Shown here piece after piece: positions 1-64,000 of a DNA stretch of 64,000 nt; position 1 is the first letter of the stretch, and each line of letters starts with the position of its first letter. The stretch is taken from NCBI GenBank assembly GCA_977017575.1, contig CDRNVI010000044.1, forward strand, positions 868,001 through 932,000. Reading direction: 5' to 3'. The position numbers were made by a program, and so were the translations under genes. The notes beneath the pieces are model-generated. The model had not been told where the DNA came from, did no database searches, and saw only the letters and a list, made by a program, of their open reading frames with translations. Source of the stretch: Paramoeba atlantica. Its lineage: Eukaryota > Protista > Discosea.

Positions 1-318
1 ATTGTTTCTTAAGAACCATACGATAAGTGTTTGTTTCGCTGTCGTTCGAGCTAAACAACTTTGAAGTAAGTTTTTTCCTCTCCTAATATGAGGTACCCCG
101 GTTTAGATTAGCCTCGCTTTTGCCCAAGTGAACCTATAAAGGTGAGAGGGCAATAATGGAGTACCATGCGAGAATTCACCGGTTCTCGAAAAAATAGAGC
201 CTATTAAGGGGGGAACCTGCACGGAGGGGTACAGTATAGTAAGCGTCCTAAGAAAGAAACTGAAACTCCATAATTTTTCGTGTTTAAAGGACTAAATTCC
301 GTTTCTCTACTCTGATAA

Positions 319-1683
319 TTAAGATACTCTAGTCAGAGACATTTCAGTCGTGTCAAAGGGCAGAGCTATTGCGAAACCAAGTCCTATGCACATGACCACG
401 GCATAAAGTGATGCGCTAAGCGAGACGTTAATATTCGTTACTAAAATAGCAACGAAAGGGGTTAGCATTCCAGCAACTCTACCGAAGGCAATCGAAAAAC
501 CGAAACCTGTTGAGCGGATATCAGCTGGAAAAGCTTCAGGGCAATAAATGCATGTAACAGTAATGAATATTGAGATGGCAAGACGATAGATAGCCATACT
601 GGTAACTACGAGCCACAGCGGCAAGTGTACTTGAGCACCCAAAAGACAGAGACTCAATGCTGTGACGCACGAAGACGCAATCAGAGCTGAACGCCGCCCC
701 ATGTATTCTGCGCAAAGATACGTCCCTATTTTTCCTGGAAATTCGGAAATAGTGATAATCATCATAGCAACGTAGGGATTATAGTGTCCATAACTCAGAA
801 GCGCAGTCAAAAAAACTGAGCCATAATAGACGAAAGATCCGCTAAACCATATGAAAGAGAGGCACCCGACTAATCTGCGTGTACCCTCCTTCGAAAGCAG
901 AGAAATTCTTTCGCGGAACCCAACCGTGGAATGTTGTGTTTGTTTTGTCAATGTAAAACACTCCGGAAGATTCGACCTTGACTTATTCACCGCTGCAACG
1001 CGACAAAGCAATGCCAGTGCCTCCCTGTGGAAACCATTAACATGTAGAAATATCGGACTCTCGGGAACAGCAAAGTAAGTAAGACCACTAAAAAACGACG
1101 GAAGCGCACTCACTGCCACGTACCACCGCCAAGAGACGTCCTGCATTGCCCATGCTATCCCGCACTGCATGATAGTACCGATCGCCCAAAAGGTCTGAAT
1201 AAGCGTAAGCATCAAAGCCCGATGCTTACGTGGAAGAAACTCTGTAAACAGAGTAATACTGATATGCAGTCCACCGACTCCAACTCCAACGAGAACACGA
1301 AAAAGTAAAAATACCCAAACATTTGGACTGACCGCGCTTAGAACACCAGCAACTCCTGTAAAAGCCATACATATCGCAAGTGACTTTCGCCTACCAACAA
1401 CGTCTGATACAGACCCAAGTACTGTCGAACCAAAAAACATACCAACAAACGCAGCTGCTGCGACTATAGATACTGTGAAATGACTGCAAGAAAACTCTTT
1501 CACTAGAATTCGTATGATAAAAGCCATCATAACAATTTCCATTGCATCGGCAACAAAAGCAGTACCGCATAAAAATAATAAGCGCCACTGAAAGAGACCC
1601 AGTCCTGCACGTTCAATTACTTCGTTAAGCGGAAGCTCCGGGGTGTCCGTACTCCCATGTTCAATGTCACACGTTTCCATCAT
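319..1683 (-). CDS. MFS transporter, SV2/SVOP-like, copy 1
   Basis: Many hydrophobic helices; MFS motif A GSVSDVVGRRK; ADAMEI and PESP motifs; C-terminal PEAFPADIRSTGFG. The ORF track starts at TTG 1725; first ATG is 1683. Confidence 0.9.
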   Translation of the reverse strand: MMETCDIEHGSTDTPELPLNEVIERAGLGLFQWRLLFLCGTAFVADAMEIVMMAFIIRILVKEFSCSHFTVSIVAAAAFVGMFFGSTVLGSVSDVVGRRKSLAICMAFTGVAGVLSAVSPNVWVFLLFRVLVGVGVGGLHISITLFTEFLPRKHRALMLTLIQTFWAIGTIMQCGIAWAMQDVSWRWYVAVSALPSFFSGLTYFAVPESPIFLHVNGFHREALALLCRVAAVNKSRSNLPECFTLTKQTQHSTVGFRERISLLSKEGTRRLVGCLSFIWFSGSFVYYGSVFLTALLSYGHYNPYVAMMIITISEFPGKIGTYLCAEYMGRRSALIASSCVTALSLCLLGAQVHLPLWLVVTSMAIYRLAISIFITVTCIYCPEAFPADIRSTGFGFSIAFGRVAGMLTPFVAILVTNINVSLSASLYAVVMCIGLGFAIALPFDTTEMSLTRVS

Positions 1684-1977
1684 GTACAAGATGGTTCTAA
1701 TATCATGCTCGTACGTTGTATGCAAAAAAACGCGAGCTTATAAAAAGATACAAAAAAAAACTTGCGCCATACTTCAAAAGTTCAAACTCAGTACAAACGT
1801 ACTGCTGCCCGTCGCTCAGTTGGAAAAAGGTTCAAAAAACTAAGGATTAGATATACTGTAGAAAACTAAAAAAGGTTCGAAAACTAAGAACGGCTAAATG
1901 TAGATGTATAAGGTGATCCTAGGTGCATTATGTAAAAGAGAATGCACACAACATAGATAATACTGCATGTACTACTA

Positions 1978-3444
1978 TCATAAAACCGAAATCGTGTTCT
2001 CTAAGGTCACGTACTTCGAGTTCGCTTCTGACTCCGACAACTTCATCTCAGACGCCGTATCCCTGCCCGTTCCGTCGTGCGCTAAACTCATCTTTGAGGT
2101 GTCGAATGGCAAAAGAAAGGCCGCTACAAGACCAAGCATCGTCACCACAGCGTACAGTGAGCTCGACAGTGCGGGACTGATTGAATTTATTTTCAAAGCA
2201 ATAAATGGGGTAAGCATTCCTGCGATACGACTTCCTGCAGTCGTGATTCCGAATCCTGTGGAGCGCACGGCTGTTGGGAACGCTTCTGGCGTGTAGAGTG
2301 CCGCCATCGTGAGAAACACTGCAATACCTAAACGATAGATGACCATTGCAACCAGGACACACCAAGCGGGAAGCTGTTCTTGCAGGGCAACAAACACAAG
2401 AGAGAGCGCAGTTAGCGCGGAAGAAGCCGTCATTCCGTGACGCCGGCCACAATAGACGAAAAACCAATAGGATAGTAGCTTTCCTGGGAGCTCCGCAAGA
2501 GAAACAATAAACATGGCTAAATATTGATTCCAATCACCGTACGTTAACTGTGCTGTTAAAAACACGGAACCGCAGTAAACAAATGATCCTACGAACCAAA
2601 CAAGAAGTAAGCAAAGTGTGAGCCGACGCAATGATTTAGTCCCTACCATTGACTTGACTCTTGTATAAAACGAATCCTTTGCGGCGATTGACGGTGGAAC
2701 GTGAATATCAAAAGAATGTGGAAGATTCGCAATGGTGCCGTTTACATGCGCAACGGCGCGCAAGATTGCAACCGCCTCACGCTTGCGTCCATGTATGAGT
2801 AAGTATAGTGGGCTTTCTGGTATAAGAAAATACGTGGCACCACTAATAAAAGCTGGGAAGGCGCTTACCACCACGTACCATCTCCATGAGACATCACGCA
2901 TCGCCCACGCAAGACAGGTTTGAATCACAACGCCCAGTGCCCAGAAAACCTGCAGCAAGGTGTTCTGTAGCGCACGATGACGCGTCGGTAGAAATTCTGT
3001 AAATAGTGTCACACTGATGTGAAGTCCACCAACGCCGACCCCTACCAGAGCACGGGTGACAAGGAACATCCATACATTCTGACTCGCAGCACTCAAAAGA
3101 CCCGCTAGGCCTGTAAAGGCCATGCATATTGCAAAGGATTTGCGTCTCCCGATCGCGTCAGATACCGGACCAAGAACGGTGGATCCGAAAAACATTCCCA
3201 CAAAAACTGCTGAGGCCACGATGGATATCACGAAACTGCTGCAGTGTAACTCCTTCTGTAGTACATTAACAATGAATGCTAACATTACAATTTCCATGGC
3301 ATCGGCTATGAATGCTGTGCCACACAAAACGAGTAATCGCCATTGATATAAACCAAATCCAACACGCTCGACCGCTTCATCGATAGTGAAGTTTGCTTCA
3401 TCTGGGGAGAGATATGTAGACTGAACTGCAGTTTCTTCACCCAT
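1978..3444 (-). CDS. MFS transporter, SV2/SVOP-like, copy 2 (tandem paralog)
   Basis: Collinear with copy 1 (LCGTAFIADAMEIVM, GPVSDAIGRRK, PEAFPTAVRSTGFG). The track start 3462 is GTG; first ATG is 3444. Confidence 0.9.
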   Translation of the reverse strand: MGEETAVQSTYLSPDEANFTIDEAVERVGFGLYQWRLLVLCGTAFIADAMEIVMLAFIVNVLQKELHCSSFVISIVASAVFVGMFFGSTVLGPVSDAIGRRKSFAICMAFTGLAGLLSAASQNVWMFLVTRALVGVGVGGLHISVTLFTEFLPTRHRALQNTLLQVFWALGVVIQTCLAWAMRDVSWRWYVVVSAFPAFISGATYFLIPESPLYLLIHGRKREAVAILRAVAHVNGTIANLPHSFDIHVPPSIAAKDSFYTRVKSMVGTKSLRRLTLCLLLVWFVGSFVYCGSVFLTAQLTYGDWNQYLAMFIVSLAELPGKLLSYWFFVYCGRRHGMTASSALTALSLVFVALQEQLPAWCVLVAMVIYRLGIAVFLTMAALYTPEAFPTAVRSTGFGITTAGSRIAGMLTPFIALKINSISPALSSSLYAVVTMLGLVAAFLLPFDTSKMSLAHDGTGRDTASEMKLSESEANSKYVTLENTISVL

Positions 3445-4031
3445 TTCATGAAAATGGACCACGTGTAATACTTGATAAAAAACTGTTGCTCAAGAGTAGG
3501 CAATCTAACCGTGACATCCATATTATCACTTTCAACGTAATTTTAATATATTGGTGCGTACCGGCGTGTCTTCAATACATGCGACGTGCTTTTTATCGTT
3601 GAATTTGCTCCATCTCCTCAATTATTAAACATTTTTTGACTGAGAATTCTTGCATCTTTTTGATTAACAGTACCTAGTACTTACCGATGTATGACACTTA
3701 TTTATGCACGACACTGGTTGTCTTTCTCTCGTCAGAGTTGCGCTTTTTACTCAATCTCAATCTTGGAAAAGATGATGAAACTAAACCATGTTCCAGGATA
3801 GTATACCCAAGCTCATGCCCACTACCTAGTAGGTATACTAAGAGGGGTGACTCTGGGTGGGAGAACCTGGAAAAAAAGTTTCTAAAAGTTCACCCCGCAA
3901 TACACTTCCTCCCTTCTGTTCGGCGAGTCGAAAAACCAGTTTTTACCTGCCTGAATGAAGGAGGTTCAAGAACCAACTACATAACCAAGTAACCAACCCA
4001 CCTACAGAAGTACACAGAAGTATACACGCAG

Positions 4032-6191
4032 TCAATCTGGCATTGAATTTCCACTGTTGTCCGAGATTAATCGACGCAAGATGTCCTCTCTATCTAGTTC
4101 GCAAAAACCACGCATTTTCAAAAGGGTGATAAATTCTGGCAGGGTAATTTGGCTGTTTTCGTTCGCAAAAGCATAAAGACTCAAAATTTCTGTTGATGGA
4201 ACAGTTGCAAGTTTAAGTAAAATATCAAGCGCCGCAAATTCCTTCCGCGCCAACTGTGTTTTCGTCTCAGAATTAGTTTCCAGAGTGTCTTTACGATAAG
4301 CTAGATGGTTCTGAAACAAATCGCCCAATTTATTTAAAAGGGACTGGAGGTCAATTCGAATTTGCATGGCTCCATCAGATGAAACACGTTTAACTTTTAA
4401 AAGAGACTCACGTAGAAGTACAAACATCCGCTCAACGAACACGTGACACACCTTGGTAAAAAGTGTTAAATTACACGTTCTGATTTGCTCGAGTAACTTG
4501 TTCACCTCAACCATAAGAAGGTCAATGTACGAGGTGCCTTGCGGGACACATTCAGGAAACGCTACTCGGTTCCAATTCTGTTGTCGAAACATACGCAATG
4601 CGTGTGCTAGTGTTGCGTCCAACAAAACTAAAACGTGCTCTATGCCACGGTCCAAAACTTCATTTAGGGATTTTTGCGCGTTAGAAAAGGTTCGGTCAAT
4701 GTCTATCGTGAACTTTTCAAGTTTTTTACAGAGTGCAAAGGTCAAATTCCGACATTCACTACTCGTATTCATGATAACGACCCAATTTCTTAGACTTCTC
4801 CTCTCTGTACTTCCTAGAAGATTGTCCCTCATTATGTTCGAGCATTGTACGATTGCATTCTCCCATATGGACGCTAAAGAAGTCAATACATGTGAATCAG
4901 ACAATTTAACGAGTGACTGCAATTGGACATTAATTAAATTAAAGGTATCCAGAGCAAAAGATAAGCACCCTGAACTCGGATCCGACTTTTCAGCGATTTC
5001 TTTCGAAGCACTAATTTCTGCAAAATGTTCTTCAAATTTATATTTCGCGTCGCTAATGAGCCCTTGAAGATAACCTTCAAAAATGTCTGTCAGAAATCCT
5101 GAGATATTCGGAAGATTAGGACAGTCAGGGATGTGTGTTTCGTTATACTTTCCAATAGCAACGTACTCTTCTTTGAACCTGGAAGGGAATGTATTCTCCA
5201 TTAGCCACTTTTCCACCTCTAGTTCGAACGTTTTGGCCTTGGAATACACTCTCTTCAGGATATCAGGTCTAGATATATTCTCAGGGGTCAAAGCACTCAA
5301 AGCGACCTCTCGTATCTCTTGGAGTACTTCATTCAACACTCTTTCGGGTAATCTCCATGACGCAGGGAATAGATCGGAGAACTTGCGCTGATAATCGGCG
5401 AAAAACTTTCTGATCCACGCGTAGTGACGTTCCAAAGTAAAAATTGATGATAGCTGTTTCGTGCGACTGAGATCAGCGGCCTGCTTGGCCACCTGACTAT
5501 TTACAAACTGAGCTATTATGATGGGCAAACAACTGGAATCTAATGTCGATACCATAGTAATAACTGTACGAAGTTCCTGCAATGTGGAATGTGATTCTAG
5601 TGAGGGACCTTCAATACATTTCCCAAACGTACTGCAAGCAAAAGTGTCAATATACGGTCTTAAACCACGATATTCGTCCAGCAGACACTTCAGTTTAGCT
5701 GGACTAGACGCGTAATCAAGGGATTTACTTGTTTCTTCGCAAAGTATCGCAAAAGTACAAATTTCTTCGCCATTATGGCAATTGAGTGCGAATCTCAAAG
5801 CTCCAACTCCTTCTCTTAATTTTATCCACTCTTGCAGCAGTTGGATGCTGTGCACAAGATTTTTCTTTGCTGATACGTAAGGCAATAAATCGTTCGCAAC
5901 ACTCTGGGCTTCGTGTTGTATAGATTTGCAGCATTCAGAAAGTTCAATGTTTTGAGCCTGCAATGTAGTCGCAGTTCTATCTAGTCCTTTCTGCCACCCT
6001 TCTAGTTCGGGTTCTTTTACGAGATTAGAAATTTTAGACAAAAGCGTTTTAATATCCAGTTGTGTACATCTTGTAATTTCTAGCATCTCATTATGCACAT
6101 TGTCGAGAGTTAAGCGGCTAGCGTCGCCCACGCAGCTCTCCAAGAAGCTGTATGGATCAAATTCTTCCCTATCGAGTTCATCGTAGCCCAT
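4032..6191 (-). CDS. VPS53: Vps53-like GARP/EARP tethering subunit
   Basis: N-terminal EEFDPYSFL, coiled coil, and LERHYAWIRKFFADYQRKFSDLFPASWRLP resembling the Vps53 ERRYAW...FP.SW block. First ATG is 6191. Confidence 0.75.
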   Translation of the reverse strand: MGYDELDREEFDPYSFLESCVGDASRLTLDNVHNEMLEITRCTQLDIKTLLSKISNLVKEPELEGWQKGLDRTATTLQAQNIELSECCKSIQHEAQSVANDLLPYVSAKKNLVHSIQLLQEWIKLREGVGALRFALNCHNGEEICTFAILCEETSKSLDYASSPAKLKCLLDEYRGLRPYIDTFACSTFGKCIEGPSLESHSTLQELRTVITMVSTLDSSCLPIIIAQFVNSQVAKQAADLSRTKQLSSIFTLERHYAWIRKFFADYQRKFSDLFPASWRLPERVLNEVLQEIREVALSALTPENISRPDILKRVYSKAKTFELEVEKWLMENTFPSRFKEEYVAIGKYNETHIPDCPNLPNISGFLTDIFEGYLQGLISDAKYKFEEHFAEISASKEIAEKSDPSSGCLSFALDTFNLINVQLQSLVKLSDSHVLTSLASIWENAIVQCSNIMRDNLLGSTERRSLRNWVVIMNTSSECRNLTFALCKKLEKFTIDIDRTFSNAQKSLNEVLDRGIEHVLVLLDATLAHALRMFRQQNWNRVAFPECVPQGTSYIDLLMVEVNKLLEQIRTCNLTLFTKVCHVFVERMFVLLRESLLKVKRVSSDGAMQIRIDLQSLLNKLGDLFQNHLAYRKDTLETNSETKTQLARKEFAALDILLKLATVPSTEILSLYAFANENSQITLPEFITLLKMRGFCELDREDILRRLISDNSGNSMPD

Positions 6192-6351
6192 AAGGAAAAT
6201 AAATGATTTATATCCCAAGTATGAGCTAATCACAACCTATAAAATAACGCACATTGCGGGGGGTGCATAACTACCGCTCTACCCTCGATTATTCAAAAAA
6301 AAGTGAACAATAACAGTGAAAATATAAAGAGAAACACAGTAATATACTGTA

Positions 6352-7172
6352 CTCCCCTAGTTATCTGTCGCTACTTTTCGAGAAAAGGTGACAGATAAGT
6401 AGGGGGGTAGGGGTGCGACAGATAACTAGGGGGGTCAAAGTGCGACAGATATCTAGGGGGGTCCGTCGCCAAAAAAAGCGAGGGAACAAAATGATACAGA
6501 CACGGTATCTTTATTGCCTAAGAAGATTCCTTTCTACCCCAATGGGGTAGAAAAATGGGGTAGTATAAGCTGAAGACATGCGTCTACGGGTTAAAAGAAG
6601 CCCAAGTTTCAAATGTTCACATAGACGATCTTTAAATTTCTTTATAAATTTAAATTTCTTTATTATCATTGAAAATTTGAGAAAATTTGACGCGTACCCA
6701 TTGAAACTGGCATAAATCACAATAATATGGCGCCGCACATGAATTAGAACGTAGTGGTGTGCATAGTACTAGAGAGTACTACAAGCACGCAAATATGCGA
6801 GTGCTATGTGAGACTTGAGAAGGAAATTTGACTCGTCCCATAATAAGAAGCACAGTCTGCACATTCCAGAAAATTTAGTCCAAGACGAAAGCGGGCCGAT
6901 AGGTGGCTGAGAAAGGGAAGATAAAGGGGACAGCGAAGACGGTAGTGAAGGGGATGATGGAGGGGATAACGACGGGGCTATTATTATTTCTATTATTATT
7001 TCGTCCGTAGAACACCACGCAAGTCCATTCGCCTAAAAAAAAATTTAAAATTTTAATTTTTTTAAAAAGCGACAGATAACTAGGGGGTGTGGTCGACGAA
7101 AAACAATATTCGAAGGGCCGAAAGCGACAGAGAACTAGGAGGGGGTGGGGGGGTGACAGATAACTAGGGGGG
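6352..7172. mobile_element. Non-autonomous TIR element (MITE-like, Tc1/mariner/pogo-type TA target)
   Basis: 20-bp TIR CTCCCCTAGTTATCTGTCGC (6352-6371) pairs with GTGACAGATAACTAGGGGGG (7153-7172) with 2 mismatches. TA flanks both ends. Five further internal copies of the GCGACAGATAACTAGGGGG motif occur near 6389, 6415, 6442, 7069 and 7114. Confidence 0.75.
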
Positions 7173-7237
7173 TAATAGACAAAAATATAGAAGGGGGCTC
7201 CGGTGGTCCAAAACTGAAAAAAAAAATCAAAAAAATA

Positions 7238-7490
7238 GGGGGTCCATTGGGGGGGGGCCATGTGGGGGTCCGGGGGGGGCATACGTCGCGAATTTTTTTT
7301 TCGCATTTTTTACTTTTCAAAATCGAGCGCAGGAAAGTGTTAGAGTATGCCGCGGCGATGATTTTCCACCCCCCCACCTGGGGGGAGAGTAAACCGATGT
7401 CATCCCCTAACCCCTACCCCAGTTAAACGATGACTATTTGTCAGTAACACCGTTGTAGTTACTGACCATTGTCAGTAACACCTAACCCCC
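7238..7490. repeat. G-tract cluster followed by CCTAACCC-like and GTCAGTAACAC repeats
   Basis: G5, G9, G5 and G8 runs at 7238-7279; CCCTAACCCCTACCCC near 7405; GTCAGTAACAC twice (about 7440 and 7471) with an inverted GTTACTGAC between them. Confidence 0.5.
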
Positions 7491-7524
7491 CTCACCACTA
7501 CGGCTCGTGATCTAGGATAAACGT

Positions 7525-8808
7525 TTATGGGCAGTCATTCTCGAATACGAACCATGCATCATCTGTCATATATTCCATGCGAGACAGATCAACCCAGGAA
7601 GACTGGTGATCATTCGCCACAGACGTAACTTTATGAGCATCCAATACGTTCATTCTTGAAAAATCGGCAAAATCACCTCCTAGGTCTCGCATTACTTTGT
7701 GCCAAGCGCAATTAGGCGTGGAGAGTAATGTTTTATCCCGAAACAAAAGATCTTCGACGTACGACCCACTGTGCAGAGGTATCCACCAGTTGTTCTTAAT
7801 CTCTTCTATCAACTGCGACGCTGTCCAAGAACACTGATTTATTATTATTCGACTTCCACGTGAGATAACATTATGCGATTGGGACGTCGCACCTTGCACA
7901 TGCCTGATATCGGTGAAAGATATGTTTCCTGGTAACAAAATCGTAGGCGTCGGACGTTGTGCTTTCGTGTGGAGTAGCTTTTGATAACTGTCGGAAGGTA
8001 ACCTTCCGGCATTAAGCAGTAATTTTCTTTTTGTTGTACTACGTTGTAACAGAACTGGATCTTTCTGTATAGGTCCTCCGTCGTATAATGGAATGTCACC
8101 AAGATTCTTTAAACTTGATAAGCGTCTCAATTTATAATGTTTCTGCCACAACCATTTTCGAGCGCTTTCCTTTTCTACCGGACAGCTTAATAACAGGCCA
8201 CAAATTTCATTGTTGTTGTCAACCCCCCCGCTTCTCGATGCCTCCGAGACGTAAAGCAAAATAATGCTTTGAGATGTCCAGTCTAAGTTGGCTGGGTGAC
8301 CTACAAGCAACGCGCCGTGACAAACATTTATATTCTTCTCCAATTTTGATAGAGTCAATCTTCTAGGTTGCACTGTACTCTTCGATCCCTGCAGAGTTGT
8401 GGTTTTTGCACTGTACTTATCATGAAATACCTTTACTTTCGCCAAACGCTTAAGCAATTCAAATAGAAGGGGATGATTATCCTGAACTTCTTTTGTACGT
8501 CTCGCAACCCTGTAGCCTTGTCGTATCATACACTGTAGGCTACAAAATCGAGTTGCTGCATCAGATACCTTTGAAGACGAATCACTAGCAGGAAGATAGT
8601 AAGAACCATCTCCCTTCCAAAGAGTTCCCGCAGCACCGAGAAAACTTCTCGCGTCCGGAGTCTTATATGATATCCACGACCCGCTATGACAATCATAGTA
8701 TTTTCGTGGTGGTGGAGTTAAGAAGGCCTTCGCTAGTGGGTAGCGATCAAACCATCTAGCCAGCTTAAGCAAAGATCGGTACAGGGACACATTCAAAGTA
8801 TCGGTCAT
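7525..8808 (-). CDS. Protein with C-terminal DUF179 (AlgH/YqgE-like) domain
   Basis: LLVGHP...SIILL, GLLLSCP, LYDGGPI and SWTASQLIEEIKNNWW follow the DUF179 pattern (LLVAxP, GLILNxP, GGPV, GWxxGQLxxEI..W). Confidence 0.65.
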   Translation of the reverse strand: MTDTLNVSLYRSLLKLARWFDRYPLAKAFLTPPPRKYYDCHSGSWISYKTPDARSFLGAAGTLWKGDGSYYLPASDSSSKVSDAATRFCSLQCMIRQGYRVARRTKEVQDNHPLLFELLKRLAKVKVFHDKYSAKTTTLQGSKSTVQPRRLTLSKLEKNINVCHGALLVGHPANLDWTSQSIILLYVSEASRSGGVDNNNEICGLLLSCPVEKESARKWLWQKHYKLRRLSSLKNLGDIPLYDGGPIQKDPVLLQRSTTKRKLLLNAGRLPSDSYQKLLHTKAQRPTPTILLPGNISFTDIRHVQGATSQSHNVISRGSRIIINQCSWTASQLIEEIKNNWWIPLHSGSYVEDLLFRDKTLLSTPNCAWHKVMRDLGGDFADFSRMNVLDAHKVTSVANDHQSSWVDLSRMEYMTDDAWFVFENDCP

Positions 8809-9294
8809 TGGCGCATTGTTGTTCTAGTGACTTTCTCTTAAAACTCCTATGTAACAAATGAAATCTAAAAAAAGTTAAGAAAACAATGTACGCAACCAAA
8901 GATTGTGGCCCAATAAGCTCATCATAGAGTTTAAAACTTTAGACGCAACGTATCGTTGTATGGTATCTTACCCTCTACAAACAGCAAATAAAAAATTGCA
9001 TATTTCGTTTTTATCGTAGTAGTCTACGCAATTCAAAAAAAATGATTGTCTTGCAATAATAAAAGTTCATAGTCAGAAGAAAGCAAATTGGTTTGCGTGC
9101 AAACTATAAAAACTTCAATCCTGTATCTCAAAGCTTCTGAGGAATGTAATATTTTGATCACAAATAAATTAGTTTAACCCAAAATTACAAATAATGCATC
9201 AAAAAATATTATCTGATCACTTAATCAAACTGATGTTTTATTCCTGCGGAAAATAAGCGTCTACCCACAATACTGGGAAGTTGTTCCGTGATAC

Positions 9295-11928
9295 CTAGAG
9301 TTCTTCATCCGTTGGTTTTGTCTCCTCCTTCTCTTCTGCGCTTTCGCCCTTCTTGTTCTTTCCGAATTTACGTCGGCGAGGTCGACGGCCTTCAGAATCG
9401 CGCCAAACATAATCATCATCTTTCTTGTCCTCCTCGTCGTCCCAAGAATATTTCGAAATATCTTCTTTTAGCAACGGGGCGTCGACCCTCACAGACATGC
9501 CTTCTGTGATCATGTGCAAGACGCGTCTCGCGTAACCATCGGTGTCGTCGATTTCAAAACCACTCTGCAACGCTGCGGTTTCATACAACGCTATGGCGGC
9601 ATCAGCGGCGAGCTCGCGTTCGCTTTCCTCAGTTGCATTCACCATGTGTCGGATTTTTTCCATCAGTGGATGAAAGATGTTCAAACCCACAAGTTGCTTT
9701 GCGTCAGTTGCGTTGTTACCCTTGTCACTAAGAGGCTGGTTCTTCATAATCCGGGCCATATTAGCCGAAATACCATGGGAAGGCGAAGTTACAAGGACCG
9801 GTTCACGAACGTTGCTGCGGGTCGATAGCATTACTTTTAGAACTCGATCGCCCAGTAGGTCTTTGTACCACTTGGTAAAAGGTTCAAAATATTCCTTACG
9901 CTTTTTTTCAATTTTCTTTTCTTCGCGAGAGAGATCCTCGAACCGAATGCCTTCTTTTGTAAGATCCACCAGCTTCTTGTCATCGTAATCATGGAGGTTC
10001 TGAACGACGTATTCATCGATAGCATCCGTCATATACACAATTTCAAGATCTCGACTGAGGGCGTCACGTACGACTGGAAGCTGCATCAACTTCTTTTCAC
10101 TCTCTCCCAAAGCGCAAAAAATGAATCGTTGATCTTTTTGCATTCTCCCCAAATAGTCTTCAAGAGGAATCATAGTTCCGTTCGACTTGCTCGTTTTGTA
10201 GCGTAGTAATTTCCCAAGGCGAGTGCGATGTGCGCTATCGTCGATAATCCCTAGGCGAATATTTCGTCCGAAGTTTTCCCAAAATTTGGGATAGAGAGGC
10301 TTGAACTTTTTAGTCGCGTTGGTTGTGTTCCCAAGAAATTCCGCAGCCCCTTCTTCTCCGTGCTCTTCAATTAGAGCTGCGCGCCGTGTTTCCTCTTCTG
10401 CATCTTTTTCTTCTTGCTCTTCGAGTCGCTCCTTGTCTCGTTGAGCAATCTCGTTGAACATATTCAGCGTTTTTCGCATTAGTTTCTTTTTTATAACTTT
10501 TAAAATACGGTTCTCCTGGAGTTGTTCACGGGAAACATTCAGTGGTAAGTCATCACTGTCCACAACGCCGCGAACAAAACTCAAATAGCGGGGCAAAAGA
10601 TCCTTGAATTCATCTGTGATAAAAACTCGACGCACGTAGAGGCGAATATTCGTGGCGGTTTGGTTGTCCATTTGCAAGTTCGGTGCTTTCTCCGGCACGT
10701 AAAGTACGGACTTGAAGTCTACTTCTCCCTCTACTTGAAAATGAGTGTGATACATAGGATCCTCGAAATCACGAGCAATCGACTTGTAAAATTTAGCGTA
10801 ATCCTTCAGAGAAATTGTACTTGGCTTACGCGTCCACAACGGATCATGCTGATTAATACGCTGCCATGCAAGTTCTCCGGTAGGATTCTCGTCACCTTCT
10901 TCGTCGGCGAGCTCGCTTACCACGTGCTTCTTCTTTTTCTTGGTCTTAGTGATGTTTCCTGCAGCTGCATCAGTCGCTTCGGCACCTGTTGCGTTAACCG
11001 CTTCATCTTCGTCCTCTTCATCTTCGTCCTCTTCATCGTCATCATCTATATTGATCTTTAAACCCTTTTGTTGCTTCTTTCGACGTTTTTCCAACTCCTT
11101 CTTCCGTTTTCGTACAATGCCTTGATCGGTACTGTTGCTGCGAAGATAGATTGGGAAATGAATAAATTCACTGTATCGATGAATCATATCCCGAATATTA
11201 TCTTCGTCCAGGAATTCTTCCTGGGCATCCTTCTTAATCTCAAGTGTGAGCTCTGTGCCTCGGCCCAAAGTGTTCCCGCGGGGATCTGGATAAATAAAAA
11301 ACTGCTGATTCCCTGAAGCTCCACCACTGCTCTCCCATACCCACTGGGTGTCACTGTTGTCGTGCTTCGATGCAACGCGAACTCGTTCAGAGACGAGAAA
11401 GACTGAATAAAAACCAACACCAAACTGGCCAATTAAGTTCGCGTCCGTGGTTGATCCGTCAGTCAATTTCTCAAGAAAATTCTTAGTTCCAGAGGCGCCA
11501 AGTGTTCCCAAATTATTCGCAAGATCATCCTTCGTCATGCCGACTCCACCATCTCGAACAGTTAGGATGCCTGTGGTCTTGTTTGGAATGATGCGAATAT
11601 CCATCTTTGGCTCCCTCCCTTGATCATTTTTCGGGGTCTGGGTAGCCGTCAGATATAAAAAGTGAATTTTATCCAAGGCGTCGGATGCGTTCGAAATGAT
11701 TTCACGCAAAAAAATTGATCGATTCGTGTACAAAGAGTTAATCAAGATATCGAGCATCTTTCCGACCTCTGTTTGAAACGCATAAGCACCACCTTTGTCG
11801 GCACTCGGCGCATCATCTCCGTGGACACCGGGAGCAAATATTCTCTCTTTTACCACATTAGTGTGCACGCCTATCGAAAGGAAGAGGAGCACAACAGCTA
11901 CACTGCTGAGCTTGACGCGCGGAATCAT
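9295..11928 (-). CDS. GRP94: ER Hsp90 (endoplasmin/GRP94)
   Basis: FLREIISNASDALDKI, NNLGTLGASGTK, LIGQFGVGFYS and GVVDSDDLPLNVSRE motifs; N-terminal signal peptide from ATG 11928; C-terminal DEEL retention-like signal. Confidence 0.95.
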   Translation of the reverse strand: MIPRVKLSSVAVVLLFLSIGVHTNVVKERIFAPGVHGDDAPSADKGGAYAFQTEVGKMLDILINSLYTNRSIFLREIISNASDALDKIHFLYLTATQTPKNDQGREPKMDIRIIPNKTTGILTVRDGGVGMTKDDLANNLGTLGASGTKNFLEKLTDGSTTDANLIGQFGVGFYSVFLVSERVRVASKHDNSDTQWVWESSGGASGNQQFFIYPDPRGNTLGRGTELTLEIKKDAQEEFLDEDNIRDMIHRYSEFIHFPIYLRSNSTDQGIVRKRKKELEKRRKKQQKGLKINIDDDDEEDEDEEDEDEAVNATGAEATDAAAGNITKTKKKKKHVVSELADEEGDENPTGELAWQRINQHDPLWTRKPSTISLKDYAKFYKSIARDFEDPMYHTHFQVEGEVDFKSVLYVPEKAPNLQMDNQTATNIRLYVRRVFITDEFKDLLPRYLSFVRGVVDSDDLPLNVSREQLQENRILKVIKKKLMRKTLNMFNEIAQRDKERLEEQEEKDAEEETRRAALIEEHGEEGAAEFLGNTTNATKKFKPLYPKFWENFGRNIRLGIIDDSAHRTRLGKLLRYKTSKSNGTMIPLEDYLGRMQKDQRFIFCALGESEKKLMQLPVVRDALSRDLEIVYMTDAIDEYVVQNLHDYDDKKLVDLTKEGIRFEDLSREEKKIEKKRKEYFEPFTKWYKDLLGDRVLKVMLSTRSNVREPVLVTSPSHGISANMARIMKNQPLSDKGNNATDAKQLVGLNIFHPLMEKIRHMVNATEESERELAADAAIALYETAALQSGFEIDDTDGYARRVLHMITEGMSVRVDAPLLKEDISKYSWDDEEDKKDDDYVWRDSEGRRPRRRKFGKNKKGESAEEKEETKPTDEEL

Positions 11929-12120
11929 ACTTTCAACGGAGAATATACCAAAAAAAATTCCTAACAAACAAGAGTACGTTTGTAGATAAGTAAGAAACTC
12001 TGCCTTTCCTTTTTTCCCCTATCAACGCTAAAATTGTTTAATGTGGAACAATATTTCGAACTTTACCACTCAATCCCGAAAGGATTTATTTATGCAGAGT
12101 ATTTCTTACAGTTCAGTGTC

Positions 12121-13335
12121 TCACAGTTCAGTGTTTTTTTTCAAAAAGTTAATAGTAGGAAATAAGTGCTCTGCGTTTAGTGTTATACGTTCTACATGAC
12201 GCCCCTTCCATTTACTATACCAACTGTGCTGAGTGTGCGGATATTCTGGGCCAGCGAGACCATCTTCCATCAGCAGAAGCTGAACCATCTTGACGTCGTC
12301 ACTGCTCATATTTACTCCGTGGGAAAATAGGGTAGCAGGATGCGTCACAATAATACTGCCTTCGGGAAGACTCGAAATTGTTTCTACACTGTCCGTTGTC
12401 GGTGACCAATCCTCATACGGACGCCTAAAATGACTTCCCATTGGCACAAAAGGATGAGGGCCAAGTTCATCAACGCTACCAATATCTCCTTCTTTGCCTA
12501 AACTGATTAATTTTATATGAGATGCAGGAACAATATGAATTCCTCCTTGCAAGGCCTTCAATTCGCTAAGAAATACGGTGACCACAAGAAAAGGTGACGA
12601 CTCCGTCATTAAAAGTTGTGAATTTTCTACATCACCACTACTAGTTGTTAAAAGCTTTTGCCAAGGAACAAAAGCGGGGAAATCCGGAAGCATGCAACCA
12701 AATCGCTTCGCCTGACACAAAGGCCCTCTTAGTAGTACTTGGTCCGCGGCAAGTCTCCAGTGCTTCTTAAGATTAAATCGAGATGAAGTAAAGCGCGCTT
12801 CGGGTCGCTCTATGGCGGAACGGTCATCTAAAGCCTCTACCAGTCCTGCACATAGGCCTCGATAAAGAGGAAGAACTTCGTGTGGATTCGCCATCCAAAA
12901 ATTTGCCGTTTTTTCCGCAAGCACCTGCCGAAGACAGGCATCATGGTAAACTCGCTTCGTGGCCTCCATCGGGTCCGTTTGTTCGCGCAAATTTTTTGTA
13001 ATTTGCTGCGCCATTTCAAATAAGGATTGTGCAGCCTGCTTCGACTCTTCCTGTTGTCTGCTTCGTGAAAGGCGTTGAAATCTACGCCTCGAACGAGTGA
13101 CGCGCACTGGTCCCCATCCACGCATCATTTCGTCTTCAACATCGCGAAACAAAAGATAGTGCTGCTTAGTAGGAAATCGGTTGAATTCTGAACTCCGATT
13201 CCGGATTAAAGGTTGGAAGACTTCATTCCATTTCTTAATTATGCTACATGTGTGACACCCAGAGATCTGAGAAGTAATACTCCTGACAGAATGTCCCAAG
13301 AAACCCGGAAATACTCTGTATCCACTGAACTGCAT
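12121..13335 (-). CDS. PhyH/phytanoyl-CoA dioxygenase-fold protein, probably mitochondrial and catalytically degenerate
   Basis: RLAADQVLLRGP, GGIHIVPASH and GSIIVTHPATLFSHGVN match the PhyH scaffold. The N-terminus is rich in R/S/F. Confidence 0.55.
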   Translation of the reverse strand: MQFSGYRVFPGFLGHSVRSITSQISGCHTCSIIKKWNEVFQPLIRNRSSEFNRFPTKQHYLLFRDVEDEMMRGWGPVRVTRSRRRFQRLSRSRQQEESKQAAQSLFEMAQQITKNLREQTDPMEATKRVYHDACLRQVLAEKTANFWMANPHEVLPLYRGLCAGLVEALDDRSAIERPEARFTSSRFNLKKHWRLAADQVLLRGPLCQAKRFGCMLPDFPAFVPWQKLLTTSSGDVENSQLLMTESSPFLVVTVFLSELKALQGGIHIVPASHIKLISLGKEGDIGSVDELGPHPFVPMGSHFRRPYEDWSPTTDSVETISSLPEGSIIVTHPATLFSHGVNMSSDDVKMVQLLLMEDGLAGPEYPHTQHSWYSKWKGRHVERITLNAEHLFPTINFLKKNTEL

Positions 13336-13706
13336 GCGAGAAAAAATAACTATACAAAAAAGGTTGTTTTTAGAGTTAGGGTATTGCGAACAAGCAATAG
13401 AAATTATTTGATTCTCAAAAGCTTTATTTGAGTGAACGGAAGTTCACGGACATTTTAACCGTTAGTGCGCCATACATACGCACTCTTAAAAATACACTTT
13501 AAATAAATGAAAAACACTTTAAACTAGGGCCGATCTCAGAGTACATGATTTGCGGAAAGTCAGTGAAGGAACCCTTCATTTATGGTCAGCTAAAAGCACT
13601 GAAATTAAATATGCCCCCTCGTTTAAGCGCACCGGCGTTAGCACATTTATAATGCATATTAACTGCACGTTTATAATGCATACTAAGCGGCACATTCAAA
13701 TGCATA

Positions 13707-15073
13707 AACCCCTCGACACAATAAAGCACCCCCCTCTAAAATTTGTATGGTAAGTCCGTTTGAGCTAATTCTTGTGGCATTTTGCAGATCTCAGTGAATA
13801 GACTTTGCGCACCTTGTAAAATTGTCCTGGGGTGAATAAGGTAAAATATAAGTAGACGATTACCACTTTTTCACTTTTTCTCCCTTGCGCTTTACGCAGG
13901 CTTCTAGTCGACGATCGAAGCTTAAAACAGTTTTATTTACTTGCCTTCGGGAGATTTCTTCAAATGCTTTTTTTACACACCTAATAAGCGAAGTAGTACT
14001 GGAGGGGTTCATTCCACATACTCGTTGCTGTATCATTTCCCATACATTTTCTATAGGATTGAGGTCAGGTGAGTTGGCAGGCCAATTTTAGATATACTGA
14101 ATTTCTGATACAAAAAGATAAGACTTTGTCATTTTTGCAGTGTGTGCGCCTGCTCCATCTTGTTGAAAAATAAAATTACGGGGGAAAGGAGTCTTACACA
14201 GAGTTTTAATATACTTTCGTAATTGAGCTGTCATTGGGAAGAATAGCTAGATAACGCCACCCAACTCCAATGGCACCCCACACATGGTATTTTGGGGCCC
14301 AACGCATTTTCTGCCTTGAAGCAGCCTTTTCGCCCGGGGCAACCCACATTTTCTTACGCATGTCATTAGTATCAAAGATTTTTTCATCAGAAAATACAAT
14401 TATGCGTGAATCCCCATTCCATGCTAAGGCAAACTCAACCCTTTTAGCCTTCTGACGTTCGGTCAACGCCATAGTAACATGGCGTGGGGAATAAGTATAT
14501 TTCATTGCTTTTAAGTCACGTTGAACAGTGCGTTTTGTGACATGTACCCCCTTTTTACTCAATCTCCCCGCCATGCATCTAGCGCTGCTGTGTTTCGGCA
14601 CTCCAGCAAGGTCTTTTGGTGAAATAATGGTTACTATTTTTTTTCTGCGACGTAAAATAATTTTTTTCGGTGTAAATATTTTGGTTTTATTGGTTTCTTT
14701 TGCTTTCAGATATTCGGTGTAAATATTTTGGTTTTATTGGTTTCTTTTGCTTTCAGATATTGCCTCATATTTTACAGAAATATTAAATTCTCGTGCAAGT
14801 TGCTTCTTTGGGACACCGTCTTCGAACCTCAGGCGCAATAATGTCTTACCTATAGGGGTCATCCCCCCTTTGGGGGACGGTACTTGGATTTTACCATGAA
14901 AGTTTAGAAAAAAAAATATTTCTGGAACTGATTTTTTTAAAAGTTTTAAATGAAGCTAAAAACCCCGGGAACGTGCAGATCTCAAAATTGTGGACGATAA
15001 AGTGGTGCTGCAACCCCCATGGGTCCCCGCACGCAAAAAATAAAGGGGGGTGCTTTATTCGTGTCGAGGGGTT
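13707..15073 (-). mobile_element. Tc1/mariner DNA transposon (1367 bp)
   Basis: About 29-bp TIRs AACCCCTCGACAC(G)AATAAAGCACCCCC; TA at 13705-13706 and 15074-15075; internal transposase relic. Confidence 0.9.
13736..14897 (-). pseudogene. Tc1-family DDE transposase, disrupted
   Basis: IVFSDEK, VWGAIG, FQQDGAGAH and WPANSPDLNPIENVW motifs. Disruptions: frameshift near 14210, in-frame TAA at 14088-14090, and a 47-bp tandem duplication (14666-14712 / 14713-14759) in the HTH region. Confidence 0.9.
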
Positions 15074-15076
15074 TAT

Positions 15077-15280
15077 AGCACATTCACATGCATAACAGCA
15101 CATTCACATGCATAATGCACATTCACATGCATATAGCACATTCACATGCATAACAGCACATTCACATGCATAATGCACATTCACATGCATATTTAATCGG
15201 CACATTCACATGCATAAATCCGGCACATTCACATGCATATAGCACATTCACATGCATAACAGCACATTCACATGCATAAA
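15077..15280 (+). repeat. Tandem array of GCACATTCACATGCATA (10 copies, spacers of a few nt)
   Basis: Read directly from the sequence; 5-7 inverted copies occur at 15424-15563. Confidence 0.95.
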
Positions 15281-15965
15281 ATTTTAGGCACGGATATCAA
15301 CTTTTTCGAAAAGTTGGTGCGGGGTGCTCACCTTTGCTCCCGGTGAGGCCCCGGAGTTGCGAGAGGCCTCCATACCCCACAACTACCACCTTCCCTCCCT
15401 ATTTAGCGGGGGTCGCGCGAGCGATGCATGTGAATGTGCTGTTATGCATGTGAATGTGCTGTTATGCATCTGAATGTGCTATATGCATGTGAATGTGCTA
15501 ATATGTATCTGAATGTGCTATATGCATTATAAATGCGCCGCTTAGTATGCATTATAAATGTGCGGGCGGCACCTCGTTTTCCGTGGAAAGTGCGCTTAAA
15601 CGGGGGGGTCTGAATCAGTACATAAAAAAAATTAGTCGACCCTTTGCGGCGCCAGAGTCCGCACCCCAACTCTATGTGCGCTTAAACGGGGGGGTCTGAC
15701 CAGGTGCGCATAAGGCGAGGGGGGACAGTATTAAATATTAACAGGGGGGACAGTATTAAAATACGGCGCAGTTCCTAGTCAACTTTTTTTGCTACAATTC
15801 CCCATAACTTGAGCGTGCTAAAAGCGGATACTGTAATGGTTCCCTCTGGACGATTGGTCAAAATTTTTGAGAAACAACTTCTGCTCTTAACGAGAAGAAC
15901 GTTGCGCGCAGCTTGCAACATTGCATAATGCAGCCGACTCGAATACATTAATCGATCAGATATTC

Positions 15966-16400
15966 CTAACTGATCCCTTTTTCCCAACCAGACTTCTTTG
16001 TGAAAATGATTTCCCTATTCACGACACAGAGAGGAATCTCCAGAAGCGGTGGTACTGCATTCGGAGCTTCAAGACGATGGTTTGGACACGAAGCACATGT
16101 CATACAGCCGTCCATGTGGCCTTTCTTGCACGGTAGTGGTCCAAGGCTAATCGGGTCATCCAAAGCGGGTAATTGAGACATTGAACAGCCTACGTACATC
16201 ACAACGTATATCACAAACGTCATTGCTATTAAGGAAGAAAAGCGAAGTGCCCACAATTTATCGGGAAAATAGGTTATTCCCAATGTATCGGAAAGTTGCC
16301 TGTCAGTAACAAATGCCCAAAGCAAAAATGAAAGCAAGGTGAATATGCTGAGCACCCAACCAATAAAGCCGTATACTGCTGCAGTAGGCGTATGTGCCAT
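15966..16400 (-). CDS. PIGP: GPI-GlcNAc transferase subunit PIG-P
   Basis: AVYGFIGW...FLLWAF...LGITYFPDKLWAL, two TM helices, and PPLLEIPLCVVNRE tail. Confidence 0.9.
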   Translation of the reverse strand: MAHTPTAAVYGFIGWVLSIFTLLSFLLWAFVTDRQLSDTLGITYFPDKLWALRFSSLIAMTFVIYVVMYVGCSMSQLPALDDPISLGPLPCKKGHMDGCMTCASCPNHRLEAPNAVPPLLEIPLCVVNREIIFTKKSGWEKGIS

Positions 16401-16503
16401 TTATAGATATAAACCGGAAGATAGATTGATGGAAATTAGTCTCATCTAAAAGGATTTTCCCAGTGTCGCGTTGATGCCAGGAATATTACAGTGCGTGAAT
16501 ATA

Positions 16504-16553
16504 AACCACCGTCCTGGTTATTATACCTAGGGACACCTATTATACCTCCTAGG
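16504..16553 (+). repeat. Solo end of the AACCACCGTCC/CCTAGG MITE family
   Basis: TA|AACCACCGTCCTGGTTATTATACCTAGGGACACCTATTATACCTCCTAGGT is nearly identical to 36357-36407. Confidence 0.8.
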
Positions 16554-16723
16554 TCTTTTGGTATTGCATTCGACCTCTAGTTCTTTTCGATACTCGATCA
16601 TGCCTTTCCGAAGTCAAATACGACATTGCAACCATGAAAGAGAAACAAGAGAAAAATACTTCGAATTTCGAACTTACTTGGAAAAATATCTCAAAAAACC
16701 GTGGTTTTGGATCTAAGGGGTCA

Positions 16724-19306
16724 TCATCCTTCTGCTGTTTTGCTGACCGTCTCATTCAAGACCCATATAAAATCGGCAAGTGTAACACACGCAGTTCCTA
16801 GGTTATACTCTTTCAAAGTATAAACCATGAACCGAAGCAAGAATTCACTTGAAGGATACAAATATACGGCTTGTGCGGCTCGATACCACGGTCTTGATTT
16901 CTGCTTTTGTTTAAAGAGTTCTTTTAGAACGTGCTCTTTCGCCGGATTCCTCTTGTGCTCAGAAGACAATTCTAGTGGACCAATAGAATTTTCCATCCCG
17001 TTAATTGGGGAGAGTATACTTTCTACATCACGTTCTGAGATATTTACATTGTCCAGCAAATCGAGCAAATCTTGTATCAAATCGGCTCTGAACACACCTG
17101 TACGTTTGGCTACGTCAAAAATGTTTTTTATTTCTCTACGCATCTCTGCGGGCGGATTTCTAATTCGCGGTTTACCAGAAAATAAATTGTACGTGCTGTT
17201 TTTAATTGCTCTACTAAACCGAACCCAGTGTATATGGATGTTAGAAGTTAAGGTCTCAATAACGTTTGTGGTGAGTTTTGTATCCGTCGCGTCGAATTTG
17301 GATACGATTTCCTGCTCTAGTCTCATGTAATTTTCTTCTATCAAACGGCACAACTCCGTACAGTCCCTTATTATGAACTCAGCATTTCGCAAAGTGGAAT
17401 CGATAGATAGATTTTCTTTCTTCTGTCGATTCGACTTCAATTTCATGTCAGAGATTTGACCTTTTAGTCCTTTGAGGTGAATTTTCAAGTTCCTGTGCTC
17501 ATAGTTTTTTTCTCCAACATGTTTCACTATTGCAGCGCACTCAGATTTCGCTTTTTCGGCTTCATTTTGAAGAATCTGGTTATCCTTTCCTGTCTCGCTT
17601 TTCTTGTGTCGCAGCGAATTAATTTTCGATTCCAATGCTTGTCCTATTTCATCCTCCTCGTCTAGTATGGTTTTAAGTTCACTAACACGAATTTTGTCCC
17701 GTTCTAGATCTTTATATTTCGAGGAAAGTGATGTCAAGCACTCGTGCAACAAAAGTTCTTTTTTCGCATTGGCTCGAGCCTTCTCAAGTATTCTTTCTTT
17801 CGCAACTTCATTCCTGTAGCGTTCGATCATTTCATAGAAATTCGCCGCGGAAATAACCTGATCTAAAGGCTGTATTCTGCAAGGAGAGCTTGCTGTGCTG
17901 TACCTTGAAAGCTGTCTAACGTAGCCCGCTCCAGCGTATGCCACTCTCGCCTCGGTGCACAAGCCCTCCATGGTATTCTTCAGGGAAAAATACTCTCGTT
18001 CCTGGGTCAATGAAAAGCTTCGATCGAGTGTTGGGACTTGGCGAAGATGTTTAATCCGATCTGCAAATCGAAGCGTTCCTAGAATTTCGCTATAATCTCT
18101 TAAAGTAGGTGATACATTTGCAATCAAAAGGATTCGAGATCGCGGGGAAATGAGAGATGGTCGCAGGATGCGGGTCAGTTTGCTTTCGCGAAAAGGAATG
18201 TGGCGAGCGTTGGAACATATGTCACGGACTACCTTTCCCAGCGCACTGAGCGACTTGTTTACGAATAAGGCTTCCGATAATTGTTTTCCTTCCGCACCTG
18301 ATCGTTTTATTCTTTCACTACCGGCAAGGTCAATAAAAGTAATTTTGTGTCGACTTCTAATCGAGTCTCGAAATGTTTGACTAGTATAAAAACTTATTTT
18401 TCCTGCATCTATGCGTTCGTCCAACAAATCATGATGAGACAGATCAAGTACAATGGTACCACTTCCTACGTCGGATTCTGTAAAGCGTGAAAATGCATCT
18501 AACTCATCAATTTCGAATGAAAAAATCGCATGCGATCGACTGGAGGCACGATTGGCTTGTGTTTGTGCCACTGACCTCGCTTTGTTTGCAATATTTAGAC
18601 AACTGATTACGTCACTGAGGCTAGCTACACGAATCAACGTTTTATTTATTAAGATGATATCCTCTTCTGATTCTCTAAATCCAATAATGCATCCGTCTTG
18701 CAAAAGGTCGCGAAATCGATCTTGGTAAACTTCAACAGCACTCATGTATATCTCTATTCTAAGATTAGGCTGCCGCCTTCGATGTTCTAAAAGCTTCGAA
18801 GCAACTCGAAGAAGGAGTCCGTTTTCGAAATCGGACTTCAGCAAGTTAGTTTCTACATGCAGTGAATGTTCCGTATGTATGAAGCCCTGACTGGTTAGCC
18901 GAGGATACATCTCTTCCAAATCGCGTTGTCGCCCACCTCCGAGCAGCGTGTAAGTTTTTCCGCTACCGGTTTGTCCGTATGCCATTATTGTTAGATCCTG
19001 ACCTGCAAATGCAGCAGCAGTCAAATCCTCGACGCATTCGTTAAAAACATTTTCTTGCGTGTCACACGTATCAAAGACATTGTCAAAAACAAAATCGTGC
19101 TCCTCTAAAACGGTCCCCCGGACATCGCGCTTAGTCAACAATAGGGTAGTGTCATCTACACCACGAACGCAGACGTTGTTATCTGTTTCATTATTGGGAC
19201 GCAGACAAGGACGTATGCGCGCAACTACACAAACTTTGCGTTCTCCGTTTTCGGCGTCTCTATTATTCAGACGTTGATTTCTTCCTGTCTCGCCGTAAAA
19301 ATTCAT
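16724..19306 (-). CDS. Kinesin with N-terminal motor domain and coiled-coil stalk
   Basis: GQTGSGKT, SSRSH, DLAGSE and HIPFRESKLTRIL motifs. Confidence 0.95.
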   Translation of the reverse strand: MNFYGETGRNQRLNNRDAENGERKVCVVARIRPCLRPNNETDNNVCVRGVDDTTLLLTKRDVRGTVLEEHDFVFDNVFDTCDTQENVFNECVEDLTAAAFAGQDLTIMAYGQTGSGKTYTLLGGGRQRDLEEMYPRLTSQGFIHTEHSLHVETNLLKSDFENGLLLRVASKLLEHRRRQPNLRIEIYMSAVEVYQDRFRDLLQDGCIIGFRESEEDIILINKTLIRVASLSDVISCLNIANKARSVAQTQANRASSRSHAIFSFEIDELDAFSRFTESDVGSGTIVLDLSHHDLLDERIDAGKISFYTSQTFRDSIRSRHKITFIDLAGSERIKRSGAEGKQLSEALFVNKSLSALGKVVRDICSNARHIPFRESKLTRILRPSLISPRSRILLIANVSPTLRDYSEILGTLRFADRIKHLRQVPTLDRSFSLTQEREYFSLKNTMEGLCTEARVAYAGAGYVRQLSRYSTASSPCRIQPLDQVISAANFYEMIERYRNEVAKERILEKARANAKKELLLHECLTSLSSKYKDLERDKIRVSELKTILDEEDEIGQALESKINSLRHKKSETGKDNQILQNEAEKAKSECAAIVKHVGEKNYEHRNLKIHLKGLKGQISDMKLKSNRQKKENLSIDSTLRNAEFIIRDCTELCRLIEENYMRLEQEIVSKFDATDTKLTTNVIETLTSNIHIHWVRFSRAIKNSTYNLFSGKPRIRNPPAEMRREIKNIFDVAKRTGVFRADLIQDLLDLLDNVNISERDVESILSPINGMENSIGPLELSSEHKRNPAKEHVLKELFKQKQKSRPWYRAAQAVYLYPSSEFLLRFMVYTLKEYNLGTACVTLADFIWVLNETVSKTAEG

Positions 19307-19515
19307 TTACTGTACTGCAGAGTAGTCGAAATAGGTAACTAGATTAATTGGAAGTTCTTATTGTACCGGACCAAGCCCCAAAAAATATATGGGCAGTAAG
19401 AAAGGTATGTGATCTAAATTGTATGAATGTACAATTTTTATCAATCTTATTTTTATCACACAAGCATGCATTGTAACAGGCATATTAAACCCAGTTATAC
19501 TACATACTCACCACA

Positions 19516-20484
19516 TTATGGGGAGCGTGTCGTGTCCTTTGTTAATCCAGAGAATGGTTGATTTCGGTTCCAGTAGATATCCCCCTTGCGGCGTCGCATG
19601 TCCTGCTCCAATTCAGTATAATCCTCGTGTTTGTCTGGTGGAATGCTATGCACATCAGTAGATTCTGTGCCAATAGAGGAATCACCGCCCCCTTCAAGCT
19701 CGCCAATGGGCGTTTCGCCGGCATTGGGGGCCACAATTTGGTGAGCTTCCTCAAATGTGGTATTGGACTCCTCAGCTGTACCTCGGTAAGTCTTACTTGA
19801 CGTCACGGATCCGCTGTATTTATAAAATTGTGAGACCTGTTCCTGCATGGCTGCAGCTAACATTTCTTTTGACTGTGATTTAGAGGTCAGATTAATTTTC
19901 ATCACTCGCCGAGTGTTAGGGTAGCCGAAAAGTGCCGGGGGGCGCACAGGAAGTCCCAATTTGAGTCTTTCTCGGCCTTCCACATTAGGTTCCAAAATAG
20001 AAAATATGTAATAGTGTTTGTATTTACTCATTTTTCGACATTTCTTTATGTGGACTAAATCGCCCTCAACGCATGCCATGTCTTCATCATGGGCAAAGTA
20101 TCTTCCTGTTTTAGCTACTCTTTGATTAAATTTGGGGTAGTAAACCATGTAGTTTGCGGCCACTACAGCTGTTTTTAACATGGAAGTAGAAACAACGTAG
20201 CCTATTTTGTCGGCGCCCCGAGCACTATTGAAAATAAGGGAAGTTGCATCATACGGCCATCCCATACGATGTGGCCGCGTCTTCATGACCCCGATTTGTG
20301 CAACATTAAGATGGGTCCGTCCCCGATTAGGGAAATGTCCTCTTCGGTACTTTTTCACGTATATTTTGTGCGTAGCAGGCCATACACGCCGCTGAACGTG
20401 TCCTCCGCGCTGAAGAACCTTCATATTTTTTTGTTCTGTGGAATAGTTCCACCATGGAAGCAGCCTAGAGCACACTCGAAACAT
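19516..20484 (-). CDS. MRPS17: Mitochondrial ribosomal protein uS17m with extensions
   Basis: GYVVSTSMLKTAVV...YPKFNQRVAKTGRYFAHDE...CVEGDLVHIKKCRKMSKYKHY is an S17 core; the N-terminus resembles a mitochondrial presequence. Confidence 0.85.
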   Translation of the reverse strand: MFRVCSRLLPWWNYSTEQKNMKVLQRGGHVQRRVWPATHKIYVKKYRRGHFPNRGRTHLNVAQIGVMKTRPHRMGWPYDATSLIFNSARGADKIGYVVSTSMLKTAVVAANYMVYYPKFNQRVAKTGRYFAHDEDMACVEGDLVHIKKCRKMSKYKHYYIFSILEPNVEGRERLKLGLPVRPPALFGYPNTRRVMKINLTSKSQSKEMLAAAMQEQVSQFYKYSGSVTSSKTYRGTAEESNTTFEEAHQIVAPNAGETPIGELEGGGDSSIGTESTDVHSIPPDKHEDYTELEQDMRRRKGDIYWNRNQPFSGLTKDTTRSP

Positions 20485-20637
20485 ATAAAATAAACCTATG
20501 TATACTTAAATCATCGCGTTGGTATATCGTTTAGCCAAACTCGTGAAAGCAATATCGTACTCTCAATAACACAGAATACTGTTAAAAGATGTGTTCAAAA
20601 AAATTACGCAACACGCATTAAGATATCCTTCTCAAAG

Positions 20638-23496
20638 TCAAAAAACGTTTCTTCTGCCTTTAAAACCGGTTTTCTTTGGTCCCTCTCCCGTTGCCCCCAG
20701 CGGGCGCTTGACTGCTGTACGAGAAACTGTCGACAGTATTTCATCCGACGTTGGCTTCGAGTCATCCGATCCAGGCCGTTCATGCACCGTCACCTTGGAC
20801 ACGGTTAACCCTTGAGCTGCAGCCTGATCGCGATGGTTTGAGGCGAGTGAATTTCCGGTAGTTTGCTCCGTTTTGCTGCTCCGCTGTTCGTTCATGTTTC
20901 GAATATTAAGTAAATGGGGGGCTGCTTCTGCTACCCACTCAGGTTCTACCGCAGACACCATTGTCATGTATTCCCGGTCGCCGCTTGTGTGATGCATCTC
21001 GTGGTAAATAACATATGGTGGCATGGAAGCACCGGTCATGAGGGCGCTGGAGGGGTGGAGATGGGCAGGCACAGACCTTAGCAAAAGAGCACTGTATTGG
21101 GTAAGTGCGTTTCGTCTAGCGACATGAATGTAGTGAGAAAACGCTAAAGCCTTTCGTATCGCATCCAAATGTCTCCCACACGATTTCACAGGATATTTCA
21201 GTCGTAATAGTGTATCCCTAAGTTGCTCTCGAACGAGGTCAATTTGTCTTAGGATACCTTCATTAAGGTTATGACGGTGAATCCAGGAAGCATCATGTCG
21301 ATTCTTTACATAATTCTCGTATATGTTCAAGAGAGTGAGATGATCACTTTCGAATACAAAAAACTTCTCCCTAGCCATGATAGCCTTCTCAATATCTCCA
21401 CTTGGGGGCAAGAAAAGTTTTCGGTAATCAACGCTTAGTACAGCGCTGATGGTAATGGCCTCTTCCGTACACTCAAAGCTGATAGATGCCTCCAGAAACT
21501 TGGCAAGCAATGTATCCAGCGGAAGATCAACCATCAGACGCCCTGTGGAAGTCAGTTTTCCCTCAGAATCGAGAACCTTGAGCCTCCAAAGTTCTAGCAT
21601 TGATTTATTCAAGCTTTTGGGCGGCGGTGCGTCCATTAATGGGAAGCTTCCGATGTCATTTACCTCCAAGGAATTGATTAGTAGAACCACGTGACACATA
21701 TCAGTGCGTTGAATTTCGGGTGTTGTGTATTGGTACATGTCATTTTCGTATTGGTTTTCGGTGTACAGTCTATAGCACCATCCTTCCCTGGTACGCCCTG
21801 CCCGACCTGCACGTTGATCAGCTTGTGCTTGACATATGGGGTACACCTTTAATGTGTTCAGCCCAAGACTAGGAACATACTGCTTTATTTTGCAAAAACC
21901 ACAGTCAACTACAAACTGAATGCCCTCAATTGTCAATGAGGTTTCAGCGATATTTGTAGCAACAACGCACTTCCGTTTCCCTTCTGGGGCCGGTAGAAAC
22001 ATTTTCACTTGGTGAGTCGTTGACATTAGCGAATACACGGGAATAATTACAATATTATCCGCATGCTTTGGACTATATCTCCGCAGACGTTCTCCGAGAA
22101 GATATGTGACACAATTCACGTCCTCTTGTCCGGTCATAAACACAAGAATGTCTCCTGGCATTTCCTTTTTTACGTGAATCTCCATTGCTGTAAGTACTGC
22201 TTGCTCGATGTAATCAGAAACAGGAGATGGTGCGTGTTTCACATGAACCTTAAAAGTTCTACCCGGTATCTGAAAAAGAGGAGCTCCGTTGAAAAACTGA
22301 ACAAAACGTTCTGGGTTCAACGTTGCTGAAGAAATAATCACTCGAAAATCCCTCCTATAACCCAAAACTCTCTTCATAACGCCAAGCAACAAATCCGTAT
22401 CCAGAGAACGTTCGTGGGCCTCATCCAGTATCACACACGAGTACCGGTCCAAGTACAAATCCTGCACGGCTTCTCGCAGTAACACCCCATCCGTGACGTA
22501 ACGAATCCGTGTAGCCGGCGTACAGCAATCCTCGAAACGAATCGCGTACCCGACCGTATCTCCGAGCGCCGTTCCCACCTCCTCCGCCACCCGTTTCGCC
22601 ACCGCAACCGCCGCCGCTCGACGAGGCTGTGTACACCCCACCATCCCCCCTTCCGTGTACCCCCCCTCCATCAGGTACTGCGCCAGCTGCGTAGTCTTCC
22701 CACACCCCGTCTCCCCACTCACCACCAGCACCGGATTCTCCCGCACCGCCTGGAGAAACGCCCCCCGATGGGCGTGCACCGGAAGTTCCCTTCGCACCTT
22801 TTCCATCTCCTCTCTTGACCTTCCCCTTGTGTTGTGTACCTTTTCCATGGCCCTCCCCAAGGAGGGCTGCGCGTGGGTCGTTTCCTCTTCTTTTTCTTTT
22901 TCTTCTTGTTCTTCTTCTCCCTCCCCACGCCCTCCCTCCAGCCTTTGCCCCTCCCCTTTGCCCCCTCGCGGGTCCATCTCCCGTAACTCACGGGTTTGCC
23001 GCAGCCGCTGCTGGAGCTGCCGGTAGCCGCGTAAGCTCTCGGACCCGTTCAGCGCGGAGAGCGCGAGCGCACTGCGGGGGTCTCGAAAGAGAGACACGGG
23101 TTGGGGCGCCTCGGGGGTGTCCGGGTCCTGGGGGGCGCCAGCGTGCGGGAGACGCATAAACGGGGGGGACCAGGCCTCCGGTTTCGCGGTCAGCACCACA
23201 GGCGTGTCCTCCTCGGTCTCCACCACGGGGTGAAAGGGGTTTGGAGGTTGCGAAGGAGTGGTCAATCGGGTCGATGCCTCATGGGGGAGAGAGACCCGGG
23301 GAAAGGGGTCGCGGGGAAAGGGGTCGCGTGAGGTACGTAAGGACTGGAGGACGTTCTGTTCTCGTGTTTTGTAGTGATGATCTAAGGAGGGGTGGGTCTC
23401 ATGGACGGTAACGGATTCGAGAACGGTGTCATCTTCACGATCGTACCATGTGGTGTCCGATAAGCGGTCAAGGGGGGTCTCCGCATGTTGTGCCAT
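20638..23496 (-). CDS. PRP16: Spliceosomal DEAH-box helicase Prp16/DHX38
   Basis: GETGCGKTTQLAQYL, DEAH, SAT and QRAGRAGRT motifs; REKFFVFESDHLTLLNIY is typical of Prp16. Confidence 0.85.
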   Translation of the reverse strand: MAQHAETPLDRLSDTTWYDREDDTVLESVTVHETHPSLDHHYKTREQNVLQSLRTSRDPFPRDPFPRVSLPHEASTRLTTPSQPPNPFHPVVETEEDTPVVLTAKPEAWSPPFMRLPHAGAPQDPDTPEAPQPVSLFRDPRSALALSALNGSESLRGYRQLQQRLRQTRELREMDPRGGKGEGQRLEGGRGEGEEEQEEKEKEEETTHAQPSLGRAMEKVHNTRGRSREEMEKVRRELPVHAHRGAFLQAVRENPVLVVSGETGCGKTTQLAQYLMEGGYTEGGMVGCTQPRRAAAVAVAKRVAEEVGTALGDTVGYAIRFEDCCTPATRIRYVTDGVLLREAVQDLYLDRYSCVILDEAHERSLDTDLLLGVMKRVLGYRRDFRVIISSATLNPERFVQFFNGAPLFQIPGRTFKVHVKHAPSPVSDYIEQAVLTAMEIHVKKEMPGDILVFMTGQEDVNCVTYLLGERLRRYSPKHADNIVIIPVYSLMSTTHQVKMFLPAPEGKRKCVVATNIAETSLTIEGIQFVVDCGFCKIKQYVPSLGLNTLKVYPICQAQADQRAGRAGRTREGWCYRLYTENQYENDMYQYTTPEIQRTDMCHVVLLINSLEVNDIGSFPLMDAPPPKSLNKSMLELWRLKVLDSEGKLTSTGRLMVDLPLDTLLAKFLEASISFECTEEAITISAVLSVDYRKLFLPPSGDIEKAIMAREKFFVFESDHLTLLNIYENYVKNRHDASWIHRHNLNEGILRQIDLVREQLRDTLLRLKYPVKSCGRHLDAIRKALAFSHYIHVARRNALTQYSALLLRSVPAHLHPSSALMTGASMPPYVIYHEMHHTSGDREYMTMVSAVEPEWVAEAAPHLLNIRNMNEQRSSKTEQTTGNSLASNHRDQAAAQGLTVSKVTVHERPGSDDSKPTSDEILSTVSRTAVKRPLGATGEGPKKTGFKGRRNVF

Positions 23497-23889
23497 TGTT
23501 TTGCCTTTTTCAGCGGATGAATTCTATAACGACGTAGTTTTCTCCGGCGTACGTTTCTCGATCCATGCGCATTTTTTATGCCTTGCTGTCCTGTACTAGA
23601 AAAATAGTTGTGAAAAACAATGGAGAATATTTTTATAGAAAAATGAATTAAAACACTTGTATTATTAATTGCGTGAACATCGGTGGAATGTAAAACGTAG
23701 AATGTAAATAGCCATATAGTTCCACATACAACGTACGAGTACATTGATAAATCTAAAGAAATCACTGATATTGTTTCGTCCGCATAAAATGATCGGAGTG
23801 TTTGCTTTATTGACGCGCGGTATTTCTACAGCGTAGTACGTATCACTTAAAATATAATATATAAAATACAATAGAATTCTTCAAAGATT

Positions 23890-24453
23890 CTAAATTGGTT
23901 TGATACGAAAGTGTGTGCTAATCAAGGCAAAGATTAACGCCTTGAGGTCTTGGGATAAATAATAAAATATTTTCAAGCCTTCCGCGTCTGTACAGCATTC
24001 TACCTCAGACAAAGTACCAAGTTTTTCTGTGGTGTACGACGCAGTTTGCGTACCGAGTCGAATTTCCAAATGTTGTCTTCCCGTACGGCCAGCCTTCGGC
24101 CACTTCTTGTCGTTGTACTCTAAAAGTTTGCTATCGCATATGATCTTACGAATCTGGTACAGTATCAAACCCCCGCATACAACATCTTTTTGAATCAACC
24201 CATCTTTCTTATATTCACTCTGATTCACATAGTGCAACAATCCCGTATTAGCCACAGTGAATTGAAGAAACTCATGGCCGTATCGTCCGCGATGCCCCAC
24301 GTAAAATTTTACGAAAAAGTTTGATAAATCCACTGGTTCTTCATCTTCATCAAAAACAAAATGAGATGGCGCGGAAAGAACAACGGATGCCATCGTATCA
24401 GTGGGATTCTCTGAGTCCCCAGTGCCCTGATTTTCAGTTGTAAGGTCTGTCAT
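23890..24453 (-). CDS. MAGO: Mago nashi (exon junction complex core)
   Basis: FYVGHRGRYGHEFLQF, GRQHLEIRLG and FYYLSQDLKALIFALISTHFRIKPI. Confidence 0.95.
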   Translation of the reverse strand: MTDLTTENQGTGDSENPTDTMASVVLSAPSHFVFDEDEEPVDLSNFFVKFYVGHRGRYGHEFLQFTVANTGLLHYVNQSEYKKDGLIQKDVVCGGLILYQIRKIICDSKLLEYNDKKWPKAGRTGRQHLEIRLGTQTASYTTEKLGTLSEVECCTDAEGLKIFYYLSQDLKALIFALISTHFRIKPI

Positions 24454-24668
24454 GTGAGTAGCAGAAAATCAGTCTATAATAGCAATGCAACATACTTATG
24501 TTAGTACGTAAAATAATGCTATTCTAAAGCCGCTAGTGCTATTCTATTTTTTAAGCTAAAATTCGATTCCAGTTTTCTTTAAAAATGGTATGCGGCCACG
24601 TAATTTAGTGTCTGAATCATCATTTTTTGCTACGTATTCATTTATGCCACTCGATATACAGGACTAAA

Positions 24669-26459
24669 TTACACTCTACCAAATTGGTTTCGCAAGTTCT
24701 TCTCATAGTCGGATGCGTGAGCAAGCTCTTTTGTAGCTACTTGAATTCGATGCTTTGCCGCATTAGATTCTGTTTCCCTCATGTGCTCAAAAACGACCGC
24801 TTGCATTCGGAGATCCTTGTACTCTTTAATAGTATCCTTAAGACGTTTTTCGAGATAATTAAATTGCAATGCACTATTTTTATCCCGGACGGAAGACTGT
24901 TGATCGGGGGTACAGATGTTTGCTCTCAATTTACTATTATGCCTTTGCAAAGCAGTAGTAACATCTGAAATACTCAATGAATTTCTTTGTTCATCCATGT
25001 TTTCAAACCGATTTTTGGTCTCAGCAAATTTCATATTTTCGTATTCAATTAGCTTGAAACTTCTTTCACGCTGTGCAGCGGTGATACATGTGGGCTGCAA
25101 AAGTTCATTGTGGACAAGTTCAGTAGGAGAAAGGTTTTTAGTGTGCTTGTTTTCGTGTGAAGAAAATGTTTTATCGTCCGCTGATTTCTCACTTTTTTTA
25201 ATCTGCCGAACATCTTCCTCACCCACATATTGGTCTTGGCGCTGGGACGGCCCTCTCGTTAAATCCGTCATATTCTCAGGAAATGGCTGAGCACCAGAGA
25301 CTGGCACTATGGGAATTACCATCTCTAGATCTTTTAGAAAGGTCGGAATAAGGCTCGATCCATCTATATTACGAAGCGCAACACTATCAGTTACACGTTT
25401 TGAAAATGTTTCCGACATAAAGTTATTTTTCTGTTGGTTTTTATCGAGGGACTCCTCCTCGGCGTCATCGAATTCAAAGCGAGGAACAACAGGAAATGGA
25501 TGTGTCGTATTTCTCTCGTCTTTTATCACTTTCTCACTATCGGAGGAGACTGTGGGGGTTTCGGGGCGATGGCTACCATGCGACGTAGCTTGCTGTTGCG
25601 AGTCCTTACGTAGAGACTTGGTCTTTTCACCTTCTAAAATGCGAATGTCTAACACAGGCGTCGTGTTGTCAATCACTGGATTTAAGCTATCATGAGAATC
25701 CGAAAATGCTGCGCGAGACAAAACAGAGTCGCGCAATATTTGCTTTTCTACCTGTTCTTCATACGTCGCAGCAGTTTCGCCTTCTACTAACATGGGGGCA
25801 CCTTCTGAATTCAAAATTCTTTTCCGTAGCACACGGCGCTCCGCCTCTGTTGTCTCATCCTTCGCAATTAACCCTGCCTGCCGTAATTCTCTCTCCCGCT
25901 GTAGTTTGCTAAGACCCCGGGCTTGCGCGATTATCGACTCCTTATGTTTGCGCTTATCCTTCCGACTTTGGACGTTCGCAAGTCGTGCTCGTCCCTCTGC
26001 AAGCATCGCTTCTTCGTCCGCATCCAAATCTATGGCGTCCGGTATTGGCGGCTGCGTGTGTGGATATGACGCCTCAGCTCGAAAAAGCGAAGGAGAATCC
26101 ACATCTGGATTTTCCCCTTTCTCTGAGGTCCACTCGTTTTGTAGCAATTCTTCATAACGGGAGAGACACTGTTGAGCACTGCGTCCCATGGACTGGCCAA
26201 TCGTTCTCCACTGCTGTGGAAACCGTCTAATATTTTCAATCAACTGAATGTCCTCCTCGGAAGTCCAATTGTGTTTCTTAAGCCGTGGATCTAAATATTC
26301 TGACCACCGAGCCCGACACTGTTTCGGGGTTTTATAGCGCAGCACGGAGGAGATGCGAGACCAGTCGTTAGTGCCGTACTTCATAACAAACGCCGTAAGA
26401 AGCTGGTCCTCCGAGTTGCGCCAAGTAGAACGCCTCGGGTCGTTGAGGTTGCTAAACAT
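24669..26459 (-). CDS. CDC5: Cdc5/Cef1 Myb-repeat splicing factor (NTC)
   Basis: Two Myb repeats (WRNSEDQLLTAFVMKYGTNDWSRISS; WTSEEDIQL) and PDAIDLDADEEAMLAEGRARLAN. Confidence 0.93.
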   Translation of the reverse strand: MFSNLNDPRRSTWRNSEDQLLTAFVMKYGTNDWSRISSVLRYKTPKQCRARWSEYLDPRLKKHNWTSEEDIQLIENIRRFPQQWRTIGQSMGRSAQQCLSRYEELLQNEWTSEKGENPDVDSPSLFRAEASYPHTQPPIPDAIDLDADEEAMLAEGRARLANVQSRKDKRKHKESIIAQARGLSKLQRERELRQAGLIAKDETTEAERRVLRKRILNSEGAPMLVEGETAATYEEQVEKQILRDSVLSRAAFSDSHDSLNPVIDNTTPVLDIRILEGEKTKSLRKDSQQQATSHGSHRPETPTVSSDSEKVIKDERNTTHPFPVVPRFEFDDAEEESLDKNQQKNNFMSETFSKRVTDSVALRNIDGSSLIPTFLKDLEMVIPIVPVSGAQPFPENMTDLTRGPSQRQDQYVGEEDVRQIKKSEKSADDKTFSSHENKHTKNLSPTELVHNELLQPTCITAAQRERSFKLIEYENMKFAETKNRFENMDEQRNSLSISDVTTALQRHNSKLRANICTPDQQSSVRDKNSALQFNYLEKRLKDTIKEYKDLRMQAVVFEHMRETESNAAKHRIQVATKELAHASDYEKNLRNQFGRV

Positions 26460-26852
26460 ATCAGAAAATAGATTAGAAGAATCAAGAATAAGGGTAAAAA
26501 TAGACGTGCGTTGTACGGCTATCGATGTCTTGCTGACATACTACTCATTCTTTATAATCGTTGCATACAAACATTCCGAAACGGTTTCATAAATACCCCG
26601 AAACGTTTCAATAAAGGCCTTCTCTGGAATACTGGATGAGAAATTTCTTAGACAGCTCTGAGATGCCAGACGCATCCATGGGTATTTTTTTTATTCTTAT
26701 TTTCTGTGTTCAGGCTTGCCGGGGAAGGCTCTTCGAAATATGCAGTAATAAGGTATATTTCTTCGGATGCTTCCGGGTTTCTATATTCATAGTCTTTACT
26801 ATATGCAGTACTCAGTACATCAGAGAGTACTTGAGCGTGTAGCTCACAATTT

Positions 26853-27227
26853 CTAGGGTGCTCTTGACTCTAACATTGTGTAAATCTGTGAAAAGAGTCC
26901 CATCAGCACAAGGCAAAGAGGCATGGTGCGTGTAGCACATCGTGCTTCCCGTAAAAGTGTGCGGACCACTAGAAGACAATGTCTTCGCAAGGAAATAAGA
27001 TGGTTCCCCCTTGCTTTCCCTGTTTTAAGGATTTCCTGACAAAGTCTACGTGACAACACGCAAGATTTACTATACCAGATACAGTGTCGCATGCCAATCC
27101 GGTAAGATTTTAGGACTGTTCGTAGCACTTTTACTTCATTTTCAATGGTTGAAACAGAATAAAACTGATTCGAAGGAACGTTTCCATTGCGTTTACAATG
27201 TCCTGCTCCACTGTATGAGGCCGTCAT
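26853..27227 (-). CDS. Small protein resembling the Rmp1/NEPRO N-terminal (DUF4477) domain
   Basis: ATG start on the sense strand. IENEVKVLRTVLKSYRIGMRH and PLCLVLMGLFSQIYTML recall the ExxVLxxxL..RH and LxLVxxGLxSRxxxL blocks of NEPRO/Rmp1 (compared from memory). Confidence 0.5.
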   Translation of the reverse strand: MTASYSGAGHCKRNGNVPSNQFYSVSTIENEVKVLRTVLKSYRIGMRHCIWYSKSCVLSRRLCQEILKTGKARGNHLISLRRHCLLVVRTLLREARCATRTMPLCLVLMGLFSQIYTMLESRAP

Positions 27228-27598
27228 ACTGCGCTGCCCATTGAAGACTCCATTTTACCTTATCAGACGATTTAGTGGATCATCAGTTGATTATTAAACT
27301 CTAAATTAAAGTTCTACCATGCTAAAAATGTTACAGAATGTATCCTTTTATCACGTTTCCTCTACTACTACATTTTTTCTTGTAATGTACACTTAAGTAA
27401 TATGTATTCATGAAAAATATACGCGTACACAAAAACCAGTTTTTCCGCACTCATACATTGACAACGATCACATTTTCAAGCACGCATTCCCACAGATACA
27501 TACAGATTGTAGGTCGTCAACATATCCTATGTGTCCGTAGTACGTATTCGTGTTCATGAAAGCCATACAATAAAGATGTTACATCTCATTCAAAATGT

Positions 27599-27952
27599 CT
27601 ATTGCTGCACGCGCACCTTTTTTCTAGTACTCGAAGTACTCTCTCCTGGCCTCTTTTTACCCTTTTCTGGCATCTTGCTTGCAACACGAGGTGTTGACAA
27701 GTCTGCAAGCAACGCGTCCAAGTTTACACTGTCGCTTAATTGATAAAATCTGATGTTGTTTCCCCTTACTGTAAGGCAATCAAGCTCCGAGCGGGGTTTT
27801 TCCTTGCTGCTGACTTTCACATTTTTTAGATGAGTGTTCATCGCATTGTCAACTCCAGTCACTGTACCGTTCACTGCGCTGCCATCCTTCAAATGTAACG
27901 TCACCACTTCATTTGTCAATTTCATAAGAAATCGAACCAAATTCAGGGGCAT
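27599..27952 (-). CDS. SMD1: Sm core protein SmD1
   Basis: LVRFLMKLTNEVVTLHLKDGSAVNGTVTGVDNAMNTHL and LTVRGNNIRFY. The basic tail has no RG repeats. ATG is at 27952. Confidence 0.93.
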   Translation of the reverse strand: MPLNLVRFLMKLTNEVVTLHLKDGSAVNGTVTGVDNAMNTHLKNVKVSSKEKPRSELDCLTVRGNNIRFYQLSDSVNLDALLADLSTPRVASKMPEKGKKRPGESTSSTRKKVRVQQ

Positions 27953-28181
27953 CAAGGAATAAAGAAATGCGAGTTGAAAAAGTGACTAAAAAGCAATAAA
28001 GATTGAAAATCACGGGCAAGTACAAATCAAAATGCTTCAAAAACTAACTCAACGAAGAGTAGCGATTAGACACAGCATGCATACCTTGCACTGAAAGAAG
28101 ATTGTTATTTTAATCGTAACAATAATAATATAAAAAGAAAGCTCGGGCAGATGGGTGTGCTAGGCCCCGGCAGTCATCGCA

Positions 28182-28258
28182 CATCGACAGAGCCTCTGAC
28201 CCGTTGGTGTGTGGTTAGATGTTTTATGTGTCGTAGAGGCGTTGGTCGATGAAAAACA
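28182..28258. ncRNA. Candidate structured RNA hairpin, unassigned
   Basis: CATCGAC (28182-28188) pairs with GTCGATG (28245-28251), GCCTCT with AGAGGC, and GAC with GTC. It forms a GC-rich island within AT-rich intergenic DNA. Confidence 0.3.
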
Positions 28259-28591
28259 ATTAACGACTACTTTACCATAATCATAGAACGGCAGCATACT
28301 TTTTTGAAGCAACTACAGCATAGAAAATGTTTAAGCTTTGAGACTTAAACAGTTTTTATCCAAAAGAAAAATGCTAAACTACCGAAAGTAACTCATACGA
28401 ATATCATGTTTATCATGATCGAAAAGTCAATGGTTGGTTTAAATATCTAGAAATAATCATGTTGATGATTTTCTCTATTCGCTACAAATAACTGCACTTA
28501 CAAAGAAGATTTCAACGATCATCGTTGTGATAAGTCCTTGAATATCGTGCTAAGATTCGAAGGCACTTCTTTGTTCCGCTGAACCCATTGC

Positions 28592-28873
28592 TTACACCGC
28601 TAGCTTGGAAACTCTCGTAGGTATGCGTGCCGCGTAATGGATATCAATACACTCCCTCATATTCGCAAGAACAGCTACCGTTGTAGTCAACAACACTAAA
28701 AAAGACACCAAAAAAGCGTGAGGGAGGTAGCTATATTCCATTGGTGGAAAGTAATCCATCCAAGGATGAGTCAAATTGATAAAAGGTGTGATGATGACCC
28801 ACAGCAGATAGTAGACGTAGAACGCGATGGAACCGTAATAAAGGACAATACCGAATACGGCGTCTGAAACCAT
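28592..28873 (-). CDS. DPM2: Dolichol-phosphate mannose synthase regulatory subunit DPM2
   Basis: YYLLWVIITPFINLTHPWMDYFPPMEY matches DPM2 YYTxWVIxLPF...H....YF; two TM helices; ATG at 28873. Confidence 0.85.
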   Translation of the reverse strand: MVSDAVFGIVLYYGSIAFYVYYLLWVIITPFINLTHPWMDYFPPMEYSYLPHAFLVSFLVLLTTTVAVLANMRECIDIHYAARIPTRVSKLAV

Positions 28874-29320
28874 CGGAATGCAGGTCACACCACAGGTCTA
28901 AGGATTGCTACATTCGTGCAGGTAGTGGTATAAGAATAACAAAAGAAATTATTTTTCGTTCACTCAACTTTTTGAAGTGTAAAATCACACGTCTTTCAAA
29001 AGGGAAATTATACTTTGTGGAATCTTTCATTGAATGGGTTTGTCAGAATCCGCTTTCTCTCATCCATTCCTCTTTCTGAGAGCAGCTTTGACGGACTCAT
29101 TATATCTGTTTTCTTTATGACACGTGAGAACTGAGCTAGTAAGAAAAAGATTAGTGAATCGTAAATAATATGTAACTCGTAAATAATATGTCTTGAATTG
29201 CCTTTAGAAATCGTGGACACAATGTGTCTAATATTCCAATGTATCAATATGTGTCACAGAATCCAAGAGCAAAGGCACTACTTGTGCATTCGGTGCCGCA
29301 GTGCTAAAACTAGTGGTTGC

Positions 29321-30490
29321 TCAATCTTCAGTGACCATCGGCATTTCCTCAATCTGCGTACCATAGAATTGTTCAATATCTCTTAAGAGCTGTGATTCTT
29401 CGTTACCGCAAACGAAATTTATTGCTATTCCTTTTCTGGCGAATCGACCTGTCCTACCAATGCGATGCAAGTATGTCTCGCGATTCTTTGGTAGGTCAAA
29501 ATTGACCACGAGAGTAACCTGTTGCACATCAATACCTCTGGCAAGGACATCTGTGGTAAGTAAAACTCGAGTAACACCGTTTCGAAAATCTTGTATAATA
29601 CGATCTCTCTCAGCCTGGGGCATTTCACCATGAATCATAGAAACACTAAAGTGGTCACGTTGAAGCTTCATTCCCAACCAGGTCACACGTTCTCGAGTAT
29701 TCAGAAAAATTACGGAGTGAGATGTGTGCAGAGATTCATACAAATCTTTCAGAGTGTCGTACTTCCATTCCTGGCGTTCGATCGGAACAAAATATTGCTT
29801 AATCTCCTCAAGTGCCAGCTCATCTCGCTTTACCAGAACCCTAACAGGATCAGTCATTACCTTTTCAACCAACTCTAATGTGGCTTGCGTAAGTGTAGCC
29901 GAAACAAACACAATTTGAACTATTTGTGGTAAATAAGAGTAACATGCATAGACTTGTTCCTTAAATCCCCTATCCAACATCTCATCTGCCTCATCAAGAA
30001 CAAAAAGTCTGATATTCCGCACGCGAAGACATTTCCTCTTTAGCATGTCAAAAACTCTCCCGGGAGTTCCACTCACAACTTGTACCCCACTCTCCAGACG
30101 CATCATGTCCTCTGTCATACTCTTACCCCCAATCACCGCATGGGCCGTCACTGCCATGAAGTCTCCCAGCGCTAGGCAAAGCGTACGTGTCTGAAGGGCA
30201 AGCTCTCGAGTTGGATTCAAAACAAGTGCCTGGGTTTCCCTAAGATTCGTGTCGAGACGTTGCAGAATGCCAAGAACAAACATGGAGGTCTTGCCCGTAC
30301 CCGACTGTGCTTGAGCCAGAACGTCGCGGCCTTGTGCGACGGAGAGTAGCGTACGCTGTTGGATAAGGCTTGGCTTTGCATATCCGTAGGCAAAGAGGCC
30401 CTTTAAGAGATCGCTACGAAGTTGAAAATCCTCAAACTGATGGATAACTCCCTCTGCGTCTGGTGTCGGTGTCGAACCGTCAACAATCAT
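29321..30490 (-). CDS. EIF4A3: DEAD-box helicase eIF4A-III/Fal1 (EJC core)
   Basis: [49 protein letters not shown] and HRIGRTGRF motifs. Likely ATG is 30490 (an upstream in-frame ATG exists at 30577). Confidence 0.85.
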
Positions 30491-30730
30491 AGATAGCACT
30501 AAAACGATTTTTAGAAAATGCCTGCATTTTAAAATATACAAAAAAATGGTAATGTTAGAAGCGGAACTTTTGGCCATTCACGCATCAATCAGGTATTCAC
30601 GAAGTTAAATCAAACCCATTTGGTTCATTCCCATGTTATACGTACATTATACAACATTTATATTTTATATACTGCATTTAACAATTTATTAAATTGTTAA
30701 ATGTCTATGTTAAATTTAAATATACAACTA

Positions 30731-31577
30731 AACCACTCAAGAATAAGGCACCCCCCCTTGTTTTTCGCGCGCGGGGACCCATGGGGGTTGCAGCACCACT
30801 TTTTCGTTCAGAATTGAGATCTGTGCGTCCCCGGGGTCTTTAGACTATTTTGAAACTTTGAAAAAAATAGTTTCAAAAATTTATTGACACCCTAGGGAAA
30901 ATACTATTGTACCAAATTTTCGAGGACAGTGTCCCGAAGTAACTGGCACGAAACCTTAATATTTCTGTGAAATGCATGCAAAGATATCCGAAAGCAAAAA
31001 GACACCTAATCGACATATTAGCACAGAAAAAAAAATAGGCCGAACAAAAAATGTGAACAAATCATTTCTACTAAAGATATTGATGGAGACTGCAGCGCTA
31101 GATACATTGCAGGAAGATTAAGCAAAATCGGGCGGTTTTCCCCCTGGTTAACCTTTTCTAATGAGTACAACGGGTGAGTTTCTTAATTTTTTTCTGCCAA
31201 AAGGATCTATTTTTCAAAGGGAAAATCATGATCTAGGAGGTACTGGGGGGCTAGGGGACTATACAGATGAAACAAATACGCGAAATGGCTTATTTATTCC
31301 CTTTCTGTCGAATGTCGAAGGAATTAGATGAAAAGCTATTACGCTACTCTCTGTGGCCTGATTAGATTATCGTGACCTGGACTATACAGGTAAAGCATAG
31401 AAGTAGAAAGGCAAAAAAATGGTAATCGCCAATTCATATTCTACCTTATTCACCCCGGGATAAGTTTACGAGGTGCACAAAGTCTATTTACTGAGATCTG
31501 CAAAATGCCACAAGAATTTACTCAAACGGACTTACCATACTGACTTTAGAGGGGGGGCCTTATCGTGTCGAGGGGTT
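30731..31577 (+). mobile_element. Internally deleted derivative of the 13707-15073 Tc1 element, in opposite orientation
   Basis: 30740-31130 matches the reverse complement of about 14570-15060, and 31420-31577 matches the reverse complement of 13707-13870. TA flanks at 30729-30730 and 31578-31579. Confidence 0.85.
31305..31387 (+). repeat. Dispersed repeat family, copy A
   Basis: CTGTCGAATG.CGAAGGAATTAG..AAAAGCT.TTACG.T.CTCTGTGGCCT...CTGGACT is shared with 32313-32399 (reverse) and 35651-35713. Confidence 0.8.
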
Positions 31578-32312
31578 TATATATGTTTGTACAATAGATA
31601 TGTACAATAGATATCCCGCATTCCGCCTCCAAAACAGGCAGTTTGAAGATAAGTAACGTACTAGGATAAGTAGCGCACTACAGTGTAGAACAAGTCGTGT
31701 GACCTTCAAGGTGATGTTTTTAGTGTTTAGTTTCTGGGATTCTCAGATATTTTATTATGTAGCGAATGTCATGCTTGCGTCAAATAAGCAGGGAAATATC
31801 ATCTTTATCATCATGATTGGAAGGTGTTTAAAAGTTATTTACTAAAAGTTGTAATACTGTGACGCCCCTTATTATGGACACTTTTTCGGCTTTTGTTCAT
31901 AATAAAATGGGAGGGGTGAAAAGGGTCTGGAATAAAAAAATGCTAACATGCAAGCCATAGCCTTGCATGTGAAGCAGCATCTTTATTGTTTGACGGGAGT
32001 CGCTTTCTCCCTTTCCCCCTGACGCATATGATGTGTGCATTACTGTCACCCGCCTCTTTAGATTTTACAGGTATAATATTTAAGATACAAATTAGTTTTA
32101 TAACGTTCTTGTCACTGTGTCAATTTTTGGGAGCAATAGGTGTCCAGAGATAGAGATAAAGATAACCATTTTCAGGAGGGGAAAAGATGAAGGTTGAGTG
32201 GGAGGATTATTTATCATGCTTCGTCATTTTTCAACTTATCATGATCTTTTATTTTCTCTCTCTATTAAAGGGGGGGTCTCAGGGGGTCTCTATTAAACGA
32301 GAGCACAGTAAG

Positions 32313-32470
32313 CATACAGTCCAGGCCACATTGTCAGCCCCCTAGGCCACAGAGTACACCGTAAGAGCTTTTGACCTAATTCCTTTGGCATTCGACAGAT
32401 ATTAAAAAAGTGGAATGTTTCCCGTATTTTTTTCACATGTGGAGCCCCCCACATGAGTAACGGGTAAAAA
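32313..32470 (-). repeat. Dispersed repeat family, copy B (uninterrupted reference copy)
   Basis: Reverse complement reads GGGGGGCTCC..GTGAAAAAAATACGGGAAACATTCCACTTTTTTAATATCTGTCGAATGCCAAAGGAATTAGGTCAAAAGCTCTTACGGTGTACTCTGTGGCCT. Confidence 0.8.
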
Positions 32471-32619
32471 GAAAACATGGAAAAATGAGAATTATTCTGA
32501 AATATTTCGCGAAAAGTTCAATTTTTAGGTGTTTCTTGCTATAAAACCGTATCTCATCAACATGCTATTGCGGAAAACCCCTGTTAAATCTACTGAGAAT
32601 CTTATTCCAACACGCCCCC

Positions 32620-32880
32620 GAACGAAAACCCCCAAATTACGCACAAGATAGCTCAATGCGAACTCTTGAAATCACTCGTCAGTCCAAAAAGAAATTTAGT
32701 TAAAGAAATTTTAAAGCCTGAAAATGAGTAAGAGCTTCGGGTGGCCATTAAAAAAGCTTTTTTGGTGATTAAGCAAAGTCCCTATCAGCGTCAGGTTCTG
32801 AATTGTATGAATTTAGTGACCAAACGCATTTAAATTATGCAGCGTGTAAAGGGGGGTCATACAGGGTACTGGTTTGTCCC
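32620..32880 (+). pseudogene. Highly decayed Tc1/mariner transposase C-terminal fragment
   Basis: Translation across stops and a frameshift gives PPN...DIAQCELL...KPENE*ELRVAIKKAF...CMNLVTKRI*IMQRVKGGHTGY, resembling PPxSPDLxPxE...GGHTKY ends. Confidence 0.5.
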
Positions 32881-33290
32881 TTCAAATAAGTATTTTCTGA
32901 TGATTTTTTTCATTTTTTTCGTCTAAAAGAACTATTTTTTAAGGGAAAAAACCCAACTTTGGGAGTGTACACAGGGGGTCTAGGGGTCTCCTCGGATGAA
33001 AAAAAAACGGAAAACGTTCTACTTTTTCAAGAGAGGGACTGCGGGTACTTCGACCGAGACCGCACCGAGACCGCACCGAGACCGCACCGAGACCGCGGTT
33101 CGTATTTTCGATGGGGAGAGATAGAAAAACAGCCAAAAGTTTACATTTGTTTTTATTTTTAAGTGGAATTTCGAATTCGGTGTACGCTTCTAGCTATATT
33201 TTTCTTTGTTTCTTTCTCTGAATCATTTTCATCCTTTTTACTAACAACAGCGCGGTTTTCTTTTGCTGTAAATTTTGCTCCTAAATTTTT

Positions 33291-33935
33291 ATGACTATCG
33301 AGAGCAATGACGCATTGCAAGAGCGATTGACTTCTCTTGAGCCTGAGACAAGTGCCGAAGACAAATTCTTCGATGTCATCAACGCTTCGACGATCCGGGT
33401 CTTTACGAAGAGGCCCGACGTTTTCTCCAAGCCACGTTTGGAGATAAGCAATGCAGAGCTCAGTAGTAAAGTGGATGAACTCGCAGGGCGCGTGTCATGC
33501 ACGATGGACAACTTCCTACATGTTGCACGCTCTGTGTGTGGCATTAACTTGACCTCGTGCATCGTGACTCGCGTCCTGTTCCACTTGGTTGACCGCCGGG
33601 GCCATCTGCTTCTGAGCGTCCGCCCCCGGAGCGCGTACTTCCTTGGAGAGGCAACCGCCGACCTTGAAGCGTACCTTCAAAAAGACCCTCTCTTTTCCCC
33701 CCATCACCAAGGTGAAGTGGGCGACTTTGTGGACAGCGTGCGGTGCTCTTTTTCCGGGAAGCGGTCTCTCGTTTGCCAGCAGTGGCGTCAGCGCAAGCGG
33801 ACCGCTTCTCGTCAAAATGAATCAAGCAGCGGGGCTGAAGTCTCACCACCACCCCCAGAATACAATCCTCCCTCGTATTCGGTGGCCAGCCCGATCGCTA
33901 CTTCGGATCATTCGATTCGTTTCCCGGCCTTATAG
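33291..33935 (+). CDS. Transposon accessory ORF1 (214 aa), no recognised domain
   Basis: Intact ATG-TAG ORF inside the TIRs, preceded by a polypyrimidine tract and AG at 33249-33250. Confidence 0.6.
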   Translation: MTIESNDALQERLTSLEPETSAEDKFFDVINASTIRVFTKRPDVFSKPRLEISNAELSSKVDELAGRVSCTMDNFLHVARSVCGINLTSCIVTRVLFHLVDRRGHLLLSVRPRSAYFLGEATADLEAYLQKDPLFSPHHQGEVGDFVDSVRCSFSGKRSLVCQQWRQRKRTASRQNESSSGAEVSPPPPEYNPPSYSVASPIATSDHSIRFPAL

Positions 33936-34239
33936 GTGTGCTCCACATGAGACGAGAAAGTACGAAGGTAAGACGGTAACAAGGTCTTACGAAGGTAAGA
34001 CGGTAATGAGATGGTAAAGAAGGTAATAAGGCAAGTTAGAAGGCAAGGTAAGGTAAGGCAATTTCGTCCCCACTACTGTTCTGTTCGATTTTCCCTAATT
34101 ACTAGCTCATTCCACTAATTGTTATTTCATTCCACTAATTACAAGTACATGCTAAAATATTTCCGCCCAATAATAAAATACAACCCTACTTATTCTGCTT
34201 TTAAATCGAAATTTCCTTCAATCGTTTCATTCTCTCTCT

Positions 34240-35225
34240 ATGTTTGGCATCTCGGCAGCACAGGTGCGGGAGTTCTACAACGAGCTCCGACGTGTGCATG
34301 GATCCGATGTTACGGAGACTGATTACCGTCGTGGTCAGTCATCATTGTGCATCTGTTCTCTGAATTGCGCATGGGAACAGTTGTACGATGTCCAAAGGGC
34401 GTGGCTCTCACCGGACGCCCCGTTGATTTCAATTCGGACTCTCCAGGATGATTTTACTCGTGTGAGCTGTGCCGTTCACCCCTGTTCATGAACCCCGAGC
34501 CACGGTTTACCCAGGGAGTATCATGGTTATCTGACGTAACCTGCATGCTGGACGTCACGACGATCCCATGTCGTGCAAGAAAACCGAGAGAAGCACCTGA
34601 TGGAACCACCCGAGGTAGCACCTATTCGGGAAAGCACCGGCAGCACTGCTTCAAGGTGGAAGTTTGGCTAACTCTGGCCGGAGTTCCATTCTTCTTTCGC
34701 GGACCAGTTGTTGGCAGCATGCATGATGCCAAAATTTATATGAGTACTAGTGTGCATCGTACTCCGCTGTTCACTCACCACGAAGATGAAATGTTCTTGG
34801 CCGATCTAGGGTACATAGGTTGTGCGCACTGCCTTGTACCCTATAAGAAAACTGGCTGTGGTCTCACCGATGATGAAAAACGTGTGAATGAAAGGATTTC
34901 ACTGATTCGCTCTCGAATTGAGCGACGTTTTGCACATTTCGACAAGTTTCGTTTTCTTCATGGTACTGATCATGATATATCATGGGTCAGAGACGCTTTT
35001 CAAATTGTTTCTGTAGTTACGTATGGACTGCTGGCTACTCAGCCGCAGTATGTTTTCGATTCGATTATAAATTTAAGTTTGAAATCTACAAGTGATGAAG
35101 GTGAGTGTTTATGTAGTAAAGGGTGCGGTGTAGTTGATGGTATCGAAAGCTGCAGAGAGTGGCTTAAGGAAAATATAGATGGCGTTGCCTATGAGCCTAA
35201 AAAATCAAATAAGTGTGCTAAGTAA
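34240..35225 (+). pseudogene. DDE_Tnp_4 (Harbinger/IS5-like) transposase split by a 1-nt frameshift
   Basis: LDVTTIP, YSGKHRQHCFKVEV, GSMHDAKIY, FLADLGY and NERISLIRSRIERRFA motifs. Adding one C to the C4 run at 34479-34482 fuses the 83-aa and 245-aa ORFs into 328 aa. Confidence 0.85.
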
Positions 35226-36356
35226 TTTTATTTACTTATGGGCGGGGGGGGGGGTAGGCTTCCGGTGGGCCTAGGGGGTGTACACCAAAAAGAAAAATAT
35301 TTACGTTCAAGGCTCGTGATAAATTTGTAGTTATAAATGAGTGTATCAGGGTTACCCCTTTCTTTGGTAAAATCACGCGTATATTCCTTTTAGTAGATTT
35401 GTTACTAACCGTACAGATTTGTTAATAACCGTAAATTTCATTGAGATTTCCTCTCCAACTATGTCCGGATTCATGTAGCCTCGCCTTCGCCTTCTACGCC
35501 CCTGCCCCCACTCCCCACCCATTCCACACTTTCTGTTCTTGCACTGAGATAAGTGCGTACGCCGCACCGAGACCGCACCGAGGCCGCGCCGAGACCGCAC
35601 CGAGGCCGCGCCGAGACCGCACCGAATCCCCACCCGCAGCCCCTCAAGATCTGTCGATTGCCGAAGGAATTAGGTCAAAAGCTCTCACGGTGTACTCTGT
35701 GGTCTGGACTGTATTCTCAGATATGAGTATGCGTCGAATATCATGCTTGCTTCAAATAAGCAGGGAAATATCATCGATATCATCATGCTGAAAACTATTC
35801 TATATTTCGGTAATATTATTTTTTATTTAAATGACACTATATTATTTATTTAAATGGCGAAATTTTCCCATTATGGCGGGCCTACTTGTCGAGACATTTC
35901 TTTGGAAATACCTAGAATTCTTTGGCAATACCTAGAACAATAGGCTAAAATCCTTTTTTTTCAACATTTTAAGTGCTCTATAACACCGTAAAAGCCCGTT
36001 AACCTACGGTGCGTACTTCTAAAGACCACAATTTTACTTGCGTTTTTCCCCTATTTAAATATTATAGCGTTGACGCTACTGTATATTATTTAAAATATTT
36101 TAGAAACTTTAACACTATATTATTTAAATAACACTATATTATTTAAATAACGATTTAAATAATATACCGTTCCCGGGGTTACATGATTTGTTTTGCGAAT
36201 GCAAAGGGCATTTTGCCTTCTTTTTTTGCCTCTATAAGCCCAGTACACGAACCACGTAGGTCCATTGGGGGAGGTTGTTATATTCCAACTGATATAAAGA
36301 ATCTGACTTTCGTAGCGCGCACGTATCTTTAAGGTCCAAAAAAAAAATAGAATGTA

Positions 36357-37271
36357 AACCACCGTCCGGGTTATTATACCTAGGGACACCTATTGTACCT
36401 CCTAGGTATAATAAGTGTCCCTAGGGTCCTTATTATACCTCCCCCCCCCTACCTTCAGAGGCGGGTGCAGAACTTACAGGACAGTAAACTTTGATGTGGG
36501 AGGGGACTAAAATTTGTAAAACTTGGCCCATTTTGGAAAGTTATAGCGCATTCGAGAGCACTCGAACAGGGCTCATGAACGTGCAGGCACGTAATCTGCG
36601 TTTGGATTTTCGAATGCACATAGATCACATTGTTTTTTGGTAGACAAAATCTTGCATTTTTTACAATTTTTCTGATCCCCCCCCTGATTTATGCCACAAA
36701 GACGGGATTACGGACGATCGCCCAAACATAAACACTCCGAAAGGGTTAATTCATCTCCTGGACACGTAAAAGCATGCTGGTGCATGCTCTTTGTTGTCGC
36801 AGCAATCTTTTCCACTCACTGCGCGTAAATTTCAATGTTGCGTTTGATGAGGGAAACTTACCAAGAAATCAGATTGACATTGGATGTACTGCAGAAGTGT
36901 ATGGTTTTGTCTGCCACCATCTGTCACCGTCTGCCACTATCTGCTTGCATTACATCCCTTGTCAAGAATTTTGATCAGTTTGGGTATAGTAACCACGAAA
37001 ATACATGTATTCGTGACATTTCATATTCTTTTACCCCTGACCCCCCAGAAAACAATCTTACCCCCCACTCGCACACGTTTCCCCAGGCGCGAGAGGGAAA
37101 CTTACAAATGGATCATAACTTGTTGTGGGCAATGTGAAGAAGAACGCGCCGCGAAGCGGCGCGAAATTTTTTTTATCCTTTTTGCAAAGCAAAGTTATTA
37201 TACCTAGGGACACTTATTATACCTAGGGACACTTATTATACCTCCTAGGTATAATAACCCGGACGGTGGTT
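36357..37271. mobile_element. Non-autonomous TIR element (915 bp, TA target)
   Basis: TIR AACCACCGTCCGGGTTATTATACCTAGG at both ends; TA at 36355-36356 and 37272-37273; subterminal TTATTATACCTAGGGACAC repeats. Confidence 0.85.
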
Positions 37272-37301
37272 TAATATGAATTGTAATAAGTAAATTTTCA
37301 A

Positions 37302-38700
37302 TTAGCGGACACCCGCCTTCCTCCACTCTTTTACCGCGGAGGATAGTATCGCGGCGTTGCCTTTTTGAACAGCCACATTAATGGCTTGTAGTGCATGACG
37401 CAGGAAACCTTTCCTGTCATACGTATACCTTGCGATCTCCTTTAGGAGGAGTACGGTGCGCTTCCCTGCCACACCAAAAACGGTAAATGCAAGGGGGTAG
37501 AAATGCATACCCCTTTTCGTGGCCATGTCACTGTGCGCTTTTACTTACAAGCTTTCCACCCTTTCTAGAGTGTTGCCAGGCGCTACCCATTCGGCCTTAA
37601 CATAAGAAGGGGCGAGGGGGTTAACGACGGTCACGTCCACCAGACATATCTTCCCTCCCAGCATAAAGCAGACGTCGGGGCCCTGACCAGCAGAGAATCG
37701 GGGTTCATGATTGTCAGGAGTGAATCCGTACTGTCGTAGCAAGTGCACGAAGGCATTCTTAACAAGTTTGTGGCGAGTGGCCTCAGTGTCGCCTTTGACT
37801 TTATTGCAGTCAAGGGCGTGCACAACAAAATCTTTGTTTGAGAGGATGTCTCCGCACTCACATTGTGCGAAAGGGTCCGAAGTAGGTGCTATCAAGTATC
37901 GCATGCGCATGGCTGTTTCCCATTCTGCGTCGCGCATGAAGTACTCACCCCGATTCCTACGCGCCTCTGTCCAATTGCGCGTTCTCTTGTCCATCAACTG
38001 AAGTGAATGGACGTCATGTAGTTCGCTGGTTTCTTTACGCACTGCTGACTTCGACTCTTCATATCTTGTCAAGGCAGAACGTCGTCTTTCCATACACCCT
38101 AATACCTCAGCTTTTGTGCGAGAATACAGAGTTGCCGCTTGCTGCGCAAAAGGTTTCGCCCCCAAAAGGTCGCCCGTCATGAGAGTACTGTGAAACGGGT
38201 TCTTTTCCAGGTCTTCGAAGCCTCCTAGCAGCTCTGAGGCACACTCCTGTATGGCCTTGTCCGCTAACACGTTGGCTTTTGCCGTTACCTCCGGCTCATG
38301 ACACCGCATTAGGTAGTCCCACCGGGGGACTCCACATCTCTTCAGCAAAATGTAAGCACTTTGTAACGAGAGATGTTGCAGCCGATCCAGGAATGTCTGC
38401 AATTTAGGCATTTGGTTGACTACCCATCTGGTTTCATCCGCGCCTTCCTTGGAGACGAATGCACCTAGGAGCTTTTGTCCTTGCTCCGCATGCTCTATGT
38501 TCATACCTCTGAAAGGAGCGTACTGGTCATTGAAATGCGTCGAAAGCTTACATTTTGCCGGATGTACCTCCAGTCCTATTCCCGAAGCGTGATCACAGAG
38601 AGCGCCAAACGCCTGTGCGACACGTTCTGCCGGGCCGATGATTGAAAGGTCGTCTAGGTAAGCCCAAAGCGTCAGATCACTGAACTTATCCTTCAATATA
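37302..38700 (-). mobile_element. 5'-truncated non-LTR retrotransposon, CRE/SLACS-like (RT + CCHC + restriction-like endonuclease)
   Basis: WAYLDD and KLLGAF (RT); CECG...HALDC knuckle; RH, GPD and LVDVTVVNP RLE motifs. A premature TAA at 37545-37547 is followed in frame by FYPLAFTVFG...AVQKGNAAIL. Confidence 0.85.
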
Positions 38701-39651
38701 AAGAAACTAGCAAGTTTTTTTTATTATCTAGATGCCCGTGTACATTGATCAAATATCTGTGCCACTATGGCGAATCTTTGTATCAGAGAGCGTCGCCCGA
38801 TAGTGCTATCCAAGATTGTAGACTTCATGATTATTACCAAATTCAAACTCTTGCGAATGGGGATTTCTATGATTTTCCCCAAAAGTTCATTATTCCTTTC
38901 GACAAAACAAAAATATGGCCGAACTTTGTCACCGAATGGCAAGATGGAACCATGTGGACAATGCACATCATAAAATGACGTATAAGGAGTCTTTGGGACA
39001 CTTTCGATCCCGCATTGAACATGTGTTCGGGCGTGCTTGCAGTGGCCGATGGCTTGCATTTAAGAACTGAACGAAGCTCTCTGACGCTCTATTCTAGTAC
39101 AGCTTTTCTTGTGCCCTGACTGTTCATAATCTCGAAGTTTTTCATCATCACGGCTAGGAAGGAAAATATCCTTGAATGACTCCTGACAAAAAAGAATAAC
39201 TTGAAAAAACGATCAAGGACCATCCCGCTCAGTCATCTCGATATCCGAACCTTTTCGAGCCCAATAAAAAACAGCTCCGAAATTCCAAGCAGTGGATTTA
39301 CCCAAACCTATATTGACAGGTTTGTGATGTATACGCACCAAGAGAAGCCCTTGTTTTGCTCTTTCTACTTATTCCCAATTTTTTTCCTAGGTTTAGAATC
39401 ATCAGGTTTAGAATCAGATCACATGGCTCCTGCAAACCTCCATAATTCATCGCTCCAAAAATTGTATCACTTCAATGGACATTTAAAAAAAAAATACATA
39501 AAAAAAATTAGGATAAGCGTCCAATTAGGTTACTAATGGTCTGTAATTGTAATGTTGTGGTCTGTAATTAGAATATTTATACGTCCCGGTTTAATTAATC
39601 CTTATTTTTATGTGCTTTACCTCAGTTTTCTAAAAGAAAAACGTGCGTGCA

Positions 39652-40509
39652 TCATTCCGTCGAAAGACTATTCTGCTTACCTACGATAACGACAGCACCT
39701 TGGACGTGTTCCAAGCCTTCCAAGGCATTTTCGCTCAAATCCAACCGCGCCATAGCTAACGGAAGTTCGGTAACGTCGACCTTACCATAAAACTGGTTCT
39801 GATGAAGATACAAATCGCGTAGGCGTGCAGGAAGATTTCTAAGAGACAAAGTCCCGGTGAATCGATTTGAGTTTAAAAACAATCCTTCTAGGTCGGGAGG
39901 AAGTTGCAAGAGGCTAACCTGTCCAGAAAGGAGGTTGTTGTGCAACGCAAGTTTTGACAGCGACAGGGGCAGCGAACGAAGGGACACTTCTCCACTGAAT
40001 CTATTATGATTGAGATATAGGTTATGTAGTCCAGCAGGAAGGCAAGTGAGATTTAGTTCCCCTGTAAATTGATTATGATTCAAATATAAATCCTGTAAAT
40101 GCAGTGGCAAATTCTTCAAATTTATTTCCCCATCAAGACGATTACGATAAACATAAAAATCGCGCAGCGATACCGGAAAGCACTCAGTTGGGAGTTCACC
40201 CTCTAAGGCGTTGCTTACGACGCTTATGGAATTAAGAGTGGAGGGAAGAAATTTCCATGAAAGCTGGCCGCGAAACAGCATATTTCCCCAACTCAAACTA
40301 GTTGGATGTCCATTTTTATCACAACCAACGCCGTACCATTTCACCAAAGCCTTCTCTGCTTTCCACGAAGAATCAGGATTCAGTACATTCTCAACGAGAC
40401 GGACCATTTCAAGTTCGGGTGGCAATCCTGCGCCACGTACTTTTCCCTGGCGTGAGCCGCTGCGACGTTCATCTCTGAGCGATACGGTTACTGATGAAAG
40501 AGATATCAT
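39652..40509 (-). CDS. Leucine-rich repeat protein with 22-aa repeats (Perkinsela-type family)
   Basis: About 8 repeats of LPxxLxxLYLxxNxFxGxxxLxx, preceded by a WxGVGCD cap. Confidence 0.9.
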   Translation of the reverse strand: MISLSSVTVSLRDERRSGSRQGKVRGAGLPPELEMVRLVENVLNPDSSWKAEKALVKWYGVGCDKNGHPTSLSWGNMLFRGQLSWKFLPSTLNSISVVSNALEGELPTECFPVSLRDFYVYRNRLDGEINLKNLPLHLQDLYLNHNQFTGELNLTCLPAGLHNLYLNHNRFSGEVSLRSLPLSLSKLALHNNLLSGQVSLLQLPPDLEGLFLNSNRFTGTLSLRNLPARLRDLYLHQNQFYGKVDVTELPLAMARLDLSENALEGLEHVQGAVVIVGKQNSLSTE

Positions 40510-40512
40510 CCA

Positions 40513-40545
40513 CTGAAAAGTAGAAAAGAAAAGCGAACCAAAAGA
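40513..40545 (-). promoter_or_regulatory. Putative trans-splice acceptor (polypyrimidine tract + AG) of the LRR gene
   Basis: Minus strand reads TTCTTTTGGTTCGCTTTTCTTTTCTACTTTTCAG|TGG ATG. Confidence 0.55.
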
Positions 40546-40721
40546 ACCTTAAAGTATTATTTTTTTCAGTGTCTGGTAAGAAAGAATGACATTCATTTTC
40601 TATGTACAAGTACAATTTAGGCTCATCCCCCATGCTATACAATGGGGTACTAGGTTCATCCTCCAGGCTAGCGATCGAAGAGTACAGCCTTCTCTTTGTA
40701 ATTTGACAAGTCCATTTTTTA

Positions 40722-43700
40722 TCATTTAATCATTCTGCGGACATTTGAAGTATATTCTTGAAGAAGCGTCAAGGTTCGTTGTTTCGCGATTATCTCCAAT
40801 GCTTGTATATGGCTTAATAAAGAAGATTTCGAAATGGTGTTGATAAAATGTCCACCACAAGAGCATCGACGTATCAACAGAGTTTCCATACACATATTGC
40901 ATTTGGCACATTTCAGATCTTGCGAGTAGTATCGCTTCACGATATCAAGAATTGAGGATATAAGGCATTCTTCAATTGCTTTTTCATCATAAATATTGCC
41001 ACAATATGTGCAGCAAAGTCGTTTTCGGATAGTACTTTCGATGCTATTTTCAAACTGGGATTTCATCATGGTCTCTTGAGTCAAAGTATTAGAAATTTTC
41101 TGAGTCATTGGGGTCAACGTTTCCAGAGAGGATGTCAAATTTCCTTGCTGTGTAAGAAAAGCGTTTGTGTGATTCTCGACTGAACTTCTCTCAGGGTAAA
41201 GAATATTCAAATCTTTGACTTCAAAACAGTATGGGCACATGTAATCTTTCAAAATTGTGGCTTCCCTTGGATATTGCTTACGAAGTTTTGAAATCACCTC
41301 GGGACTTTCAAAGGGACTAATTTCCACTAGCTTGCATGCATTTTGGTGCATTTCTTCCACCGAATCGGAGATTCCATCCACAAAGCCAAGCGTGTAACAA
41401 AACAGTCGGCAAAATATATCAACGCCGTGAGCTCCAGCATAGCGAAGTGTATGTAATTGCCTAAGAAAACGAGGCTCCATACCACGGTGAATGTATTGGC
41501 TGAGTTTTGATAGCATTTGGTTCTCGATTACCTTGTAGCGTGTGTCTAACGTAACCGCAGTCGCATTTGTAGTATCTCCTTCGGAAAACGCTTTCTCTGC
41601 TTCACGAAGCTCTGCAATAGCTTCATGTTTGTACTTTGAAGCGTGCAATACAAATTGCATCATGTGAGTAGCAAACATGCGATGCTGGTGAGTATCAAAG
41701 GATAATAAGGAATCTGCCATCTCCCAGTGAAATTCTATCGTATTAGTTTTCGGGTCACCTTGTTCATCGAATGCGATAGCAAATGAATTTTCCGTACACT
41801 GCACTCTTCTCCCAATAAAGTTATAAGGATCCAGAAGAAAAAATGGAGACCACATCGCTTCAAGACTAATCCGCGCGTGCTGAAAAATTGGGACTTCGCC
41901 CACCGCCCGTACAACATAATCAACATACTTTTCTCCATCTGCAAAAGACATCTTCGGAGTGCAAAAAATGATTCGGTCCCGCTTTCCATGAATGATGCGT
42001 GTGCCGAGCTGACGCATTCGGAGAAGAACAGAAGCAAGCGCACGGTTAGTAATGTTGTTAATGAAGCGTGCGAGCAAAGGATCAAAAAGGGTGGAAGACT
42101 TGCTCCTAAGCCAACGACTGAAATGTAACAGTAGAACTTCCGGTGTATCACCATTTGAAAGTAAAACGTCGTCTACATGCTTCTTGCCCTGAAGATTAAC
42201 TTCCTGGGCACGCTTCCCAGTTTTCACTGAAAAATATGGCGACGATTTGGTTGCTTCAATGGATTCAGGGTTATTCCCTTTCACAGCATGCCCATAAACT
42301 TTGCCAACTATATCGCGCAATACATGAAAATGGGTCAGCAAACCGGCATCTTGCAACCACTCACCCATTGCGTCTTGCTCTTCAAAAACTTCTTGCGACA
42401 ACAATAAAGAGGACACTTCGAAATGGAAAATACGAAGTTCCGCACTCCAGGTATAGTAAAACCCTGGTACAACTACTTCTCTCATAGACCCTGCACCCTC
42501 CCAATCATCCATTGAATGTTTCGAAGAAATGTCGGTTGCAGATTTTCCAAGATCGGGGCATCCGGTTTTGGAAAGCCACAAAACATGTGATTTGCGCATC
42601 AGCTCGCGGGCGTAGAGTGTATCCCACATCACAGAAACGCTGTCACTTCCCAGGCTGCAGATCGGCAGGTTGCTGTAGCTTGCCTGGTGAACGTGATCTA
42701 TTAAAAATGGAGGAATTAGAAACAATCTTTCGATTGCCCGTGCTACAATACGTTCAAATGCTATTTTAAGATTGTCGACAATGTCTCCCCGGATAAGAGC
42801 TTTATCGGCATGTTTCATAGTACTCAAACGCTCATCTGTAAGAAATTCTCCAAGGCAGTCTAAAGATATCAAGCATTCATCTGTGTTGTTATACGGGATG
42901 GGGAAAACTGGGAGCTTTGTCTGCAAAGTCCCGTAGCTGAACTGAGGATTCGACTCTGTTATTGTCTCTGTTACATTGTCCCATGGTTGTTTAGAAACGT
43001 TGCTTTGAATGAGCATCATTGTCGGAGCTTCACTGAGAAAATCTGCGCACAAGTCATCCACGTAGCTCCAAAAAGAATCTCTCTTAGTAAATCCTTCCAA
43101 AAGAAGTGAATTCGGCGACAGCCAAGATGCAAATGCTTCTTTCGGCGTTCGTTCAGTTGATGCAGTTCTAATGGAGTTTAGAAATTGTGCAGTATTATCT
43201 CGTAATTCTGCGTATAGCAAATTCAAAACTTCTTTATGGTGCTTACTGAGTTCCGGTTTTCCCTCAATACATGCGAAAATATACGACGATCGTTTGGAAA
43301 TATGGGTCAAAAGAGTAATATCGGTTTCGATGTTATTTGTTGAATCCGTTAATCGTAGATGATACATATGAACCATGCGTAATACTGGAGTCCACGGCAA
43401 GAATTTATGCTCAAAACTTTTGCTATTAAGATTATCGCTCTGATTTCTGTCAGGCTCGGTAAGCTCGCGTAGAACGTAGTTCGAGCGCGCATTGGTTTCC
43501 TGTACTCCTTCTAACTCGGTGATACTGAATCCGTGATGCAAAACTTCTCCTATCGACAAGTCTTCTCTTTTAGCCCGGGCTTCCGGCAAAACACGCACAC
43601 AGTTACCAAATTTCAGAAGTGCTTTGGTAACAATGTCGACATTCGATTCGTAAACACCACAGACGTCGTCGGAGCAACAATAAAGTTGACGCAATAATAC

Positions 43701-46700
43701 ATCTGTGTCCATGTGGGAAGGAACTGTGAGCTCGTAGAGGTGATGAAGTTGAGCATTTCTGGGCAAGACAATGTTCTTTTCTGTAACAAGTCGGCAAAGG
43801 TTACTGTCCAAGTCAGAAAGCGGGGTCTTACTATTTACAAGAAATACACGGGGAACACGAATAGGAAACGTGTACATCTCCGTTTGGTCAACAAGGCACG
43901 TTAAATATGCTTCCTCCGAAGAAGGATAATTAGGTTTCTTAAAAGCACGCAGAACGTGCCAACATGAGCTCAAAACGCGTCGCTTAGATCGTTCTGCTAG
44001 AGTGTGTAGAGCTCCTTCTCCAACATTTTTTCCCTCTCTCGGAGCAGTAATTGTGCTAACTTGACGAAACTCCAATGCAGATAAAGCGGATCGGTTTCTA
44101 ATGAGAGTTCTCCAAATGCGCTGTGCACCTCGAATCCATTGCAAATAACTTGGAGCGATAAAGAAGTTATCATCTAAAGGAATTTCGCCTAATGTTTTCG
44201 CCATCAAGTAACGGCTTTGTACATTCCTCGGTAAAATTATGTGCTCTGACTCCGGAAGAAACATGTTGACTTTCGTTGTAATCTCAGTTTCAATGGCACA
44301 CTGTTTAGGTATGCCAACTTGTGCCCTAGTAAAATTTTGCAGTAGAGTTGTTTGAACAAAAGGGGAATACTTTTCTCTTACCTTAGATGCAAGCCAATCG
44401 GGATGTTTTACTCTCGGCACTGGATTCTTAATGCCCTGCATTGCAGCTGGAATTGTGATAATTTTTTGGACGCATGAACTAAAGCGAGTAATGTAGTATT
44501 CCCAGTCCAAAAAATGTCGAAGATCTGTTGCCCGGTCTCCACCTACCCATTTCGAAAGAAATAATACACGAACGTCATCAGAAGCGTTGAAAATCGAAAT
44601 GGGTATGGCACGTTGCGTAACTGGCTTACCTTCAGGGTATCTCGAAATGACAAAAGAACAAGTCAAACCTTTATCTTGCACCATTTGGGGACCAAGAAAA
44701 TCGGCAATCCTCCGGGCAGTGGTAAGAGCTAAAGACTTCTGATCTGCTGGGTAATCACAAAGCCGACGAGACATGTTCCGGCTTTCCACAAGCATATCAA
44801 GGATTTCGTCATCATCAACGCCAACTCCTTTGTTAAATAGTACATCAAGAGTTTTATTGGCAACTGAAGCAGCTGCTGAATAGCTTTCTATTAATGTGTT
44901 CCCAAGCATAAATTGATAAAAGACTTTGTCTTGAAAATCTTTCAACATCTTCAGTTCACCGCGTCGCTTAATTTCAAATCCTTTGAGTTCACCAAGGGTT
45001 CCATCGGGATAAAATACAGCATATCTTTTCTTGATACATCCTCCCTCCACTTGACTCGCAGGAAGAATCATTGCTTGATGGGGACCGTCGACTTCAAAGA
45101 AAATTGAGCACTCGGAACGAATAGCGTAAGCACCTGGAGAAACCATGTCTTGGTATTGACTGTTCGTGTATCGATCGTTGACTTCCTTATTCAAGAGCAC
45201 ACAAGGATAATTGACAACTATTTGCTTCCCTGTTTTCGTGACGAAAGTCAGGTTTTCCGGAAAACTGGACGGTAAGCAGCACCAAATCCCGTCTGTATCA
45301 AGTTCAAGTGGAATCCCGAGCTGTTGCACAAGTTCTCGTGCCATTTGAATAAGCGTGGCTCCTAAGTACGTTACGACACCTGCCATTTCCATGGAATACC
45401 AGCGACTTCCTTTCCGCATTACGTAGCCATAAAAGGAATTTAAAATACACTTGTGGGCCAATTGCAAGGATTCAAACTGTATTATTCGGCCTTGGCATTC
45501 TTTGATATTCGTCGAATCACTAGATTCCAAAGCCTGAGACAATTTTGACTTCCATTTCTTTGTTTCAGCCTTATAAACGTAGCGCCGATCTCTGAAAAGC
45601 CGCACTGTGTCAACATAAAAAGAGTTTTCACGTTGACAGACCACACTATTTTTACGTTCCTCCTTAGATTCATGTAATTTTCTATGAGCACGTTTACAGT
45701 ACTCTGTGACGCGTTTCTTAATCATACTGACTTGAACAGCGTCCGATAAGGAGTGAAACGGCTTCGATAATGCTTCATCATTTTGTGAATCGTTGCCATC
45801 ATTTTCTGTAAGATCCGAACCATCGGAATCATCTGAGTTTCTCCCGGAACGCTTCGTTCGCTTGATCGCGTGAGCTTGCGATTTCAATCTCCGGAATTCT
45901 TCATTGACAGTCGGTCTCTCCGCTTTCTGACCAGGAGCATAATTCGGCCTGCTTCCACCCCTATTGAAACGGTTATAATTATTTGAAGAGCGAGATGTAG
46001 TCTTAAATGCGTTTCGTTCCCATATTGCCGGTTTCGTCCCCCACATGCTAGAGGAACCTGATGAACCTCTTGAAAATGCTGCTGCTGCCTTCTTCTTAGA
46101 GGCGTTTGCTACCATGTCTTCTATGGCTTTTTCAACATGTCTTTCCTCGAAGCTCTCCCGTTCCAGTTGAGAGCGTATTTGGTTGTACTCTCCACGAGAG
46201 GCGGTAAATAAATCGCCTTTCCATATCCATTCCATGGGGCGTTTGCATTGGTTTTCTTCGCGATTAAAACAGCACGATGCGCAAATATCATCGTTCACCA
46301 TGCTTGAAGGTTGTAAACGGTTGGTCAATATTATATTGGGATACATAGCACCCACATCTAAATGTAGGATTAAAGGTTTCTCCGTCCGTTCTGGCTTGTC
46401 TCTTAAACTCGTTAAAGCTAATGAAACTTCCTCTTTGATTTTTTCAAAATTAATAACATCATCTATTTTCGTATCGTGTTCCGTTTCTAAAGCAAATCGT
46501 AAACACTGGTCTAAATCAGAAAGAATATCTTGATAAGCAGACGAGGTGCAGCGAAAACGTAGGGGAAGGTCGTACCTGTAAACTCCCGCCTCAAGGGCCT
46601 CGACATGTCCACCAATGTACGTTTCTGTATCGATCAGCTGACCCTTGTGGAATTTTTCATGTTCATCCAAGCGTTTATTTGGGTACACTACATTTTTCCT

Positions 46701-48098
46701 GTATGCCTGAATGCACAACAAGCTTTCACAAAGGGTGCCACTGCCTTTTCTCAGAACTTCGTCTGGGCGAAGCGGAATTATGGTGCAAAGTGAAAACACG
46801 AAAGGTTGAATATACTTTGCGAATAAATCGTACGTGGACACCACATCACTGACCGCGTAGGATGCCATGCGCTGGCATTGAGGCCCACGTGCCAGGGGTA
46901 CCATTTCTTCAGGATCAACCTCCACGGGGTTGTAGCCCAGCTTGGCCCTCGTCACTGCTTTTAATCCATGACTGCCTTGCGGTAAATAGGAGTCACGTTT
47001 GACCCAATAGAGGCAATCCAGATGACTTGCCAGGCCGTTTTCATGAAGAAAGGCGCCATCAGTGCTCTGATAAAACCCAATCGAATCACGAAGCACTAGG
47101 TCATTCGCTTCAGCTCTCGCTTGTAGAAAAGGAAAGTCAAAATTATCGCCATTGTAGGTAACCACGACATGAGGTGAAAAATTCTTCACTAAATCAAAAA
47201 AAGAAATGAGCAGTGACTTCTCATCTTTGTGGTTCGAAACGGCTACTGGTATAGTTCTGGACGAATCACTTATTTTCGGTATGTATTCAAAATCTGCAAT
47301 GTCGGACGCAACAACATCACGATTTACGAGCAGCATTCCCCTTCCATCTAAGCTCACGGAGATCATAAAGACTTGATCGCTTGAGGGTTGGGGAAACTTG
47401 AGAGGGGCTTTCGTGGTTTCAATGTCGAATGTTAGAACGCGAAGTGGTGGAGAAACGTCGTCAATTGCAGCTCGACGCAGTGTGGTGGTTCCGTGAAAGG
47501 CACTCACAGTATACCACGAGCCGACAAAGACATCCATATCGATAGAACAACGCATGGCGTACTTCACATCATATTCACGGAGTTCTACAATCTTTTCTGT
47601 GTAGGAAGATTTCGTCTGAGACTCGAAATAGCCTCGGCCGTTACCCGAATAGTCAAACTCTTGATCCCTAAATTCGGTTATGAATTTGTCTGTACTTGCA
47701 TTAACTTTTATTGCAGACACTATTCTAGACTTGACAGTCGTCAAATCATTCACGTTCCGGAATAAAATCTTAAGTAGTGTGCGTTGTTTCCCGCTAAGAT
47801 GGTTCGGCATTTCTAAATCTTCCTTTTCTACCCATTCGATGCTAACAATCATGTCTGAAAAGTGAGATCTCAAGCCCACTTCTACCTCTCTCTCAAATCC
47901 ATCCTTAGTTATCACAAAAAAATATGGTGCGTACGGCAATTTTGTTTCAAACACTGATCCGTTGCTCTTATCGAGAAAGAATAATTGAAGGGTTGCAAGC
48001 GAGACCTTTGATTCGCTATCCACGGTGGTATTTGCTGTCATGTTTATCAACCACCCAACACGTTCCTCCTCATCCAAGGAATGAATGACTTCCATCAT
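40722..48098 (-). CDS. POLE1: DNA polymerase epsilon catalytic subunit
   Basis: FDIETTK, YNGDNFDFPFL, LDVGAMYPNII, HKCILNSFYGY, LELDTDGIW and KKRYAVF motifs; C-terminal CysA/CysB clusters; intron-free; likely ATG 48098. Confidence 0.97.
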   Translation of the reverse strand: MMEVIHSLDEEERVGWLINMTANTTVDSESKVSLATLQLFFLDKSNGSVFETKLPYAPYFFVITKDGFEREVEVGLRSHFSDMIVSIEWVEKEDLEMPNHLSGKQRTLLKILFRNVNDLTTVKSRIVSAIKVNASTDKFITEFRDQEFDYSGNGRGYFESQTKSSYTEKIVELREYDVKYAMRCSIDMDVFVGSWYTVSAFHGTTTLRRAAIDDVSPPLRVLTFDIETTKAPLKFPQPSSDQVFMISVSLDGRGMLLVNRDVVASDIADFEYIPKISDSSRTIPVAVSNHKDEKSLLISFFDLVKNFSPHVVVTYNGDNFDFPFLQARAEANDLVLRDSIGFYQSTDGAFLHENGLASHLDCLYWVKRDSYLPQGSHGLKAVTRAKLGYNPVEVDPEEMVPLARGPQCQRMASYAVSDVVSTYDLFAKYIQPFVFSLCTIIPLRPDEVLRKGSGTLCESLLCIQAYRKNVVYPNKRLDEHEKFHKGQLIDTETYIGGHVEALEAGVYRYDLPLRFRCTSSAYQDILSDLDQCLRFALETEHDTKIDDVINFEKIKEEVSLALTSLRDKPERTEKPLILHLDVGAMYPNIILTNRLQPSSMVNDDICASCCFNREENQCKRPMEWIWKGDLFTASRGEYNQIRSQLERESFEERHVEKAIEDMVANASKKKAAAAFSRGSSGSSSMWGTKPAIWERNAFKTTSRSSNNYNRFNRGGSRPNYAPGQKAERPTVNEEFRRLKSQAHAIKRTKRSGRNSDDSDGSDLTENDGNDSQNDEALSKPFHSLSDAVQVSMIKKRVTEYCKRAHRKLHESKEERKNSVVCQRENSFYVDTVRLFRDRRYVYKAETKKWKSKLSQALESSDSTNIKECQGRIIQFESLQLAHKCILNSFYGYVMRKGSRWYSMEMAGVVTYLGATLIQMARELVQQLGIPLELDTDGIWCCLPSSFPENLTFVTKTGKQIVVNYPCVLLNKEVNDRYTNSQYQDMVSPGAYAIRSECSIFFEVDGPHQAMILPASQVEGGCIKKRYAVFYPDGTLGELKGFEIKRRGELKMLKDFQDKVFYQFMLGNTLIESYSAAASVANKTLDVLFNKGVGVDDDEILDMLVESRNMSRRLCDYPADQKSLALTTARRIADFLGPQMVQDKGLTCSFVISRYPEGKPVTQRAIPISIFNASDDVRVLFLSKWVGGDRATDLRHFLDWEYYITRFSSCVQKIITIPAAMQGIKNPVPRVKHPDWLASKVREKYSPFVQTTLLQNFTRAQVGIPKQCAIETEITTKVNMFLPESEHIILPRNVQSRYLMAKTLGEIPLDDNFFIAPSYLQWIRGAQRIWRTLIRNRSALSALEFRQVSTITAPREGKNVGEGALHTLAERSKRRVLSSCWHVLRAFKKPNYPSSEEAYLTCLVDQTEMYTFPIRVPRVFLVNSKTPLSDLDSNLCRLVTEKNIVLPRNAQLHHLYELTVPSHMDTDVLLRQLYCCSDDVCGVYESNVDIVTKALLKFGNCVRVLPEARAKREDLSIGEVLHHGFSITELEGVQETNARSNYVLRELTEPDRNQSDNLNSKSFEHKFLPWTPVLRMVHMYHLRLTDSTNNIETDITLLTHISKRSSYIFACIEGKPELSKHHKEVLNLLYAELRDNTAQFLNSIRTASTERTPKEAFASWLSPNSLLLEGFTKRDSFWSYVDDLCADFLSEAPTMMLIQSNVSKQPWDNVTETITESNPQFSYGTLQTKLPVFPIPYNNTDECLISLDCLGEFLTDERLSTMKHADKALIRGDIVDNLKIAFERIVARAIERLFLIPPFLIDHVHQASYSNLPICSLGSDSVSVMWDTLYARELMRKSHVLWLSKTGCPDLGKSATDISSKHSMDDWEGAGSMREVVVPGFYYTWSAELRIFHFEVSSLLLSQEVFEEQDAMGEWLQDAGLLTHFHVLRDIVGKVYGHAVKGNNPESIEATKSSPYFSVKTGKRAQEVNLQGKKHVDDVLLSNGDTPEVLLLHFSRWLRSKSSTLFDPLLARFINNITNRALASVLLRMRQLGTRIIHGKRDRIIFCTPKMSFADGEKYVDYVVRAVGEVPIFQHARISLEAMWSPFFLLDPYNFIGRRVQCTENSFAIAFDEQGDPKTNTIEFHWEMADSLLSFDTHQHRMFATHMMQFVLHASKYKHEAIAELREAEKAFSEGDTTNATAVTLDTRYKVIENQMLSKLSQYIHRGMEPRFLRQLHTLRYAGAHGVDIFCRLFCYTLGFVDGISDSVEEMHQNACKLVEISPFESPEVISKLRKQYPREATILKDYMCPYCFEVKDLNILYPERSSVENHTNAFLTQQGNLTSSLETLTPMTQKISNTLTQETMMKSQFENSIESTIRKRLCCTYCGNIYDEKAIEECLISSILDIVKRYYSQDLKCAKCNMCMETLLIRRCSCGGHFINTISKSSLLSHIQALEIIAKQRTLTLLQEYTSNVRRMIK

Positions 48099-48327
48099 GA
48101 AAATATCAAGCGCAATTCGAATAGAAAAAGTAATAAACAATCGTGACTGTCACTAAATCAAAAAAATGTTCTAAACAAATTAAACGTCGAATCTTGTGGT
48201 CACATGATATATCTTGCACTTGTAGATCGTGTTGATATAGTAAGTTCATGATACGTAATCTTCCAATAAGCCAATGTGAAAATGGTTTTAGAATCATTAC
48301 ATCGCAGTGCACTTCGGTCAATTATTC

Positions 48328-49356
48328 TCAAGTCTGTTCACACGCGGCTAAGGAATCACTAAAAGAACAAGAATCGTGCGATAAAATGCAGCCGATGCAT
48401 ATCCCATTTGAACTTCGATTGAGATTGGCACATTTATTCAACGTTTCCAATTCGTCTAAAGAATGAATTTCATTCAATAGATTGACACTGTAATTATGAT
48501 CTTTGGAATTCACACTATCGGAATACCACGAAAACCGTTGAGAAGATTGCTTGTCAGATTGCCACTCTTTTTGAATTAAACAAGGTAAAAAGTCCGTCCA
48601 AAAGTCAGGAAAAATCTCCTCCGACGCAAGAGTACTCTGCATGTCCATAATAACGTTCCGCCGTATAACCGCACATGGGAGATGATGCAATTTATTGGTA
48701 AATGTTGCGTTGCGTAATTGCGATATACAATTTTCATGCAAAGTTAGAAAATCGATTGCGTCGTGGCACATAAAACAAACTCGTTGAGTTTGTGGAAACG
48801 AAAACTCAGTGATTTCACGCTCGAAACAAACAGTAGGTGTCGTCCGTTTCAATGAAAGAGCCTTCCTACCCTTCGAATCTAAGCAAGAGCTTTGGACTGC
48901 ATCCGATGGTGATATTTTGTGAAAAAAGGTGAGCACAGCGGCAGTATCGTACAGGAAAAAAGATTTACAAAGTTTTCCAAGTTCGGTGGCAGATACCCAC
49001 GCACAAGCATCAATAATCATTATGTAGTGGCTCAGATTATCCACAATACTACCCAGCGCGCTTGTCGAGCTTGTACACGAGTTATCAACGCCACGTACAA
49101 GACACGGAATTCGGTTTGTAGCTTCACCATGAAGAAAGTCAATATTTTCTAGGTGGGCTTCCATTCTCTCCTTATCTTGAAAATGACATACAATATTGAT
49201 TGGAGTTGCGGCACGCGCACGATGAATCTCACGCAACAGGAGATGCAACGTGCTTTCTTGGCCGAGTGGCTGAAAACAAGGGAGCTCAGTGGACTTAATC
49301 GAATCACTTTCTCCAGAGTTCCTCAGAGCTAAGACAACAGTTGCGACTTGTTCCAT
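48328..49356 (-). CDS. eIF2B gamma-like (nucleotidyltransferase-like fold), divergent
   Basis: N-terminal VATVVLAL...LPCFQPL, YIMIIDAC and DFLPCLIQKEW resemble eIF2B-gamma blocks. No beta-helix tail is present. ATG is at 49356. Confidence 0.55.
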   Translation of the reverse strand: MEQVATVVLALRNSGESDSIKSTELPCFQPLGQESTLHLLLREIHRARAATPINIVCHFQDKERMEAHLENIDFLHGEATNRIPCLVRGVDNSCTSSTSALGSIVDNLSHYIMIIDACAWVSATELGKLCKSFFLYDTAAVLTFFHKISPSDAVQSSCLDSKGRKALSLKRTTPTVCFEREITEFSFPQTQRVCFMCHDAIDFLTLHENCISQLRNATFTNKLHHLPCAVIRRNVIMDMQSTLASEEIFPDFWTDFLPCLIQKEWQSDKQSSQRFSWYSDSVNSKDHNYSVNLLNEIHSLDELETLNKCANLNRSSNGICIGCILSHDSCSFSDSLAACEQT

Positions 49357-49877
49357 TGTAACAATAAAGTTAAAAATCAAAACTTCTTACATTCATCTAC
49401 ATCACTCTAAAGTCATTAGTACATTGACAACCCAAGATCAAAAAATTAAACTATTGATTCGTACACAAGAACAGAACAATGGGATACGCAATCAATGTAC
49501 TCATTAATAGTACTAATAGGTGTACATTAATCATTCATGCACGACTGAGTGCCACTTTATGCATGAAAAATTCTTCTTTCCCGTTATATCGTTAACTTTC
49601 ATTTCAAAATATGAGTCTTTATCTTAAGACTTAAGATAAATAGCACATCAACTTGTCAAAGAAAAATCCTGTTTGAAGTCTGTTAATGTACGGCTCCGAT
49701 GTGAATGATCCTACAACAGAGAATTCTATCCATAAGGAGGTACCTCAATAGTGCACACATGGTCATAAGGTTCAAAATTATCAAAACAAATCACTTATTT
49801 GGTTCAAAACTAGTTCTATATTTTATCATATATTTAAGTGCGATTCACCCAGCTTACCACCCCATACGACATGACCA

Positions 49878-50660
49878 TCAATTTCCCCACGCCGCCTTGT
49901 CCCAGTAGCGATACCGACCACGTCGATAGATCAGGTAGGACGTGTGTTTCTGCGACTGGTGCATCAGTAGCATGGCGGTGAGCAAAACGGTGGAGCAAAT
50001 CCTCCAAAAGCTTACTCGGCGCTCATCGTACTCCGGCTCTGCGGTCCAACGCAAAAAGTTGCACACATCTTTGGCCATTTGACTCACCGTCGCGGGGGTG
50101 CCGTCCTCGTACTCCAACATTCCATCCGACAGCGGTGGGGGCATCGCTATTACGCACCCTTTCATGTAGGGGTTGAAGAACTGGCCTTGTTTGAGTGGAG
50201 GCAGGAAGCTGGGGAGCGGAAACAAACCCTGGCCCCAACTGTAGCCCGTGAGTAGGGAGAAAATGTAGTCCACCCCGTCCTCACACCAGAACGCGGCATA
50301 GCGCAGGTCCGGGGGCTCGGCGCCGCTGTTGGCGAACTGTGCCGCCCGGGAGTTCGGATAGGGCTTGGGGAGGTCGTCTGTGGGCTTACCACTACGCACA
50401 TCATCGCTGCCATCCGGGCTCGGGTTTTCATCCACGATATCATACTGACTCGCGAGTTTTTTAATCTCCTCTTTCGTCATGAAAGCCTGGAAGTGGTTAA
50501 AGGTGTAGTCAAAGATGGGGTGACAAGGAGCGAAGACCTCGGAGTAGACTTGGCGACCACGGCGAATGCTGGGCCAGTCATAGCCTTTCCACCACCCTAG
50601 TGGGTCGTTCTCTTTCCAGTACCACGGGCGAGCGATGGGATGTGCGCGTTTTCCTCCCAT
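49878..50660 (-). CDS. CYC1: Cytochrome c1 with euglenozoan single-cysteine heme site
   Basis: SIRRGRQVYSEVFAPCH, PYPNSRAAQFANSGAEPPDL, IAMPPPL and FLRWTAEPEYDERR motifs; C-terminal TM helix. Confidence 0.97.
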   Translation of the reverse strand: MGGKRAHPIARPWYWKENDPLGWWKGYDWPSIRRGRQVYSEVFAPCHPIFDYTFNHFQAFMTKEEIKKLASQYDIVDENPSPDGSDDVRSGKPTDDLPKPYPNSRAAQFANSGAEPPDLRYAAFWCEDGVDYIFSLLTGYSWGQGLFPLPSFLPPLKQGQFFNPYMKGCVIAMPPPLSDGMLEYEDGTPATVSQMAKDVCNFLRWTAEPEYDERRVSFWRICSTVLLTAMLLMHQSQKHTSYLIYRRGRYRYWDKAAWGN

Positions 50661-51082
50661 GTGGTAAAGGATTCAAGAAGAAAAAAAAGAAGATACAGGT
50701 ATTATTTTTACTATTGTGATAGTCTAGAATCGTTTCCATCAATCCGGTTATGTTGTTTATTTCGAATGCAACTCTTTTTTTTATAAAAAATAGTGAATAT
50801 TGTGCTGCTCAAAAGAATAATGAATACACACTGTACCGCAAAGCATGCTATGACGCGTTTCATAGATCACACCTTCAATACATACATGTACGTGTACATA
50901 CATGTACACTTAATATGGCAGTGTGAAATACGGTGAAAACAAATCGGCTCTACAAAATGTGCTTGGATTAGTGCTGACTAGGCCCAACTGTTCATTCCGG
51001 GCACTGATACAACCGCTATAATCATGGTATTCAAATAAATGTACAGGAGTTTCTCCAATTAACTTGGGGAATCTTGACTGTT

Positions 51083-54010
51083 TTAGTCAGCGTGGAATTT
51101 TGTTTGCGCTTCGACTCCGGAACGGCGCAAATTATTTAAAGCATTTTTATACAAGAGCATACTAGTACCACTCAAGTGACCTAATGCCTTTACCTTTGTG
51201 TTTCCACGTTCGATAATACGCATTAAGGTACTCATCGTATGCGCGTCACGAACCTTTAGTACAGTGAGACAATATAAAAATAAGCTCGCTGTTGCGTGAT
51301 CAAGTTCTTTTTTGTGAATATGGACAGCACGGCAAAGCCTAGAAACGAATAACGGTACAGCGCTCAAAGGGTAACGCACATAGGAGATCAAGATAGTGCA
51401 TATTTCGGAAATGGAAATGCTTTCCATAGCCTCTGTTACTGTAGGAACCAGTGCGGTCAAGCATTCCGTAATGGTCGATTCAATGTCTTCCGGAAAATTC
51501 GACGCTGTAGTGATGCCCTCGGATGCGATCACTGATGGAACGGGCGCCCCACTTATCATATAGATACATTGTACCACATCAGAGAAAAATGCCCTGGCAC
51601 TTCCTTTTTCATTAAAGCGAGAAATATCTAACGGTTTCCTTTGCGACGGTGTCTGTCCTATTGCTTTCTTACCTGACTTTATTGAAATGTCTAACTCGGC
51701 AAGACGGAACATCTTGGTCGCTAACTTCAGTGCATCGCGTGTTTGATTAACAAGACTTGACCCTATCGCGAATTCATGGTGCCTTCGACATCTTGATACC
51801 AAAAGCGCGGTTTTACAAAGTTCTGCATGAGGGGATAGCGTTGCGGATAGTAGCCGCGAGGAAACAATTTCAAACATATTCACTTGGCGGGAAGTTGGCA
51901 GTCTCTGAAATAGGCGAAAGAAAGCTATTACCCACTTACTGCAGTTCTCTTCTGGTGCGTCTAAGAAAGCTTTCATCACGTTCTTTAGTTTCGCATTAGA
52001 ATCTGCTACAGATACAAGGGCGTCAACAGAACACAAATTCTGGTGTACGCAAACCTCTAAAACCAATGGAAGGTTGTTCAAATCTTGGAGAGCAGTTCCA
52101 GCTAAATGATTCACAACACTTAGCGTACGATTGCCAAACTCTTCAAGCATGAACAAGATATTTACTGCATGCTGAGACGAAAGAGGTAATTCCATAAGGC
52201 GATGGTATAGCTTCGTCTGCAAGGCATCGTACTTAAGTCGACTTTCGTGTAAATTGCGCAAGACCTGGATAAGCTGTTCTTCGTCAAGATTTGACGCTTC
52301 TCGTGCAAGATAGTTTGCAAGGTGCAAGATAGCGTCAATGTGAACCCGATGCCTGTTTTTGGTTAAGTACTGAAAAAGACAAAGCACACAAGGAGGAAAG
52401 ACTGCACTTGAAGGCGCTTCTACTATATTCTTAGTGTAGTTTGCTATATCTTCGGGTAGAAATACGTAACCCAATCGGATTGCGGAGGCGAGCGATCTTA
52501 CAACATCATCAACTGAGAGTTTCTGCAAATACGAAAAAACTGCAGCAATATATTTCTCCAATATTTCGTCCAGTGAAGAAGAATTGAGCTTGTTATTTCG
52601 AGCGTAATGAGTCATATGTTTTTCAAGAGCCTCTAGCACCGAGGCCCTATATTCTGGTGGCATGTCGGCAACATTCTCAACACAAAATATTTTCAAGGCT
52701 TCACAGGCGCTCGTCCATCCTTCTAGTATTAAACCATCTGACAATAAGGAATACAGTGCAACTATATCACTCCAATTTTCACAAGTAATTTTCTTCAATG
52801 ATATGGATCTCAAACGATGATCTATTTCATTCTGCAGCTCGACACCTTTATTTTCGGGAGTAAATACATTCGGAGGTAATGTGACAGTCATTCTAATAGT
52901 TAGCAAGGAAACTCTCAAAAGCTCAGAAAAGGTGGATTTCCTTAGCTTTGCAGTTTTCAGTTCCTGATGCGCTTTCTTTAACATCGTTGCGATTAACTCT
53001 GTCAGTGATACATCATCGTTGTAGCAAAGAAAAGTAGCTGCGCTCAGCATGTGCATTACGTCCTCTACTCGCATAGCCCGATTGGACTGAATCATCTTCT
53101 GCAAGTGGGGTACTAAATATTCGTCGCGTAGAAAAGGGTGAGCACAAATTGGGGGTGATCTTTCGTTGTAAAATGGGGGAAGCGAACACGGAGTAAAACT
53201 TTGAGGACTATCCTTGGATTCCGTTAGGAGATGGGCAATGAACGACACGTGATGCCACTTCGAGTGCTCAATGTAACTTCGTGCAATTCCCTGAGCTGCG
53301 CCAACTCCAGCCTCATGCACACGACGTAGGGTTAGAATACATTTTAAGAGCACACTAAATCGGAGACAGAAGTCGCCCAGTTCATCTTGCCATTGGAAGG
53401 CAAAGACCCGAGGAAGAAGACTGTCTATAGCAACACGTATATTGTTCTGTCCCTCTGAAGTGACTATTGTATCCGGAGATCGCATGGAACACGAAACGAA
53501 TTCAACAAGAATGAATCCATCCAATGCGTTATCACAACTGTCTAACTGTTCTAGAACCCAATCCGCTCCCAAGAAACGAAAAAGTTGCGAGTTTAAGCCT
53601 TCTGCTTCGATAAGAGATGTCTCGTTAACATGCTGAAGAATTCGATAAATGTCCGCCTTTGTCGAGCGTTTCAAGTGGGCACAGAGCCATTCAACAAGAA
53701 GGATATCGAATTCCCCGCATAAAAGAGTGGAGCTACATGCGTTGTATGACAAAAGCAATTCCCGAATTTCATCTGTGGACAAGTTCATATCGAATGGCAT
53801 AGATACGCTGGAAAACGCTGCTGCACATTTTTGTAATGTTGGACGGGTTGGCAGATGTTTAGCTTCAAGTGAGATCATCTGAGCACGGTATGAAATCAGA
53901 TCGGGAAGGATTTCTTTTAAAGGGGTCCCGAGTGCGATTGTCTGAGTCTGCATAAGTCCTGTGGAACTTCCAACGGAAGAGCTCCGCAAGCATGTTCTGA
54001 GTCTAAACAT
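51083..54010 (-). CDS. Hypothetical 975-aa helical protein, probably mitochondrial
   Basis: Long ORF on the sense strand; N-terminus MFRLRTCLRSSS resembles a presequence; Leu-rich helical composition. Confidence 0.7.
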   Translation of the reverse strand: MFRLRTCLRSSSVGSSTGLMQTQTIALGTPLKEILPDLISYRAQMISLEAKHLPTRPTLQKCAAAFSSVSMPFDMNLSTDEIRELLLSYNACSSTLLCGEFDILLVEWLCAHLKRSTKADIYRILQHVNETSLIEAEGLNSQLFRFLGADWVLEQLDSCDNALDGFILVEFVSCSMRSPDTIVTSEGQNNIRVAIDSLLPRVFAFQWQDELGDFCLRFSVLLKCILTLRRVHEAGVGAAQGIARSYIEHSKWHHVSFIAHLLTESKDSPQSFTPCSLPPFYNERSPPICAHPFLRDEYLVPHLQKMIQSNRAMRVEDVMHMLSAATFLCYNDDVSLTELIATMLKKAHQELKTAKLRKSTFSELLRVSLLTIRMTVTLPPNVFTPENKGVELQNEIDHRLRSISLKKITCENWSDIVALYSLLSDGLILEGWTSACEALKIFCVENVADMPPEYRASVLEALEKHMTHYARNNKLNSSSLDEILEKYIAAVFSYLQKLSVDDVVRSLASAIRLGYVFLPEDIANYTKNIVEAPSSAVFPPCVLCLFQYLTKNRHRVHIDAILHLANYLAREASNLDEEQLIQVLRNLHESRLKYDALQTKLYHRLMELPLSSQHAVNILFMLEEFGNRTLSVVNHLAGTALQDLNNLPLVLEVCVHQNLCSVDALVSVADSNAKLKNVMKAFLDAPEENCSKWVIAFFRLFQRLPTSRQVNMFEIVSSRLLSATLSPHAELCKTALLVSRCRRHHEFAIGSSLVNQTRDALKLATKMFRLAELDISIKSGKKAIGQTPSQRKPLDISRFNEKGSARAFFSDVVQCIYMISGAPVPSVIASEGITTASNFPEDIESTITECLTALVPTVTEAMESISISEICTILISYVRYPLSAVPLFVSRLCRAVHIHKKELDHATASLFLYCLTVLKVRDAHTMSTLMRIIERGNTKVKALGHLSGTSMLLYKNALNNLRRSGVEAQTKFHAD

Positions 54011-54602
54011 GAAAATAGCAGTAACAACTGGCCTTAAATATTTTTAGCATAGAGATTACAAGGGTAGAGCTCCAAACATTGCAATATTAGATGCTCTTCT
54101 TCTAGAACTATAAATATATCTTTTTTAATAGAAACGAATTGCTACACAAGTTCTAGCACGACATCAATACCGAATGAGCAGAACTCTTGTCACAGGCATC
54201 TTTGAACGTCTGTGATTATAGAAGGTATAAGCGAACCGAAGAAAAAAAATCATTGACCCATTCACGCAATTCTGAAGTCAAAAGCACAACGGAGACACTC
54301 CACGTCTAAGACCTAACAGAAGTGTTTTCTATTACATAAGACTACGATAGTGTTATAGTGAACTAGAGTCACTATAACGATAGTATTACTGCTCAATATT
54401 TCCCTAGTTCTGAAATTAAAGATATTTCGATGTAGGTTAAAGCCGTGTATATGGGAGACAATTTCGTTTCATACGATAAGCACATTGAAGCCCACCCGCA
54501 CAACCACTCCGAGAGGACTGCATTATTATACTCAACAGAGACTACAATAAATAACACTCACACATAACTGGAAACCTCCTACACGCAACATTTTTTTTAC
54601 GA

Positions 54603-56531
54603 TTACGTGAAACGAGTTTCCTTCAGGTAGCGAATAAAACAGCGGCGAAAGTCAAGCTTAGTATCTTTCACCAGCCTGATATCTGAGCTTTGTTCAGGTG
54701 ACATAATACGGAGGTTGCGCTCCTTTCCAGTCAGAAGAAATTTGTTGGTAGCCAAAGCATACATTTTATCAAGGACTACATCTTCACCATTCAGTTTACA
54801 ATTCATTGCAGGGTCCTCGTTGTTCGGATGCGCTCGCAAAGCATCTACGTTGGTGCATGAACGACTAAACATTTCACCGAGCTGCATGAAACCTCCAAGA
54901 AGAATATTCTCTGTAAAAGAGACTTTGAAAATTTCCAACAGTCTTTCACCGCTAATATCAATGATAGCCATCACGTTCAAATACGGCAAAATTCGAAGCA
55001 CGTCGTACACCGTCACCTCACCAGGACCTACAATATCATCCACGCGAATCATGCCCACATTATAAAAAGCACCTGAAAAATTAGATAGCTTCATGTCCTG
55101 AGCACAGTACGCAATGCTCTTCGCAACTAGATCAGACAAACCTGTTGGCGCGCGCCGCATGACTATATTTCGTCCGTCCCAGACACTCCCACGTGGGATT
55201 TCAGTGACCACCTCTTCCAAATTGAAATTCTCAGAGGCGAAGGAACGAGAAGCAATCGCCCACCAGTGCGCAATCAGGTGATCGGCCTGCGGGTCGCATG
55301 GCATATCCTTTGTGACAGAAATCAGCTCACTACGCACCGTGTACGGGTTAACTGGGACAGGAACCGTATGATCTCGATCCGGGTTGCGAAACACCTCGTG
55401 CACAAAGAATGTTCGAATGTTGGAATCCGCCTTGGCAACGGTTACGTGCTCGTTTGAGACCCGAAACAGCATATTTTCGTGGTTATGCCCTCCGAGCACT
55501 AGATCTACCCCGAGCTGCTCCTGTACCATCCGAATATCACGCGGCATATCATCGTGAGAGATCAGCACGACGAATTCCACATCTTTATGTTTGCGCAAAT
55601 ACCGAGCGGTTTTTTGAACCGTTTTTAAGGTCTCGGTGTAGGTCTCAATCTCAACGTAGTGGGGATTGATGCTGTCTACACAAGTGCCGATAAATCCCAT
55701 TCGTATTCCCCCAACAGTGCGGAGCAGATAGCGGTGAACCGTTCCTGGCGGAAAAGCCCGTGACTTGATATTTGTGGACACCCAGGGATAGCGTGACTCA
55801 CGAAGTCTCTGAGTGAATTCCTTCTCTTTGAGATCAAACTCGTGGTTGCCAAAGCCAGCCATGTCGAAAAGCAAATTGGTCACGTTCACCATTTGAATTC
55901 CGTTCAAACGTTCCCGACTCGTTGGGTCGATGAATGCAGCGGACAATGCGGATGGACTAAACAGGTCTCCAGAAAAGATTGAAATTGTGTTGTTCGGGTT
56001 TGATTTCTCATAGCGTTTCCGTTGTGCCACGGCACGAGACAACCCTCCCCGGTCATTAAACTGGATCAACTCATAAATATCGTTAAACTGAAGAATTGTG
56101 GCCCTTTTCGTGGGAAGCGGAAGCAGACTAAGGTCCTTGGGCTCCAAGGTCTGTCTCGGGTCGGTTTTGCGATACACCCCTAGCAGCACGGTAACCGTCA
56201 GCGCCCATAAAAACAACCCAGAGAGCCAGAAAGGCATTAGCCCATGAAACAACGATCGAAGCTTCTTCCCTCTCTGACCTCTTCCGTATCCAGAAGACGG
56301 GGGCATGCTGTCGTATTCCCTGGGTACGGGCGCGGCTCTGCTTCCCATGGATCGTGGCATAAGAGCCATCGGACTGCCATAGTCACTGGCCCGACCGAAG
56401 CCCGTACTCCCGGAGGGCGGGTAGGTTGGTGACACCGTAGCATCTTTGTTGTACTGTAACGGGGTCAAGTGATGATGTCGTGCGGGTTGTGTATCTTCCT
56501 TACTTTCCGACGCGTTTTCCGATTTTGACAT
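54603..56531 (-). CDS. 5'-nucleotidase/apyrase family metallophosphoesterase with N-terminal TM anchor
   Basis: QFNDIYE, SGDLFSPS, GNHEFD and GGHNH motifs; C-terminal NVGMIR domain; TM segment FWLSGLFLWALTVTVLLGVY; ATG at 56531. Confidence 0.9.
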   Translation of the reverse strand: MSKSENASESKEDTQPARHHHLTPLQYNKDATVSPTYPPSGSTGFGRASDYGSPMALMPRSMGSRAAPVPREYDSMPPSSGYGRGQRGKKLRSLFHGLMPFWLSGLFLWALTVTVLLGVYRKTDPRQTLEPKDLSLLPLPTKRATILQFNDIYELIQFNDRGGLSRAVAQRKRYEKSNPNNTISIFSGDLFSPSALSAAFIDPTSRERLNGIQMVNVTNLLFDMAGFGNHEFDLKEKEFTQRLRESRYPWVSTNIKSRAFPPGTVHRYLLRTVGGIRMGFIGTCVDSINPHYVEIETYTETLKTVQKTARYLRKHKDVEFVVLISHDDMPRDIRMVQEQLGVDLVLGGHNHENMLFRVSNEHVTVAKADSNIRTFFVHEVFRNPDRDHTVPVPVNPYTVRSELISVTKDMPCDPQADHLIAHWWAIASRSFASENFNLEEVVTEIPRGSVWDGRNIVMRRAPTGLSDLVAKSIAYCAQDMKLSNFSGAFYNVGMIRVDDIVGPGEVTVYDVLRILPYLNVMAIIDISGERLLEIFKVSFTENILLGGFMQLGEMFSRSCTNVDALRAHPNNEDPAMNCKLNGEDVVLDKMYALATNKFLLTGKERNLRIMSPEQSSDIRLVKDTKLDFRRCFIRYLKETRFT

Positions 56532-56885
56532 CCTTAGTAACGGAAATTCATGGCTAAAATAGAGTTCTAGTTCCACATAAGAATAGGGTACTTGTAAACT
56601 ACAGAGCTATGGTACATGGAACTAAGCCACATGAAGAAAGTCCATGTCTAATATGTTGACATTGTTCAGAAATAAATTTAATATGATACAATTCGTATCA
56701 TACGAAGGCTTATTCAGGTAAAGCAGGGATCGTTATTCAATTTATGGTTTAAATTGGTTCAGTTTTTTTATATCTTCAGTAGCTACTCAATTTTTTAATC
56801 TATTCGTTGTCAAAACAAACCGGTTTATGTACAATTTTAATTCAATTCATTGGTCTTCCTGTGGAATCCCTAAAGAAAAACTAAT

Positions 56886-57971
56886 CTAATGAACAAAGCC
56901 ATCGTTTCTTTCGTTTTCACATGAAATTCCGTACAAGGGTGTGTTTCTTATGTGCATGTGTTCCGTGGGGTTTATAATTTGTGATTGCTCTGTATTTCGT
57001 GGCATTGCAAAGTGATGCGGTCCGAAATTCGGAGGTGGGGGTGGGAACGACGCCGAGACACGCGAGATCAAGTCATCCACGCGGTCCATGCTTTCTTTGC
57101 CCCGTGGGGTCCTAAGAAGAAGACGGCGGAACAAGAATGTGTCTTCGGACGCCACAGCGTGGGATAAAACATATACAGCGTAGTCTTGAGACACGGCACG
57201 ACCCTGGAGTAAAGTAGGATACCGAGAAGCAAGAAAATCCGCGAACGTAAGGAGCGGGTTCGTTTTTTGCATTGTTTCGTACTCTTCCCTAACGAGTTTC
57301 ACCTTTGATGCCGGATGGCACAAAGAGAGCAGAAGCCAGCGGGCGCATACATCGGGCGGTGCCATCCAGAGCGGCAAGTTGTATGCGTGAGTATCTTTTG
57401 CGGACTGGAAAATGTCGTACAGGAGGACAACCAGCATACCCCAAAAAAATGCCTGAAATAGATATGCAGATAAAGGAGCTCTGGGCGGCATGTCATTTGG
57501 AGCAGTTTGATCTGAAGTAGATTCTCTAGTCGGTCGCGTAGAGTCCGTAGTTTTTATAGCGGTCTCACTCCCATTTTCTGTACCGGGTTTGGTCTCGTGC
57601 TTATGGGAAATAGAGTTTCCTCCTTTAACTGTACTCTTTCTGGACGTTATGGGATTCCATCCCATTGCAGTTACTACTTGTTCACGTAATTTGTTTTCCC
57701 GTTCCAGTTCTTCACGTGAGACGGGTCCGCACTTCACGTTCGTGTGTGAATAAAGTCTTCGCAGCTCATGATACATTATAGCATGACCAAGTACTCCGCG
57801 TTCGACCCTGTAGGAAGTCAGTGATGTGGCACGAGATTGCAGCTGGACATGAAAAGTCTCAAGGTCACGCATGGGATGCAAAAAAGAGCATTTGAACAAG
57901 ACTACACCTCGGTGGTGCGCCCTCCCCGCATACAAATGCTGGAGTCGGCAAAAACCTAAATAAACGTTCAT
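56886..57971 (-). CDS. Hypothetical single-TM protein
   Basis: 361-aa sense-strand ORF with TM segment AYLFQAFFWGMLVVLLYDIF; the start codon is uncertain. Confidence 0.65.
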   Translation of the reverse strand: MNVYLGFCRLQHLYAGRAHHRGVVLFKCSFLHPMRDLETFHVQLQSRATSLTSYRVERGVLGHAIMYHELRRLYSHTNVKCGPVSREELERENKLREQVVTAMGWNPITSRKSTVKGGNSISHKHETKPGTENGSETAIKTTDSTRPTRESTSDQTAPNDMPPRAPLSAYLFQAFFWGMLVVLLYDIFQSAKDTHAYNLPLWMAPPDVCARWLLLSLCHPASKVKLVREEYETMQKTNPLLTFADFLASRYPTLLQGRAVSQDYAVYVLSHAVASEDTFLFRRLLLRTPRGKESMDRVDDLISRVSASFPPPPPNFGPHHFAMPRNTEQSQIINPTEHMHIRNTPLYGISCENERNDGFVH

Positions 57972-58651
57972 GTGTAAGGGTGTCTAAATTCTCTCGAAAT
58001 AAAGTTCTTAGTATTAATTATACTAAGATTCTCCTAATAATTGCTCTTAGTAATTATTTACTAAGATTCCCAAATAGTTATAGGAATAAGGCATGTATCT
58101 ACCGTATGTTTAAATTAAATTCATTTTATACGTCAAGTAGTAATGAAGTATGTACTGCAAGCAAGTATCTTCGTAAAACAAATGTCATTAGTGCATTTTT
58201 ACTTCGCCTATTTTCATGTAAAGGTCGTTCAAATCCTTATTTCGTGGACTGGGTCCGTAACGTATAGTAGGTGAGTATAGTAATATCATGCATGCATAAA
58301 ACGATCTTGCTGAAGTACAAAGCCATGCGGGGACCATCCTCTTGATTTGTTCATCCTATTGAACGTTGCATTGAAATGCCGAAACTCACACCTGCTCCGA
58401 TCTTCCACATAAAAGAAGGTCGCACCCTCACGTATTTTCAAAGATTTTTACATGGTACACCAAGCGCCAGAGCGCCTCGACACGTTGGAAACCTAATCTT
58501 GTGTATATGTACATGTAAATACAAGTACGTATTTCTCTGGTGCTTACTAGGCAAGCAGTAGACAAGAACGAGTGAGGCCTTAGTTGCTTATTAGACAAGG
58601 ACTAGACATCCTTACTGACGAGCCCCTTGCCACCATGTTCCATGGCCACTA

Positions 58652-61357
58652 CTATGATCTTCGGAGATGCGGTGGCACGTATTTCTTTTCACTCTGATTT
58701 TTTTCCTCCAAATTAGACGGATCATTTAATGGATGCAAAGTTGTACCCCTTTGAGAAGATGCCCGTATCGTTTCTTCTTCGTTTGATTCACTCTCTTTTT
58801 GCTCTTCTTCAGAACCTTGTTCTTGCATCGGTGTATTGCTTTGTACATTCAACTCTGAATTCGTCGGCGTTGCATTGCTGTTTGCCTTCTCCGGCACAAC
58901 GGCTTGCTTATCGGGGGGAGTGGGAAGATTCACAGCGCCGGGGCGTGCGGTGTGATGAAAACGTGAGTTCCTATTGTATCGGTACCCTCTGGAGTAGTTC
59001 GGGTATCGATGGGTGGCGTATCCGTGATCCAACACGTTAAAGGGTTGATTTTCGAACATGGGGCCGGGAACCGAGGGGGGAAATGGTACTGATTGTCCCG
59101 AGGGGTAGGGGAAGGGTGTTCCATAATACACGGGGTTTGGGGTCATGTTGTGAAGAACCGGGTTGTGTGGGTCTCTGACATGTGCAGGGGGAAGCGGGTA
59201 GTTCGTGGCCCACGCAGGTCCATGGGGGTAAGTTTCATCTTGAGTTCCATAATAAATGAATGGGGGAACTCCTGGGGTCACGGGTGGTTTGAACTCACCA
59301 GCGGGATGCCGTGGCGTCCAAGCGAAGCTGTTCAAATTGACTGCAGGCATGGTCCCCGAATAGGAATTAAGAAAATTCTCCACAGGCAGAGCACGAGGAG
59401 GGTGAAGGTGCTTTGATTGGATGTTCCAAGGAGGTTCAAACATGGGCTGTGGAGGGGAATGAAGCCAGGTAGATGTGTCGCGCAAATTGGGCATAAAACT
59501 ATGAGAATGTGCCGACAGAGGAGCCTGCATGGCGTGACTACTGTCTGTATTGATATTCTTGTTTGTGGTTCGTGTAACAGGCGTTCTTGCCGCAATTCCC
59601 AATCTTGGCGCTTCACTGTTAGATACATCATGATCTCGAATGTTATAACCTATGCGCACGTCAGAAGGTGAATCAAGTGCGGGCGGATATCTCTGCGAGT
59701 TTTCACTTCCGAGATAGTTATTACCCTCCTCACAAATTATCGAGTTTTTGTCCAAAGGAGATGGTCCAATCATCGGTGGGGATGGACATAATATAGATGC
59801 GGGCACCTCTAAATCATCATTTGCTTCTGTACTTTTCGATCGGCTGTTTCGCACTCCTCGAATATCACAGGAATGAACCGATGCTTCGCGTAAACTCAGC
59901 AATTTCTGGCTGAAAATACAAGCATAAGCTGTGCACTTGAAAAACTTTAAAATGGGGCTTGAACAAATCTTCTGGGGCGTGCCGTTCGATACGCAGGGTG
60001 CAATGTTTCTATTATAAATATCGGTCCTTTCTTCATATACAGTGTCTCGCTGGACGACAGGATTAAGCTGAACTGTAGCAACTTTTGAAAGTAATGATAT
60101 TTTCTCGTCGGTATGCACTACATATTCCTGAAGAATTAGATCCAATACATGGGCCGCTCTTGATATCGCTTCCTGAATCCGGAGTGCGTGGCTCTTGTGG
60201 ATGCCTCTTGCGAGATTACTTTCGGGTCGTAGAGGATCGGCAATATTTATCGGTCTTGAGTCAACTATTTCGAAGGAATAGTCAGGATTCGTACCGTCCG
60301 GGGCGACGTCTCTTTCGGCAACGTACGCTTCTAGAGGCGGCGCTGTTCCCGTGATACTTGGTAATTTTTCTGTGGTACTTGAATCTTCTTTGGAATTCTC
60401 TGGCAGCGAGTCCAACTCACGTGATGGAGAATTCGCTTCGTACGAGCACTGATGTGATGACGAATTTATTGATGCCGGCTGAGTAGACGACAGCAACGGT
60501 ATATTTTCGTCCAAGAAAGATGCGTAATGGCTCATAAAACTTAGAACATCGTTTCGACTTATGATCTTTTTTTGAAATGCAGTTCCTAGGGTCTCTTGTT
60601 TTTCCGCCGAGGATTCTGCTGATTTTGAAATGCTACCGTACACTGTAACAATATGCGTAAGCAGCGAAAACTCCCTGAAGAAGGCAAAAAAATGAGATAG
60701 CAACTCCAGAGGTGTAAGCGTACGCAAGGGCACATGTTGAGATAAGGAGTTCAGAACGCAAAAAAGCATAACTGTTATGGCGTACGTGCCCAATAATCCG
60801 CCATTTGCCCCCAAAACTCTTGTCTCGTGATACGCCCAAGCTTTGATCAAAAGAATGCTGTGTTTGACTAAATTCGAAGGAAAAAGATCAATTTCTGTAA
60901 CGTGATGCACCAACCTCGCGGTGACAATGCCGAAAACTTGATTAAAGGTGACGTCAATACAGATTTCGTTAATGTAACACTTCAGCAGTTTGACCTCAGC
61001 CTGGACGAATTCTACGGGTATCTGGGCTTCCTCAAGTGTACTGTACAAACTATGCATCAGTGCAACTACGTTCCTTGAAGGAGAACGAACTGTAATATCT
61101 ACGTCGCCGTCGGGAAGATACGTACCATGATAAAATGATCCGAACAAGTGCACGCTCACTTTCGATTTCTCAATACCAAGACGAACCGCACAGCGCTCAA
61201 TACAATTTTCGATGAAGCTTAGAGCGGTCTTTCGCTTTTCTGTAGATGGAGCAGTGGGCTGCAAAAAGTTTTCAACAAAGCACGTGAGCTCATCGGAGGC
61301 CTCACCCCGAAATAAGGTGAAAAACGTTTGGCGGTCGCATAAAAGTTTGTTCCACAT
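58652..61357 (-). CDS. Non-canonical poly(A) polymerase / Trf4-like nucleotidyltransferase with Pro-rich tail
   Basis: FGSFYHGTYLPDGDVDIT (GS...DxD), AEVKLLK, VDVTF-like ICIDVTFN, LIKAWAYHE and INIADPLRPESNLARGI motifs. Confidence 0.88.
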   Translation of the reverse strand: MWNKLLCDRQTFFTLFRGEASDELTCFVENFLQPTAPSTEKRKTALSFIENCIERCAVRLGIEKSKVSVHLFGSFYHGTYLPDGDVDITVRSPSRNVVALMHSLYSTLEEAQIPVEFVQAEVKLLKCYINEICIDVTFNQVFGIVTARLVHHVTEIDLFPSNLVKHSILLIKAWAYHETRVLGANGGLLGTYAITVMLFCVLNSLSQHVPLRTLTPLELLSHFFAFFREFSLLTHIVTVYGSISKSAESSAEKQETLGTAFQKKIISRNDVLSFMSHYASFLDENIPLLSSTQPASINSSSHQCSYEANSPSRELDSLPENSKEDSSTTEKLPSITGTAPPLEAYVAERDVAPDGTNPDYSFEIVDSRPINIADPLRPESNLARGIHKSHALRIQEAISRAAHVLDLILQEYVVHTDEKISLLSKVATVQLNPVVQRDTVYEERTDIYNRNIAPCVSNGTPQKICSSPILKFFKCTAYACIFSQKLLSLREASVHSCDIRGVRNSRSKSTEANDDLEVPASILCPSPPMIGPSPLDKNSIICEEGNNYLGSENSQRYPPALDSPSDVRIGYNIRDHDVSNSEAPRLGIAARTPVTRTTNKNINTDSSHAMQAPLSAHSHSFMPNLRDTSTWLHSPPQPMFEPPWNIQSKHLHPPRALPVENFLNSYSGTMPAVNLNSFAWTPRHPAGEFKPPVTPGVPPFIYYGTQDETYPHGPAWATNYPLPPAHVRDPHNPVLHNMTPNPVYYGTPFPYPSGQSVPFPPSVPGPMFENQPFNVLDHGYATHRYPNYSRGYRYNRNSRFHHTARPGAVNLPTPPDKQAVVPEKANSNATPTNSELNVQSNTPMQEQGSEEEQKESESNEEETIRASSQRGTTLHPLNDPSNLEEKNQSEKKYVPPHLRRS

Positions 61358-61730
61358 TGCACGGATCTTAAAACGAAGGCATAGGGTTGTGTTGGATTAT
61401 GAGTAGAAATCGGATGTACATGTAACTGTATGTTCGTGGAAAGTACATCCATTTTAGACATGCATACATAAACATGAATTTAATGCGCGTTATACATGTA
61501 TGCATGTAATATATTTACTATCCCCCCGATTCAATGGGGTTCCGAATTTGTGCAATATTACACGCACACTATTGGCCTATATTGCAATTGCATGACTTTA
61601 AAAAGGCGAGCTTATTATAGTCTATAACAGTAGACTTATGGATGAAAACGGCCGGCTTAGAAAGGCTTGATACAGTCCGCGTTGTTGTCCAAAATATCTG
61701 TTACTGTACCTTATAGCCCGCTGCAAAACT

Positions 61731-62636
61731 TTAAGCAGACCAGAAAAGCTTTTGTTTCATTTGTTTCCGCAACTGCACTGCATCCATACCATCCCGCCCG
61801 TGGCGACAACCCGTGCTATCCATGACGGCTACTACAATGGGAGGAAATGCATTGGCGCGCACAATCCCATCGGTCAAACGAAATTCCATCACAGAATACT
61901 CCAGCACTTTTTCTGGCTTCTGCTTTCCGTCCAAGTATTCCAACCCCTTTACGCAGTACGTAATTTGTAGCCAATCTTCCTGAGGTAAACAACCATAAAA
62001 CGAAGCAATCGGTGTGAATTCAATAACTTCAAGTGAGTATACATCAGAGGATATGTGGCTTGAGGCACCATTTTGCAGATCTTTGCTTTTCGACGACAAG
62101 TAGTTTCCAGGTACTTTATCTGTCATTGCCATGTGACGCCATTTTGACCCCATTTTTACTTTCCGCAGTTCGGCGCTTCGCGTCTCTCTCAGACGCATGG
62201 CCTCCCCGGGTGTGGTAAACTGTCCCAAATTCATTAATTCCGCATCGTTTCGAGAGTGGCTGAGACGTTTGTATTGAAGATAACGATCTAATATGACCGT
62301 TTTGGTCAAATCCGGCCGACGGTCACGAAGACGTCGTAAAGACATCCACAAAGAAGCCCTGGCTTTTAAGCTCTGCCAAGAACCCCAACCCAGTGGTGCG
62401 ATTGAGGTCTCCATGACGCAGTCTAGGGAGGTGTATGATTGAGTCGCAGCAGCCTTTTCGGAATCGAAATCGTAGGTCGTGGGGAAAATTTGATTTTGTT
62501 GTTCTGCATTTCGCAAACGACTATTTATGTTCCCATGTCGAATTGAGCTCAAGATCACAGCGTCTTTGAGGTGCAAAATGCTTCCAAAGTTGTCAACTCT
62601 AAAGGCGGAAAGTTGATTTGTGATCAAACGTTTCAT
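61731..62636 (-). CDS. Tim44-like domain protein (mL45/Mba1-like), mitochondrial
   Basis: WLQITYCV...KVLEYSVME resembles the Tim44-like C-terminal strands of mL45/Mba1; basic N-terminus from ATG 62636. Confidence 0.5.
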   Translation of the reverse strand: MKRLITNQLSAFRVDNFGSILHLKDAVILSSIRHGNINSRLRNAEQQNQIFPTTYDFDSEKAAATQSYTSLDCVMETSIAPLGWGSWQSLKARASLWMSLRRLRDRRPDLTKTVILDRYLQYKRLSHSRNDAELMNLGQFTTPGEAMRLRETRSAELRKVKMGSKWRHMAMTDKVPGNYLSSKSKDLQNGASSHISSDVYSLEVIEFTPIASFYGCLPQEDWLQITYCVKGLEYLDGKQKPEKVLEYSVMEFRLTDGIVRANAFPPIVVAVMDSTGCRHGRDGMDAVQLRKQMKQKLFWSA

Positions 62637-62916
62637 TATTTTTTCACAAGCTAAGAAATGATATTGAGAAAGCAAGTTATCCTTGGTACAGTGTGAAATT
62701 GTTCAATAATATTGAATATTAAAGGCCTTTGAAGTATGCCATTGTACGTTGTTTACGGGTCATTTCAAGTAAACGATACAGCATTTCTAATACGAATGGC
62801 AAGTATTTTTCATCTGAAGAATAGTGTTTCCGAAAAACAGACGCGGCTATTCTTATATTTCTAGTATGAGCTACTATTCACACTTCACGTCTTAATGATA
62901 TGATCTGTATTATTTT

Positions 62917-64000
62917 TTAACAGTTCAGCTCACGAATTTCGTTGTATTTAGAAGAGGTAGTTTCTTTCAGGCATGCATGAGCAGAGTGAATGAGTTTTAA
63001 CGCACTGCGTTTTGTGAGATATTTAACTGCATTTGCTGAGCCATCTTTTCCTTTGAAAAGATTTGCGCTTGTTTCCTTTAATCGTTGAAGAAGTTTTTCT
63101 GGATCTGACTGTGCAAGTTGTTTTATGGTGCGGTATCCTGCCTGCCAAAGTAGCCGTGCGCGAGTCGCTTGTACTCCTTTGATAGCCATAAGTGGTAAAA
63201 CATCCGGACGTACACCGTATCCAAGCCGCTTCACATATCCGGACAGAACAGACTCCAAGGCATACCATCCCATCGCTTGAGCAAAAGCGGTCATGCAAGT
63301 GCTGAAAAAAGATGCTGACTTCATCAGGTTTTGTATTTGGCCTGGTAGAATATTGTAGCGTTCCGCCACAGTATCTACCGGAACCTCGCGCAATAAATCG
63401 AAAAGTATGAGAGCACTCCAAAAGCGCCTGGTTGCGAAATGAGCACGTCGGGATGTGTGTGGACTTTTCCTATTTCCTTCTGTAGGGTTCTGAAGCGAAT
63501 TATCTTCAACAACGTTCAAGCATATGCCTGAAGCCCGGAGTTGAATGAAATGCTCTGAAACACCAATAGATTCCGCAATGTTCATTTGCAAAGCCGATAA
63601 ATGGCTTAATCGTCTTTGATACGTCGACCAGTGAGGCTCCAGCATATCGCGAATAGGGGTTAACATATACACAATGTGAAGATCATCTTCCATGATAAGT
63701 CCTTTCCGCTGCACATCTACAATCTCCGAGTGTATGAGTAAAGCATCAGGAATTGGCAAATTTGATCGAAATACACTTAAGCCAAGAGGTGAGAGTTCGT
63801 AGAATTCTGCTGATTTGCAATAAATCGAATTCCGACATTCGGAACGTTTAGTGAAGTAATCTGGAGTCCCTGGTGCGCCACGCTCCGTAGAATACTTGTG
63901 AGAAAGTGTGCTAGCGTATTCTGTTGTCGTTCGTCCTCCTATCGCGACCTTATGAAATAACTTGTTTTCTTCTAATAAGCGTAGCGCTTCTAACGTTTTG
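62917..64000 (-). CDS. HELQ: HELQ/Hel308-type helicase, C-terminal part (5' end lies beyond the window)
   Basis: The frame is open to the window edge (LSPLGLSVFRSNL...LHIVYMLTP...LLPL-like VLPLMAIKGVQATRARLLWQAGY). It ends without a polymerase domain. Confidence 0.8.
   Translation of the reverse strand, partial: KTLEALRLLEENKLFHKVAIGGRTTTEYASTLSHKYSTERGAPGTPDYFTKRSECRNSIYCKSAEFYELSPLGLSVFRSNLPIPDALLIHSEIVDVQRKGLIMEDDLHIVYMLTPIRDMLEPHWSTYQRRLSHLSALQMNIAESIGVSEHFIQLRASGICLNVVEDNSLQNPTEGNRKSPHTSRRAHFATRRFWSALILFDLLREVPVDTVAERYNILPGQIQNLMKSASFFSTCMTAFAQAMGWYALESVLSGYVKRLGYGVRPDVLPLMAIKGVQATRARLLWQAGYRTIKQLAQSDPEKLLQRLKETSANLFKGKDGSANAVKYLTKRSALKLIHSAHACLKETTSSKYNEIRELNC

Follow-up and report, generated by a model that had tools for sequence, protein, structure and literature searches.

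Gene-specific control of transcription is almost absent in kinetoplastids, and their polycistrons are usually portrayed as random with respect to function. Nematode operons comprise 2–8 genes with spacers of ~100 bp, have their own promoter and use a special leader (SL2); Blumenthal et al. reportedly found in 2002 that C. elegans operons are enriched for gene-expression machinery, including splicing. In Leishmania major, genes of the same complex are enriched in shared polycistronic transcription units (PTUs) and lie closer together than random pairs; trypanosomatid PTUs as wholes are not functional operons, and the proposed benefit is matched transcriptional output (10.64898/2026.07.29.740908, a 2026 preprint).

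The locus described here is a run of five spliceosome and EJC genes in a 64-kb stretch of DNA (the window). As in L. major, genes of the same complex share a PTU and lie close together, but L. major displays a statistical trend, whereas the window, from a deep-branching lineage, has one dense run of five genes. As in the SL operons of C. elegans, trans-splicing resolves the polycistrons, and RNA-processing genes are enriched among neighbors that are transcribed together; however, the run takes up only a little of an array that fills the 64 kb, its spacers measure 150–1100 bp, and the window gives no sign of a second leader.

Five splicing genes lie among seven consecutive ORFs

The sequence-only reading of the window had proposed that five of seven consecutive co-oriented genes encode splicing machinery and that a large transposon island bounds them on one side. 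The cluster is confirmed. All seven ORFs were found on the minus strand at 20638–30577, encoding Prp16, Mago, Cdc5, SmD1, and eIF4A-III with DPM2 and a doubtful 124-codon ORF (ORF124) interspersed, and both the second haplotype (C70) and an independent ENA contig show the same gene order. Pfam profiles identify a DEAH helicase with HA2 and OB domains, Mago_nashi, two Myb repeats, LSM, DPM2, and DEAD/Helicase_C. Every gene name is backed both by best-match tests against solved structures and by own-genome paralog checks, and the assignments withstand a reciprocal-search check. The island is also real: it lies upstream of the run (30600–37500, no strand assigned), carries a DDE_Tnp_4 ORF on the plus strand (34488–35225), and is common to both haplotypes and the ENA contig.

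Splicing genes make up five of six or five of seven consecutive genes; both counts are given because ORF124 (26853–27227, minus strand) has no Pfam or Atlas match and a weak coding score (0.028 versus 0.09–0.20 for the confirmed genes). It is not called as a gene in the ENA assembly, and its single-sequence structure model is of low confidence (pLDDT 59). We therefore reject the earlier suggestion that this sixth gene is a candidate RNP subunit.

The run begins at its upstream end with eIF4A-III (29321–30577, minus strand; 418 aa), a DEAD-box helicase of the EJC core with Pfam DEAD and Helicase_C domains; a 15-residue stretch (letters not shown) and HRIGR are present as motifs. Its best PDB match is eIF4A3 (497 bits versus 454 for eIF4A1), and a paralog on C40 is eIF4A-I (458 bits to eIF4A-I versus 446 to eIF4A-III); the core is thus nearer to eIF4A-III (DDX48) than to eIF4A-I, for which the genome has a separate gene. 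DPM2, a dolichol-phosphate-mannose/GPI-GnT small subunit unrelated to splicing (28592–28888, minus strand; Pfam PF07297, E 2.2e-11, above the curated cut-off), has its likely ATG at 28873. SmD1, an snRNP core protein (27599–27955, minus strand; Pfam LSM), probably starts at the ATG at 27925, giving 108 aa, the length in the ENA gene call. The top ten PDB matches all belong to SmD1 (E as low as 1.5e-27); LSm10 and SmD3 follow at 1e-7 or worse, and the SmD1 orthologs of relatives have SmD1 as their best match among all own-genome LSM genes.

Cdc5/Cef1, a core subunit of the NTC/Prp19 complex (24669–26459, minus strand; 596 aa), has two Myb repeats by Pfam followed by a Cdc5-specific segment to about residue 200. 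Residues 11–200 match Cdc5L, cdc5, and CEF1 chains in the PDB with E values from 1.7e-49 to 1e-40, versus 3e-22 for c-Myb, and the gene is the sole copy in the genome besides its own allele. Prp19 and further NTC partners are bound by the C-terminal part of Cdc5/Cef1 proteins. In an exhaustive search of 1.8 billion representatives, the N-terminal 200 residues were the best-matched stretch in almost all of the best 150 matches, and no close full-length relative was among the matches listed. Word-index protein searches with Cdc5 and Mago yielded nothing beyond proteins of the window itself or N-terminal matches. A JGI contig with a Cdc5 gene (55% identity in the N-terminal region) was rejected as a similar locus, its upstream gene being unrelated.

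Mago nashi proteins heterodimerize with Y14 and clamp eIF4A-III onto RNA. The window's Mago, likewise an EJC core gene (23890–24453, minus strand), has a full-length domain (PF02792 positions 1–142 of 142; residues 46–187, E 7.6e-53), and its orthologs in two relatives, of 155–158 aa, align from residue 44. Prp16/DHX38 (20638–23496, minus strand; 952 aa), the DEAH helicase of the step 1 to step 2 transition, contains DEAD and Helicase_C domains followed by C-terminal HA2_N, HA2_C, and OB_NTP_bind, with helicase motifs I (GCGKT at 264), II (DEAH at 358), III (SAT at 390), and VI (QRAGRAGR at 561). Human PRP16 is its best PDB match (662 bits over residues 129–881), ahead of DHX8 (590), DHX16 (570), and PRP43 (505). 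Its paralogs on C19/C43 (DHX16/Prp2) and C52/C8 (DHX8/Prp22) reach only 519 and 576 bits against PRP16, in a comparison of these two; the genome also has two shorter paralogs (C29/C16 and C60/C51).

With eIF4A-III, Cdc5, and SmD1 as queries, human chains scored higher than those of 9if7, taken here to be trypanosomatid; chain 9if7_L7 ('Probable eukaryotic initiation factor 4A') scores 456 bits with the window's eIF4A-III and 384 with the C40 paralog. The same spliceosome and EJC proteins occur in T. brucei and other trypanosomatids, but the window proteins, as these higher scores against human chains indicate, are much less divergent. In the solved step II trans-spliceosome of L. tarentolae, eIF4A3, MAGOH, and CDC5L are found together and Sm rings are carried; the Magoh–eIF4AIII association seen in that structure (PMC13601561) is disputed for T. 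brucei (PMC11888146).

The run is embedded in a kinetoplastid polycistron

That the host is a kinetoplastid, as first supposed, is borne out by the synteny anchor uS17m (mitoribosomal S17; 19516–20484, minus strand; Pfam Ribosomal_S17), the downstream neighbor of the run, and by a kinetoplastid-type spliced leader of roughly 39 nt in the genome. The window's uS17m is 53–54% identical to that of Bodo and Leishmania, kinetoplastid orthologs show 52–67% identity, and it clusters with sequences from kinetoplastids, Bodo saltans and Leishmania among them. The published Perkinsela, with a 9.5-Mb genome, was rejected as the window organism because SmD3, SmE, and LSm2 are reported missing there (PMC5601477). 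The run belongs to a deep-branching kinetoplastid lineage. Same-strand genes extend from 319 to 63759 of the window, with unrelated genes flanking the run on both sides; these dense, intron-free, co-oriented genes, with the spliced leader in the genome, identify a kinetoplastid PTU.

The original description of the locus as operon-like survives as a concentration of splicing genes but not in its regulatory sense. A true operon-like unit would have dedicated control, in the form of an internal promoter, a shared RNA element or a processing signal for these genes only. The functional coherence of the genes fits such a unit, and the upstream transposon island possibly separates transcription domains; however, the genes share one orientation with everything else in the 64 kb, and the spacers inside the run (153–1139 bp) are not shorter than the remaining window spacers (153–680 bp). 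A shared UTR motif, proposed as a sign of common control, was rejected: the best hexamer, TTTTAC, is found in 7/9 splicing-gene spacers versus 2/18 others and is not significant after correction for 4096 words. The window has no Rfam family at threshold, no tRNA genes, and no spliced-leader remnant within three mismatches; a sub-threshold match to the Rfam family 'whalefall-1' inside the Prp16 coding region was taken as spurious. Bacterial and nematode SL2-type operons are units limited to related genes with unusually short spacers, and the run has neither property. We consider dedicated control of the five genes as one unit very improbable. On sequence features, the run is best classed as a stretch of local structure within a long polycistron rather than as an operon.

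Splicing genes are more concentrated than random placement predicts

In a simple random-placement model, runs of five splicing genes in seven are expected about 3e-6 to 1e-3 times per genome, and against this expectation five in six or seven genes mark a locally structured PTU. The concentration was thus rightly called unexpected; the permutation check, carried out as this model, finds chance unlikely and leaves the observation standing. A second snRNP run, with SmE, SmD3, and LSm2 within 3.3 kb and an adjoining RRM gene, is located on the same contig (C44:463–468 kb), 425 kb from the five-gene run. It came from a family-wide LSM search that was not guided by the five-gene finding, and random placement predicts three LSM genes in four consecutive genes about 1e-4 times. 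The RRM gene resembles Tat-SF1/CUS2 by eye, an assignment rejected on a weak Pfam RRM_1 match, generic Atlas RRM clusters, and a pLDDT of 44. Small GPI-GnT subunits occur in both runs, DPM2 here and PIG-Y beside LSm2; PIG-P lies 12 kb away in the window.

Splicing-gene adjacency is not a pervasive rule in this genome. No spliceosomal immediate neighbor was found at 15 of 16 other splicing-gene loci (12 Sm/LSm, DIM1, BUD31, PHF5A, and SF3b10); the lone exception has a WW-FF gene as neighbor, on a contig that may belong to an amoeba. A family search of the genome for Isy1 gave no match.

These isolated loci are compatible with coincidence and inertia, in which three genes became linked by chance in an ancestor, gene order changed slowly, and two more genes landed beside them by chance, without function. 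Three splicing genes in seven consecutive genes are expected roughly 0.2 times per genome (an estimate from the random-placement model), and because very many windows were examined, 796 of them noted in this genome alone, an infrequent chance arrangement could have been singled out. However, given the three-gene core, we estimate the chance of two more in the same seven slots at ~7e-4, and the search that found the second snRNP run was free of selection bias.

An older core is conserved in two distant relatives

The orthologs are partly kept together elsewhere. Two distant relatives, joined with the window organism in a clade of strong support, retain the Mago–Prp16–uS17m adjacency, with SmD1 staying near it. 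The SmD1–Mago–Prp16 core beside uS17m is therefore older than the split from these relatives. Cdc5 and eIF4A-III were not seen near the core in either relative and therefore look like later additions. Around uS17m in Bodo saltans and Leishmania the arrangement is missing, and the T. brucei orthologs, in contrast to the single run of the window organism, are dispersed over chromosomes 5, 6, 7, and 11 (CDC5 Tb927.5.2060, SmD1 Tb927.7.3120, Magoh Tb927.6.4950, eIF4AIII Tb927.11.8770).

Conservation bears on coincidence in both directions. Synteny among kinetoplastids is very stable, with the order of the genes upstream of uS17m and of the proteasome gene behind it retained in Bodo, in Leishmania, and on a metagenome contig. 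However, in the one relative tested, 0/12 of the other genes have a counterpart in the 64-kb window, so the splicing genes stayed linked while the rest of the neighborhood was completely reshuffled. This persistence in two relatives, the second snRNP run, and the apparent later additions of Cdc5 and eIF4A-III together argue against coincidence, which we regard as a possible but rather unlikely explanation.

The old core also bears on relocation bias, by which short, highly expressed housekeeping genes would have moved preferentially, for instance as leader-primed retrocopies or by transposon transfer, to permissive sites near transposon islands, so that small genes of whatever function would end up in runs. 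Very small genes abound in both runs, and each run has a small GPI-GnT subunit; the five-gene run adjoins a transposon island; and leader-headed retrocopies are present in the genome. However, Prp16, Cdc5, and eIF4A-III are not short, the SmD1–Mago–Prp16 core is old, no A-tails were seen in the 3 kb inspected, and a retrocopy origin of the run was rejected as the window lacks a leader remnant. Relocation bias is, in our judgment, improbable.

Discussion

We favor, with middling confidence, a model in which the run is a real, non-random spliceosome/EJC neighborhood within an ordinary kinetoplastid polycistron, with an older core, later joiners, and no control of its own. SmD1, Mago, and Prp16 would have been linked beside uS17m before the split from the two distant relatives, and Cdc5 and eIF4A-III would have come beside this core later, in the lineage of the window. 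The five genes would be read as part of the full array, and trans-splicing and polyadenylation would separate their mRNAs as they do for the neighbors. The likely advantage would be matched dosage: neighbors in one transcription unit may share polymerase flux, position-dependent expression, and copy number, and shared dosage would suit parts of one stoichiometric particle where gene-specific transcription control is scant.

A stronger version, which we put forward tentatively and doubt at present, is that selection assembled spliceosome and EJC genes step by step into a dosage-balanced 'supergene', starting with SmD1, Mago, and Prp16 and continuing with Cdc5 and eIF4A-III, with the second snRNP run on the same chromosome and with polycistron position replacing gene-specific transcription control.

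The dense, partly conserved five-gene run offers a checkable case for the recent proposal that position within a polycistron helps match dosage between partners of a complex. It also provides a natural comparison series, with three linked genes in the relatives, five here, and no such arrangement at uS17m in Bodo and trypanosomatids.

Gene content of the run

A single minus-strand gene array occupies the window (ORFs from 319 to 63759 in a survey of the 64 kb), in which the notable plus-strand ORFs are those of transposases. In the direction of transcription, the run comprises a DEAD-box helicase gene (eIF4A-III, 29321-30577), DPM2 (28592-28888), an LSM-domain gene (SmD1, 27599-27955), the 124-codon ORF124 (26853-27227), a gene with two Myb repeats (Cdc5, 24669-26459), Mago nashi (23890-24453), and a gene for a DEAH helicase with HA2 and OB domains (Prp16, 20638-23496), all on the minus strand. 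Downstream follow the mitoribosomal gene uS17m (19516-20484, minus), kinesin, PIG-P, Hsp90, Vps53, and sugar transporters. The transposon island noted on one flank lies upstream and spans ~7 kb; beyond it are unrelated genes, among them an LRR protein, a 2472-codon ORF, cytochrome c1, 5'-nucleotidase, and a nucleotidyltransferase. Apart from the run, none of the scanned genes of the window is spliceosomal. The nucleotidyltransferase at 58652-61357 (901 aa) is of the MTPAP/TUTase type, and the sole match of a 280-aa ORF at 62917-63759 is the helical domain of POLQ-like helicases.

Gene identities were examined by searches against all solved structures and by paralogue checks within the genome. 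The DEAH protein matches human PRP16 best (662 bits, residues 129-881) vs DHX8 (590), DHX16 (570), and PRP43 (505), and the alignment extends past the helicase core. The DEAD protein prefers eIF4A-III to eIF4A-I (497 vs 454 bits), residues 11-200 of the Myb protein align to Cdc5L, cdc5, and CEF1 (E 1.7e-49 to 1e-40), and all ten best structure matches of the LSM protein are SmD1. The sole close DEAD paralogue in the genome, on contig C40, is eIF4A-I-best. Of the DEAH paralogues, which include two shorter ones, those classified (C19/C43 and C52/C8) are DHX16-best and DHX8-best, respectively, and both score below the window gene against PRP16. Cdc5 is single-copy besides its allele, and both helicases retain intact catalytic motifs. 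The names Prp16, Cdc5, SmD1, and eIF4A-III, assigned in the sequence-only reading, are thus upheld by the structure matches, and the reciprocal searches agree for the helicases and Cdc5. ORF124 was not counted as a gene: it lacks both a Pfam match and an Atlas neighbour, it scores 0.028 for coding, comparable to spurious overlapping ORFs (confirmed genes, 0.09-0.20), the independent assembly has no gene call there, and its predicted fold is of low confidence. The five splicing genes therefore stand, but as five of six rather than the proposed five of seven, unless ORF124 is real. The 5' part of Prp16 (22000-24000) is a GC-rich patch (0.51 vs ~0.43 in its surroundings), with a below-threshold, probably spurious match to Rfam 'whalefall-1' at 22817-22870.

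Source and integrity of the assembly

The assembly (45.7 Mb, 248 contigs) contains almost every gene in duplicate at ~99.3% identity and thus holds two haplotypes. The genome has a spliced leader of the kinetoplastid type that terminates in CAGTTTCTGTACTTTGTTG. The window's uS17m protein shares 62-67% identity with three proteins from ENA long-read assemblies and 53-54% with its Bodo saltans and Leishmania counterparts. In the uS17m tree it forms one clade with those three (support 100/100), to which it is sister; the clade sits on a long branch separate from every other kinetoplastid sequence. Several Sm proteins are identical to MMETSP transcripts, one of them filed under Paramoeba atlantica in EukProt. 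The source is thus probably a kinetoplastid of a deep-branching lineage that lives inside or alongside Paramoeba atlantica. It is unlike published Perkinsela, whose genome is 9.5 Mb and was reported without SmD3, SmE, and LSm2 (PMC5601477); here the two-haplotype assembly is 45.7 Mb and all three genes are present. Genes split by introns occur on a few contigs of amoeba-like appearance; C138, C139, and C178 hold intron-split LSM genes in low-complexity, differently composed DNA (e.g. C139:184566-185042). Part of the assembly seems to come from a second organism rich in introns, probably the amoeba host.

The gene order of the run is repeated on C70, the other-haplotype contig, and on an ENA contig from an independent assembly; the run is not an assembly artefact. 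At ~22666 (Prp16 codon 278) the window has seven G residues vs six in C70 and the ENA contig, where the Prp16 frame is broken, reflecting a homopolymer error in the assembly or a genuine null allele. The C70 copy of Prp16 further shows in-frame differences within the purine-rich codons 192-198. At L001:1483-1520 a complete spliced-leader sequence lies outside the leader genes, with an A-run before it and, after it, a short 5' UTR leading into an ORF that opens with ATG; it resembles a trans-spliced mRNA or element copied into DNA.

Transcriptional context

An operon-like RNA-processing locus had been suggested here, and no feature sets the run apart as a control unit. It sits midway in the same-strand array filling the window, and its spacers (153, 215, 393, 447, 666, and 1139 bp) are not shorter than the window's other 18 (153-680 bp). 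No word was enriched in the 3' spacers of the run after multiple-test correction, the searched sequence contained no Rfam family or tRNA, and no leader remnant marking retrocopies was found. The run would therefore most likely be transcribed together with the entire array, and trans-splicing and polyadenylation would separate its mRNAs like those of its neighbours, as expected from established kinetoplastid biology.

Conservation of the run

In two of the three ENA relatives, Mago, the DEAH helicase, and uS17m are adjacent in that order. Their helicase scores 647-660 bits against the window Prp16 vs 308-432 against this genome's other DEAH genes, and the opposite strand carries, at a distance of 4.5 kb, an LSM gene orthologous to SmD1 (E 1e-20 to 1e-23 vs 1e-8 to 1e-10 for other Sm genes). 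Judged by the uS17m tree, the SmD1-Mago-Prp16-uS17m linkage dates from the clade's common ancestor. Across the 21-kb locus of one relative, these four genes are the only ones of 16 with a counterpart in the 64-kb window, the remaining 12 having none; thus, the neighbourhood was reshuffled while the four stayed linked. In the relatives, Cdc5, eIF4A-III, and DPM2 are all missing from the 10 kb around uS17m on either side, and these genes appear to have joined the run in the window's lineage. The third relative has lost the arrangement, and its uS17m adjoins the orthologue of another LSM gene of C44, the window's contig. Genes for a Band_7 protein and a double GTPase of the EngA/Der-like kind occupy the relatives' SmD1-Mago intervals (L077:2407-6566 and L074:2400-5450), joined in one of them by a PrmA-like methyltransferase; with uS17m beside Prp16, this looks like a small mitochondrial-translation gene grouping.

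In Bodo saltans, Leishmania enriettii, and a metagenome contig, EF-hand, WD40, NDK7, and TCP1 genes lie upstream of uS17m in conserved order and a proteasome gene directly downstream, and no splicing gene is nearby. CDC5 (Tb927.5.2060) and SmD1 (Tb927.7.3120; PMC8682746), Magoh (Tb927.6.4950), and eIF4AIII (Tb927.11.8770; PMC8311971) are on four chromosomes in T. brucei.

Chance expectation and other splicing loci

Under random placement of ~11,000 genes per haploid genome (one per 2 kb, the window density), 80-250 of them spliceosome/EJC genes, 3e-6 to 1e-3 five-in-seven runs are expected, and ~3x fewer five-in-six runs. Allowing for ~100 functional classes of similar size raises this to roughly 3e-4 to 0.1. 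Since the run was picked from very many windows, the random-placement figure alone is not proof. The main rival explanation is a coincidence kept because gene order in kinetoplastids is generally stable.

A genome-wide LSM family search, not guided by the run, revealed three further Sm/LSm genes packed into 3.3 kb (C44:463.5-466.8 kb), with 425 kb separating them from the window run. This second run (C44:463400-468000, L027:5429-9962, minus) comprises a 293-aa protein with a weak RRM match, SmE, SmD3, a DnaJ protein, LSm2, and PIG-Y. SmE, SmD3, and LSm2, named by best structure matches and preceded by the RRM gene, are ancient paralogues, not recent tandem copies; ~1e-4 occurrences of three LSM genes in four consecutive are expected at random. 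No second-haplotype copy was found among the LSM matches. C44 is only 4.3% of the haploid genome, yet carries six of ~17 LSM genes (binomial 5e-5, or 3e-3 with the trio counted once); PRP38 is also on C44.

The immediate neighbours of 12 other Sm/LSm genes include no spliceosomal gene, with one exception, a WW-WW-FF gene (Prp40/TCERG1-like) divergent to an LSM gene on C190, which may be amoeba DNA. None adjoins the prospectively chosen DIM1, BUD31, PHF5A, and SF3b10. Splicing-gene clustering is thus local and exceptional, not a genome-wide rule. PHF5A and its flanking genes occur twice on C15 (371132-371449 and 390397-390714, 19 kb apart) and once on C53, the other haplotype, which points to a segmental duplication. 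Some LSM genes neighbour other RNA machinery: Dus, an RNase PH subunit, or SRP14 with Spt5 and NTF2. Around the C2 LSM gene, an ENA contig of the same organism (L063:3854-13394) carries genes for an RPB3/AC40-type polymerase subunit and, past two calls lacking annotation, for the wyosine-synthesis protein TYW1, a GPN-loop GTPase, LSm, and Utp21. Classified post hoc, these neighbours are a lead only.

Three small GPI-GlcNAc-transferase subunits, DPM2 (28592-28888), PIG-P (15966-16400), and PIG-Y (L027:4911-5153), lie in or beside both runs, representing either a second functional grouping or a tendency of very small genes to gather. They suggest a weaker rival, a relocation bias for small housekeeping genes.

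Implications

The step II trans-spliceosome of L. tarentolae contains eIF4A3, MAGOH, RBM8A, CDC5L, and Sm rings (PMC13601561), so that products of the run come together in a single particle; what the EJC does in T. brucei is disputed (PMC11888146). Co-location could provide equal polymerase flux, position-dependent effects, and matched copy number, a benefit proposed in a 2026 preprint on L. major, where same-complex genes are enriched in shared polycistronic units and lie closer than random pairs, and where the units taken whole are not functional operons (10.64898/2026.07.29.740908). Selection for dosage matching has about an even chance of explaining the run. In our reading, the locus is one strong case of a polycistron with local structure, in which a core of three genes is older than the rest.
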